A stretch of 32,000 bases of DNA, from positions 1,290,001 through 1,322,000 of the forward strand of contig NC_020409.1 of assembly GCF_000341895.1 (NCBI RefSeq), in the 5' to 3' direction. Numbering within the stretch: position 1 is the first letter of the stretch; every line of letters starts with the position of its first letter. This document shows, one piece after another, positions 1-32,000 of this stretch. The notes below the pieces were generated by a model. It made no database searches. It had not been told where the DNA came from and saw only the letters and a program-made list of their open reading frames with translations. The DNA comes from Pseudodesulfovibrio piezophilus C1TLV30. Its GTDB lineage: Bacteria > Desulfobacterota > Desulfovibrionia > Desulfovibrionales > Desulfovibrionaceae. Both the position numbers and the translations under genes were made by a program.

Positions 1-162
1 ACCCTGTGGGATGCCATGGTCGCATATGAAATAGACAAGAACTGGGGCGTCCAGTTGAATGTCAACAATATCCTGGACAGAGTTTATATCGCATCGAGTG
101 ATTATTATTGTTACTATGGACAATCTCGTTCAGCGCTTCTCAGTGTGAATTATCACTGGTAA
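1..162 (+). CDS. TonB-dependent siderophore receptor, 3' end only (gene begins upstream of the window)
   Basis: Frame 1 is open from base 1 to TAA at 160-162. It reads ...GVQLNVNNILDRVYIASSDYYCYYGQSRSALLSVNYHW*, a typical last beta-strand with a terminal aromatic residue. It is followed by fhuC/D/B-like genes, matching the fhuACDB order. It is too short to appear in the ORF track. Confidence 0.7.
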   Translation, partial: TLWDAMVAYEIDKNWGVQLNVNNILDRVYIASSDYYCYYGQSRSALLSVNYHW

Positions 163-169
163 AAAAGAT

Positions 170-209
170 GATTCCCCACCTTCCATGAAGGGTGGGTGGG
201 GAATCTTTT
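170..209 (+). terminator. Hairpin plus T-run after the receptor gene (terminator or attenuator)
   Basis: gattccccacc (170-180) is the perfect reverse complement of ggtggggaatc (195-205). TTTT follows at 206-209. Confidence 0.5.
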
Positions 210-237
210 CTCTCATTTCTTTCTCGGGGAGGGGGAT

Positions 238-1023
238 ATGTTTGCTTTATTGGATGTAAAAATGGTGCGGGATGCTCGTACCATCCTCTCTATCGAGCAC
301 CTGAATGTTCCGACAGACCAATTAACTGTGATCCTGGGCCATAACGGCTCGGGAAAATCCACGTTGGCAAGCCTGCTTTCAGGGCAGCAACAGCCGGATT
401 CAGGAAAAATCTGCCTCAATGGCCGTGAGTTGGCATCGTTTCGGGCAAAGGAGCTGGCAAAAGAAATCGCTTTCCTGCCACAAAAACTCCCTGCATCGGT
501 AGGGCTGACGGTTCGGGAACTCGTTCGCCTCGGCCGCTTCCCATGGCGAGGAACATTCGGTCGATGGGATGCTGAAGATGAACATGTCATTGATGACGCA
601 ATCGAAAAAACCGGTGTAACCCCATTCGCCCAAACCCTGGCAGATCAACTTTCCGGAGGAGAGCGGCAACGAGCATGGGTCTCCATGCTCCTCGCCCAAC
701 AATCCCCTGTTTTGATACTTGATGAACCGACCTCGGCATTGGATATTCATCATCAATATCAGTTGATGGCTCTCCTTGCTCGATTGAATAGAGATCAAAA
801 TTTCGGAATCATAGTCATTTTACATGATCTCAATCTGGCACTGCGATATGCTTCACGCATCATCGCGCTCAAGGCCGGAAAAATCGCATTTGAAGGCCCG
901 GTGGATGTCCTGTTGAATGAACAAAAGTTATCGGAACTCTATCACTCGCGAATTCACCTGATAGACCACCCGGCTCCTTTGCCGGACTCAAAAACAAATA
1001 AAGTAGCCATTATATGCGAATAA
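238..1023 (+). CDS. fhuC: Iron-siderophore ABC importer ATP-binding protein (FhuC/FecE family)
   Basis: Walker A GHNGSGKST, signature LSGGERQR, Walker B LILDEPTSALD, H-loop ILHDLN. ATG 238 is preceded by GGAGGGGG. The GTG at 196 used in the track lies inside the upstream hairpin. Confidence 0.9.
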   Translation: MFALLDVKMVRDARTILSIEHLNVPTDQLTVILGHNGSGKSTLASLLSGQQQPDSGKICLNGRELASFRAKELAKEIAFLPQKLPASVGLTVRELVRLGRFPWRGTFGRWDAEDEHVIDDAIEKTGVTPFAQTLADQLSGGERQRAWVSMLLAQQSPVLILDEPTSALDIHHQYQLMALLARLNRDQNFGIIVILHDLNLALRYASRIIALKAGKIAFEGPVDVLLNEQKLSELYHSRIHLIDHPAPLPDSKTNKVAIICE

Positions 1024-1943
1024 TATACTTTTTTCTCCTCATGGGGACCATCGCTCTCGGCTTTGGAGGACTCTTTCCAACCAACGGGACGGCAGCACCG
1101 CAGGAAATGGGAAGCGCAACTCCCGATTCATTTGCAACGACTCCCGAACGCGTGGTTGTTCTCAATTGGGATTTATTGGAACAGGTGCTGGAACTCGGAG
1201 TCACGCCAGTGGGGGCACCCAATCTGGAAGGCTACAAAAATTGGGTCGTGATCCCGAAGCTCCCCGACTCAATTCAGGACATCGGGACTCGGGCAGAACC
1301 AAACCTCGAAAAAATAACGCAACTGAAGCCGGACGTCATTCTTGCCGCGTCTCCCCAAAAGGACTTGCTGGAAGTTCTGGAACGCATAGCGCCGGTTGTC
1401 TATCTACCGAATTTCAGGGAACAGGATCAGGCCGGACCGGTAGCCCTTGAGCATTTCAGAACACTGGCCACGCTCCTGGCCAGAAAAGAAACGGCACAAA
1501 AAAAGATACAGGCGATGACAGACCGTTTCAGAGAATTGAAAACACAACTCTCTCAAGCGTTCCCTGCACCCATTCGCGTAGTCCCCATGCGTTTTTCGAG
1601 CACCACATCTGTTTTCATCTATAGCCGAAACTCAACAGCACAGTATGTTCTCGAGCAACTCGGATTGACAGCGGCACTCCCTCTTCCACCAACACCGTGG
1701 GGAATAGCGCAAAAGCGTCTCAAGGACCTTCAACATATTACCGATGCGTATGTTCTCTATGTCCTCCCTTTCCCTGATGAAAAAAAACTGAAACAATCCG
1801 TGCTGTGGAGGGCCATGCCCTTTGTCCACAAGGGGCATGTCAACTCTGTTCGTCCTGTCTGGAACTATGGCGGTGCAATGTCACTTCTCTATATGGCTGA
1901 AGAATTTACCCGAAGCCTCATGGAAATGGTACCTGAACAGTGA
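1014..1943 (+). CDS. fhuD: Periplasmic iron-siderophore binding protein (FhuD-like)
   Basis: N-terminal signal-like segment MRIIYFFLLMGTIALGF. RVVVLNWDLLEQVLELGVTPVG resembles the FhuD/FecB N-lobe motif. It overlaps the fhuC stop by 10 nt and its own TGA stop (1941-1943) overlaps the GTG start (1940-1942) of the permease gene (GTGA). Confidence 0.75.
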   Translation: MRIIYFFLLMGTIALGFGGLFPTNGTAAPQEMGSATPDSFATTPERVVVLNWDLLEQVLELGVTPVGAPNLEGYKNWVVIPKLPDSIQDIGTRAEPNLEKITQLKPDVILAASPQKDLLEVLERIAPVVYLPNFREQDQAGPVALEHFRTLATLLARKETAQKKIQAMTDRFRELKTQLSQAFPAPIRVVPMRFSSTTSVFIYSRNSTAQYVLEQLGLTAALPLPPTPWGIAQKRLKDLQHITDAYVLYVLPFPDEKKLKQSVLWRAMPFVHKGHVNSVRPVWNYGGAMSLLYMAEEFTRSLMEMVPEQ

Positions 1944-3925
1944 AAACCCGCCACCTCACAGGACTCGCTATCGTTGCCTTGTTACTCGCTATTGTCAGTC
2001 TTCAAATTGACACCAGCGTGGCTTTCCTTGGACAATTACGAGTACTCCTCCACCCCGAAACAGCGGAATCATACGGAGAAATCAATTTTCTGTATGCACA
2101 GCTCCCAAGGATGTGCATCACTCTTCTTGTTGGAGCGGTCCTGGGACTCGTCGGCAGCCTTATGCAACAGTTGACGCAAAACAATCTGACCTCGCCACTC
2201 ACGCTGGGAACTTCTTCCGGCGCATGGCTGGCACTGATTATCGTCAACATCTGGTTCCCCGCATGGATCGCCGATTACAGCGCTGTAGCCGCCATGGCCG
2301 GGGCGCTGGTGGCCTTTGGTTTTATCGTCTTCATTACCGGCATGAACAACATGACGGGCCTGCCCTTGGTCGTCTCGGGGATGGTGGTCAATATTTTGCT
2401 GGGGTCGATAACGACCGGCATGGTTCTGCTCAATGAAGAGTTCGCGCAAAACATTTTCATGTGGGGGGCAGGCGATCTCGCCCAAAATGGATGGGAATGG
2501 CTTCTGTGGCTTCTTCCCCGCCTCTCTGTCGCACTCTTTATTCTTTTCTTCGCTCCAAGACTGCTGACACTAATGCGCCTAGGGCACAAAGGAGCGGCTT
2601 CTCGAGGATTGGCCGTCATTCCAACTTTCCTGCTCTTGATGACACTGGGAATCTGGCTGGTGTCCGCATCGATCACTGCTGTCGGCGTCATCGGCTTCAT
2701 CGGACTGTTGACCCCGAATATCGCGAGGGCAATGGGAGCGAGATCCCCCAGAATGGAATTGTTCGCAAGCCTCTTTCTGGGAAGCGCATTGCTATTGACC
2801 ACGGACATGCTCTCAATAGTTGTCGGGGTCTGGCTGGAGGAAGTGGTTCCCAGTGGTATTGCAGCCGCAACAATTGGTGCTCCGGCATTGCTTTGGTTTT
2901 CGCGTAGGCGTCTCAAGGCTCAGGACTCACTGAATATTTCTTTGAATCGACATCGGTTAAAGATCTCGCCGATTACGGTTGCCGCATTGATCCTGACCCT
3001 CGTCTGTGGAATGACGCTTTATACCTTCATCCAGATAGAAGGACAGCAATGGCACTGGGGGCTTCCGGCCGCATACCAATGGTTTCTGCGGTGGCCTCGG
3101 TTGCTGACAGCATTCTCCGCCGGAATCGGGTTGGCGCTCGCCGGAACGCTCCTGCAACGCCTCATTAATAACCCCCTGGCAAGCCCTGACATCCTGGGCG
3201 TCTCTTCCGGGGCGACTTTTGCTCTGGTGCTTGCAAGCCTGTTTTTCGGCCAATCAATGCTCAGTACCCATTGGGCCACAGCATTGACAGGCAGTGCCGT
3301 GGTCCTCGGCGCACTCCTGCTCCTTGGCAGGCGACACCACTATGCACCGGCAAGCCTCATCCTGACCGGCATTGCGATCACGGCCCTTCTGGAAGCCCTG
3401 GTTCAATTCTGCCTCGCCAAAGGGACCGCTGACAGCTACCAGATACTCCTCTGGCTGGGCGGATCTACCTATAGAGTCACACAGAACCAGGCTGTTATCC
3501 TAGCAGTATCCATCAGCATTCTATTCATGCTCGGCCTGAGCCTCTCTCGCTGGCTGACTTTGATCACCGTGGGAAGGGATTTTGCCAATTCACGAGGATT
3601 GGGAACCCAGCAAGCCAGTTTGATCTTGCTTATTCTCGTCGCCATGCTGTGCGCCTTTGTCACGGCAACAATGGGACCTGTCTCCTTTGTCGGGCTGATT
3701 GCCCCTCATATGGCGGTCATGCTTGGGGCGCAACAGGCCCGATCACAAATAGTCATCAGCAGCCTGGTTGGAGGAACTCTCATGATCTGGGCTGACTGGC
3801 TTGGACAGGTGGCACTGTATCCAACCCAGATTGCAGCCGGTATCATCGTCTCCATTATCGGTGGCATCTATTTCCTCGGCCTGATGCTTGGTCAGCGATT
3901 CATGGCCGGAAAAATGAAAATTTAA
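1940..3925 (+). CDS. fhuB: Fused two-domain FecCD-type permease (FhuB-like, 661 aa)
   Basis: Two tandem FecCD-like halves, each with about 10 hydrophobic segments. Repeated motifs: LTSPLTLGTSSGAW / LASPDILGVSSGAT and IGFIGLLTPNIAR / VSFVGLIAPHMA. The size and fusion are typical of FhuB. Confidence 0.85.
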   Translation: MKTRHLTGLAIVALLLAIVSLQIDTSVAFLGQLRVLLHPETAESYGEINFLYAQLPRMCITLLVGAVLGLVGSLMQQLTQNNLTSPLTLGTSSGAWLALIIVNIWFPAWIADYSAVAAMAGALVAFGFIVFITGMNNMTGLPLVVSGMVVNILLGSITTGMVLLNEEFAQNIFMWGAGDLAQNGWEWLLWLLPRLSVALFILFFAPRLLTLMRLGHKGAASRGLAVIPTFLLLMTLGIWLVSASITAVGVIGFIGLLTPNIARAMGARSPRMELFASLFLGSALLLTTDMLSIVVGVWLEEVVPSGIAAATIGAPALLWFSRRRLKAQDSLNISLNRHRLKISPITVAALILTLVCGMTLYTFIQIEGQQWHWGLPAAYQWFLRWPRLLTAFSAGIGLALAGTLLQRLINNPLASPDILGVSSGATFALVLASLFFGQSMLSTHWATALTGSAVVLGALLLLGRRHHYAPASLILTGIAITALLEALVQFCLAKGTADSYQILLWLGGSTYRVTQNQAVILAVSISILFMLGLSLSRWLTLITVGRDFANSRGLGTQQASLILLILVAMLCAFVTATMGPVSFVGLIAPHMAVMLGAQQARSQIVISSLVGGTLMIWADWLGQVALYPTQIAAGIIVSIIGGIYFLGLMLGQRFMAGKMKI

Positions 3926-3969
3926 GACGCGTTCGCACCCCCCTCTCCACCTCAAACCAAGATTAAATC

Positions 3970-5138
3970 ATGCACACGATAAAAAACAACCCAATGTACT
4001 CGTTTCTGATCATCCTCACCATCTGTAGCACCGCCGGATTGCAGGCATGGGCCATCCTTTTTGACAACTTTGTGATCAATACAGCCGGGCTGACTGCTTC
4101 CCATGCAGGCATCCTTCAATCCATCAGGGAAATACCCGGCTTCCTGGCAATGTTCGCTGTATTTGTTGTTCTGATTATCAAAGAATACAGACTTTCGATT
4201 CTCTCCATCGCCATTCTCGGAGCAGGCGTTTTCATCACGGGCTTATTACCATCCTTTCCCGGCCTGATCTTCACAACCCTTGCCTCAAGTCTGGGATATC
4301 ACTATTTCGAGACCACCAGACAATCACTCACCTTGCAACATTTTAACCGAGTCCAGACCCCCATAGTCATCGGTCGCCAGATCAGCGTCAGTGCCATAAC
4401 CAGCATTGTGGTGGGCCTCTTCATTTATTTCGGTGCCAACTGTATTTCGAACATACATATGTACATGGTCTTTGGTGCTGCCATTTTTCTGGTTGCCTTT
4501 TTTTTTTATTTACCAAAAATCCGACAAAACCTTCCCGGCATACTCAAAAGAGGGGAATGGTATTCAAGAAAAAATACTGGCTGTTTTATGCACTCACTTT
4601 CATGGGAGGTGCCAGACGGCAGATATTCATAGCATTCGCGGCCTTCCTACTGGTCCAAAAATTCAAATTCTCCATTCAGGACATCTCTCTTCTCTTTCTC
4701 CTCAATAACACCATCAATTACTTTGTCGCCCCATTTATCGGACGAATTATCCCGCGAGTGGGAGAAAGAGCTGTCCTGTCCATTGAATACATCTTCTTGA
4801 TTATCGTCTTTATCTCATACGCACTGGTCGAGTCCAAGTCCGTGGCTATTGGTTTGTATGTCATGGACCATATCCTCTTCAACTTCAGCATCGCCATCAC
4901 AACGTATTTCCAGAAGATAGCGGAACCGGAAGATATCGCACCCAGTGCGGCTGTCGGCTTTACCATTAACCACATTGCCGCAGTGGTACTTCCCGTCGCA
5001 GGCGGCTACTTATGGATGATCGACTACAAAATTCCCTTCCTTGTGGGGGCAGGCACAGGTTTTCTCTCACTCTGTCTCGCCCAGTTCATCAAAGAAGCTC
5101 CCATCCCTTCCGGAGTGGAACTCAGTATCAAGACATAG
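3970..5138 (+). pseudogene. MFS-type 12-TM permease split by a -1 frameshift (track ORFs 3970-4632 and 4557-5138)
   Basis: Each ORF encodes about six hydrophobic helices. They are adjacent, on the same strand, and overlap in frames 1 and 3. Frame 3 is open across 4500-4559 (FFLFTKNPTKPSRHTQKRGM). One extra T in the T10 tract at 4498-4507 would therefore join both halves into a protein of about 390 aa. Confidence 0.55.
4498..4507 (+). repeat. T10 homopolymer inside the split MFS gene
   Basis: Read directly: gcc tttttttttt a. It lies just upstream of the point where the reading frame must change. Confidence 0.9.
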
Positions 5139-5179
5139 CTCCCTGATTGGATAAATAAAAAACTCATCCACCTCAGAGG

Positions 5180-5213
5180 ACAGAGGCTGGGAACGGAATT
5201 CCCCAGCCTCTGT
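5180..5213. terminator. Perfect 12-bp hairpin downstream of the MFS gene (possible terminator, no adjacent T-run)
   Basis: acagaggctggg (5180-5191) and cccagcctctgt (5202-5213) are perfect reverse complements with a 10-nt loop. There is no T-run directly after the stem on either strand. Confidence 0.35.
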
Positions 5214-5755
5214 AAACACTCTGAAAAGGGCACTCTCGGCCCCTGCCAAGCGTATAATCAGGATAGTGAAAATAGGGATATCGCCCTATCGGGCATCCCA
5301 AAAAACCAACTCTATCTTGTTCGGACAGGAACCAAGCCTGATCAAATCCCCACTCGCTCCCGAAATAGTACATGTTGTTAGAAAATAAATCGGCAAGACT
5401 TCAGCCAGAGATATTCAGCGACTGCCCTTCGAAGAGGCGCACGAAGAACCTAGACAAGCCAGCTTGGCAGGTGCTTAAACAAATAGCCCTTTCCTTCAGG
5501 GACTAAGGAGATGAACAGATATGGCGATCCCCATTCGCTCTTCGGGCATGCCCACCGACAGCAGAGGGTGTACTCTGGTATTCATGCGCGGGCAGGGAAT
5601 CCAGCAATTCTTGACACACAATATTCCTCTATATTATTCAGGCTTTTCTATGAGGCATTTGGCAGTCTTTTTGCCTCAAGGAAATCTCATCCCGCCAGAT
5701 GCCGATTCCACAGTCTCTTATCAGCATATTCGAATCCAAAGGCCATCACATATCC

Positions 5756-7675
5756 ATGAGCAGTTCACAGCAGAGGTTCCAATACAGGCCTGAAATAGAT
5801 GGGTTACGAGCTGTCGCCGTCCTCGGTGTCTTCTTTTATCATCTCCATTGGGGGGCTTTGAGTGGTGGATGGCTTGGAGTTGACATTTTTTTTGTCATAT
5901 CAGGCTACCTGATCTGCTCTCTCTTGCTCAGGGAAGCTGAGACAACCAAAAGCATCTCGCTTTCCGGATTCTACTTACGTCGTGTCAGGCGCATCATGCC
6001 TGCGTTTCTCTTTTGCCTCATCGGCACTTTTCCCATGGCGCTCATTGTTTCCAAAACCCATATTTTTACCCAATACAGCCAGTCGGCCATTGCTGCCCTT
6101 TTTTCGGTTTCAAATATTTTTTTCTGGCAACACGCGGGCTATTTCGAAATAGACTCTCAGTTGGCTCCCTTGATCCACACCTGGACTCTCGGCCTGGAAG
6201 AGCAGTTCTACTTCATCATTCCTGTCCTGTTTCTTCTCATTGCCAAGATCTCGGCAAAACGGCGTCAGGCTATTTTCATTTTTCTGTTCATGGTCACGGT
6301 TGCATCATTCCTCACCTGCCGATACGGAAAGAACGTCCTCTCCCACTCATTTCTTTTTTATATGTTGCCAACCCGCATGTGGGAGCTTCTCATAGGCCTT
6401 TTCACAGCCAAGATCCTTTTTGAAAAACCGGAAATACGCACTCGAAACGCGGTGACAGAGCTCCTCTCGATCAGCAGTTTTTCTTTCATCCTTTTCGCAT
6501 TCTACTCCTACCGAGGAGGCTCAAGCTTTGCTGAAAAATCACTTTTCAGTGCCTTGGCCACAGCGGTCTTCATCGCCACGACATGTGAGAAATCCATCCT
6601 TGGAAGAGTGATCAGTTGCCCCCCCATCCGTTTTGTCGGGCAAATTTCCTATTCTGTTTACCTCTGGCATTGGCCTTTTATTTTTTTGGGAAATCTCCTC
6701 TTTCTCCGTTATTCATGGACTCCCTCACCCCTGTCCAATCTGAGTATCCTCATCGTCGTCCTGTGTGTCGGAACACTCTCATGCAAATACATTGAAATCC
6801 CGTTCAGAAAAAAAACACGATGGAAAGAATGTCTCCCGCCAGTCTTGGTTCTTGCGTGCGTTGTCTTACTCCTGTCAACACTTGGCATCACCCAGCTTGG
6901 TGGGAGTCAATCCACCTATACCATGAGTGACACAGGTGGTATCAACTTCACTTCCTTCAAGAAAATGATGCATGATGACTACGACAGAGTCGGCCCCAGC
7001 GACCAGCCACCTCAATTCATTTTCATTGGTGACAGCCATGCCAAAGCCATCAGCCCCGCCATTGTGGAGCTTTCCCGAGAATATGGGATAGCAGGTCTGG
7101 CGGGACTCAAGGATGGAACCGGACCACTGCAAAACATTCGCCGATCGCACAAACTAAATGATCCGCCTGTGGCCAAGCACTGGTTGAACTACATTTTGAA
7201 AAGCAAGATCAAACACATTCTGATCATTGCCAAATGGGATAGATACTTCTTCCTTGATTCATGGAGATATAGTGGCAAACACGGCTCGTGGTCGGTAGCC
7301 ACGGCTATGGCGGAATTGCAGGAGACAGTCCAGACTCTCCTTACTCAGGGCAAAGAGGTGTGGATACTTGATCAGGTCCCGCGTTTCAAAAAAGACCCCA
7401 TATTGATGACAAAGATATTTGATAATACCCCGTGGAAGGAAGACCTTTCCCAACTGGAGAAAAAACATTTTGCACACGAGGCGCTCCGCAATATCAACTC
7501 AACGCACATCCATGTTATGGAACCGTGGCCCTTACTCACGCAGCACAATACGGTCTCATCAGTGCGCCATGGTAGCTTTCTCTACATAGACAGCAACCAT
7601 CCGAGCACGGCGGGCGCTCTTGCAATAAAAGACGTCTTCCGCCCCATGTTTGAGCAGATACAATCAGAACGCTGA
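5756..7675 (+). CDS. Acyltransferase-3 family membrane O-acyltransferase with C-terminal SGNH-like domain (OafA/YrhL type)
   Basis: The N-terminus RPEIDGLRAVAVLGVFFYHL is the AT3 signature, followed by about 10 TM segments. The C-terminal soluble domain has FIFIGDSHAKA (GDS block) and YIDSNHPS (DxxH block). I prefer ATG 5756 over the track start at 5699 because AT3 proteins usually begin shortly before the DGLR motif. Confidence 0.8.
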   Translation: MSSSQQRFQYRPEIDGLRAVAVLGVFFYHLHWGALSGGWLGVDIFFVISGYLICSLLLREAETTKSISLSGFYLRRVRRIMPAFLFCLIGTFPMALIVSKTHIFTQYSQSAIAALFSVSNIFFWQHAGYFEIDSQLAPLIHTWTLGLEEQFYFIIPVLFLLIAKISAKRRQAIFIFLFMVTVASFLTCRYGKNVLSHSFLFYMLPTRMWELLIGLFTAKILFEKPEIRTRNAVTELLSISSFSFILFAFYSYRGGSSFAEKSLFSALATAVFIATTCEKSILGRVISCPPIRFVGQISYSVYLWHWPFIFLGNLLFLRYSWTPSPLSNLSILIVVLCVGTLSCKYIEIPFRKKTRWKECLPPVLVLACVVLLLSTLGITQLGGSQSTYTMSDTGGINFTSFKKMMHDDYDRVGPSDQPPQFIFIGDSHAKAISPAIVELSREYGIAGLAGLKDGTGPLQNIRRSHKLNDPPVAKHWLNYILKSKIKHILIIAKWDRYFFLDSWRYSGKHGSWSVATAMAELQETVQTLLTQGKEVWILDQVPRFKKDPILMTKIFDNTPWKEDLSQLEKKHFAHEALRNINSTHIHVMEPWPLLTQHNTVSSVRHGSFLYIDSNHPSTAGALAIKDVFRPMFEQIQSER

Positions 7676-7962
7676 TCTCACTCCAATGTCACCAAAAGGG
7701 GCGATAAGACTCCCTCTCAACTGATAAAAACCCCTTGGATTCACTCGCAGGGCGAACTCCCTTGACCACAACCGTTGTCATCTCTTCAGACTTGACAAAA
7801 GGAGGCCGCCAATTCATATGTTTCAAACGAATTGCGGGTGCATGATGCCCGCGCGTAAGCGTTAACGACATCCAACGCACTAACTTGTCCGTATCGGGAC
7901 AGGAAAGTGCGTTTTTTTGTGCCTTTCTGTATTCTGGTCGGATAATAAAATATGGAGGGCAT

Positions 7963-9135
7963 ATGCCTCACCTCTCTCTTGGCCGCAGCCTGTTACGAAT
8001 GGGTGCTGCAGTTTTCATCTCATACCTTTCAGTCGCCTTGGCTCTTCCTGTGATATCAGTCTATGTTAGGAGCGAATTCGGCTTTGACAATTGGCTCGGA
8101 GGCGTTGCTGTCGGGGTCGCTTTTATTTCGACAATCCTATCGAGAAACCATGCAGGCTTCTTTGCCGATGTCATCAGCCCTAAAAAGTGCACTATGGGAG
8201 GACTTTTCTGTTACATGATTGCAGCTGCCATCTGTTTGTTTTCCACATCGCCCTGGCTTGCCAAGCCTGTGGCCTACGCTGTCCTGATTGCTGGCAGGCT
8301 TGTCCTCGGCTTGGGAGAAAGCATGACCCTTGTCGGACTGACAAGCTGGCATCTCTCCTTGATCGGACCTCAGAGATCAGGGAAGATCCTCTCCATTCTC
8401 GGTATGGCGATGTACGGAGCATTTGCTGTAGGAGGCCCGATTGGGTTGTCTGTTTACGGAAAATATGGATTTGCTGCACTCATGTGCATTTCTTTTCTTT
8501 TGCCTCTTGCTGGAGGGATGCTACTCATTCGTACAAAGGATATTCTTCCTCAAAAGAATATCCCGCAACAAAGGGCTTTTTTCGGTATTATTCAAACAAT
8601 ATGGAAACAAGGTGCTGTCGTCTGTCTCCAAGGCGTGGGATTCGCCGTGCTGGGAGCCTTCATATCACTCTACTTCAAAAGCAAGGGGTGGCCTTTTGCA
8701 GGTCTCGGTCTGACCTGTTTCGGAACAGGCTTTGTCTTGAGTCGCATTCTCTTTGGCAGTTTACCGGATAAAATGGGGGGAACCCGGCTGGCGATGTATT
8801 CGTTGATGTGTGAGCTGACCGGACAAATACTGCTCTGGGCAGCTCCCAATGTGTACACCGCCTTGACCGGAGCTTTCCTTACGGGTCTTGGCTGTTCCAT
8901 GATCTTCCCTGCCATGGGGGTCGAGGTCATCAAACGTGTCCCCAAGGAATTGAGGGGAACGGCTTTTGGCGGTTTTGCCGCGTTTCAGGATCTCGCCTAT
9001 GCCTTTTCAGCACCACTTGCAGGTTTTTTAGCTGATGTCTCCGGCTATTCTTCAGTTTTCTTCGCAGGGGCCATGGCCGCAGCCATCGGAGGCATAATCA
9101 CAGTCTCCATGAATACGCCAAAGCAAAGCAGGTAA
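7963..9135 (+). CDS. MFS transporter, YhhS/YfcJ-like
   Basis: By eye these resemble E. coli YhhS/YfcJ: LSRNHAGFFADVISPKK, GRLVLGLGES, ISLYFKSKGW, FPAMGVEVIKRVP. ATG 7963 is preceded by GGAGGG at 7954-7959. The track start at 7885 adds an implausible leader. Confidence 0.8.
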   Translation: MPHLSLGRSLLRMGAAVFISYLSVALALPVISVYVRSEFGFDNWLGGVAVGVAFISTILSRNHAGFFADVISPKKCTMGGLFCYMIAAAICLFSTSPWLAKPVAYAVLIAGRLVLGLGESMTLVGLTSWHLSLIGPQRSGKILSILGMAMYGAFAVGGPIGLSVYGKYGFAALMCISFLLPLAGGMLLIRTKDILPQKNIPQQRAFFGIIQTIWKQGAVVCLQGVGFAVLGAFISLYFKSKGWPFAGLGLTCFGTGFVLSRILFGSLPDKMGGTRLAMYSLMCELTGQILLWAAPNVYTALTGAFLTGLGCSMIFPAMGVEVIKRVPKELRGTAFGGFAAFQDLAYAFSAPLAGFLADVSGYSSVFFAGAMAAAIGGIITVSMNTPKQSR

Positions 9136-9233
9136 GGAAAATCACTCTATCGCTTTATTGCTCTGATTCTGATTTCTTTTGCCCGACGTCACAATCCAGA
9201 GGTCTTGCGATGTTCAACAATCCCCGTATCAAG

Positions 9234-9280
9234 CAGGTAAGGATTTGGGTTTCAAATCACCAAAATTCTTACCTGTTTTT
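9234..9280 (+). terminator. Rho-independent terminator of the MFS gene
   Basis: caggtaag (9234-9241) pairs with cttacctg (9268-9275). The stem extends inward to about 17 bp with one mismatch and one G-T pair. TTTTT follows at 9276-9280. Confidence 0.7.
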
Positions 9281-9362
9281 CAAAGCAGAACAAACACTCT
9301 CCTCAATGAGTGAAGTTCCAGGAGTTGCAAGGACTGATTGAAAGCTCCATCTTCACAAAGGG

Positions 9363-10319
9363 CTAACGATAAAAATTTTTCCTGGAGAGATGGGGAAAGA
9401 TGGTGGGCATCGGCTGCCTGGAGCTGAACAACTGGGTACTAAAGTACCGTTCCGCTCTGTCCGGCAGAAGCGTTGCGACTGTCCAGTCCGGGTGAAGACT
9501 GGCAACCCTGGCGGCTGCAACAAGATTGGCCCCGGAAGAAATTCCAGCCATAACTCCCTGTGTGCGCGCCAGATCACTCGCACACCCAATGGCTTCGGCA
9601 TCATCAACCTCGCAAATTTCGTCAATAAGACTCAATTCAACGATCTCAGGAACAAATCCGTCACCAATACCCTCTATACTATGCGGTCGAACAGCATGCC
9701 CCAACAAGGCAGAACTGCCTTTCGGTTCCACTGCCACAATATGAACATCAGGATTATGATTTCGTAAATACCTGCTCACTCCCATCAAAGTCCCCCCGCT
9801 CCCGACACCGCTTACAAAACAATCAACGCACCCGTTCAAATCGTTCCACAGTTCCGTTGCCGTCGTCTGATAATGAGCTTCGATATTCTCCGAGTTTGCA
9901 AACTGATTCAGGGTAAACGTCTCCGGTTGACTCTCAAGAAGACCGCAAAGGGCTTTCACTGCTCCTTCAACACTCTCCTCGGCAGGGGTCAGCACCACTT
10001 CGGCCCCCAAAAACTTCAGTATTTTCTGACGTTCGGCACTGGCATTTTCCGGCATACATATTGTGACCCTGTAGCCTCTGGATGCACCGATCATGGCGAT
10101 GGCAATACCAGTATTTCCACTGGAGGCTTCAGCAATATGCATCCCTTTTCGCAGTTTTCCGCCCTGTTCGGCATGGGCTATGATATGCCAGACCATCCGA
10201 TCCTTGATGGACCCGCCAGGATTCAGGAACTCCGCCTTGGCAAAGAGACAGCATCCGTCCACCTGCACTTCAATACAAGGAGTATTGCCGATACAATCCC
10301 AAAGTTGCTGCACAGACAT
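9363..10319 (-). CDS. PLP-dependent cysteine synthase / beta-substituted alanine synthase family protein (CysK/CysM fold)
   Basis: PLP-lysine motif NPGGSIKDR, SSGNTGIAIA loop, GVGSGGTLMG glycine loop, IEGIGDGFVP. RBS AAGGAAG lies upstream of the ATG at 10319. Confidence 0.85.
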   Translation of the reverse strand: MSVQQLWDCIGNTPCIEVQVDGCCLFAKAEFLNPGGSIKDRMVWHIIAHAEQGGKLRKGMHIAEASSGNTGIAIAMIGASRGYRVTICMPENASAERQKILKFLGAEVVLTPAEESVEGAVKALCGLLESQPETFTLNQFANSENIEAHYQTTATELWNDLNGCVDCFVSGVGSGGTLMGVSRYLRNHNPDVHIVAVEPKGSSALLGHAVRPHSIEGIGDGFVPEIVELSLIDEICEVDDAEAIGCASDLARTQGVMAGISSGANLVAAARVASLHPDWTVATLLPDRAERYFSTQLFSSRQPMPTIFPHLSRKNFYR

Positions 10320-10340
10320 CCTACTCTTCCTTCATGCTTT

Positions 10341-11201
10341 TTATCGAGTTCTGCCCAATGAGGATTCATGTTCCGCGACAAATCGATAGCGATACATACG
10401 TGTCATACGCCGCACGGCCGGGACCCAACTCACTAACGCTGCCCATCGCCATCGTCGCAATGGGCAAGAAAAATAATGATAATCTTCCAGAAACTGTATT
10501 GAGCTCGACCAGTTGACCAACTCAAACCCCGAATCTATTCCCCACAAAAACGGCGCATTTCCGCATTTTGAAACGGTATCGTGAAGAGCGGTGTTTCCCA
10601 CAAGAGCCTTTCCGATTGATTCGAACACGAACTCTGCTCCAGGAAACCGCTCCGCAAGACTGCATACGAGCACCCGAACACTTTCCGGTTGCAGGTACAT
10701 CAATAATCCTTCTGCCAAAAACAAAATCGCCCTGTTCTTCGGAATGACATCAAGCCACTCCATATCCAGGGCCGACCCCGCGATAAAATAGTGTCGAGCA
10801 TCTTCAGCGAAAAACAGACGACGAACCTGTATCACTTCAGGAAAGTCAAGCTCAATCCACTCTGCACAACCATTATCCATACGGAAGGATCTGGCATCCA
10901 GACCGCACCCCATATTCACTATGATGCCATCGGGAAAATCAGTAAGGAATCGCCCCACGACTCTGTCCAGCACCCGCGTACGCACCGCTATGCCAATCTG
11001 AGTACGCCAACCATTGTCGGCATACCGCGCATAATCATAGGGAACTTCCTGCATGATACGCACGGCATACGCATCGGATATCAACCCATCTCTGTGGCCT
11101 GTTTCCATTGCACGCGCCCAAACAGGAATGAGTAAGGTCTCACTCACTCCGGCAAAGGGAGCCAATGTCTTTGCGCCATCCGACAAGGCTTCAACACTCA
11201 T
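10341..11201 (-). CDS. Class I SAM-dependent O-methyltransferase, LCMT/TcmP-like (carboxyl/polyketide O-MT family)
   Basis: The layout is as in leucine carboxyl methyltransferase / TcmP-type enzymes: IVNMGCGLDARSFRM (SAM motif I), WIELDFPEVIQVRR, and ILFLAEGLLMYLQPESV. The start is 1 nt after the upstream TGA. Confidence 0.7.
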   Translation of the reverse strand: MSVEALSDGAKTLAPFAGVSETLLIPVWARAMETGHRDGLISDAYAVRIMQEVPYDYARYADNGWRTQIGIAVRTRVLDRVVGRFLTDFPDGIIVNMGCGLDARSFRMDNGCAEWIELDFPEVIQVRRLFFAEDARHYFIAGSALDMEWLDVIPKNRAILFLAEGLLMYLQPESVRVLVCSLAERFPGAEFVFESIGKALVGNTALHDTVSKCGNAPFLWGIDSGFELVNWSSSIQFLEDYHYFSCPLRRWRWAALVSWVPAVRRMTRMYRYRFVAEHESSLGRTR

Positions 11202-11202
11202 A

Positions 11203-12072
11203 TCATGAGTCCTTTTTCACATCATTATCCGATGCGTCTTTCCGTTCATTCGCGAGCAAGCATTCACGCAGTGTCAAAACCACCATTTTACATATGGCGG
11301 GATGGCATAGCAGCCACATGTGGCTGACCGGCGGTGTCACCCGAACTTTCCACCCTGATTTTTCCGGTGGAATCATGGCATCTTCCGGATGAATGATATT
11401 GTCGGTACGTGAATACAAGGCCATGCATGGAAGAGTTGCCGGTCTTTCTTCCGCCTCGAAACGGACGAAGAAGGCTGAACCATAGGCCATGGTTTCATCA
11501 AGACCATTCTTCATTTTTCCAAATAACTTTGATGTCTTGGATCCTCGATGAGGACAACCAAGAGTAACCCCACCCAGTACCGAAATTTCCGGTTGATCTG
11601 TTGAGTGCAACCACAAACGGATAATCAATCCTCCAAGACTGTGACCGACCAGCAAAGGCCGCTCATTTGGATAGATATCCGAAATCTCATCCAAAGCTTC
11701 ATTCACCACATGCCCCAGCTGTTCCATCGAACGCCTGCCTGCTGTGTAGGCATGACAATAGACACGGGTAAATCCACTCGCCTTCAACCACCATCTGAGA
11801 GGCCACCACACCCCTGTATGTTGCTGAGCACCATGAATCAGAACAACCGGGGGCATGTCTCCTGCCCCCCGAACCTTCCGCCGCGCAACAAAGTGCAACG
11901 GAGCTGAAACCAGGAAAAACACCAATCCACTCAGAGAGTAGGCAACACTCCGCATAAAAGGAAACAAACCGTGCGGCGGGGGAATATCGAGTCTTGAATT
12001 GCAGGCTTCGTAATGAAACAGCAATGTTGTCCCCAATGAAAAGAGCAAAGGGAAAATAAAGAGCAAAATCAT
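11203..12072 (-). CDS. Membrane-anchored alpha/beta hydrolase (lipase/esterase-like)
   Basis: Two N-terminal hydrophobic segments. VVLIHGAQQH oxyanion region, nucleophile elbow GHSLGG, and a GCPHRGS motif as in class 2 lipases. ATGA overlap with the upstream gene at 12069-12072. Confidence 0.75.
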   Translation of the reverse strand: MILLFIFPLLFSLGTTLLFHYEACNSRLDIPPPHGLFPFMRSVAYSLSGLVFFLVSAPLHFVARRKVRGAGDMPPVVLIHGAQQHTGVWWPLRWWLKASGFTRVYCHAYTAGRRSMEQLGHVVNEALDEISDIYPNERPLLVGHSLGGLIIRLWLHSTDQPEISVLGGVTLGCPHRGSKTSKLFGKMKNGLDETMAYGSAFFVRFEAEERPATLPCMALYSRTDNIIHPEDAMIPPEKSGWKVRVTPPVSHMWLLCHPAICKMVVLTLRECLLANERKDASDNDVKKDS

Positions 12073-13085
12073 CTCGTTTCCTCACCCTGATCTGTTGAGA
12101 AAAGCCACTCGTTCCGTCTATTTTCTGCACCGTTGACCGACATCAAGCCTGAAGCGGCCAACAGTCTGTAACAATGATAGTGAGCGGTCACAGCCGCAGG
12201 CAACTTCAGTTTGCCTATGACTTTCGGCAAGTGAAAACGTGTACAGGCAAGCTTGACTACACCATCCATGATTTTTACCGCCTCGTGCAAAGCCCAACCG
12301 TTTTGAAGAAAGAATTCCCCAATATCACCGGGGAGTCCGTACATTCTTAGAGCCGGATGCCCGGTAAATCGTTCCGGCCGTCTGTTGTCAAAGGCTGCCC
12401 CCTTTTCATCCAATGCATCAAAAATCAAAAGAGCGCGAGGGCATGCTCTGCGGACCGCAGTTAACAGGATACTCTTCTGTGCCACGGGCAAACAATCCAT
12501 CACACCATCAAAAATGATGACATGATTCCTGTCCGGGTCACCAAGCACCGCTGGAAAATCGCACATGGACGAAACGGTATGCTGTTGCACGACAGCAAAT
12601 TCTTCTGCAACCGGCGCACTCTTGAACAAACGCCGTTTCAATTCAGCAATAACCGGCAATTCACACTCATGCCAGCTCACGTCCCGCTTCAAATCTGTTC
12701 TTATTCTGGGCCAACGGAATTCCGCACCACTTCCCACATTCCAGACAGAAACAGGTTCATTTCCCTTCCATGTCGCCAAAGTTTTTTTCAGCATGGAATC
12801 AAGCACCATGGAGCGACAAACAAGACTTGGAGCCACCATACGATGCAAAACTGGAAAAGCTCCCGGCTGCCCCCCGCACTGCTCCATCAAGGATTCAGCC
12901 AGATATTCACGCCTCTTTCCACCGGTCCAATCCCCGGTCTGCGCTTTTGCCAGAAGAGTCAGCCAGCCTCTCCTTTCTTCCAACGAACTGAGTCCATACA
13001 ATTGCTTCCAGGAACAGGAAGATAAGACTCCTTCTGCCCCTCCCTTGTCGACATCGGCCCCAGCGAACCGGCCTGCATCAAGCAT
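12069..13085 (-). CDS. Divergent LCMT/TcmP-fold methyltransferase-like protein with degenerate SAM motif
   Basis: Same block order as the neighbouring MT: VWNVGSGAEFRWPRI, WHECELPVIAELKRRL, VIIFDGVMDCLPVAQKS. Motif I is GSGAEF rather than GCGLDA. I place the start at ATG 13085 (TGATG overlap with the upstream stop, GGAGGAGG 7 nt upstream) rather than the TTG at 13088. Confidence 0.5.
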   Translation of the reverse strand: MLDAGRFAGADVDKGGAEGVLSSCSWKQLYGLSSLEERRGWLTLLAKAQTGDWTGGKRREYLAESLMEQCGGQPGAFPVLHRMVAPSLVCRSMVLDSMLKKTLATWKGNEPVSVWNVGSGAEFRWPRIRTDLKRDVSWHECELPVIAELKRRLFKSAPVAEEFAVVQQHTVSSMCDFPAVLGDPDRNHVIIFDGVMDCLPVAQKSILLTAVRRACPRALLIFDALDEKGAAFDNRRPERFTGHPALRMYGLPGDIGEFFLQNGWALHEAVKIMDGVVKLACTRFHLPKVIGKLKLPAAVTAHYHCYRLLAASGLMSVNGAENRRNEWLFSTDQGEETR

Positions 13086-14170
13086 CAAGCCACCTCCTCA
13101 AGTTGTACTCCACCTTTTTGCAGTGAATCGAGAAAAGACTTCGCATTCACAGCCTCTCCCAAATAATGCACCCCTGGCCGAGCATCACCAGAAAGAATGA
13201 AATGTGCCGTGTGCGCAGCGACCAACCCGGTAATCCAATGGTTACGTGATTCAGAAAGGGAAAGGACAAAGCTCTCGCCTGATTCAGCCGTGACAACAGC
13301 GCGAAGGATACCGATTGGCCCTTTCTGCTGAGCGTCCTTGTTGATACCCGCACGCAACAAACGCGCCGCCTGTTTCCGCCAACCACGCATGAATACCTTG
13401 ACGAAAACAAGAGACAACCGTGTATACGGTCCGACCAGAACCAACCCTGTACGAAAACGGACATCAGGCCTTTCCACCGCAAGAGGGGCTGATGGGGCAT
13501 TGAATATCCATGACGCAACCTGTCTGCTATCCGGCAACTGTGGCATATCCACGGAAGAGTTAACTCTGAACATGGACCGCCCCTGCCATATCCCCTGATC
13601 GAACCATCCGAACTTCATGTCTGAAAAAATATGCCACACCATATCCCGAGCAGATGCCAGAGACCATGTATCGCGAGCCCCACAATAGAGCGTCACGTCG
13701 CGGGCCTTTCCCTGTCGAGCCTCTGCCTGTTCCAGCGCATACCGGACAAACACCTCAGATAATCCGGGCATCCACCCGGCGGAAAGGACATGACTGCGTC
13801 GGAGGTTTCGCACCTGTTCATCATGCTGTTGCAGGCTCTCCCGCAACAAAGCATACCCCCCGACATCAACATAATGAGCGCCGGATTCCAGAGCGATTTT
13901 CGCCACTGCCGGGCCTGTTTCGCAAGAAGGCCCGGTGCAGTTCATGATAATCTCACAATCATCAAATTGACCGACCGCCCCGCTGACGACATCGCATTGA
14001 CGAACCTCCGCTCCTGACAACCGAGAAGCACTATCCTGCAAGCGCCCAAGAGAACGTCCGCCCAATACTATGGATATATCGCCAAATTTCTCCAATTCCT
14101 CGCAAACAACCTGCCCGATATCACCACTGCCACCGAGTACAGCAACTTTTCTCTTTTCCCTGTTCATCAT
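13085..14170 (-). CDS. Saccharopine dehydrogenase-family NAD(P)-binding oxidoreductase
   Basis: N-terminal Rossmann motif KVAVLGGSGDIGQVV. The length and the central GWMPGLSE-type segment are typical of Sacchrp_dh_NADP proteins. The start directly abuts the upstream TAA (TAAATG). Confidence 0.75.
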   Translation of the reverse strand: MMNREKRKVAVLGGSGDIGQVVCEELEKFGDISIVLGGRSLGRLQDSASRLSGAEVRQCDVVSGAVGQFDDCEIIMNCTGPSCETGPAVAKIALESGAHYVDVGGYALLRESLQQHDEQVRNLRRSHVLSAGWMPGLSEVFVRYALEQAEARQGKARDVTLYCGARDTWSLASARDMVWHIFSDMKFGWFDQGIWQGRSMFRVNSSVDMPQLPDSRQVASWIFNAPSAPLAVERPDVRFRTGLVLVGPYTRLSLVFVKVFMRGWRKQAARLLRAGINKDAQQKGPIGILRAVVTAESGESFVLSLSESRNHWITGLVAAHTAHFILSGDARPGVHYLGEAVNAKSFLDSLQKGGVQLEEVA

Positions 14171-15370
14171 TTATTCCTCTGCATATGCAACATGAACATT
14201 CAACGCTCTGACCCCTGTCAGGACATCAGGCAAAAAGGGTATCGCCGAAGATGTCGCATGCACTCCGGCCGGAACAGACTTCGGATCTTGCAAAAATGCA
14301 TGGATGAATGAAGCGGCATAGGCCGCTGTCAATCCGAATGTGGTTTCCCCGGTGGCAAAAGCGGTCATTTTTCTATCTGCATACTGCGCCCGTATCATCA
14401 AAATGGACCGTGTCATATTGGTTCCGTTGCTGCTCCCCAGGCCATGCATTGTGTAAAAGACCCTGGCCAAACGATGTGTTACTGCGGGAAAACGATCCGC
14501 AGGGAACCGACGCAGGAATGCTGCCATAGCTGGCGGCATTCCTTGGAAGTGCATACGATAGGAGATATTATGGGCAGGGAGCAAAGCCCCACGCTCATGC
14601 ATCGATTCAATCAAAAAAGCTTCTGCGGAAAAACAATGCGTGGCCGTGACAGAGCGCCCATGGGTGACAAAGACTTCTTTCTTTTGACTGCCGGAATCAT
14701 CTGCATCCATCCAAACTTCCCGACCCTCTCGCAGTTCACAGACTTTGGGGGTCAATCCATGCAGCATGGTCATGGTGGAGGCAAATCCAGCATCTTCATT
14801 ACCTCCGGCAAAGAGACGAACATCAACCTTTTCGCATTCCCCGGCACAGGCTGCCAACCGGCAGAGAAGCGCAGTGCTCAATCCGGGATTGACACCCATA
14901 CCTGTAAATACATGGCTCCCGCGCAGGACTGCATCTTCATGCAATGACAGGATCTCACGTGCGACATGGGGATCATCATTAATATCCAGACACGTGACTC
15001 CTGCTCGAATACAAGCACGATGACAGGACGCACGAAATGTCGAAAATGGCCCAAGTGCAATAACCACAGCATCGTAGCTGGAAAGTATGTCCGATAAATC
15101 CTTACCGCCACGTTCCTTTTCGGCAGACGCTCCGGGCCGGGGCGCAGTGCTTGGTGAAAAGCCAGAAGGATCTGTGAAAGCCATACCCCGAGAGGAGTCA
15201 GGGGCAACATCCATGACAACCCACTGTGCACCGAATTGCGCCGTGCGCTGATTGCTGTTTCGAGTCGCAGCATGAACTGTCGCGTGTGGCATTAATCGCA
15301 ACAAACTGCCCACAAGACGCCGGCCAGTACTGCCACTCCCACCGAGTGCGAGAATCCTCGGATGTATCAT
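14171..15370 (-). CDS. Saccharopine dehydrogenase-family oxidoreductase, second paralogue with low-complexity insertion
   Basis: Rossmann motif RILALGGSGSTGRRLV and GMGVNPGLS. Start ATG 15370 overlaps the upstream TGA (ATGA) and follows GGAGGAA. The 42 codons added by the track ORF (up to 15496) overlap the thioesterase gene. Confidence 0.65.
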   Translation of the reverse strand: MIHPRILALGGSGSTGRRLVGSLLRLMPHATVHAATRNSNQRTAQFGAQWVVMDVAPDSSRGMAFTDPSGFSPSTAPRPGASAEKERGGKDLSDILSSYDAVVIALGPFSTFRASCHRACIRAGVTCLDINDDPHVAREILSLHEDAVLRGSHVFTGMGVNPGLSTALLCRLAACAGECEKVDVRLFAGGNEDAGFASTMTMLHGLTPKVCELREGREVWMDADDSGSQKKEVFVTHGRSVTATHCFSAEAFLIESMHERGALLPAHNISYRMHFQGMPPAMAAFLRRFPADRFPAVTHRLARVFYTMHGLGSSNGTNMTRSILMIRAQYADRKMTAFATGETTFGLTAAYAASFIHAFLQDPKSVPAGVHATSSAIPFLPDVLTGVRALNVHVAYAEE

Positions 15371-16509
15371 GATTCCTCCGTAATATCTTGAATAAACCGC
15401 AGAACAGCCTCGGCAAATGTCTCTGCATGCGTCTGAACAAAAAGGTGCCCACCCGGAGTATCGACAAAATGACACAAGGAAAAACACCGTTTCCAAGAAG
15501 GAGAAAATTCGACGACAAACGGATATTCTTCACTCTCCCCTGTTACAACAAGACAAGGTATTTCCATACAATCAGTCCCAAAATCATATCTTTCCATACG
15601 CCGAACAGCTTGTTTGTATTCCACCCAATAGCGGGTCTGTCCCTTCTCAGACATATCCGTCAGAAGCGGAGCATAAATTTCTTTCAAATACTCCAGCGTG
15701 GCATCATCCTCCGAATCGGAACTCCACCGGGAACGCGCGTAGACAAGCTCTTGCGCATCAGGGGGGGTAGCTCCGGCCACCACGACTCCGTGCACTTTCT
15801 GTCCCCCGACTCTCATCTCGCGAGCAACGGCGTGCGCCATATATGCGCCGTAGCAATGTCCCAACAAGATAACCGGCCGATTGTCATCCAGGTTGTCCAC
15901 CAAGATTCGCGCGAGGCTCTCGATTGGCTGGAGCGGCCCCGTATCGTCTGAGGACGCGTAGCGGGCAATCCGTACATCGCATTGCCGCCCAAGGTGGTTA
16001 GCAACTTTCTGAAACATATGAGGCTCTCCGCCAGCATATGGAAAACATAAGACCAACGGTCGCGTTCGCCCTTTTTCTTCAGAGTACAGACGTACCCAGC
16101 CAGCTTTTTCTGAGATATCCACGCAACGTTTCCATTGAAGAACGGGTGCCTGAACCGCGCCCCGCTCCCTTTTCCCCGTCGCGAGAGATGCTGTCATACT
16201 GGCAATACTTGGCTGGTGCACGGATTCCGCAAGAGTATCGGTTCCTGCAAAATCCTGCTCTACAAGCTGTTGAAATCGAATCATATCCAAAAGATTTTCC
16301 GCATAGTTCGTCAAAGGCACATCCGAAAACAATTCCTTTTCCGGTATATCAAAGACTTGCACAGCACGACGACGCAGCACTGTTTCGATGGATTCATAGC
16401 TCCATAATGAGTTGGAAAATCCAGTCTTCAGTCCAGAGATGGTATTCGAATCATTTTTAACAACGGAATCAGCACCATCTGACACGGGGAAAAAATATTT
16501 TTTAGCCAT
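15367..16509 (-). CDS. Carrier-protein-like N-terminal domain fused to a type II thioesterase-like alpha/beta hydrolase (Cys nucleophile)
   Basis: TE motifs: LVLCFPYAGGEPHMF, nucleophile elbow LLGHCYGAYMAHAVA (Cys219, TGC at 15853-15855), and C-terminal DTPGGHLFV. Residues ~36-100 look like an ACP/PCP, but the DSL serine position reads ENL. Confidence 0.8.
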   Translation of the reverse strand: MAKKYFFPVSDGADSVVKNDSNTISGLKTGFSNSLWSYESIETVLRRRAVQVFDIPEKELFSDVPLTNYAENLLDMIRFQQLVEQDFAGTDTLAESVHQPSIASMTASLATGKRERGAVQAPVLQWKRCVDISEKAGWVRLYSEEKGRTRPLVLCFPYAGGEPHMFQKVANHLGRQCDVRIARYASSDDTGPLQPIESLARILVDNLDDNRPVILLGHCYGAYMAHAVAREMRVGGQKVHGVVVAGATPPDAQELVYARSRWSSDSEDDATLEYLKEIYAPLLTDMSEKGQTRYWVEYKQAVRRMERYDFGTDCMEIPCLVVTGESEEYPFVVEFSPSWKRCFSLCHFVDTPGGHLFVQTHAETFAEAVLRFIQDITEES

Positions 16510-16526
16510 GACATACCACTCACATA

Positions 16527-17195
16527 TTAGATGGAAAGAAAAGTGAGCCCTGTGAAAATGACAAGCATGACGATCACAACAGGTTTCGCCAAAAAAGCCG
16601 GAACATCCTGGCGGTAGCGTTCGTAAATATCCCCGAAACTCGGTTCAAGTACCGCTTTTTCTTCAATATATGCAGTCGCGAAGAGAGTCATTGCCAGAAA
16701 CGGCAACAAAATTGCCGTATAGGTGGCCCCGGTGACCAGAACAATACCACTCGTACCGATGAAACGCGCGACGATCACGGGATGGCGAACATAGCCATAC
16801 GCACCGTTGGTAATAAGCTGCGCAGGACTCGCATAATCACAGGCGGTGGCTTTGGCATTTCGTTGCATCAAAACGACATAGGAACACACTCCGCAAAGAG
16901 CCAGCGGGAGACCCAACGCCGCTTGAAACTGACGCCCCTTGGCTGCCAACGCCAAGTCTGGAGCCACCAACACGCCACTCGTATCGCCAAGAACCGGTTG
17001 AGGAAGAAACGGCATGACAAACCAGACGCCAACGACACTCACTGTCAGGAACACCTTCAGATATTTCGGCATGTGACGAGATGGAAACCCCAGACTACGC
17101 CGTCTTTTTTCCATGGCGAAATACCACCAGTAGGAACCGACACCAGCAAAACTCACCAAACACAACAGAATCTGGACACCCAACATTCCAGCCAC
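16527..17195 (-). CDS. Integral-membrane methyltransferase, ICMT/PEMT family
   Basis: Multi-TM protein with the family signature LITNGAYGYVRHPVIVARFIG ... IEEKAVLEPSFGDIYERYRQDVP. The GTG start at 17195 has GGAG 5 nt upstream. ATG 17186 is an alternative start. Confidence 0.75.
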   Translation of the reverse strand: MAGMLGVQILLCLVSFAGVGSYWWYFAMEKRRRSLGFPSRHMPKYLKVFLTVSVVGVWFVMPFLPQPVLGDTSGVLVAPDLALAAKGRQFQAALGLPLALCGVCSYVVLMQRNAKATACDYASPAQLITNGAYGYVRHPVIVARFIGTSGIVLVTGATYTAILLPFLAMTLFATAYIEEKAVLEPSFGDIYERYRQDVPAFLAKPVVIVMLVIFTGLTFLSI

Positions 17196-17284
17196 TTTGT
17201 CTCCATATCGTAAGAGTCAAATACCCACCTGAAAATCACCCAGGGCCCGACAAACAGGCTTATTTCGAGTATGATCAAAGCTCA

Positions 17285-17312
17285 ATTTTATGAAAATGAA
17301 TTTCATTCTCAA
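17285..17312 (-). promoter_or_regulatory. Sigma70-like promoter of the 8-gene operon with an embedded Fur-box dyad
   Basis: The minus strand reads TTGAGA (17312-17307), a 16-nt spacer, then TAAAAT (17290-17285). The spacer region is the near-palindrome TGAAAATGAAtTTCATTCTCA (17291-17311), which matches the classical Fur box GATAATGATAATCATTATC at 14 of 19 positions. Confidence 0.6.
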
Positions 17313-17405
17313 TTAATGGCGAGCATGTTATTTACTCAACTTATAAAAAATCAACTCTTGATCGCTAACAAAACAGACCACATTTCTATCATTTTAGAAT
17401 TGATT

Positions 17406-18473
17406 TTAACGGTGATACCCAATCTGATATTTTTTCGGGGTGATTCCAAAAACCTTCATGAACGATTTGGTAAAGTGGCTTGGGCTGGAAAAACCGCACA
17501 GATAAGTTATTTCAGTCATATTTTTCTCTCCCTGTTCCAACAGTTTCTTACTGTACTCCAGTCGTTCATCCCGCATGATTTCAAAAACTGTTTTACCATA
17601 TACAATGCGGAAAACAGCGTTCAGTCTCCCCTTGTTTATTCCAGCATTCCGAGCAAGTTCGCGTAGGCTGGGCACCGCCGTGAAATCAGAACTTATACGT
17701 CTGTACACGGCTTTTGCCGCTTCCCTTTCCTCCTGGGTGACAGGATGGTTCTGGAACACATCCTCCCCAGAAGACGAAGAAAACCCCCGGAGCAATAAAT
17801 ACAGAAGTTCCATTTTTTTGCAGGCCAAATATATGTCCCACAGTCTCCCACGAGGTATTTTGGAAATCACTTGATGCACAGTCACTTGCAAGGAGAGCGG
17901 CAAAGAGATCTTCTCCCACAACACTTCATTGGAATGCAGGAAAAGAGACCGTAATTTTTTGAGAAAAGGGCATTGTGTCGCCTGCTCAAGGTCCGGCAAT
18001 ATATCCTTGTCCATTCGCAACGCGACAGCTTGAAATGGGGCCCCTTTCTCGACAAGCGCTCTCCCGCACATATGTTGCATGCAGGAAACCACACCTTCTC
18101 CTCTGGAAAGAGAAAACGAGACGCCGGAATGCACTGAGCTTTCTTCCATTCCCCCCTGAAGCTCACCCGAGATAGGATGGTAACAAGAGCAGGAAGCATT
18201 CACCAGCACATGCCCAGATGTGCACAGGACAAATTCAATGGCATCGCTGGCTATGGAAAAATCACAATGCTGAAATTTTTCATTCGGTTGGCTGTCATAA
18301 ATATGAAGAGACACGCCTGGAAATCCCAAACTGTTTTGATGCGAACGGGCCACGGTCCCCGGAGGAATCCACGTTTCCCGATTTGGTTTCAACCGCTCAC
18401 TGACCGTATGCCCAGGGGAGAGTCCGTTTTTTCTCCCTCTCACGACATCCCAACCATTCTCTCTATGCCGCAT
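17406..18473 (-). CDS. AraC-family transcriptional regulator (siderophore-cluster type, cf. PchR/YbtA by context)
   Basis: C-terminal double HTH: LRELARNAGINKGRLNAVFRIVYGKTVFEIMRDERLEYSKKLL...ITYLCGFSSPSHFTKSFMKVFGITPKKY. I place the start at ATG 18473 (GGAG 6 nt upstream, 58 nt after the HlyD stop). The track ORF extends to 18761 and overlaps the HlyD gene. Confidence 0.85.
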   Translation of the reverse strand: MRHRENGWDVVRGRKNGLSPGHTVSERLKPNRETWIPPGTVARSHQNSLGFPGVSLHIYDSQPNEKFQHCDFSIASDAIEFVLCTSGHVLVNASCSCYHPISGELQGGMEESSVHSGVSFSLSRGEGVVSCMQHMCGRALVEKGAPFQAVALRMDKDILPDLEQATQCPFLKKLRSLFLHSNEVLWEKISLPLSLQVTVHQVISKIPRGRLWDIYLACKKMELLYLLLRGFSSSSGEDVFQNHPVTQEEREAAKAVYRRISSDFTAVPSLRELARNAGINKGRLNAVFRIVYGKTVFEIMRDERLEYSKKLLEQGEKNMTEITYLCGFSSPSHFTKSFMKVFGITPKKYQIGYHR

Positions 18474-18531
18474 TCTCTTCTCCTGCTCATGTTTATCAAC
18501 ACAAACTCCGCAGGTGAGCCGAAATACTCTA

Positions 18532-19836
18532 TCAGAGCACGGCATCCCAATCAGCTGGAAGGACATCCGGCAACTCCAAATGTGTGGCAATTTGCTGTCC
18601 CTCTTCCAGACCTGCGACCACTTCAGTAACGAACAAGCCATCAAGTCCAGTTGTGACTTGTACGGGGTACACCCCATCCCCCTCACAGACAAAAACAACA
18701 TGCTTGTCACCAACCCATTTGAATGCCGCATTCGGCACACAAAGCACATGTTTTTTCTCAACGACTGACACGTAACATCGAGCTGTCATTTCCGGTCTGA
18801 GCAAATGAGCATCTTCCGGCGATACCCGTACGAGCGCTCTGTAATAGACAATATTATCCCGCAATTCGGGACCGGGGTGAATCAGAGCCACCTGTCCGGA
18901 AAACTCCTTTTCCGGATAGGACTCAACAGTGTATTTCACTGCAGCCCCTTGTTTGACAGACCCGATATCGTTTTCATCAATCAGGATCTGCAGCTCCAGC
19001 CTCTCTGTGTCTATGATGGTAATGAGATTCGCCACCTGCAATCCTGCCACTACAGTTTCCCCTTGCCGCGCAGTGATTTCACTCACCACACCAGACATGG
19101 GACTGACAAGGTGTGCGTATGAGAGACGCGTTGTGCATTGTTTCAGGGCCGCTTCCGCTTCAAGAACAGCATCTTCAAGAGAAGGTATCTCATACTGAAA
19201 TTCACTTTCGAGTCGTTCTTTGGTACTGCGCCTCGCCACAACCGTCTGCTCTGCGACGCGAAGCGTGCGGATGGTGTCGTCCAGCTTTTCTTCGGCCACG
19301 TGTCCGCTTTGTGCCAGTTTCTTGTTTCGGGCATAGGTCTGCGCTGCATATTTTTTTTCAACTTCCGCTTCATGAAGGCTGGCCGCCGCTTCTTTTATCT
19401 GGAGAGGATACTTCATCTTCTGTTGCATGAGCTGCGTTTTCAATTTCTGGATTGTCGCCCTGTTCTGCTGGCAAATGAACTCCTGCTCGCGTCCGTCAAG
19501 TTCGGCAATAAGCTGTCCTTTGGTGACCGCATCACCCAATTTCACGTACAATTCGGAAATTACGCCCGTAAATCGAGTCCCGAGTTTGACAACAGCTCCT
19601 TCCTCAGGACGGACAACGCCTGTGGCCAGTATTTCCTTTTTGACATCACCATATTCAATATATGCGGTCTCCAGTACATTGACCCCTTCCACCTCTTTAC
19701 CACTGACACGGGTAATGACGACAATGCCACCGACAAGAACGACAGGAATAATCCAGAGAAAACGCTTTCCTGCCATCGGACGAAGCTTTCCCAGGAACCG
19801 CTTGAAAAGTGAAACGACATGGGGCGTTTCAGACAT
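18532..19836 (-). CDS. HlyD/membrane-fusion-protein family periplasmic adaptor
   Basis: N-terminal TM segment FLWIIPVVLVGGIVVI and lipoyl-like motif LGDAVTKGQLIAELD. A long coiled-coil segment rich in Q/E/K/A is followed by a beta-barrel region. GGAG RBS upstream of ATG 19836. Confidence 0.8.
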   Translation of the reverse strand: MSETPHVVSLFKRFLGKLRPMAGKRFLWIIPVVLVGGIVVITRVSGKEVEGVNVLETAYIEYGDVKKEILATGVVRPEEGAVVKLGTRFTGVISELYVKLGDAVTKGQLIAELDGREQEFICQQNRATIQKLKTQLMQQKMKYPLQIKEAAASLHEAEVEKKYAAQTYARNKKLAQSGHVAEEKLDDTIRTLRVAEQTVVARRSTKERLESEFQYEIPSLEDAVLEAEAALKQCTTRLSYAHLVSPMSGVVSEITARQGETVVAGLQVANLITIIDTERLELQILIDENDIGSVKQGAAVKYTVESYPEKEFSGQVALIHPGPELRDNIVYYRALVRVSPEDAHLLRPEMTARCYVSVVEKKHVLCVPNAAFKWVGDKHVVFVCEGDGVYPVQVTTGLDGLFVTEVVAGLEEGQQIATHLELPDVLPADWDAVL

Positions 19837-19876
19837 ATATTTTCTCCATTCCCAAAGTGTTATAACAACACATCAA

Positions 19877-21646
19877 CTAGGCTGTTGCCGCTTGCGGAGC
19901 CTCTTCGTGCCCACTAACAATAGAACGGGCCGCTGTCTGTTGCTCCCACATGCGGGCATATCTGCCATCTGCGGCAACCAATGTATCGTGTGAGCCTCGT
20001 TCGAGTATGCTGCCACCTTCGACCACAAGAATCTGATCCGCAGCAACAACCGTTGCCAGACGATGTGCAATCAACAGCAGAGTCTTGCCTGACACCAGAT
20101 TCTGAATTGCCTCCTGAATCATCCGCTCGTTGTCGAGATCAACCGAAGCTGTCGCCTCGTCCAGCACAATGATCGGAGAATCTTTGAGAATTGCACGGGC
20201 AATAGACAGACGCTGCCGCTGACCACCGGAGAGATTACACCCATTTTCCCCCACCAAAGTATCGTAGCCCTTCGGCATCATATCGATGAATTCACTGCAT
20301 CGGGCGGCCCGGGCAGCAGCAGACACTTCTTCATCTGATGCAGAAGGTCTGGCAAACCGAATATTCTCTCTGATGCTGTCATCAAAAAGTGACACGCGCT
20401 GGAAAACCACACTGATCTGATTCCACATGTCTTTTTCTGTCATATTTCGAATATCAACCCCGCCAATGAGAATCGAACCGGAATCAACATCCCAGAAACG
20501 GCACAGCAGGCTGGCGATGGTCGATTTACCAGCGCCGGACATGCCCACGATGGCGGTCATGGATTTGGCTGGGACAACAAAACTCACATCTGACAAAGCA
20601 GTATCAGATTCATAGGCAAAGGATACATTTGTAAAGGAAACGGAACTCTCCGCGGGCATGGAGCCAGTCTTGACAGGTCGGGGGAGCAACGGCGCGTCGT
20701 CCACTTCTTTCAGCCGTCGAGCCGCAGCCGCCATTTGCTGCATAAACCCCAACAGATCCACGAGTTCATGAGTAGGTCCGTACACTCGTATGCACATGAC
20801 AGCCGCAAAAACAAAATGTGCAAAATATAAATTCCCAGCCGCAGTCCCCGCGTTCAGGGGAAATCCGAATCCCACAAGCCCGGCATAACCAAGTTCGAGA
20901 CATGTAAAATACAGGATAGCCGCTGTCCCGACGTACTTCACGAGCCCCAAGTTGACATCACGATGCCTGATTGCGGCATCAGTGTATAAAGCCGCCCGTT
21001 TTCCCTTGAGGCTGAATAATTTGATAACACTGATACCATGGCAAAATTCCACTGTTCTGGAAACGAGATCACTGGTTGCTGCAATGCGTTCCGGCATTCT
21101 TGCCGCCAAACGCCCATTGATCCAACGCATGAGCAAAACACCGGGCACAAGGCCGCTTGCTGCGAGCAAAGCAAGCCGCCAATCCACAAGAGCAATGCAG
21201 CAGACACCACCGACAACCTGTGCAAGCACACTGGCTGTCGCCGCTATCTTTTCCACAAAAACCGGCTCGACGCTGGATAAATCATGCAACAAAGCTCCAC
21301 TGATTTCACCCAAATCCCTGCGGGAATACCATGACACCGGAAGCTGGCGCAGACGATCCGCATAGTGCAGGCGTAACCGTTCCAGAATCTTGAACCCGGT
21401 CATGTGCCCCACACTGATGGATGCAGAATGAACGCCGAAACGCACCAACACGATACCCAAAAGACTCACACCGCAAGCCAACGCACCCCAGCCGGCCGCA
21501 GTCTCAGGGAAAAGTACTGACAAGAGTGCATGGTACAAGACAACAACCGGTAAAAGCGAAAGAAAACCATCCACAGCGCGAAGCCCTGTCCCGATCATCA
21601 TCCTCTTCAAAAACGGACCTGCGAGCATTTTGACTAATTGAACCAT
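19877..21646 (-). CDS. ABC half-transporter (N-terminal 6-TM exporter-fold domain + C-terminal ATPase), YbtQ/IrtB-like by context
   Basis: Walker A GMSGAGKST, signature LSGGQRQR, Walker B IIVLDEATS. ATG 21646 overlaps the upstream TAA (TAATG) and follows GGAGG. The track start at 21721 lies inside the upstream gene. Confidence 0.9.
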   Translation of the reverse strand: MVQLVKMLAGPFLKRMMIGTGLRAVDGFLSLLPVVVLYHALLSVLFPETAAGWGALACGVSLLGIVLVRFGVHSASISVGHMTGFKILERLRLHYADRLRQLPVSWYSRRDLGEISGALLHDLSSVEPVFVEKIAATASVLAQVVGGVCCIALVDWRLALLAASGLVPGVLLMRWINGRLAARMPERIAATSDLVSRTVEFCHGISVIKLFSLKGKRAALYTDAAIRHRDVNLGLVKYVGTAAILYFTCLELGYAGLVGFGFPLNAGTAAGNLYFAHFVFAAVMCIRVYGPTHELVDLLGFMQQMAAAARRLKEVDDAPLLPRPVKTGSMPAESSVSFTNVSFAYESDTALSDVSFVVPAKSMTAIVGMSGAGKSTIASLLCRFWDVDSGSILIGGVDIRNMTEKDMWNQISVVFQRVSLFDDSIRENIRFARPSASDEEVSAAARAARCSEFIDMMPKGYDTLVGENGCNLSGGQRQRLSIARAILKDSPIIVLDEATASVDLDNERMIQEAIQNLVSGKTLLLIAHRLATVVAADQILVVEGGSILERGSHDTLVAADGRYARMWEQQTAARSIVSGHEEAPQAATA

Positions 21647-23535
21647 TATGCCACCTCCTGCGCGGGCTTCCATTCGGAATTGTGCTGCGATAATTGCCAT
21701 AAATCCCTGTACATACCGCATCGATGCAACAAATCAGCATGCCTTCCGACATCGATGACATGCCCCTTGTCAAGCACGACAATCTGATCAACTCCCGCAA
21801 TGGTTTCAAGACGATGAGCCACAACAATGGCAGTCCGACCATGCAGGCTACCGGAGAGCGCTTTATTCATTTCAGCTTCAGTAAAAGCATCAACAGCAGA
21901 GGTCGCTTCATCAAGCAGGAGAATCGGAGCATCCTTGAGCAACGTCCTTGCCAGGGCAATCCTCTGTCGTTCACCACCAGACAAATTCGCGCCAAGTTCT
22001 CCAGCGACGCTGTCATACCCCTGAGGTTGTGCGGCGATGAAGTCATGGCAACACGCCTGCCGGGCGAGTTGCTCGACTTGAGAGTCCTCGGCATCCAGCT
22101 TGCCCATACGAATGTTCTCACGAAGGCTTTCATTAAATAATATGTTTTCCTGGAACATGAAGCCTATCTGCCCCATGAGCTCAGGTTCTGACATACTGCG
22201 GATGTCTTTCTCACCAATTTGAATAGAGCCGGAGGAAACATCCCAGAAACGCGGGACGAGACGGAGCAAAGTACTTTTTCCCGAACCGGAAAATCCAACA
22301 AGCGCTGTCACCGTTCCATGGGGGACAGTAAAACTCACGTCATGAAGAACATTTCCATCCGTGCCGTAAGCAAATGACACGTTGGAAAAAACCATATCTC
22401 CACCGGCATTGAGTTTCGAACCGGTTTCGGTTGAACTACCAAAAGCATGACCAGTCAATTCCTGTGCTTGCGGGTCATTTCCTTCACCTGTCGCTGCAAT
22501 GAGTTTCGCGGTATGGCCTTCACCTCTCTCAGGAACCGGCAGAGGGGCGGTATCCCACACCTGCTTCATACGTCGATAGCCCTCAAAAACACGGAGCAAA
22601 GCGTCATTTTGTTGCAACACCTTAAAAATGGGAGGGCTGAACTGCATGGAGAGAAGGACACAAAGGGTCAAACTTCCTGCCGAGAGAGAGCCTCTTCCAT
22701 AAAGCCACAACCCAAGTGGCAGTGTGAATAATATGGGATTTTCAATAGCAATAATGAAACCGGCTCGGGGAAGCGCCCAACGCTTTGCCCAGGTTTCCAC
22801 AACGTCCTGATACTCCCTCACGGCATCCATGAAATTGTTCAGCCCGGAGACAGTATGGGAAAACGCCTTGATCTCGTGGATATTACGTACAAACTCAATA
22901 ATTCGACTATTCAGGTTTTCCTGCGCGCTATGATAGCGAGCGGTTTCCTGCATATAATCCTTTGAGGCAATGGACATGATCATGATGGCCAGCGGAACGA
23001 CAACCACAGTCGCAAGTGCCATTCGATAGTCTACCCATACAAGTGCAGCCAGAACAAGAAAGGGCATGACCAATGCGGCAGAAAGATCCTCAAGATGATG
23101 AGCAATGAACCCTTCAAATTCCTCCACGTCATCAACGAGCATCTTTTTCAACTCACCGGTGGTGGAACTGGAAAAAAAACCGAGGGGAAGAGTCGCCAAG
23201 TGGTCTGCAAGGCCTGTTCTGATTTCATATAAGGTTTCATAGGCAACAGTATGGGCAAGTCCTCCGGCGACAGTCCGCAGCAGCAACCGTGACAGCAAGG
23301 CGCAAAGCACAATCCCACCCATGGTATATTGCGTGGCACTGTCAGAAAAAGCCATGGTTCCGGTAGAGAATCCATCGACGATAAACGCAATGACAAGACT
23401 GGGGGTCAGCCCCAGCAGAGCCGCAATCCCTGAGGCGACACAGGCAATAATGAGCCTTCGCTTATTGGCGTCTGAAAAACCAAGCCCACGGATCAGATCT
23501 CTCAATTGTCCCAAATAACTTTGACGCTCTTCCAT
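21646..23535 (-). CDS. ABC half-transporter (exporter-fold TMD + ATPase), YbtP/IrtA-like by context
   Basis: Walker A GFSGSGKST, signature LSGGERQR, Walker B ILLLDEATS. A Gly/Ser/Thr-rich linker sits between the TMD and NBD. I prefer ATG 23535; the track uses TTG 23547. Confidence 0.9.
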   Translation of the reverse strand: MEERQSYLGQLRDLIRGLGFSDANKRRLIIACVASGIAALLGLTPSLVIAFIVDGFSTGTMAFSDSATQYTMGGIVLCALLSRLLLRTVAGGLAHTVAYETLYEIRTGLADHLATLPLGFFSSSTTGELKKMLVDDVEEFEGFIAHHLEDLSAALVMPFLVLAALVWVDYRMALATVVVVPLAIMIMSIASKDYMQETARYHSAQENLNSRIIEFVRNIHEIKAFSHTVSGLNNFMDAVREYQDVVETWAKRWALPRAGFIIAIENPILFTLPLGLWLYGRGSLSAGSLTLCVLLSMQFSPPIFKVLQQNDALLRVFEGYRRMKQVWDTAPLPVPERGEGHTAKLIAATGEGNDPQAQELTGHAFGSSTETGSKLNAGGDMVFSNVSFAYGTDGNVLHDVSFTVPHGTVTALVGFSGSGKSTLLRLVPRFWDVSSGSIQIGEKDIRSMSEPELMGQIGFMFQENILFNESLRENIRMGKLDAEDSQVEQLARQACCHDFIAAQPQGYDSVAGELGANLSGGERQRIALARTLLKDAPILLLDEATSAVDAFTEAEMNKALSGSLHGRTAIVVAHRLETIAGVDQIVVLDKGHVIDVGRHADLLHRCGMYRDLWQLSQHNSEWKPAQEVA

Positions 23536-23570
23536 AGTGTTAGCCAAACCTTTATCTGCAAAAAGTGCAG

Positions 23571-23615
23571 GATAAAAAAGGCCTTCGGAGCACCAATGAA
23601 CTCCGAAAGCCTTTT
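23571..23615 (-). terminator. Strong hairpin plus T-run between the receptor gene and the ABC genes
   Basis: On the minus strand, AAAGGCTTTCGGAG and CTCCGAAGGCCTTT form a 14-bp stem with one G-T pair and a 10-nt loop, followed by a T-run. The hairpin begins 3 nt after the receptor TAA. Confidence 0.65.
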
Positions 23616-23617
23616 GT

Positions 23618-25822
23618 TTAGAAGGAAACCTGAGCCATAATGCCCAAGGAACGAGGAGCGAGCATCGGTCCGACGCTTGTCTGCCCAGCCATCATCGAAG
23701 AGTTGTCGAAAGCAGTGGACATGACCTCTTCATTCAACAGGTTTTTCCCATACAAATAGACGCTATAGTTTTCTTTTTCATACCCGACTTTGGCACTCAC
23801 CATATTCACGGGATCTTGCAGTGTCGTATTATCCAAATCGATATAGTAGGAATCGACGTAGGTATTTTCTGCTCGTATGAACAGCCCTTCAAGCACGCCA
23901 CTCTGGACCGTATGCTGTACGCCGAGGTTGAATTTGACATCAGGAGAATAAGGAGTCTCAGCGCCACTGTAGGTTGCGGAGCTATCGCCCGCATCATCGA
24001 CCTCCGCTTCCATAAGCGTCAATGCACTGAACACGTCCCACCCGTCGGTCACGCGGTATTTTGCTTCGACTTCAAGACCCTGACTATGAGATTCACCGGC
24101 ATTGTCCACGACTGAACCAGCGGGAATCAGCTTGATGAGCTGCTGATCCTTCATAAGAATATAAAACAGAGCACAACTCAGATCGAGACGATGATCGAGA
24201 AGACTGGTTTTGGAGCCAATTTCATAACTCCATGAATACTCGGAATCGAAGTTCTCTTCTGCCAAGGGCACATTCGCGGTCATGAACCCGCCGGGTTTAT
24301 ACCCTCGTGTAACAGAGGCATAGACATTGATGTCCGGAGTAAAACGATACTCAACAACACCTTTGGGCAGAATTGCAGAGAACGCTTTTTTCCCTTCCGC
24401 ATTGTACGTAGCATCAAGTCCAAACGCACTCAGGACTGCGGCGTTCCCTTCATTCAAGGCGTCCCCTTCCATATCCTTATAGACTTGATCGTAGCGGAGA
24501 CCGCCAGTGACATAGATTTTGTCGGTCAGTCCATACGTGGCCTGACCAAAGACCGCTCCGTTATAGACCTTGACCGTTGTATCCTGGTTGCGGATAACAT
24601 CACCAAGACCGGAAAAAGCGGGGTTTACAGTGACCAGGTAACTATTGGTAATGGAGTACACATCGCGGGTACGCTGCTTCTCATACGAACCATACACGCC
24701 GGAGACCCATTGCAAACGAGCATCCTTATCCAAGGTATGCAGTCGTAACTCCTGGGAGAACTGACTGTTGTTCAATCGAAAACGACTGCCCAGATAATCG
24801 TTCGACGTAAAATCCACATCACTGTTCTCTTCATAGGAATAATCCCGATGCCCGGTCACCGATGTCAGCCCAATGCTGTCACCATCATTTTCCATCGTAA
24901 GAACCTGTCCGAATGCTTCCGACTCCACTCCACCCAGATCATCCTGATCAGTATGCCACGGGTCATCAGCAAAATTCTGAGCAGTATTATAGATGCTGTA
25001 GTCACCATGTCTCCGATACCCGTTCAAATTCAAATTAACGGAAAAGTCATCGGAGGGTTGAAGTGCGAGCTGCCCGCGCAGGCTGAAGCTCTCAGACCCG
25101 GCACCATCCTCGTCACGGGTATCATTCTTGAAAAACCCATCTGAATGCTCATACCCACCGGCAATACGGACAGCCGCAGTCTCCGACAAAGGCGCATTCA
25201 CCATGCCGCTCAATCGCTTCGTATTATAGGATTCATAAGCCGCTGAAAAATCAACTTCCTTTTCGAATACCGGTTTTTTGGAACGCATGACCATAGCACC
25301 AGCAAGGGTATTGGGTCCGTACAAAGTCCCCTGTGGGCCACGTAAAACTTCTACGTCTTCCATATCGAAGAACATTGGTTCATATCCACCGTTGATACTC
25401 ACACCATCACGAAAAAGGCCTACCGGGCGACTGAAAAAGTCAGATCCTCCCGACACCAAGCCGCGAATGTTGATAATGGTATGAGCATCCGCTCCGCCAA
25501 TACTGCGGGCAAACACCCCTGCCGTATACCGAGACAACTCATCCACATCTTCAAGCTGGGCATCTTCGATCTGCTGGCCATCGAAGTAGCTGATACTCAC
25601 CGGGACCTCGACCAAACGTTGTTCGAGCTTCTGAGAAGTCACCACAACATCTGGTAATGTTACATTTTTCCTGTTCTGCGCGTCTTCCTCATCCTTTGAC
25701 GCAGCTTCTACCACCTCGGTGTCGGAAACCGGATCAGCTGCAAAGCCCGCCCCCGGTAAGCCAAGCAACAGCACCGTTGCGAGGCAATAAGACACCACTC
25801 TCTCCTTGACAAAAAACCCCAT
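23618..25822 (-). CDS. TonB-dependent outer-membrane siderophore receptor
   Basis: Signal peptide MGFFVKERVVSYCLATVLLLGLPGAGFA and TonB-box-like LPDVVVTSQK. Plug motifs are VEVLRGPQGTLYGPNTLAGA. A long beta-barrel ends ...LGIMAQVSF*. ATG 25822 follows AAAGGAG. Confidence 0.9.
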   Translation of the reverse strand: MGFFVKERVVSYCLATVLLLGLPGAGFAADPVSDTEVVEAASKDEEDAQNRKNVTLPDVVVTSQKLEQRLVEVPVSISYFDGQQIEDAQLEDVDELSRYTAGVFARSIGGADAHTIINIRGLVSGGSDFFSRPVGLFRDGVSINGGYEPMFFDMEDVEVLRGPQGTLYGPNTLAGAMVMRSKKPVFEKEVDFSAAYESYNTKRLSGMVNAPLSETAAVRIAGGYEHSDGFFKNDTRDEDGAGSESFSLRGQLALQPSDDFSVNLNLNGYRRHGDYSIYNTAQNFADDPWHTDQDDLGGVESEAFGQVLTMENDGDSIGLTSVTGHRDYSYEENSDVDFTSNDYLGSRFRLNNSQFSQELRLHTLDKDARLQWVSGVYGSYEKQRTRDVYSITNSYLVTVNPAFSGLGDVIRNQDTTVKVYNGAVFGQATYGLTDKIYVTGGLRYDQVYKDMEGDALNEGNAAVLSAFGLDATYNAEGKKAFSAILPKGVVEYRFTPDINVYASVTRGYKPGGFMTANVPLAEENFDSEYSWSYEIGSKTSLLDHRLDLSCALFYILMKDQQLIKLIPAGSVVDNAGESHSQGLEVEAKYRVTDGWDVFSALTLMEAEVDDAGDSSATYSGAETPYSPDVKFNLGVQHTVQSGVLEGLFIRAENTYVDSYYIDLDNTTLQDPVNMVSAKVGYEKENYSVYLYGKNLLNEEVMSTAFDNSSMMAGQTSVGPMLAPRSLGIMAQVSF

Positions 25823-25892
25823 GATAACTCCTTTCTCAACTCTCGACAGTGAAAGACGATTGACGACAACTCCAAGGCGAAAACCCACCTCT

Positions 25893-25925
25893 CTATTGAA
25901 TGAAAATGAAATCCATTCTCAATAG
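25893..25925 (-). promoter_or_regulatory. Promoter of the receptor/ABC unit with an embedded Fur-box dyad
   Basis: The minus strand reads TTGAGA (25922-25917), a 16-nt spacer, then TTCAAT (25900-25895). The spacer is TGAAAATGAAATCCATTCTCA (25901-25921). Over the 23 nt 25901-25923 the sequence matches 17291-17313 at 21 positions. The whole site is bracketed by the inverted repeat CTATTGA / TCAATAG. Confidence 0.6.
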
Positions 25926-25931
25926 AGCCAT

Positions 25932-25976
25932 ACAAAAATTGCTACGCAAGCCAGAACTCAGCTACCTGCGTAGCAA
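25932..25976 (-). terminator. Rho-independent terminator after the TetR gene
   Basis: ttgctacgca (25939-25948) and tgcgtagcaa (25967-25976) form a perfect 10-bp stem. On the minus strand the stem is followed by TTTTTGT. Confidence 0.6.
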
Positions 25977-26057
25977 TCAACACCACCGAATAGGTATACG
26001 GCAGCCCCGCATCCGACTCACGTCGTCAACTTGGACTCACCGCAGACGATTGAATCT

Positions 26058-26657
26058 TTATTCCGCAAACAAGGATTCAATCTGCGTACAGATCTCTTCA
26101 ACCAGACCCGCGATGTTCAGATCTGGATTCATCACGAGCCGGAGCGGTATCCCGGAGACGGCAAGCATAAGCATTTCAATACGAGCATCTAATGTCTCCG
26201 CTGACCAATGAGGGCGATACTCGGCAGCTATGGTCATGAGCTGTGCCTTGACTGAAGCATCGTGCAAACGCATGGCTTTTGCCACCTCAGGATTCCTGCT
26301 CATCTCAGCCATAATCTCGAACATTATGGCAATCTTCTTGTCACCTGCTTTCAGTTGACACTGCACACGCGTTTGAGTCTGAAGTATTTCCACAACATCA
26401 TCAGTTTCTTCAAAGAGCGTCTGCAACCCCTCCTGAAGGGCCTGTACCTGTGCTTCCACTAGCGCGCAGACAATCGCATCCTTGTTTTCAAAATACCCGT
26501 AGATATTTCCGATACTCATTTTCGCGGTCTTCGAAAGCAATGACATTCCGGCACCGCAAAACCCGTATGTCGCAAAACATTCTTCTGCGGCTTCAAGAAG
26601 TTGCATTTTCCGTGCTCTTGCCCGGTCTTCATCCCGGTGCATTTTTATTGACTGCAA
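26058..26657 (-). CDS. TetR-family transcriptional regulator
   Basis: N-terminal HTH region LLEAAEECFATYGFCGAGMSLLSKTAKMSIGNIYGYFENKDAI. The track start at 26657 is TTG, with AAGGGGG just upstream. ATG 26642 is an alternative start. Confidence 0.85.
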   Translation of the reverse strand: MQSIKMHRDEDRARARKMQLLEAAEECFATYGFCGAGMSLLSKTAKMSIGNIYGYFENKDAIVCALVEAQVQALQEGLQTLFEETDDVVEILQTQTRVQCQLKAGDKKIAIMFEIMAEMSRNPEVAKAMRLHDASVKAQLMTIAAEYRPHWSAETLDARIEMLMLAVSGIPLRLVMNPDLNIAGLVEEICTQIESLFAE

Positions 26658-26705
26658 TCCGCCCCCTTTCCACTTTTTCGGTACGATTCATGTTTGACAG
26701 CACGA

Positions 26706-26735
26706 TAGATAGAACGAGCGATCGTTCTATGTCAA
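26706..26735 (-). promoter_or_regulatory. Candidate tetR promoter with a palindromic operator
   Basis: Perfect 9-bp inverted repeat ATAGAACGA-N4-TCGTTCTAT at 26709-26730. On the minus strand it abuts a perfect TTGACA (26735-26730), with TATCTA 18 nt downstream. Confidence 0.45.
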
Positions 26736-26748
26736 CACCAAACTTATA

Positions 26749-27441
26749 TCATTTTTGTGAATCTTTATGAAACCAAGCAATTGCAGCAACATAAGGACCT
26801 TTCACTTGGACGTTTTGCACTTGAATTTTTCTGCCTCCATGAAAGACAGTTCCCATTTCATTTTGCACACACGGAATCTTTATACTGTCCATAGGCAGTG
26901 CAAGTCCTTGCCCTATTGCCTTATGAACAGCCTCATGCCGGACCCAGCATTGCAGAAAGGCCATATCTGCATCATTGGCCAAGCTTATGCTCAAATGCTC
27001 TTCGGCTGAGAACCATCTGCCACTTATCAATGCAGCCTCGGGGACAGGAGCAATCTTTTCGATATCCACGCCGAGTTCATGCTCCAAGCTGACGCCAAGC
27101 AATGCCCGATTCCCGGAATGGGAAAGGGTAAAATCGAGCTTGCTCTCCGACAGAAAGGGCTTCCCCCCATCCGAATAGACCAAAGGAACCTCACTTCTTT
27201 CACACCCAAGATACCCCGCCAGCACCCCCCTTAGCCACAGACGACATTGAATATATCGATTTCGTGAGAGAGGACACCCGAAAAGGTCAGCCTTTTCCTG
27301 TTCATCTAGGCTCAATCCGTCAAGCATGCTTTGACTGCTCCAACCAGCTTCAATGTCGTCCAACTGCCAGAGATGAATCTCACTTTCAGCAATGAAGAAC
27401 TGACCGTCCCTTCTCCTTTCCAAATTCCAGACTCGCTCCAC
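26749..27441 (-). CDS. Sfp-type 4'-phosphopantetheinyl transferase
   Basis: Motifs FTLSHSGNRALLGVS, GVDIEKI and WVRHEAVHKAIGQG (W/FxxxEAxxKA). GTG start at 27441 with GGAG 7 nt upstream. Confidence 0.85.
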   Translation of the reverse strand: MERVWNLERRRDGQFFIAESEIHLWQLDDIEAGWSSQSMLDGLSLDEQEKADLFGCPLSRNRYIQCRLWLRGVLAGYLGCERSEVPLVYSDGGKPFLSESKLDFTLSHSGNRALLGVSLEHELGVDIEKIAPVPEAALISGRWFSAEEHLSISLANDADMAFLQCWVRHEAVHKAIGQGLALPMDSIKIPCVQNEMGTVFHGGRKIQVQNVQVKGPYVAAIAWFHKDSQK

Positions 27442-27638
27442 TTTTCATCTCCATAGACCAAATACAAATAAAACAATCAATCACCTTAAAAAGTTGCAAA
27501 CAATGATAGCATATCCACTCTTCTCTCTCGATTCTTTTCACGCCCTACGTTCTCAAATATAAATAAAAGAATCTTGTTTTATAGTTTCCTATCCACTTTA
27601 CGCATAGCGTTTCATAATCACTCTTCGACTCGGCTAGA

Positions 27639-27668
27639 TTGATAATGAAAATCAAAATCAATTATCAA
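27639..27668 (+). promoter_or_regulatory. NRPS promoter overlapped by a Fur-box hexamer array
   Basis: GATAATGAAAATCAAAATC (27641-27659) matches the Fur consensus GATAATGATAATCATTATC at 16 of 19 positions and continues as AATTATC. It also reads as the hexamers GATAAT-GAAAAT-CAAAAT-CAATTA. TTGATA (27639-27644) and TATCAA (27663-27668) fit -35 and -10 elements 18 nt apart. Confidence 0.7.
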
Positions 27669-27722
27669 TCTATGGCCTGTTGAGAATCGATTCATGTAAA
27701 CAAGCTATAACAGAGGGATACA

Positions 27723-29430
27723 ATGTACACGACGAACCCGGTCTCTAGTCATCAATTAGTGAATACCTTGACCACAGTACTCGAAGAAACCGCTATTCGG
27801 TTTCCAGACAAGGGCATAACATATGTCAATCCAAGCGGTTCTACCGAGGATTTCCAAAGTTACCCTCAGCTCCTCTTTGAAGGAAAAGCCACTGCACATG
27901 TTTTGTATAAAAAAGGCTTCAAACCCGGAGACCACCTCATCATCGCCGTAGATGATTCAAAAAGTTTCCTGAATATTTTCTGGGGGTGCCTTTATGGGGG
28001 AATTATACCAGCCCCTGTTTCGCATATCCGCACCCCCAACGCAGACTCCATGGAAATTCAAAAGATAGTGAACATCCAAGGAATACTTGATGCTCCTGTT
28101 ATTGCAGAGAGCAGCAATATCGGCGCTTTCAGGGTGCTGGAGGCAGAGCTTGCAAAACGAAAAGGGGAACTGCTTGCATCAGAGACGCTTCTCAACGAAG
28201 CCGAACTCGCTGACATTACTATGGCCGACTTCTATACGCCCTCACCAAATGATATCGCGGTCCTCCAATTCTCTTCCGGTAGTATGGGAATGCCGAAAGG
28301 AGCCAAGCTTACCCACCGCAACCTCTTGGCAAACATCATCGCATTGCAGAATGTCGAACAGGTAACCGATGAAGACACGATGGTCTCATGGCTGCCATAT
28401 TTTCACGATTTCGGTCTCTTCGGCTGCCACCTCATGCCTCTGCACGCCGGTATGAAGCAGGTCAAAATGAGCCCCTTCCAATTTGCGCAACGCCCTTTTC
28501 TCTGGATGCAGAAAATACACGAACACAAGGCAACAGCGACTTCCACCACCAATACAGGGGTGGAGCATCTGCTCTCATACATCAAATTGCGCAAGAAACG
28601 GCTTCCCGAGGTTGATCTCTCCTGCCTCAAGACCTTCACTGTCGGCGCGGAAATGATCTCAGCACAATCATGCATCGACCTTGAGGAAGCCCTCGGTCCA
28701 ATGGGATTTCCCCGCAATATAATCATGCCCGGATACGGATTAACCGAAACCACTCTGGTTGCGACATGCCATCCAAACGGACTTCCCATTCAATCAAGCT
28801 TCATTGACAGAGAAGCAATGGCTTCACGCAACATCGCCCGATATGTGGAACAGACACATGCCAATGCTGCACAATTCACCAATGTTGGGCCAGCAGTCAG
28901 TTTCTGCCATATTCGTATAGTGGATAGCGAAGGAAAAGAACTCCCGGAAAAGCATATCGGGGAAGTGCAGATATCCGGCGAGAACGTTATTACCGAATAT
29001 CATAATGCGCCGGAAGCCACTGCACAGTCCTTTCACGACGAATGGTTTGCAACCGGGGACCTCGGCTTTATGAACAAAGAGAAAGAACTTTTTATCGTTG
29101 GCCGGGGAAAGGAACTTATCATCGTCCGAGGACAAAATTACTACCCTGCGGACATTGAAAAAATCGCCCTCACTGGTTTGGAAGAGAACTTTCGCGTTGT
29201 TGTTGCCTGCGCCGCATACAATGACAAAACATCCCGCGAAGAAACAGTGCTGTTCTATATTCCTGCAAACAAAAAGGAAAATTTGGAAGAGACTGCACAC
29301 GCCCTTATGCGGATCAATGAGAATGTCAGCACCCTCGCAGGATTCAGTATCGACCATTTCATTCCCATGAAGCAGGCGGAAATCCCCCGCACATCCAGCG
29401 GGAAAATAATGAGGAAATACCTCTCTGAAC
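27723..29430 (+). other. NRPS domain: fatty-acyl-AMP-ligase-like adenylation domain
   Basis: The A3-A10 core motifs have FAAL-style variants (WLPxFHDxGL, GRxKELIIVRGQNYYPxDIE). The domain sits at the N-terminus of the protein, directly followed by a carrier. Confidence 0.7.
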
Positions 29431-32000
29431 AATTTCGAGCCAATGCCTTTTCCGAAAAAGCGCTGGCTGTCAAAGAGGCACTGGCAAAGCTCGATGCTCC
29501 AGCCAATCCGGAAACACTGGACCATGAGACAGTGGTACGGGAGGCCTGGTCAGATGTCCTGGCTCTTGATGGTGACACAATCGATCAACACAAAAACCTG
29601 TTCAAACTTGGGGGAGATTCCATCCGTGCCATGCGAATTCAAGCTCGGCTGGAAGACACATATGGGGTCAAGATAGAGAGTAATTTCTGCTATCTGTTCT
29701 CAACCATTGCTGCACAGACAGCCTATTTCGAGACTCGGGACTTCAGCATCGAACCGCCACAAAACGAGCTTGAAGCCATTGTCCAGAAAATCGTGGCCAA
29801 TCACCTCGGTGTCCCCAATGACACGGTTGGTGTGACGGAAAACCTTATCAAACGCATCGGGTCCATTTCCGATATGCTCGCCATTGTAGAAGAAATAAAA
29901 CACTGCTTTGCGGAGGTGCCCTTTACTGACGCATTCCTACAGTGCTCCACACTTCGGGGCATGGCCGAATATTTATGGCCCCTCGTCTTTCCGGCTCCAG
30001 GTGAGCAGGAAGACGAATTCCTGCCGTTGATGCATTTCCAGGAGACTCTCTACTTTCACCACAAAGGATTTGTTCGCAACGAACCAAGCGGCCTCAGTTG
30101 CTACATTTATCTGAATGCCAATATGACAGGCCAATTGGATCTACCGACCTTCAATAAGGCGCTCAACTATGTCGTGAGCCGGCACCCCGTGTTGAGAACT
30201 GTCATAGACGAGGAACAGGCCAAACCTCGTATGCGAGTTCTCGCCGAAGTGCCTGAAATTGAGACAGGCTACATTGAACAAACCCACTTGTCGGAGAAAG
30301 ACCGCGCTGAATACATCCGTTTGCGTGGTCTCGAACATAACGACTACCGCTTTGATGTGACCCAATGGCCCCTATTTTTCTGCGAAATCACCAAATTCGA
30401 AGAGGAGAAGCATGTCTTCATGATGAATATCGACCACCTGCTGGTGGACGGCTACAGCTATATGCAGGTTTTCGAGGAACTCTTCAATACTTACGACAGG
30501 ATGCGCCGAGAGCAACCATGGGAGCTGGAGCCGCCACAAATGACCTTTGGCGACTATGTCCGCATCGAGGGACTGCGCCAACGCACCGCTGAATACCAAC
30601 AAGCCATGAAATTCCAGCTGGAAGTCTTCAAAGACCTGCCGGACAAGGCGACCCTGCCTTTTCGCCGGAACCCGGCCATGCTGAAAAAAGTCGAATTCGA
30701 CACTTTTTACCAGGAGATAGAGCCGGAAATAATCAACGAGCTCAATTCCATCGCAATGGAACACCAGATATCCCTCAATGCCATGCTGCTGGCTGCCTAC
30801 TTCAAACTGATGAATATATGGTGCCATCAGGATGATCTCATCATCAACATGCCAGTGTTCAACCGTGAACAATACTTCGCCGGAGCCCGAAAGACTGTCG
30901 GCAGTTTCATCGACATATTTCCGGTCCGTCTGAAAACATCGTTTGAAGAGCCAATACTGGATATCGCCAAAAAAGCTGAGGCCTTTACCCGAAAGCTTCT
31001 GGAAGTTCCGGTATCCTCGATCGAACTCTCCCGACGCATTTTCGAACGGGAGGGACGCCGAGCGACCTCCATGAGTTCAATTATCTTCAGCAACTCCATC
31101 GGAATGTATGCCGGAGAAGTGAGCAAGATGGAAAGCCTCAAGCTGGATACTCCCGAATTCCGCACCGGCGCTCCAGGCACTTTCATCGATCTTGTCATAT
31201 ACGACTACCGTGCTCGAATGGATCAGGAAGATACCTATTATTTCAACTGGAACTATATCCGGGACAGCTTTGACATTCAATTCATCCAGATTATCTCGGA
31301 GCAATATGAAACTCTCCTCCAACAGGTTATCAGCAGTTCCAGAACACGAGATGAAGAAAGCCAGTTCACATGCGCGGACATCATTCCCGAACAGTACCGT
31401 TCCCTTATTGAGAACGTCAACCAAACCGCAGTCGAGATACCGGAGAAAACACTCCATGAATTGATCGGACAAACCATGGAAAAACATCCAGACAAGACTG
31501 CCATAACATCAAAAGAACAGACCATCAGCTATCAGCAGTTCAACACGCTTTCCGGCGATGTGGCCAGGACACTTGCACAGCATTCCATCGGCAAGGGTGA
31601 TTTCGCGGCCCTGTATATGGGCAGAGACCAGACACTTCCCATGGCTCAGCTGGGGGCCATGCGAGCTGGGGCAGCTTATGTCCCTATAGACATTGATTAT
31701 CCCATAGAACGTATTGCGTATGTATTGGCTGATTCCGGTGCCCGTGTCCTGCTGACACAATCACATCTCCTCGGGGCACTGCAAGAGCATCTCAAGACGG
31801 TTGAATTGATTCTTGTCATGAATGAGGATGTCGAACCACAGGATATCCCATCCTCTCTGCGCGAAAAGACCATCCTTCCCCACGAAGTCTTCACCGAAAA
31901 ACAGGATATTGCTCTCCCGATATGTACACAGGATGACCTCGCTTACATGTTGTATACATCCGGCTCCACCGGCAATCCCAAAGGGGTGATGGTTACTCAC
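27723..32000 (+). CDS. Non-ribosomal peptide synthetase, 5' part (FAAL-like A domain, carrier, carrier-like, C, start of A); continues beyond the window
   Basis: ATG 27723 follows AGAGGGA. My frame-3 translation by eye met no stop through 32000 (1426 codons). Motifs seen in that frame: LQFSSGSMGMPKGAKLTHRNL, WLPYFHDFGLFG, MPGYGLTETT, GRGKELIIVRGQNYYPADIE, IPRTSSGKIMR, LGGDSIRAM, IDHLLVDGYS and LAYMLYTSGSTGNPKGVMVTH. It is not in the ORF track, presumably because it has no stop codon in the window. Confidence 0.9.
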   Translation, partial: MYTTNPVSSHQLVNTLTTVLEETAIRFPDKGITYVNPSGSTEDFQSYPQLLFEGKATAHVLYKKGFKPGDHLIIAVDDSKSFLNIFWGCLYGGIIPAPVSHIRTPNADSMEIQKIVNIQGILDAPVIAESSNIGAFRVLEAELAKRKGELLASETLLNEAELADITMADFYTPSPNDIAVLQFSSGSMGMPKGAKLTHRNLLANIIALQNVEQVTDEDTMVSWLPYFHDFGLFGCHLMPLHAGMKQVKMSPFQFAQRPFLWMQKIHEHKATATSTTNTGVEHLLSYIKLRKKRLPEVDLSCLKTFTVGAEMISAQSCIDLEEALGPMGFPRNIIMPGYGLTETTLVATCHPNGLPIQSSFIDREAMASRNIARYVEQTHANAAQFTNVGPAVSFCHIRIVDSEGKELPEKHIGEVQISGENVITEYHNAPEATAQSFHDEWFATGDLGFMNKEKELFIVGRGKELIIVRGQNYYPADIEKIALTGLEENFRVVVACAAYNDKTSREETVLFYIPANKKENLEETAHALMRINENVSTLAGFSIDHFIPMKQAEIPRTSSGKIMRKYLSEQFRANAFSEKALAVKEALAKLDAPANPETLDHETVVREAWSDVLALDGDTIDQHKNLFKLGGDSIRAMRIQARLEDTYGVKIESNFCYLFSTIAAQTAYFETRDFSIEPPQNELEAIVQKIVANHLGVPNDTVGVTENLIKRIGSISDMLAIVEEIKHCFAEVPFTDAFLQCSTLRGMAEYLWPLVFPAPGEQEDEFLPLMHFQETLYFHHKGFVRNEPSGLSCYIYLNANMTGQLDLPTFNKALNYVVSRHPVLRTVIDEEQAKPRMRVLAEVPEIETGYIEQTHLSEKDRAEYIRLRGLEHNDYRFDVTQWPLFFCEITKFEEEKHVFMMNIDHLLVDGYSYMQVFEELFNTYDRMRREQPWELEPPQMTFGDYVRIEGLRQRTAEYQQAMKFQLEVFKDLPDKATLPFRRNPAMLKKVEFDTFYQEIEPEIINELNSIAMEHQISLNAMLLAAYFKLMNIWCHQDDLIINMPVFNREQYFAGARKTVGSFIDIFPVRLKTSFEEPILDIAKKAEAFTRKLLEVPVSSIELSRRIFEREGRRATSMSSIIFSNSIGMYAGEVSKMESLKLDTPEFRTGAPGTFIDLVIYDYRARMDQEDTYYFNWNYIRDSFDIQFIQIISEQYETLLQQVISSSRTRDEESQFTCADIIPEQYRSLIENVNQTAVEIPEKTLHELIGQTMEKHPDKTAITSKEQTISYQQFNTLSGDVARTLAQHSIGKGDFAALYMGRDQTLPMAQLGAMRAGAAYVPIDIDYPIERIAYVLADSGARVLLTQSHLLGALQEHLKTVELILVMNEDVEPQDIPSSLREKTILPHEVFTEKQDIALPICTQDDLAYMLYTSGSTGNPKGVMVTH
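29520..29735 (+). other. NRPS domain: carrier protein 1 (canonical)
   Basis: FKLGGDSIRAMRIQARLEDTYG, with the phosphopantetheine Ser codon tcc at 29619-29621. Confidence 0.8.
29760..29990 (+). other. NRPS domain: second, atypical carrier-like domain
   Basis: ELEAIVQKIVANHLGVPNDTVGVTENLIKRIGSISDMLAIVEEIKHCF has ACP-like helix spacing. The motif reads GSISD (Ser codons 29862-29864 and 29868-29870) rather than G(x)DS(L/I). Confidence 0.45.
30010..31330 (+). other. NRPS domain: condensation domain (probable lipo-initiation C)
   Basis: Active-site motif MNIDHLLVDGYS at 30432-30452 (DHxxxDG, first His replaced by Asp). It is positioned between the acyl carriers and the first amino-acid A domain. 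Confidence 0.7.
31390..32000 (+). other. NRPS domain: amino-acid adenylation domain, N-terminal part
   Basis: LHELIGQTMEKHPDKTAITSKEQTISYQQFN (A1), AGAAYVPIDIDYPIERIAYVLADSG (A2), LAYMLYTSGSTGNPKGV (A3). The specificity-conferring residues lie beyond the window. Confidence 0.85.

Follow-up and report, generated by a model that had tools for sequence, protein, structure and literature searches.

As judged from its sequence, the operon g1-g8 of Pseudodesulfovibrio piezophilus, contained in a 32,000-nucleotide stretch of contig NC_020409.1 (the window), most likely yields an undescribed lipid-tailed metal-scavenging molecule. The operon, together with a non-ribosomal peptide synthetase (NRPS), a phosphopantetheinyl transferase (PPTase), a TonB receptor, ABC and MacA-type transporters and an AraC regulator, probably constitutes a small lipid-tailed metallophore cluster, and its eight genes probably form one Fur-repressed transcription unit; confidence in this explanation, taken jointly, is moderate. 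The cluster appears to be a variant, as yet uncharacterised, of NRPS metallophore clusters under metal-starvation control. An earlier note on this DNA had read the operon as the arm that tailors the product, or provides its building blocks, in an uncharacterised metallophore pathway that is controlled by iron and starts from a lipid on an NRPS; this proposal is supported by the NRPS linkage, the Fur boxes, the metal genes found in relatives and the absence of the usual siderophore enzymes from the window. Functional assignments across the cluster are by guilt by association, and we infer the product, its amino acid and the roles of g3/g4 and of the three methyltransferases g1, g5 and g7.

The eight minus-strand ORFs, extending from 17195 down to 9363, are all present, and each junction reads as had been claimed for a joined set of genes. 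ATGA overlaps occur on the minus strand at 15367-15370 (g2/g3) and 12069-12072 (g5/g6), the g3/g4, g4/g5 and g6/g7 junctions are TAAATG (14168-14173), TGATG (13083-13087) and TGATATG (11199-11205), and intergenic gaps of 17 nt and 21 nt separate g1/g2 and g7/g8, respectively. Shine-Dalgarno-like GGAGG/GAGGA sequences precede g3, g4, g5, g6 and g8, and a weak terminator-like hairpin, a consensus match only, lies 3' of g8 (9295-9312, minus strand). The protein families assigned beforehand were recovered for g1 (PEMT/ICMT), g2 (thioesterase), g4, g6, g7 and g8, but not for g3, which scores under its cut-off, or g5, for which the P. piezophilus copy gave no Pfam match.

The 210-nt spacer between the AraC gene and g1 contains a sigma-70-like promoter, TTGAGA-16-TAAAAT (17285-17312, minus strand), which matches at 10 of 12 positions and is the top-scoring site within 9000-17500. 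Overlapping the promoter are two Fur boxes of delta-proteobacterial type, offset by 6 bp (17290-17306, one mismatch; 17296-17312, three mismatches), as the Fur dyad described previously at this position would have it; the same site matches the E. coli box at 15/19 positions. The delta-type consensus, WTGAAAATNATTTTCAW, is from PMC545781, where paired Fur boxes shifted by 6 bp were described for Desulfovibrio. Two further overlapping boxes, with three mismatches each and a 6 bp shift, lie ahead of the receptor/transporter/AraC unit (25900-25922; 14/19 to the E. coli box), and a delta-type match is found in the divergent PPTase-NRPS spacer (27645-27661), where 27641-27659 presents 16/19 to the E. 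coli box with neighbours shifted by 6 bp. Fur boxes of Desulfovibrio type thus occupy all three cluster promoters. The whole window contains six delta-type matches against 0.93 expected, a number reached in none of 100 shuffles, and five of the six lie at these promoters, arranged in pairs with a 6-bp shift. In contigs L004 and L005 (67-69% GC), the orthologous AraC-g1 spacer retains an AT-rich site resembling a Fur box, and it is the sole Fur-like site in 21 kb of that high-GC DNA. The D. desulfuricans locus displays no Fur box of at least 13/19 and a single weak delta-type match, which was reached in 28 of 100 shuffles and could be chance.

The synthetase encoded on the plus strand at 27723-32000 displays the organization FAAL-T-C-A-T-TE(Ser); the window holds the first 1426 of its 2101 residues, and the full sequence, taken from L008, comprises two modules only. 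The best NCBIfam match of its A1 domain is a fatty acyl-AMP ligase (315 bits). Since the synthetase is FAAL-T-C-A-T-TE, the core product is expected to consist of a single fatty acid joined by an amide bond to a single alpha-amino acid; the previously suggested lipopeptide-type product gives way, with two modules, to an N-acyl amino acid. The A2 specificity code, DMTNMGEVAK, is kept as DMTN[M/L]GEVAK in every variant checked and matched none of the standard codes.

The first gene, g1 (16527-17195, minus strand, as are all operon genes), encodes an integral-membrane PEMT/ICMT-family methyltransferase (PF04191, 33.6 bits; PF04140, 27.6 bits) with approximately five to six hydrophobic segments, starting at GTG 17195 or ATG 17186 (219 aa), and orthologues are found in L004, L005, L011, L014, L019 and L099. 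The g2 product (15367-16509) is a free-standing thioesterase with a Cys nucleophile (GHCYGA; PF00975, 65.9 bits), which confirms one half of its proposed carrier-thioesterase architecture. The carrier half did not hold: a Pfam search of the N-terminus gave no PF00550 match, hhalign against T domains returned a non-significant probability of 6%, and in the alignment of the N-terminal 150 residues the phosphopantetheine Ser position is N or D. Protein g2 is closer to the cis-TE in the NRPS of D. desulfuricans (41% identity) than to the TE of its own NRPS (29%). It is the detached T-TE tail of the ancestral synthetase, its 'carrier' part being at best a dead relic.

Two saccharopine-dehydrogenase-fold NAD(P) oxidoreductases, as anticipated, are encoded by g3 (14171-15370) and g4 (13085-14170). 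The latter matches Sacchrp_dh_NADP (PF03435) with 41.5 bits, while g3, at 21.6 bits, is slightly under the cut-off of 25.1 bits and is revealed by hhalign to be a full-length g4 paralogue (98%, E 2e-13 over 337 columns against the g4 family). The g3 protein displays a GGSGSTG loop and a low-complexity insert at approximately residues 60-95. Its start at 15370 (399 aa) is correct, the L004 orthologue also having 399 aa, and a 373-aa metagenome gene call was rejected as it removes the GGSGSTG loop. A Foldseek search with the AF2 model of g4 (pLDDT 91) revealed that the closest structural homologs are carboxyspermidine dehydrogenases (8deb and 8h4z, TM 0.75), followed by Lys dehydrogenase (3abi) and saccharopine reductases. 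The g4 profile matched the PDB sequences 4rl6, 8deb and 4ina with E 1e-9 to 1e-11, and the top PDB sequence match of g3 is 3abi. Both proteins present just 13-17% identity to any solved relative, and their reaction type is therefore a family-level guess.

The product of g5 (12069-13085) is a divergent LCM-family methyltransferase-fold protein in which GSGAEFR replaces the motif GAGFDAR in an alignment with g7. It has no Pfam match of its own, yet its orthologues carry PF04072, in keeping with the degenerate LCMT fold attributed to it; g4 and g5 are fused in P0008. It is rare: a search of 1.84e9 proteins gave only six representatives at E<1e-30. The g6 protein (11203-12072) is a membrane-anchored alpha/beta hydrolase (GHSLGG) with one to two hydrophobic segments at its N-terminus and matches to Abhydrolase_6, Hydrolase_4, PGAP1 and Palm_thioest; it is found in L004, L005, L014 and L019 and missing from L099. 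As proposed, g7 (10341-11201) is a canonical LCM/TcmP-type SAM methyltransferase (PF04072, 56.9 bits; TIGR00027, 58.5 bits), with orthologues of 46-54% identity in every cluster variant extending that far. The last gene, g8 (9363-10319), encodes a PLP enzyme with the CysK fold (PALP, 250 bits), from a cluster-associated subfamily that has its own, subfamily-specific substitutions in the active-site region. It scores 348.8 bits with cysKM (cut-off 344.15), and 339.1 and 232.4 bits with the cysK equivalog and SbnA models, under their cut-offs of 350.95 and 349.95, respectively. Its nearest relatives (56-65% identity) reside in the NRPS/TonB/AraC clusters L017 and L018, and g8 is not a housekeeping CysK; its CysK-like clade turned up in clusters of this kind only. 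The gene is missing from L004, L005, L014, L019 and L099, and g8 is a lineage-specific addition, not part of the core of the operon.

Upstream of the operon, the minus strand encodes a 355-aa AraC-family regulator (17406-18473; HTH_18, HTH_AraC), syntenic in L004 and L005 and comparable in kind to the AraC-type FoxR, YbtA and PchR, FoxR being part of Desulfovibrio Fur regulons (PMC545781); a MacA/HlyD-type periplasmic adaptor (18532-19836), with 54-62% identical orthologues in all variants extending that far; two ABC transporters with fused permease and ATPase parts, 629 and 589 aa long (19877-23535; ABC_membrane and ABC_tran, NCBIfam) with an MsbA/YbtPQ-like architecture; a TonB-dependent receptor with plug and barrel (23618-25822, 734 aa from ATG 25822, the ORF reaching GTG 25888), whose orthologue (50% identity) stands first in the D. 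desulfuricans operon; a TetR-family regulator (26058-26642), a TetR gene also lying ahead of the receptor in L013, L014 and L019; and an Sfp/HetI-type PPTase (26749-27441; ACPS, HetI model 107 bits). Of the two TonB-dependent systems said to flank the operon, only this one includes a receptor (23618-25888); the left-flank FecE/FecB/fused FecCD-type ABC importer (196-3925, plus strand), a putative cluster member at most, has no receptor alongside within the window. Domain searches of the window confirmed that IucA/IucC, isochorismate/salicylate synthase, DHB-AMP ligase, N-hydroxylase and nicotianamine-synthase-like genes are missing.

Related clusters were compared in D. desulfuricans (CP077745) and in contigs L011, L012, L019 and L099 from metagenome/sequencing-run assemblies. 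The order in CP077745 is TetR / TBDR-NRPS-g3-g4-g5-g1-g6-g7-FeoA-FeoB-HlyD-MacB, with FeoAB inside the operon and a MacAB-type exporter behind the tailoring genes. This order is kept through g7 in L019, which also has an HlyD adaptor and an ABC ATPase; L012 reads NRPS-g3-g4-g5, and L011 displays the synthetase end, then g3, a g4::g5 fusion, g1 (PEMT) and HlyD. In L099, Zur and, divergently, a Zur box are followed by NRPS-g3-g4-g5-PPTase-PEMT-MT-LCM-TBDR-MFS, with COG0523 nearby. In D. desulfuricans and L019 the TonB receptor gene is placed before the synthetase; in L099 it follows the tailoring genes. Genes g3, g4 and g5 follow such a synthetase on every related contig of sufficient length, being translationally coupled directly behind the orthologous FAAL-T-C-A-T-TE synthetase in D. 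desulfuricans, L012, L019 and L099. Likewise, g1 and g7 follow it wherever a related contig reaches (D. desulfuricans, L019, L099), as does g6 in D. desulfuricans and L019. The family appears wired to metal starvation: its Desulfovibrionaceae members have Fur boxes and FeoAB, and the distant L099 has Zur, a Zur box and COG0523. It is very rare, with two loci in 185,579 reference genomes, and a literature search, with MIBiG outside its scope, found no matching characterised cluster.

In the proposed mechanism, the FAAL would load a fatty acid, the C domain would acylate the amino acid carried on T2, and release of the acyl-amino acid would follow, with the Cys-TE g2 working in trans. The carboxyspermidine-dehydrogenase fold of g3 and g4 suggests NAD(P)H-dependent imine (C-N) chemistry; the reaction we settle on would couple an amine reductively to an aldehyde or keto acid. 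Donor arms with N and carboxylate groups, resembling those of opines or carboxy-polyamines, would result, and these would suit divalent metals, for instance Fe(II). The LCM-type g5 and g7 and the membrane enzyme g1 would methylate carboxylates, and the membrane-anchored hydrolase g6 would strip the esters at export, a mask-and-unmask logic resembling BioC/BioH. In this lineage, g8 may provide a beta-substituted alanine building block. Export would proceed through the MacA adaptor and ABC pumps, and the metal complex would re-enter via the TonB receptor.

Several observations count against a metallophore. To our knowledge, no enzyme of the cluster is among those known to form ligands. The carboxylate methylation catalysed by LCM and ICMT enzymes would destroy metal donors instead of creating them unless the esters were later removed, and an esterase required for unmasking is not present throughout, since L099 is without g6. 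The receptor scores 202.5 bits with the siderophore-receptor subfamily TIGR01783, under the curated cut-off of 223.5. Cys-thioesterases, moreover, are best known from beta-lactone and beta-lactam warheads (PMC11298585, PMC6668435). A small lipid-tailed metallophore nevertheless remains the reading we favour, and it would place such a pathway in a sulfate-reducing anaerobe, P. piezophilus, belonging to a bacterial group for which no pathway of this type had previously been described.

The ORF table of the window contains eight consecutive ORFs on the minus strand (g1 to g8, 17195 down to 9363), located in the 3.65 Mb chromosome of P. piezophilus, a sulfate-reducing deltaproteobacterium; the DNA of the window is also present on three JGI metagenome contigs. 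In minus-strand orientation, the g1/g2 and g7/g8 junctions are gaps of 17 nt (16510-16526) and 21 nt (10320-10340), respectively, and the remaining junctions read ATGA at g2/g3 (15367-15370) and g5/g6 (12069-12072), TAAATG at g3/g4 (14168-14173), TGATG at g4/g5 (13083-13087) and TGATATG at g6/g7 (11199-11205), all as described in the earlier note. Genes g3, g4, g5, g6 and g8 are each preceded by a Shine-Dalgarno-like motif. The protein families predicted for g1 (PEMT and ICMT), g2 (Thioesterase), g6 (alpha/beta hydrolases), g7 (LCM) and g8 (PALP) were all recovered with Pfam. Of the two PF03435 and two PF04072 matches anticipated, those of g4 (41.5 bits) and g7 stood, while g3 scored weakly (21.6 bits, below the PF03435 NADP-binding cut-off of 25.1 bits, which g4 exceeds) and g5 displayed no Pfam match.

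A promoter-like sequence, TTGAGA-16-TAAAAT, the best match of the region, precedes g1 at 17312-17285 and, in agreement with the proposal of a Fur-fronted operon, coincides with Fur boxes at 17290-17306 (one mismatch) and 17296-17312. The E. coli-type Fur consensus is matched at 15-16 of 19 positions in the window; the delta-proteobacterial consensus WTGAAAATNATTTTCAW, derived by Rodionov et al. (PMC545781), fits better and was hence used to scan the window, allowing up to three mismatches and using 100 shuffles as a control. Six boxes of this type were observed against 0.93 expected, a number reached by none of the 100 shuffles, and five of the six are located in three promoter regions, comprising the pair before g1, a second pair (25900-25916 and 25906-25922) before the unit that encodes the receptor, ABC proteins, adaptor and AraC regulator, and a box in the divergent PPTase-NRPS spacer (27645-27661). 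Two overlapping Fur boxes with a 6-bp shift are typical of Desulfovibrio promoters (PMC545781). In the related loci of a Desulfovibrio sp. MAG (L004) and a Nitratidesulfovibrio sp. (L005), which have 67-69% GC, the sole Fur-like site in 21 kb occupies the orthologous AraC-g1 spacer. Box enrichment at promoters, together with this spacer site, means that Fur control of the P. piezophilus cluster is well supported in silico. The D. desulfuricans-type operon presents a single weak Fur match, which could be due to chance, and a matrix built from five Fur sites found no match in loci L011-L014. Two other Fur-like matches in the window lie inside genes and probably arose by chance, one in the FecE-type ATPase gene (742-760, 15/19 to the E. 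coli consensus) and one in an ABC transporter gene (22342-22358, delta-type with three mismatches). No RNA families were identified in the window by an Rfam scan.

To its right, the operon is flanked by genes for an AraC regulator, a MacA/HlyD adaptor, two fused permease-ATPase ABC proteins, a TonB-dependent receptor (23618-25822; TIGR01783 score of 202.5 bits, under the cut-off of 223.5), a TetR regulator, an Sfp-type PPTase and a plus-strand NRPS, and to its left by a FecE/FecB/FecCD-type importer. The earlier description of two flanking TonB uptake systems had to be abandoned, since the window holds no second TonB receptor and the left importer has none there. The reported lack of classical siderophore enzymes among the window ORFs was borne out: the annotated ORFs include no enzymes that form catechols, hydroxamates, alpha-hydroxycarboxylates or thiazolines/oxazolines, no window ORF has a Pfam match to IucA/IucC-family synthetases, and neither the nicotianamine-synthase-like CntL nor the octopine-dehydrogenase-family CntM was detected in the window. 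An MFS gene located between the Fec-type importer and the operon appears to be split at 3970-5135 (plus strand) into the overlapping frames 3970-4632 (220 aa, no Pfam match) and 4347-5135 (MFS_1); gene calling on the metagenome copies gave products of 220 aa and 178 aa, and the gene may be a frameshifted or pseudogenised exporter. The same interval contains, at 5699-9135 (plus strand) and converging on g8, genes for an AT3-SGNH O-acyltransferase (658 aa) and an MFS transporter (416 aa; 7885-9135), the latter a weak match (27.5 bits) to the model of CntE, the staphylopine exporter.

The NRPS gene runs past the end of the window, and its remainder was taken from a metagenome contig (L008) that is identical to the window over the 2.8 kb NRPS overlap, as checked on its TetR protein and on 30 matching residues at the start of the NRPS. 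The full protein comprises 2101 residues with the domain order FAAL-T-C-A-T-TE. For the first domain, the highest-scoring models are those of fatty acyl-AMP ligases, in keeping with the lipo-initiating synthetase proposed in the earlier note, the C domain, in which DHxxxDG is found, is not of the cyclisation type, and the adjacent PPTase is of the Sfp/HetI type. The lipopeptide-type product suggested previously does not fit this domain order, which holds one amino-acid module and predicts an assembly-line core of one fatty acid amide-linked to one amino acid. The code of the second adenylation domain (A2) is DMTN[M/L]GEVAK, or a variant starting DMAN, in all five synthetases with a readable A2. 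It corresponds to no standard reference code (PMC3547906), agreeing with Asn at six and with Thr at five of ten positions, and displays an acidic residue at position 322. A 564-bit match of A2 to LgrA is the sum of two ordinary A-domain matches (274 and 283 bits) and is uninformative on specificity. About 0.2 kb past the NRPS stop, on the same strand as the NRPS, L008 encodes a 376-aa PP-loop ATPase (SGGKDS; 1277-2407, minus strand of the contig), which would lie outside the window at about 34.2-35.4 kb, with a MacB-type permease next to it. This protein matches the WbuX "N-acetyl sugar amidotransferase" family (106 bits, below cut-off), DUF7411 and PAPS_reduct, could amidate, amidinate or thiolate the product, and was not seen in other variants of the cluster.

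The g5 and g4 families are extremely rare, comprising 4 and 11 proteins, respectively, in 5.8 billion clusters; the g5 profile retrieved six representatives at E<1e-30 from 1.84 billion proteins and, in a scan of one genome for each of 185,579 species, two loci. Cultured strains with the cluster are P. piezophilus, D. desulfuricans CP077745 and Nitratidesulfovibrio sp. 1201_IL3209. In D. desulfuricans (CP077745.1, L014) a TetR gene is followed by the order TBDR-NRPS(FAAL-T-C-A-T-TE)-g3-g4-g5-g1-g6-g7-FeoA-FeoB-HlyD-MacB, where TBDR denotes the TonB-dependent receptor, and genes between the NRPS and g4-g5 overlap. One metagenome contig (L019) retains this order through g7, followed by an HlyD adaptor and an ABC ATPase, a second (L012) carries NRPS-g3-g4-g5, and a contig assembled from a sequencing run (L011) displays NRPS-g3-(g4::g5 fusion)-PEMT-HlyD. 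The L004 and L005 loci present the order ABC-ABC-HlyD-AraC-g1..g7, without g8, and encode proteins 40-62% identical to those of the window, with ExbB-ExbD-TonB after g7 in L004. Overall, g3-g5 are linked to such a synthetase on every related contig that is long enough, g1, g6 and g7 on most; a TonB receptor is found in every full-length variant, and exporters of the MacAB/HlyD type are also conserved. A metagenome scan with the g4 profile returned 80 loci, of which 79 (L020-L098) are stand-alone genes, ~30% identical, from peat, bog and soil; with no other cluster gene alongside, these were dismissed as uninformative on the operon. In a Candidatus Angelobacter MAG (L015), the genes close to one g4 homologue include those for an AMP-ligase-ACP-acyltransferase, an Hcp protein and a TonB receptor.

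Metal-related genes and sites recur among these relatives. In D. desulfuricans, feoA and feoB (L014 14467-16691) form part of the operon itself and separate g7 from the exporter genes, and in Halodesulfovibrio aestuarii (L018 4116-6167) feoB adjoins the NRPS gene. A distant member of the cluster family, on a further contig from a sequencing-run assembly (L099, 61% GC), displays the order NRPS-g3-g4-g5-PPTase-PEMT-MT-LCM-TBDR-MFS and has a Zur box, GAAATGTTATAACATAAC, at 2341-2358, 23 nt upstream of the NRPS start, matched in none of 100 shuffles (Zur consensus sequences from PMC2895646 and PMC2706843). A gene for a Fur-family (Zur-like) regulator is divergent from this box (1741-2381), and DUF1826 and CobW/COG0523 genes are nearby (19209-21115), which suggests that L099 represents a zinc-starvation-regulated version of the same pathway. 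The cluster family thus appears to be wired to metal starvation in independent lineages, and this wiring, together with the conserved TonB receptor and exporters, is the main reason why a metallophore is preferred here over an antibiotic or a membrane lipid as the predicted product.

In its thioesterase part, g2 shares 41% identity with the thioesterase domain at the end of the D. desulfuricans synthetase (cis-TE), compared with 29% with the TE of the P. piezophilus NRPS itself. A Cys nucleophile is present in g2 (GHCYGA) and in all cis-TEs of the ancestral type (GYCYGA, GYCFGA and GYCYGG), and the P. piezophilus NRPS ends in a Ser-TE (GYSFGG). Gene g2 occupies the place of the synthetase end in the compact clusters and overlaps g3; we read it as the probable T-TE tail, now detached, of an ancestral synthetase that has lost its upstream modules. 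The N-terminal 150 residues of g2 align collinearly with a T domain. Nevertheless, the "carrier-like" function attributed to them in the earlier note was not upheld and positional homology alone is kept, since this region has no PF00550 match (E<=0.01), displays Asn or Asp at the Ser position of GGxS, and reaches an hhalign probability of 6% against T domains; these residues are predicted not to be a functional carrier. A single-sequence AlphaFold (AF2) model of g2 (pLDDT 33) was unusable for the N-terminal domain or the catalytic triad. A nucleophilic Cys is uncommon in NRPS thioesterases and is the hallmark of ObiF and SulM, which form beta-lactones and beta-lactams (PMC11298585, PMC6668435); a Gln-Cys-Asn motif and a relocated catalytic Asp have been proposed as criteria for SulM-type enzymes (PMC11298585). 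In the alignment of g2 and related cis-TEs, no Gln-Cys-Asn was found and the motif reads H/Y-C-Y. By sequence, g2 comes closest to type II thioesterases (6vap, SrfTEII, RifR and YbtT), and its match to ObiF1 is weak (E 3.5e-5).

Genes g3 and g4 encode full-length, distant paralogues (hhalign 98%, E 2e-13). An AlphaFold model of g4 that drew on 10 homologues reached a pLDDT of 91; its best structural matches are the carboxyspermidine dehydrogenases 8deb and 8h4z (TM of 0.75, identity of 16-17%), followed by L-lysine dehydrogenase (3abi), saccharopine reductases and the saccharopine dehydrogenase domain of human AASS, with identities to g4 of 13-17% across these matches. The sequence profile of g4 retrieved 4rl6, 8deb and 4ina at E values of 1e-9 to 1e-11, and the sole PDB sequence match of g3 is 3abi. 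The structural relatives of g4 make or break a C-N bond via an imine in an NAD(P)(H)-dependent manner. As to a carboxy(nor)spermidine dehydrogenase function, g3 and g4 match no NCBIfam equivalog, and no decarboxylase was found in the window. The NAD(P)-binding domain of g3 contains a low-complexity insert rich in Ser, Pro, Ala and Gly (residues ~60-95), which is also present in the L004 and L005 orthologues and missing from the D. desulfuricans-type proteins. In L011, a natural fusion protein of 705 residues (P0008, 3207-5324) joins a g4-type enzyme to a g5-type LCM methyltransferase, which argues that g4 and g5 may act in succession on one substrate. Of the methyltransferases, g7 is a PF04072 member (56.9 bits) with the SAM motif GCGLDAR. 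The corresponding motif of g5 is GSGAEFR; g5 aligns with g7 and its orthologues match PF04072 and carry GAGFDAR, so that g5 is assigned as a divergent LCM-family (PF04072) member. Protein g1 matches PF04191 (33.6 bits, cut-off 25) and PF04140 (27.6 bits, cut-off 24) and contains 5-6 hydrophobic segments, with every NCBIfam equivalog model far under its cut-off.

The CysK-fold protein g8 narrowly passes the cysKM subfamily model (348.8 bits, cut-off 344.15) and fails both the CysK equivalog TIGR01139 (339.1 bits, cut-off 350.95) and the SbnA model TIGR03945 (232.4 bits, cut-off 349.95). Its closest relatives form a Desulfovibrionaceae clade (56-65% identity) named merely "cysteine synthase family" by NCBI. 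The substrate loop of g8 reads SSGNTG, compared with TSGNTG in ordinary CysK, and members of its clade often have SSGN for TSGN; the clade also differs from 100 ordinary CysK sequences at positions 46, 93, 201, 202 and 216, which are 85-100% conserved there. Both of the clade's readable gene contexts (2/2) are metallophore-like clusters. At L017 (8001-10051) a g8-type gene and a 381-aa Sacchrp_dh gene share a one-base overlap, with a PPTase/type II thioesterase/MMPL/TonB receptor block on one side and an AraC gene and a PKS-NRPS of >3200 aa on the other; this is a different cluster that reuses the CysK-like/Sacchrp_dh enzyme pair. In H. aestuarii (L018) the g8-type gene is located between a PPTase and an AraC gene and adjoins FeoB and a synthetase 59% identical to the P. 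piezophilus NRPS. These contexts and substitutions rule out g8 as a housekeeping cysK neighbour. As judged from model scores, clade contexts and clade substitutions, g8 is a genuine accessory gene of such clusters, most probably added to the operon in the P. piezophilus lineage and lying outside the conserved g1-g7 core. In P. piezophilus, a synthetase/PPTase/CysK-like set of the Halodesulfovibrio type appears to be joined with a tailoring operon of the D. desulfuricans type.

Lipo-initiated NRPS clusters are known for amphiphilic siderophores of the marinobactin/amphibactin, cupriachelin, serobactin and taiwachelin type. The P. piezophilus cluster shares with them a fatty-acid start on an NRPS, Fur repression, the combination of PPTase, exporter and TonB receptor, and the expectation of an amphiphilic product. 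In contrast, it has one amino-acid module, lacks hydroxamate, beta-hydroxyaspartate and catechol enzymes, resides in a strict anaerobe, and includes a tailoring set (two PF03435, two LCM, PEMT/ICMT and hydrolase) with no counterpart in amphiphilic siderophore clusters. The Cnt systems of the opine metallophores staphylopine, pseudopaline and yersinopine are similar in their divalent-metal scope, which is predicted for the P. piezophilus product, in Fur and/or Zur control (the Fur type being that of the window and the Zur type that of L099) and, putatively, in the use of an NAD(P)H enzyme to form a secondary amine from an amine and a carbonyl. They differ in that no CntL or CntM is found in the window, the candidate enzymes adopt the saccharopine-reductase/carboxyspermidine-dehydrogenase fold, and an NRPS and a fatty acid are involved. 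With carboxy(nor)spermidine dehydrogenase, saccharopine reductase and L-lysine 6-dehydrogenase the PF03435 enzymes share a two-domain fold (TM of 0.69-0.75 between the g4 model and 8deb, 8h4z, 3abi, 1e5l and 2axq), a GxGxxG loop, a conserved Arg after beta2 and a G-x-x-P-G-x-S motif at the domain junction. However, apart from the low sequence identity, they have no decarboxylase partner, belong to an NRPS operon and occur as two divergent, adjacent paralogues, of which one forms a fusion with a methyltransferase in a relative. SbnA/SbnB, which provide L-2,3-diaminopropionate for staphyloferrin B and to whose supply aminopolycarboxylate pathways such as that of EDDS are related, likewise place a CysK-fold PLP enzyme in a metallophore cluster regulated by metal starvation, and L017 pairs such an enzyme with an NAD(P) dehydrogenase. 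Here, though, g8 scores below the SbnA cut-off, the fold of the candidate partner is unlike that of SbnB, and most cluster variants lack g8. ObiF1 (obafluorin) and SulM (sulfazecin) similarly present an N-acylated amino acid on the last carrier to a Cys-nucleophile TE (PMC6668435, PMC11298585), but the Gln-Cys-Asn motif is absent from g2; the P. piezophilus Cys-TE is nearer to type II enzymes, is a separate protein beside a synthetase with its own Ser-TE, and lies in a metal-uptake context. Finally, the AraC regulator, two fused permease-ATPase ABC proteins, TonB receptor, type-II-like TE and overlapping delta-type Fur boxes recall the yersiniabactin-type organisation and the Desulfovibrio Fur/FoxR regulon (PMC545781), although the cyclisation domains, PKS and salicylate synthase of yersiniabactin are missing. 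The Bilophila thiazole cluster (PMC11934131) was rejected as a match, being a distinct pyochelin/yersiniabactin-like system, and no characterised cluster with a g1-g8-type gene set was found in the literature, which was covered outside MIBiG. From its context, the P. piezophilus cluster is predicted to be, in general kind, a metal-starvation-regulated, lipo-initiated NRPS metallophore cluster.

Under this metallophore assignment, the acyl-amino acid would be released with the help of the Cys-TE g2, and g3 and g4 would couple an amine reductively with an aldehyde or keto acid, yielding donor arms that resemble those of opines or carboxy-polyamines and would suit divalent metals. Carboxylates would be methylated by g5, g7 and g1, the esters would be hydrolysed by g6 around export, g8 would supply a beta-substituted alanine, and the metal complex would re-enter via the receptor, FeoAB in the relatives pointing to Fe(II). 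Sulfate-reducing bacteria have long been thought to depend on Feo and on siderophores made by others. A bolder proposal, which we put forward tentatively and regard as unlikely in all its parts, is that they make their own lipid-anchored metallophore for divalent metals, aimed at Fe(II) in sulfidic, anoxic habitats and with a Zn-tuned sister in another lineage, whose donors are stitched onto the acyl-amino acid by the paired carboxyspermidine-dehydrogenase-fold enzymes, which is masked and unmasked as methyl ester around export, and which is handed over from TonB receptor to FeoB. The main rival concerns the roles of g3, g4 and g8 and leaves the metallophore assignment itself unchanged: g3 and g4, with g8 in the P. 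piezophilus lineage, would not tailor the product but make a non-proteinogenic amino acid loaded by A2, and the methyltransferases would act on the released lipoamino acid. Conceivable routes are a diamino acid formed by reductive amination of a semialdehyde, that is, Lys-6-dehydrogenase chemistry reversed, or an SbnA/SbnB-like beta-replacement followed by oxidative cleavage. We consider this possible, if doubtful. The non-standard A2 code (part Asn-like, part Thr-like), whose acidic residue 322 could pair with a side-chain amine, the place of 3abi among the best structural matches of g4 and as sole PDB sequence match of g3, the overlapping gene pair of L017 and the frequent SSGN loop of the g8 clade all speak in its favour. 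The g4::g5 fusion nevertheless argues for consecutive steps on one substrate as opposed to the supply of a free amino acid, D. desulfuricans-type clusters share the A2 code yet have no CysK-like gene in the operon, g8 being absent from most clusters, and g8 fits CysK/CysM far better than SbnA.

Two further explanations would dispense with a chelator, and both are less likely; they leave the conserved receptor, FeoAB and the Fur/Zur wiring unexplained. According to one, the Cys-TE releases a strained N-acyl-alpha-amino-beta-lactone or beta-lactam, as ObiF1 and SulM do, and the product is an iron-regulated antibiotic or enzyme inhibitor. A CysK-like enzyme could make 2,3-diaminopropionate, a precursor in the sulfazecin pathway. 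A single N-acylated amino acid is also the product type of ObiF1, and the conserved Cys of g2 and of all ancestral-type cis-TEs is the residue that marks the ObiF and SulM thioesterases (PMC11298585, PMC6668435). However, H/Y-C-Y replaces the Gln-Cys-Asn motif, g2 is closest to type II thioesterases, the P. piezophilus NRPS itself has a terminal Ser-TE, and a dedicated TonB receptor, in-operon FeoAB and Fur and Zur control in independent lineages find no place in such a scheme, which makes it quite improbable. According to the other, a methylated lipoamino acid is kept in or on the envelope under metal starvation, like methylated ornithine lipids or N-acyl amino acid methyl esters, where its effect could be to wet metal sulfide particles, to disperse them or to remodel the outer membrane, without chelating metal itself. 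Like the predicted assembly-line core, a membrane lipoamino acid consists of one fatty acid and one amino acid, three methyltransferases (one an integral membrane PEMT/ICMT protein) and a membrane-anchored hydrolase are encoded, and the distant g4 homologues of peat and soil stand alone, at least one of them beside the AMP-ligase-ACP-acyltransferase lipid gene. Such a role is very improbable, given the receptor in every full-length variant, the conserved exporters, and the FeoAB, ABC pairs and ExbBD-TonB that flank the clusters and indicate uptake of a released compound.

With a metallophore as the preferred product, the cluster is of interest because sulfate reducers have been reported to carry uptake genes with no known biosynthetic pathway. 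In 2004 a comparison of the Fur regulon in two Desulfovibrio genomes identified TonB/ABC/AraC "siderophore transport" genes and no biosynthetic pathway, leaving open the choice between a novel pathway and the uptake of compounds made by others (PMC545781), and a 2025 paper describes knowledge of the natural products of Desulfovibrionia as very limited (PMC11934131). The P. piezophilus-type cluster is a concrete candidate for a biosynthetic pathway, in members of the family other than those two genomes. Its tailoring chemistry, as read from gene context, would be unprecedented for metallophores and adds to this interest. The enzymology on offer comprises PF03435 enzymes in an NRPS pathway, a trans-acting Cys-thioesterase and a CysK-like clade with an altered active-site loop. 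If a chelator of Fe(II) or of soft divalent metals is made, this would bear on the iron supply of sulfate reducers under sulfide, on metal-sulfide corrosion and on competition in gut and sediment.

What the first reader, a model, noticed from the sequence alone, without database searches (positions are those of the whole stretch)
27723..32000. 1426-codon NRPS reading frame absent from the supplied ORF track; lipo-initiation architecture FAAL-T-T'-C-A
I translated frame 3 by eye from ATG 27723 to the last base of the window and met no stop codon. The supplied track lists no plus-strand frame-3 ORF anywhere in this stretch, which fits one unbroken reading frame.

The frame carries an ordered set of NRPS core motifs. 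These are a fatty-acyl-AMP-ligase-like adenylation domain, a canonical carrier (LGGDS), a second carrier-like domain, a C domain and the A1-A3 motifs of an amino-acid adenylation domain.

The C-domain motif is DHLLVDG, so the first His of HHxxxDG is Asp.

The only ORFs listed here are short antisense or off-frame ones, so anyone relying on the track would see about 4.3 kb of apparently empty DNA. A cis-fused FAAL-carrier loading module predicts an N-acylated (amphiphilic) peptide. The Fur-box array at 27639-27668 predicts iron repression.
Basis: seen in the sequence. Interest (0 to 1): 0.7.

Follow-up and report, generated by a model that had tools for sequence, protein, structure and literature searches.

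The report
Anaerobe lipid-azoline metallophore synthetase gene
The open frame is the first two-thirds of an already-annotated 2101-residue, one-module peptide synthetase from a deep-sea sulfate reducer; it joins a fatty acid to a single amino acid, probably closes a ring, and sits in an iron-regulated uptake cluster shared by many strict anaerobes whose product nobody has described.

Summary
Frame 3 is open from ATG 27723 to base 32000 (1426 codons). Its absence from the ORF track is mechanical, because ORFs that run off the window are not listed.

The gene is already public: WP_015414530.1, "non-ribosomal peptide synthetase", Pseudodesulfovibrio piezophilus, 2101 aa. It is not the start of a long lipopeptide line. 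It is a complete single module: FAAL–T–T′–C/Cy–A–T–TE.

- The FAAL call holds, and the FAAL-specific insertion is present.
- T′ has a true carrier fold, but its Ser is conserved in only 19 of 40 orthologues, so it is a pseudo-carrier.
The Cy cyclodehydration dyad (Ser1123/Asp1156) is invariant, and the closest solved relatives are Cy domains.
- The A-domain pocket (D-M-T/A-N-M-G-E-V-A-K) matches no code I know.
- Fur boxes precede the NRPS and the tailoring operon.
- Orthologues in Desulfobacterota, Bacteroidota, Chlorobiales and Clostridia keep an AraC regulator, a TonB receptor, reductases and methyltransferases.

Best reading: this is the core enzyme of an uncharacterised, iron-repressed lipid-azoline metallophore cluster of anaerobes. 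It is a new variant of a known kind and of moderate interest.

The parts
27641..27659 (+). Fur-box-like operator in the divergent PPTase/NRPS promoter region, 64-82 bp upstream of the ATG
   Evidence: It matches GATAATGATAATCATTATC at 16 of 19 positions, and 0 of 100 shuffles gave any match. Equivalent boxes lie upstream of the orthologous operons in Anaerobacterium (2-3 mismatches) and Halodesulfovibrio (4 mismatches).
27713..27717 (+). Shine-Dalgarno GAGGG, 5 nt before the start codon
   Evidence: Read directly from the sequence.
27723..32000 (+). First 1426 codons of a 2101-codon NRPS gene (WP_015414530.1). The window ends inside the second A domain, just after motif A3.
27750..29453 (+). 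FAAL-type acyl-adenylating loading domain (aa about 10-577)
   Evidence: Pfam AMP-binding, 318.9 bits. The best NCBIfam single-domain model is PRK09192, fatty acyl-AMP ligase. The PDB relatives are all in the FAAL clade: StsA, McyG, 3KXW, 3PBK, FadD32.
28755..28886 (+). FAAL-specific insertion region (aa about 345-388)
   Evidence: Residues 300-430 align without gaps to FadD32, E. coli FAAL 3PBK and FadD28. Only FAAL-clade structures are hit, and McyG, which lacks the segment, aligns only after it.
29532..29726 (+). Carrier T1 (aa 604-668), LGGDS, attachment Ser633 (codon 29619-29621)
   Evidence: Pfam PP-binding. Ser633 is present in 40 of 40 orthologues.
29748..29990 (+). T′ pseudo-carrier (aa 676-756), sequence GSIS; Ser716 occupies the attachment position
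   Evidence: PP-binding scores 18.6 bits, below the 20.8 cutoff. The family profile hits PCP and ACP domains end-to-end, E = 1.3e-5. AlphaFold2 gives pLDDT 93.3 and a helical bundle. All 50 listed Foldseek matches in the PDB are carrier proteins. The Ser is present in only 19 of 40 orthologues.
30015..31358 (+). Condensation-family domain with heterocyclization (Cy) character (aa 765-1212)
   Evidence: Pfam Condensation, 173.6 bits. The best PDB hits, full length, are BmdB-Cy (182 bits with the family profile), EpoB-Cy (135) and HMWP2-Cy2 (107). It aligns end-to-end with the bona fide Cy domain of P0073 (94.7 bits), but only over its N-terminal half with ordinary HHxxxDG C domains.
30432..30458 (+). 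Active-site motif D904-H905-L-L-V-D909-G910-Y-S912
   Evidence: Counts across 40 orthologues: D904 39 (one Glu), H905 40, D909 40, G910 40, S912 38.
31089..31190 (+). Positions aligned to the Cy cyclodehydration dyad: Ser1123 (31089-31091) and Asp1156 (31188-31190)
   Evidence: BmdB FTS and LD align to FSN and ID here. Both residues are present in 40 of 40 orthologues. The Asp-Thr dyad is described in PMC9547227.
31428..32000 (+). N-terminal part of the amino-acid A domain (aa 1236-1426, motifs A1-A3). The specificity pocket lies beyond the window.
   Evidence: Pfam AMP-binding. The pocket was read from P0001.
26749..27441 (-). Sfp-type 4'-phosphopantetheinyl transferase, divergent from the NRPS
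   Evidence: Pfam ACPS. A PPTase is also present in the clusters of L081, L085, L086, L087 and L088.
26058..26657 (-). TetR-family regulator
   Evidence: It is conserved in L089.
23618..25888 (-). TonB-dependent outer-membrane receptor
   Evidence: Pfam Plug plus the beta-barrel. A TonB-dependent receptor sits next to the orthologous NRPS in all 7 Gram-negative loci.
18532..23547 (-). Two ABC exporter half-transporters (21646-23547, 19877-21721) and a HlyD-type periplasmic adaptor (18532-19836). Coordinates are maximal ORFs.
   Evidence: The same trio is present in L083 and L089.
17406..18761 (-). AraC-family regulator (maximal ORF; the gene called in L083 is 355 aa)
   Evidence: An AraC regulator is present in all 8 loci with a visible flank.
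17292..17310 (-). Second, weaker Fur-like box upstream of the tailoring operon
   Evidence: GAAAATGAATTTCATTCTC, 4 mismatches. Three sites with 4 or fewer mismatches are observed against 0.095 expected (0 of 200 simulations reached 3), and two of the three lie in the 6.7% of the window that is intergenic.
9363..17195 (-). Putative tailoring operon. In order: PEMT/ICMT-type methyltransferase (16527-17195), thioesterase-like (15367-16509), two saccharopine-DH-like NAD(P) enzymes (14171-15496, 13085-14170), unknown (12069-13088), alpha/beta-hydrolase (11203-12072), LCM-type methyltransferase (10341-11201), CysK/M-type cysteine synthase (9363-10319).
   Evidence: The Sacchrp_dh, PEMT, LCM and hydrolase genes recur next to orthologous NRPSs.
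196..3925 (+). Fhu/Fec-type import system: ABC ATPase (196-1023), periplasmic binding protein (1014-1943) and a fused double FecCD permease (1940-3925)

Best explanation
The frame is the 5′ two-thirds of a single 2101-codon gene of Pseudodesulfovibrio piezophilus. The gene encodes a one-module NRPS with the architecture FAAL–T1–T′(pseudo-carrier)–Cy-like C–A–T2–TE.

**Shown**
- The domain order.
- Intact catalytic and attachment residues in every working domain.
- The FAAL insertion.
- A carrier fold in T′ without a conserved Ser.
- Fur boxes ahead of the gene and ahead of the tailoring operon.
- A syntenic partnership with an AraC regulator, a TonB-dependent receptor, exporters, a PPTase, reductases and methyltransferases in anaerobes of at least three phyla.

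**Inferred mechanism**
1. Under iron limitation Fur releases the promoter.
2. The FAAL domain adenylates a fatty (or other lipophilic) acid and loads it on Ser633 of T1.
3. The A domain loads one amino acid on Ser1814 of T2. Its pocket, D-M-T/A-N-M-G-E-V-A-K, is invariant at eight of ten positions across the family.
4. The condensation-family domain forms the amide. It keeps the C-type His905 and also carries the Cy motif DxxxxDxxS and the Ser1123/Asp1156 dyad. It then probably cyclodehydrates the amide to a 2-alkyl-azoline-4-carboxyl thioester.
5. The TE (Ser1946/His2077) releases the product.
6. The co-located reductases and methyltransferases tailor it, the ABC/HlyD system exports it, and the TonB receptor with the FecCD system brings back its metal complex.

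The product would be a small amphiphilic lipid-azoline (or lipo-amino-acid) metallophore. The cluster-encoded CysK/M may supply Cys or a beta-substituted alanine as the building block.
For: - **Identity and architecture:**
- **FAAL:**
- **T′:**
- **Cy character, similarity:** BmdB-Cy is the top PDB hit with the single sequence (113 bits) and with the family profile (182 bits, E = 1e-52). EpoB-Cy and HMWP2-Cy2 are the next best full-length single-domain hits.
- **Cy character, alignment:** it places DHLLVDGYS on DALLMDGAS, FSN on FTS and ID on LD. The Asp-Thr dyad and its role in cyclodehydration are described in PMC9547227. All of these residues are invariant or nearly so in 40 orthologues.
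- **Control:** ordinary FAAL-T-C synthetases carry HHxxxDG and align only to the N-terminal half. The Streptomyces FAAL-T-Cy-A-Ox-T protein P0073 aligns end-to-end.
- **Iron link:** Fur boxes. feoB directly precedes the orthologue in Halodesulfovibrio, with TonB nearby. XusB and a TonB receptor are present in Marinilabiliaceae. A TonB-dependent receptor is present in 7 of 7 Gram-negative loci and an AraC regulator in 8 of 8. A FecCD/binding-protein/ATPase importer lies in the window.
- **CysK/M:** it passes the NCBIfam cutoff (348.8 against 344.15) and is also in the Halodesulfovibrio cluster.
Against: - No product, expression or metal-binding data exist for any member, and I found nothing in the searchable literature.
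- By motif anchoring, the A-domain pocket does not match the canonical Cys, Ser or Thr codes as I recall them. It shares only N278, and G301/V330 with Thr. Its invariant Glu at position 322 would suit an amide or cationic side chain. An acceptor without a beta-nucleophile would rule out azoline formation.
- The dyad Thr is Ser here, and the helper Gln is absent (as in BmdB).
- The invariant His905 is the hallmark of ordinary C domains and is atypical after the first Asp of Cy motifs.
- Several other Cy structures (PchE, FmoA3, HMWP2-Cy1) score no better than ordinary C domains.
- No PchG/YbtU-type thiazoline reductase is present.
- The chelating groups of a mono-azoline lipid would be weak for Fe(III), so the target metal is unknown.
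Confidence: 0.58

Rival explanations
1. The enzyme makes a plain lipo-amino acid. The domain acts as an ordinary, starter-type C domain using His905, and the Cy-like residues are ancestral relics. The enzyme simply releases a linear N-acyl amino acid, which is then O- or N-methylated by the PEMT/LCM enzymes. That product serves as a surfactant, membrane lipid, signal or weak metal ligand.
For: - His905, D909 and G910 are invariant, as in catalytic C domains.
- The A-domain pocket does not match known Cys, Ser or Thr codes (plus my own recall of the codes).
- ICMT/PEMT-family and LCM-family methyltransferases typically methylate carboxylates of lipidated substrates.
- The architecture FAAL-T-C-A-T-TE needs nothing more to yield an N-acyl amino acid.
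Against: - The Cy dyad positions are 40/40 invariant across phyla that share only about 35% identity, which points to selection rather than relic status.
- The C-terminal subdomain aligns only with Cy domains.
- The first His of the canonical C-domain motif HHxxxDG is Asp or Glu in all 40.
- The linkage to Fur, TonB receptors, FeoB and XusB argues for a metal-related role in either case.
Confidence: 0.27
2. The acyl chain is a temporary handle, as in pyoverdine. It only anchors the intermediate to the membrane during tailoring and export, and is then removed by one of the cluster's alpha/beta-hydrolases or thioesterase-like proteins. The mature metallophore is therefore not amphiphilic.
For: - The top NCBIfam hit over residues 10-664 is PRK05691, a 4334-aa NRPS model that I take to be PvdL-like.
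- PvdL's first C domain is among the better PDB hits.
- The clusters carry one or two alpha/beta-hydrolases, an extra thioesterase-like protein and PvdE-like ABC exporters.
Against: - After deacylation a single amino acid or azoline would be left, which is too small to be a useful chelator unless it is oligomerised or further built up.
- No Ntn-hydrolase (PvdQ type) is present.
- That PRK05691 corresponds to PvdL is my recollection, not a test.
Confidence: 0.1
3. This is the first reader's implied model: the opening module of a long, multi-module amphiphilic lipopeptide siderophore line that continues beyond the window.
For: Within the window alone the frame stops inside the A domain, so further modules could not be excluded.
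Against: - The full protein is 2101 aa and ends A-T-TE.
- The next gene in the near-identical contig L083 is a 376-aa PP-loop enzyme, followed by convergent transporters.
- No second NRPS gene appears in any of nine loci.
Confidence: 0.01

Closest known systems
Heterocyclization (Cy) modules of thiazoline/oxazoline siderophore and related synthetases: BmdB (bacillamide), HMWP2 (yersiniabactin), PchE/PchF (pyochelin), EpoB
   Same: - The DxxxxDxxS motif is present.
- Asp of the catalytic dyad is invariant, and a hydroxyl residue sits at the Thr position.
- The domain aligns to Cy domains over its full length, and BmdB-Cy is the best solved relative.
- Regulation combines an AraC-type regulator with Fur, and a TonB-dependent receptor is present. 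From my own knowledge, this resembles PchR and YbtA.
   Different: - The C-type catalytic His is kept after the first Asp, where Cy domains usually have Leu or Met.
- The dyad has Ser instead of Thr.
- The donor is a FAAL-loaded acyl chain rather than salicylate or a peptide.
- There is a single module with its own TE.
- The A-domain pocket is unlike the usual Cys code.
- No PchG/YbtU-type reductase and no salicylate synthase are present.
Streptomyces FAAL-T-Cy-A-Ox-T synthetases (P0072, P0073, P0076; uncharacterised as far as I know)
   Same: They are collinear over 99% of the query, starting with the same FAAL-T loading pair followed by a Cy-family domain and an A domain.
   Different: - They carry a textbook Cy motif (DSLIADFSS, no His), a Thr dyad residue and the helper Gln.
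- They have a nitroreductase-type oxidase domain inside the A domain.
- They have no TE and no T′.
- Identity is only about 23-25%.
Cis lipo-initiation modules FAAL-T-C(starter) of lipopeptide synthetases, such as the PvdL N-terminus and the many FAAL-T-C-A… proteins among the distant hits (P0044-P0060)
   Same: An FAAL with the FAAL insertion is fused to a carrier, followed by a condensation-family domain that accepts the acyl donor.
   Different: - Those use canonical HHxxxDG C domains and continue into multi-module lines.
- This one has a Cy-like domain and an extra pseudo-carrier, and it terminates after one module.
Enterobactin machinery EntE-EntB(ArCP)-EntF (A–T + C–A–T–TE)
   Same: The overall logic is the same: acid-activating A, then T, C, A, T and TE, making an acylated single amino acid under Fur control with a TonB receptor. 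EntF is among the PDB hits.
   Different: - The loading domain is FAAL-type, not a DHB-AMP ligase.
- No catechol pathway is present.
- All domains are fused in one polypeptide.
- Iterative TE oligomerisation is untested here.

Membership tests
Non-ribosomal peptide synthetase (modular, thiotemplate) | A, T (with Ser), C and TE domains in collinear order | tested here: met
   Pfam finds AMP-binding twice, PP-binding, Condensation and Thioesterase in order. T1 Ser633 and T2 Ser1814 are present in 40 of 40 orthologues, TE Ser1946 in 39 of 40 and His2077 in 40 of 40.
Fatty acyl-AMP ligase (FAAL) | ANL-superfamily adenylating fold closest to FAALs | tested here: met
   The PDB hits are StsA, McyG, 3KXW, 3PBK, FadD32, FadD23 and FadD28. 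The best single-domain NCBIfam model is PRK09192, fatty acyl-AMP ligase.
Fatty acyl-AMP ligase (FAAL) | FAAL-specific insertion of about 20 aa after the YGLxE motif | tested here: met
   Residues 300-430 align gap-free with FadD32, 3PBK and FadD28. McyG, which lacks the segment, aligns only from residue 84 of that piece.
Fatty acyl-AMP ligase (FAAL) | Curated NCBIfam FAAL model cutoff reached | tested here: not met
   PRK09192 scores 343 bits against a cutoff of 600. The model describes stand-alone enzymes, so this weakens a subfamily assignment but not the fold.
Fatty acyl-AMP ligase (FAAL) | Transfers acyl-AMP to a carrier and not to CoA; fatty-acid substrate | not testable with these tools
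   Cis fusion to T1 implies carrier loading. The chain length and even the class of acid are unknown, since the nearest structure, StsA, selects a keto acid.
Functional carrier (T/PCP) domain, applied to T′ | Four-helix carrier fold | tested here: met
   Profile hits to PCP and ACP, AlphaFold2 pLDDT 93.3, and all 50 listed Foldseek matches are ACP or PCP.
Functional carrier (T/PCP) domain, applied to T′ | Conserved (G/x)(D/H/N)S phosphopantetheine attachment Ser | tested here: not met
   The Ser is present in only 19 of 40 orthologues, and the preceding residue is hydrophobic (L/I/M/V/F) in all 40. This protein reads G-S-I-S. PP-binding scores 18.6 bits, below the 20.8 cutoff.
Canonical NRPS condensation domain | HHxxxDG active-site motif | tested here: not met
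   The first His is Asp (39 of 40) or Glu (1 of 40). The second His, the Asp and the Gly are invariant.
Heterocyclization (Cy) domain | DxxxxDxxS motif | tested here: met
   D904 and D909, with S912 present in 38 of 40.
Heterocyclization (Cy) domain | Asp-Thr cyclodehydration dyad (PMC9547227) | tested here: inconclusive
   The Asp is met (D1156, 40 of 40). The Thr position is Ser1123 (40 of 40), which keeps the hydroxyl but has not been tested in function. The helper Gln is absent, as in BmdB-Cy2.
Heterocyclization (Cy) domain | Closest sequence relatives are Cy domains | tested here: met
   BmdB-Cy, EpoB-Cy and HMWP2-Cy2 are the best full-length single-domain PDB matches. The domain aligns end-to-end with the Cy domain of P0073. 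No C/Cy phylogeny (such as NaPDoS) was available.
Heterocyclization (Cy) domain | Cognate A domain loads Cys, Ser or Thr | tested here: inconclusive
   The pocket D-M-T/A-N-M-G-E-V-A-K does not equal the canonical codes as I recall them. No specificity predictor was available.
Siderophore/metallophore biosynthetic cluster | Fur-type operator at the promoter | tested here: met
   Boxes are also present at the orthologous promoters in two other lineages.
Siderophore/metallophore biosynthetic cluster | Dedicated TonB-dependent receptor, importer and exporter genes adjacent | tested here: met
   The arrangement is conserved across nine loci.
Siderophore/metallophore biosynthetic cluster | Product binds a metal and production responds to metal limitation | not testable with these tools
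   This needs culture, LC-MS and binding assays.

The most novel reading that the evidence does not exclude
This protein family carries a previously unrecognised class of condensation domain, intermediate between C and Cy: a 'His-retaining Cy' with D-H-x-x-x-D-G-x-S plus a Ser/Asp dyad. It builds a lipid-azoline from a FAAL-loaded acyl chain and an unusual amino acid, possibly a CysK-derived beta-substituted alanine. The product would be the first biosynthetically defined endogenous metallophore of sulfate reducers and other strict anaerobes (Desulfobacterota, Bacteroidota, Chlorobiales, Clostridia), used to obtain iron or another metal in sulfidic habitats.
Probability: 0.3. Interest if true: 0.75.

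Novelty: new variant of a known kind. Interest (0 to 1): 0.55.

Why it matters
Strict anaerobes, and sulfate reducers in particular, are generally thought to rely on Fe(II) uptake and on siderophores made by other organisms. I found no report of a self-made siderophore in them.

This family is a compact, one-gene core synthetase. It is conserved with a TonB receptor, an AraC regulator and Fur boxes across at least three phyla of anaerobes, including relatives of gut and oral genera such as Tannerella and Desulfovibrio-like organisms. That makes the question directly testable.

Enzymologically, a domain that keeps the C-type His alongside the Cy motif and dyad could show how heterocyclization domains evolved from condensation domains, and which residues carry out each half-reaction. 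The pseudo-carrier T′ is a second small puzzle for NRPS architecture.

For the scan itself there is a practical lesson. Apparently empty DNA at a window edge can be an ORF that the track omits by rule.

Tried and rejected
1. **Genome-contig scan.** The back-translated patterns were generic A-domain motifs. I used exact-protein look-ups instead.
2. **Look-up of P0001.** It was not on record. The near-identical metagenome copy P0121/L083 supplied the downstream genes.
3. **Glycine specificity from LgrA.** I first read the 557-bit LgrA hit as affinity to its Gly-activating A domain. The alignment showed it is the sum of two A domains (271 + 279 bits), so I dropped that inference.
4. **SbnA-type Dap synthase.** The PALP enzyme scores 232 bits against the SbnA cutoff of 350 but passes the CysK/M cutoff. 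An alternative Dap route through the saccharopine-DH-like enzymes remains pure speculation.
5. **Sigma-70 promoter scan of the intergenic region.** The count was not above shuffles, and one hit overlaps the ATG. I did not use it.
6. **PDB searches for accessory proteins.** The Sacchrp_dh-like protein found nothing. DUF7411 gave only a weak match to an N-acetyl-sugar amidotransferase.
7. **Literature searches.** Searches for Desulfovibrio/anaerobe NRPS siderophores, FAAL+Cy lipopeptides and the pocket string found nothing relevant.
8. **Pseudogene or artefact.** Rejected: the frame is intact, the protein is 100% identical to the public one, and 40 or more full-length orthologues keep the catalytic residues invariant.
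Full report
**1. The observation.**
Translating window 27723-32000 on the plus strand gives 1426 codons without a stop. No plus-strand ORF in that frame appears in the ORF list for the region. This has a trivial cause: the ORF tool states that ORFs running off either end of the source are not listed. The "4.3 kb of apparently empty DNA" is a window-edge artefact.

The start codon is credible. GAGGG lies 5 nt upstream. The public protein P0001 (CCH48482.1 / WP_015414530.1, "non-ribosomal peptide synthetase", Pseudodesulfovibrio piezophilus, 3.65-Mb genome) starts with the same residues and is 100% identical over the whole query. The gene is therefore real, intact and already annotated generically.

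**2. Architecture.**
Pfam recovers the predicted order in the window fragment: AMP-binding (21-426), PP-binding (604-668), Condensation (765-1212) and AMP-binding (1236-1426). The full 2101-aa protein adds the rest of the A domain, AMP-binding_C, a third PP-binding stretch and a C-terminal thioesterase. The enzyme is thus a complete single module, FAAL–T1–T′–C–A–T2–TE, and not the head of a multi-module lipopeptide line.

In the near-identical metagenomic contig L083, the next gene is a 376-aa PP-loop enzyme (DUF7411, WbuX-like), followed by convergent MacB-type transporter genes. No second NRPS gene occurs in any of the nine orthologous loci I examined.

**3. The loading domain is FAAL-type.**
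The best single-domain NCBIfam model is PRK09192, fatty acyl-AMP ligase. Its score is below the curated cutoff (343 against 600), as expected for a fused domain. All solved relatives belong to the FAAL clade: StsA keto-acid A domain, McyG, Legionella and E. coli FAALs, FadD32, FadD23 and FadD28.

The region after YGLTE (residues 300-430) aligns without gaps to FadD32, 3PBK and FadD28. McyG, which lacks the segment, aligns only after it. The FAAL-specific insertion is therefore present. The nature of the acid is not established: fatty is most likely, but the closest structure selects a keto acid.

**4. T1 and T′.**
T1 has LGGDS, and Ser633 is present in 40 of 40 orthologues.

The segment 676-756 scores just below Pfam's PP-binding threshold on its own (18.6 against 20.8 bits). 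Other evidence shows it is a carrier fold:
- A 24-sequence family profile matches PCP and ACP domains end-to-end (LgrA PCP E = 1.3e-5).
- AlphaFold2 models it with pLDDT 93.3.
- All 50 listed Foldseek matches in the PDB are acyl or peptidyl carrier proteins, with TM about 0.65-0.8.

The residue at the attachment position is Ser in only 19 of 40 orthologues (Ala 9, Gly 5, Gln 3, Lys 3, Asn 1). It is always preceded by a hydrophobic residue instead of Asp, His or Asn. T′ is therefore a conserved pseudo-carrier. In this protein the Ser is present (GSIS), so modification cannot be excluded, but the family pattern argues for a structural or spacer role.

**5. The condensation-family domain is Cy-like.**
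In 40 orthologues the motif is [D39/E1]-H40-x-x-x-D40-G40-x-S38. That is the heterocyclization signature DxxxxDxxS with the C-type catalytic His retained at the second position.

Similarity evidence:
- With the single sequence, the best solved relative is the bacillamide synthetase Cy domain (113 bits, aligned over residues 28-446 of the domain).
- With a 10-sequence family profile, BmdB-Cy scores 182 bits (E = 1e-52).
- The next best full-length single-domain matches are EpoB-Cy (135) and HMWP2-Cy2 (107). The interleaved BacC and PvdL scores are sums over two C domains.
- Most ordinary C domains, and all the highest-scoring ones, align only to the N-terminal 310-330 residues.

The residue-level alignment places BmdB's FTS and LD on FSN (Ser1123) and ID (Asp1156). 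PMC9547227 describes an Asp-Thr dyad whose mutation severely affects cyclodehydration, a helper Gln that BmdB-Cy2 lacks, and Leu or Met as the usual residue after the first Asp. Ser1123 and Asp1156 are present in 40 of 40 orthologues, and the helper position is Val in 40 of 40, as in BmdB.

As a control, five ordinary FAAL-T-C synthetases among the distant hits all carry HHxxxDG. They align to this domain over only its N-terminal part (60-69 bits). The Streptomyces FAAL-T-Cy-A-Ox-T protein P0073, with a textbook Cy domain, aligns end-to-end at 94.7 bits with the motif and dyad in register.

I conclude that the domain belongs with, or is sister to, Cy domains and is plausibly competent for cyclodehydration. 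Retention of His905 makes it an unusual hybrid. Several other Cy structures score no better than C domains, and I could not run a proper phylogeny.

**6. The A domain.**
Anchoring on the core motifs (my recollection of GrsA numbering), the ten pocket residues are D-M-T/A-N-M-G-E-V-A-K. Eight are strictly invariant across the family; position 239 is T in 28 and A in 12, and position 299 is M in 37 and L in 3. The substrate is therefore fixed.

The string occurs nowhere in the searchable literature. It does not equal the Cys, Ser or Thr codes as I recall them, though it shares N278, G301 and V330 with Thr. The invariant Glu at position 322 is reminiscent of Asn or His pockets, or of pockets for cationic side chains.

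An early temptation to infer glycine from a 557-bit LgrA hit was wrong. That score is the sum of two A domains. The amino acid is unresolved, and this is the main weakness of the heterocyclization model.

A CysK/M-type cysteine synthase passes the NCBIfam cutoff and does not pass the SbnA cutoff. It closes the tailoring operon here and also sits in the Halodesulfovibrio cluster. This is compatible with supply of Cys or of a beta-substituted alanine.

**7. Regulation and context.**
GATAATGAAAATCAAAATC at 27641-27659 matches the 19-bp Fur consensus at 16 of 19 positions, and 0 of 100 shuffles gave any match. Allowing 4 mismatches, the window holds three sites against 0.095 expected (0 of 200 simulations reached three). 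Two of the three fall in the 6.7% of the window that is intergenic: one ahead of the NRPS, and one at 17292-17310 ahead of the tailoring operon.

Equivalent boxes precede the orthologous operons in Anaerobacterium (GATAATGATTATCAAAATC, about 100 bp upstream, plus another ahead of the AraC gene) and, more weakly, in Halodesulfovibrio. A simple sigma-70 scan was uninformative.

Upstream of the NRPS on the minus strand lie the following genes:
- an Sfp-type PPTase and a TetR regulator;
- a TonB-dependent receptor;
- two ABC exporter half-transporters and a HlyD adaptor;
- an AraC regulator;
- an eight-gene operon: PEMT/ICMT methyltransferase, thioesterase-like protein, two saccharopine-DH-like enzymes, an unknown, an alpha/beta-hydrolase, an LCM methyltransferase and CysK/M.

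The left end of the window encodes a Fec/Fhu-type importer.

**8. Comparative genomics.**
About 40 full-length orthologues (33-64% identity, 2030-2125 aa) come from Pseudodesulfovibrio, Nitratidesulfovibrio, Desulfocurvibacter, Halodesulfovibrio, Desulfobulbaceae, Chlorobiales, Tannerella, Marinilabiliaceae and Anaerobacterium. From my own knowledge, every named host is an anaerobe.

Across nine loci:
- An AraC regulator is present in 8 of 8 with a visible flank.
- A TonB-dependent receptor is present in 7 of 7 Gram-negative hosts.
- A saccharopine-DH-like enzyme is present in most. It overlaps the NRPS stop codon in L086, follows it directly in L087, and is fused to an MMPL transporter in L081.
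- PPTase, PEMT, LCM, hydrolases and ABC exporters recur.

In Halodesulfovibrio, feoB ends 38 bp before the NRPS start and tonB lies nearby. In Marinilabiliaceae the receptor is paired with an XusB-family protein. From my own knowledge, that family binds siderophores in Bacteroides. Some clusters add giant BcrAD_BadFG/DUF2229 proteins, a hallmark of strictly anaerobic radical chemistry.

**9. Interpretation.**
Identity and architecture are essentially certain. A metal-acquisition role is well supported by regulation and synteny, but it is not demonstrated. Azoline formation is plausible (roughly even odds) and rests on motif, dyad and similarity evidence. The unknown acceptor amino acid counts against it.

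The rivals are a plain N-acyl amino acid product, a pyoverdine-like transient acyl handle, and the multi-module lipopeptide model. The last is refuted.

**10. Novelty and score.**
The gene is not new to databases, and the "missing ORF" is an artefact. NRPS siderophore clusters with FAAL initiation or Cy domains are known kinds.

What is new is the combination: FAAL plus pseudo-carrier plus His-retaining Cy-like domain in a self-contained module, an unassigned invariant pocket, and its conservation with uptake genes specifically in strict anaerobes. I could find no description of a product for any of this.

I rate it a new variant of a known kind, with interest 0.55.

Noticed in passing
window 3970-4632 and 4557-5138 (+): Two adjacent, overlapping ORFs each give only a partial, sub-threshold MFS_1 match (17 and 28 bits). 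This looks like one MFS transporter gene split by a frameshift, so either a pseudogene or a sequencing error.
   Followed up: no
window 17292-17310: A second Fur-like box (GAAAATGAATTTCATTCTC, 4 mismatches) lies in the gap between the AraC gene and the PEMT gene, upstream of the eight-gene tailoring operon. The site count at this stringency is far above expectation (3 observed, 0.095 expected).
   Followed up: partly
window 742-760: A near-palindromic Fur-like 19-mer (GATATTCATCATCAATATC, 4 mismatches on both strands) lies inside the ABC-ATPase ORF 196-1023. It could be chance or an internal operator.
   Followed up: no
window 5699-7675 (+) and 7885-9135 (+): An AT3-SGNH fused membrane acyltransferase and an MFS transporter sit between the Fec-type importer and the tailoring operon. 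Whether they belong to the cluster is unknown.
   Followed up: no
L083 16514-17644; L089 16557-17663; L084 21243-22292: A PP-loop ATP-pyrophosphatase-type protein (DUF7411) follows the NRPS in three lineages. It matches the WbuX N-acetyl-sugar amidotransferase model at 106 bits and gives a weak hit to PDB 8WEX. Enzymes of this superfamily make amidines or thio-carbonyls, so it could modify the product's amide.
   Followed up: partly
L081 23641-26327; L084 17063-21262; L088 23461-26291: Giant proteins of about 1400 aa carrying BcrAD_BadFG and DUF2229 domains (activase-type ATPases of anaerobic radical enzymes) are part of the cluster in Halodesulfovibrio, Anaerobacterium and Desulfobulbaceae. 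They are absent from the stretch of the P. piezophilus cluster that I could see.
   Followed up: no
L081 7912-9963 and 18563-22060: In Halodesulfovibrio, feoB ends 38 bp before the NRPS start, so the two are likely one operon. The saccharopine-DH-like enzyme there is fused to an MMPL/RND-type transporter (1165 aa), which suggests tailoring coupled to export.
   Followed up: no
L085 5196-8879: In Marinilabiliaceae JC017 the cluster's TonB-dependent receptor is followed by an XusB-family (PF14298) protein. From my own knowledge, this pairing is the one Bacteroides uses for xenosiderophore capture.
   Followed up: no
P0072, P0073, P0076, P0091, P0102: A separate family of about 2060-aa synthetases, named from Streptomyces where a name is given, has the precomputed domain set AMP-binding, PP-binding, Condensation and a nitroreductase-type domain. 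For P0073 I confirmed the order FAAL-T-Cy-A(Ox)-T and a textbook Cy motif. It is collinear with the query and predicted to make 2-alkyl-thiazoles or oxazoles.
   Followed up: partly
P0045 (Chitinophaga sp. MD30, 2486 aa): The sequence contains a verbatim repeat of an entire C-A segment (from 'FDYSSFNNAFKELVRRHESLRTV…' onward). This looks like an assembly or gene-model duplication rather than biology.
   Followed up: no
window 17406-18761 vs 18532-19836, 19877-21721 vs 21646-23547, and 14171-15496 vs 15367-16509 (-): The maximal ORFs overlap by 75-230 nt. Gene calls in the near-identical contig L083 are shorter (AraC 355 aa, ABC 589 and 629 aa, TetR 194 aa), so the true starts lie downstream of the first in-frame start codons.
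   Followed up: partly
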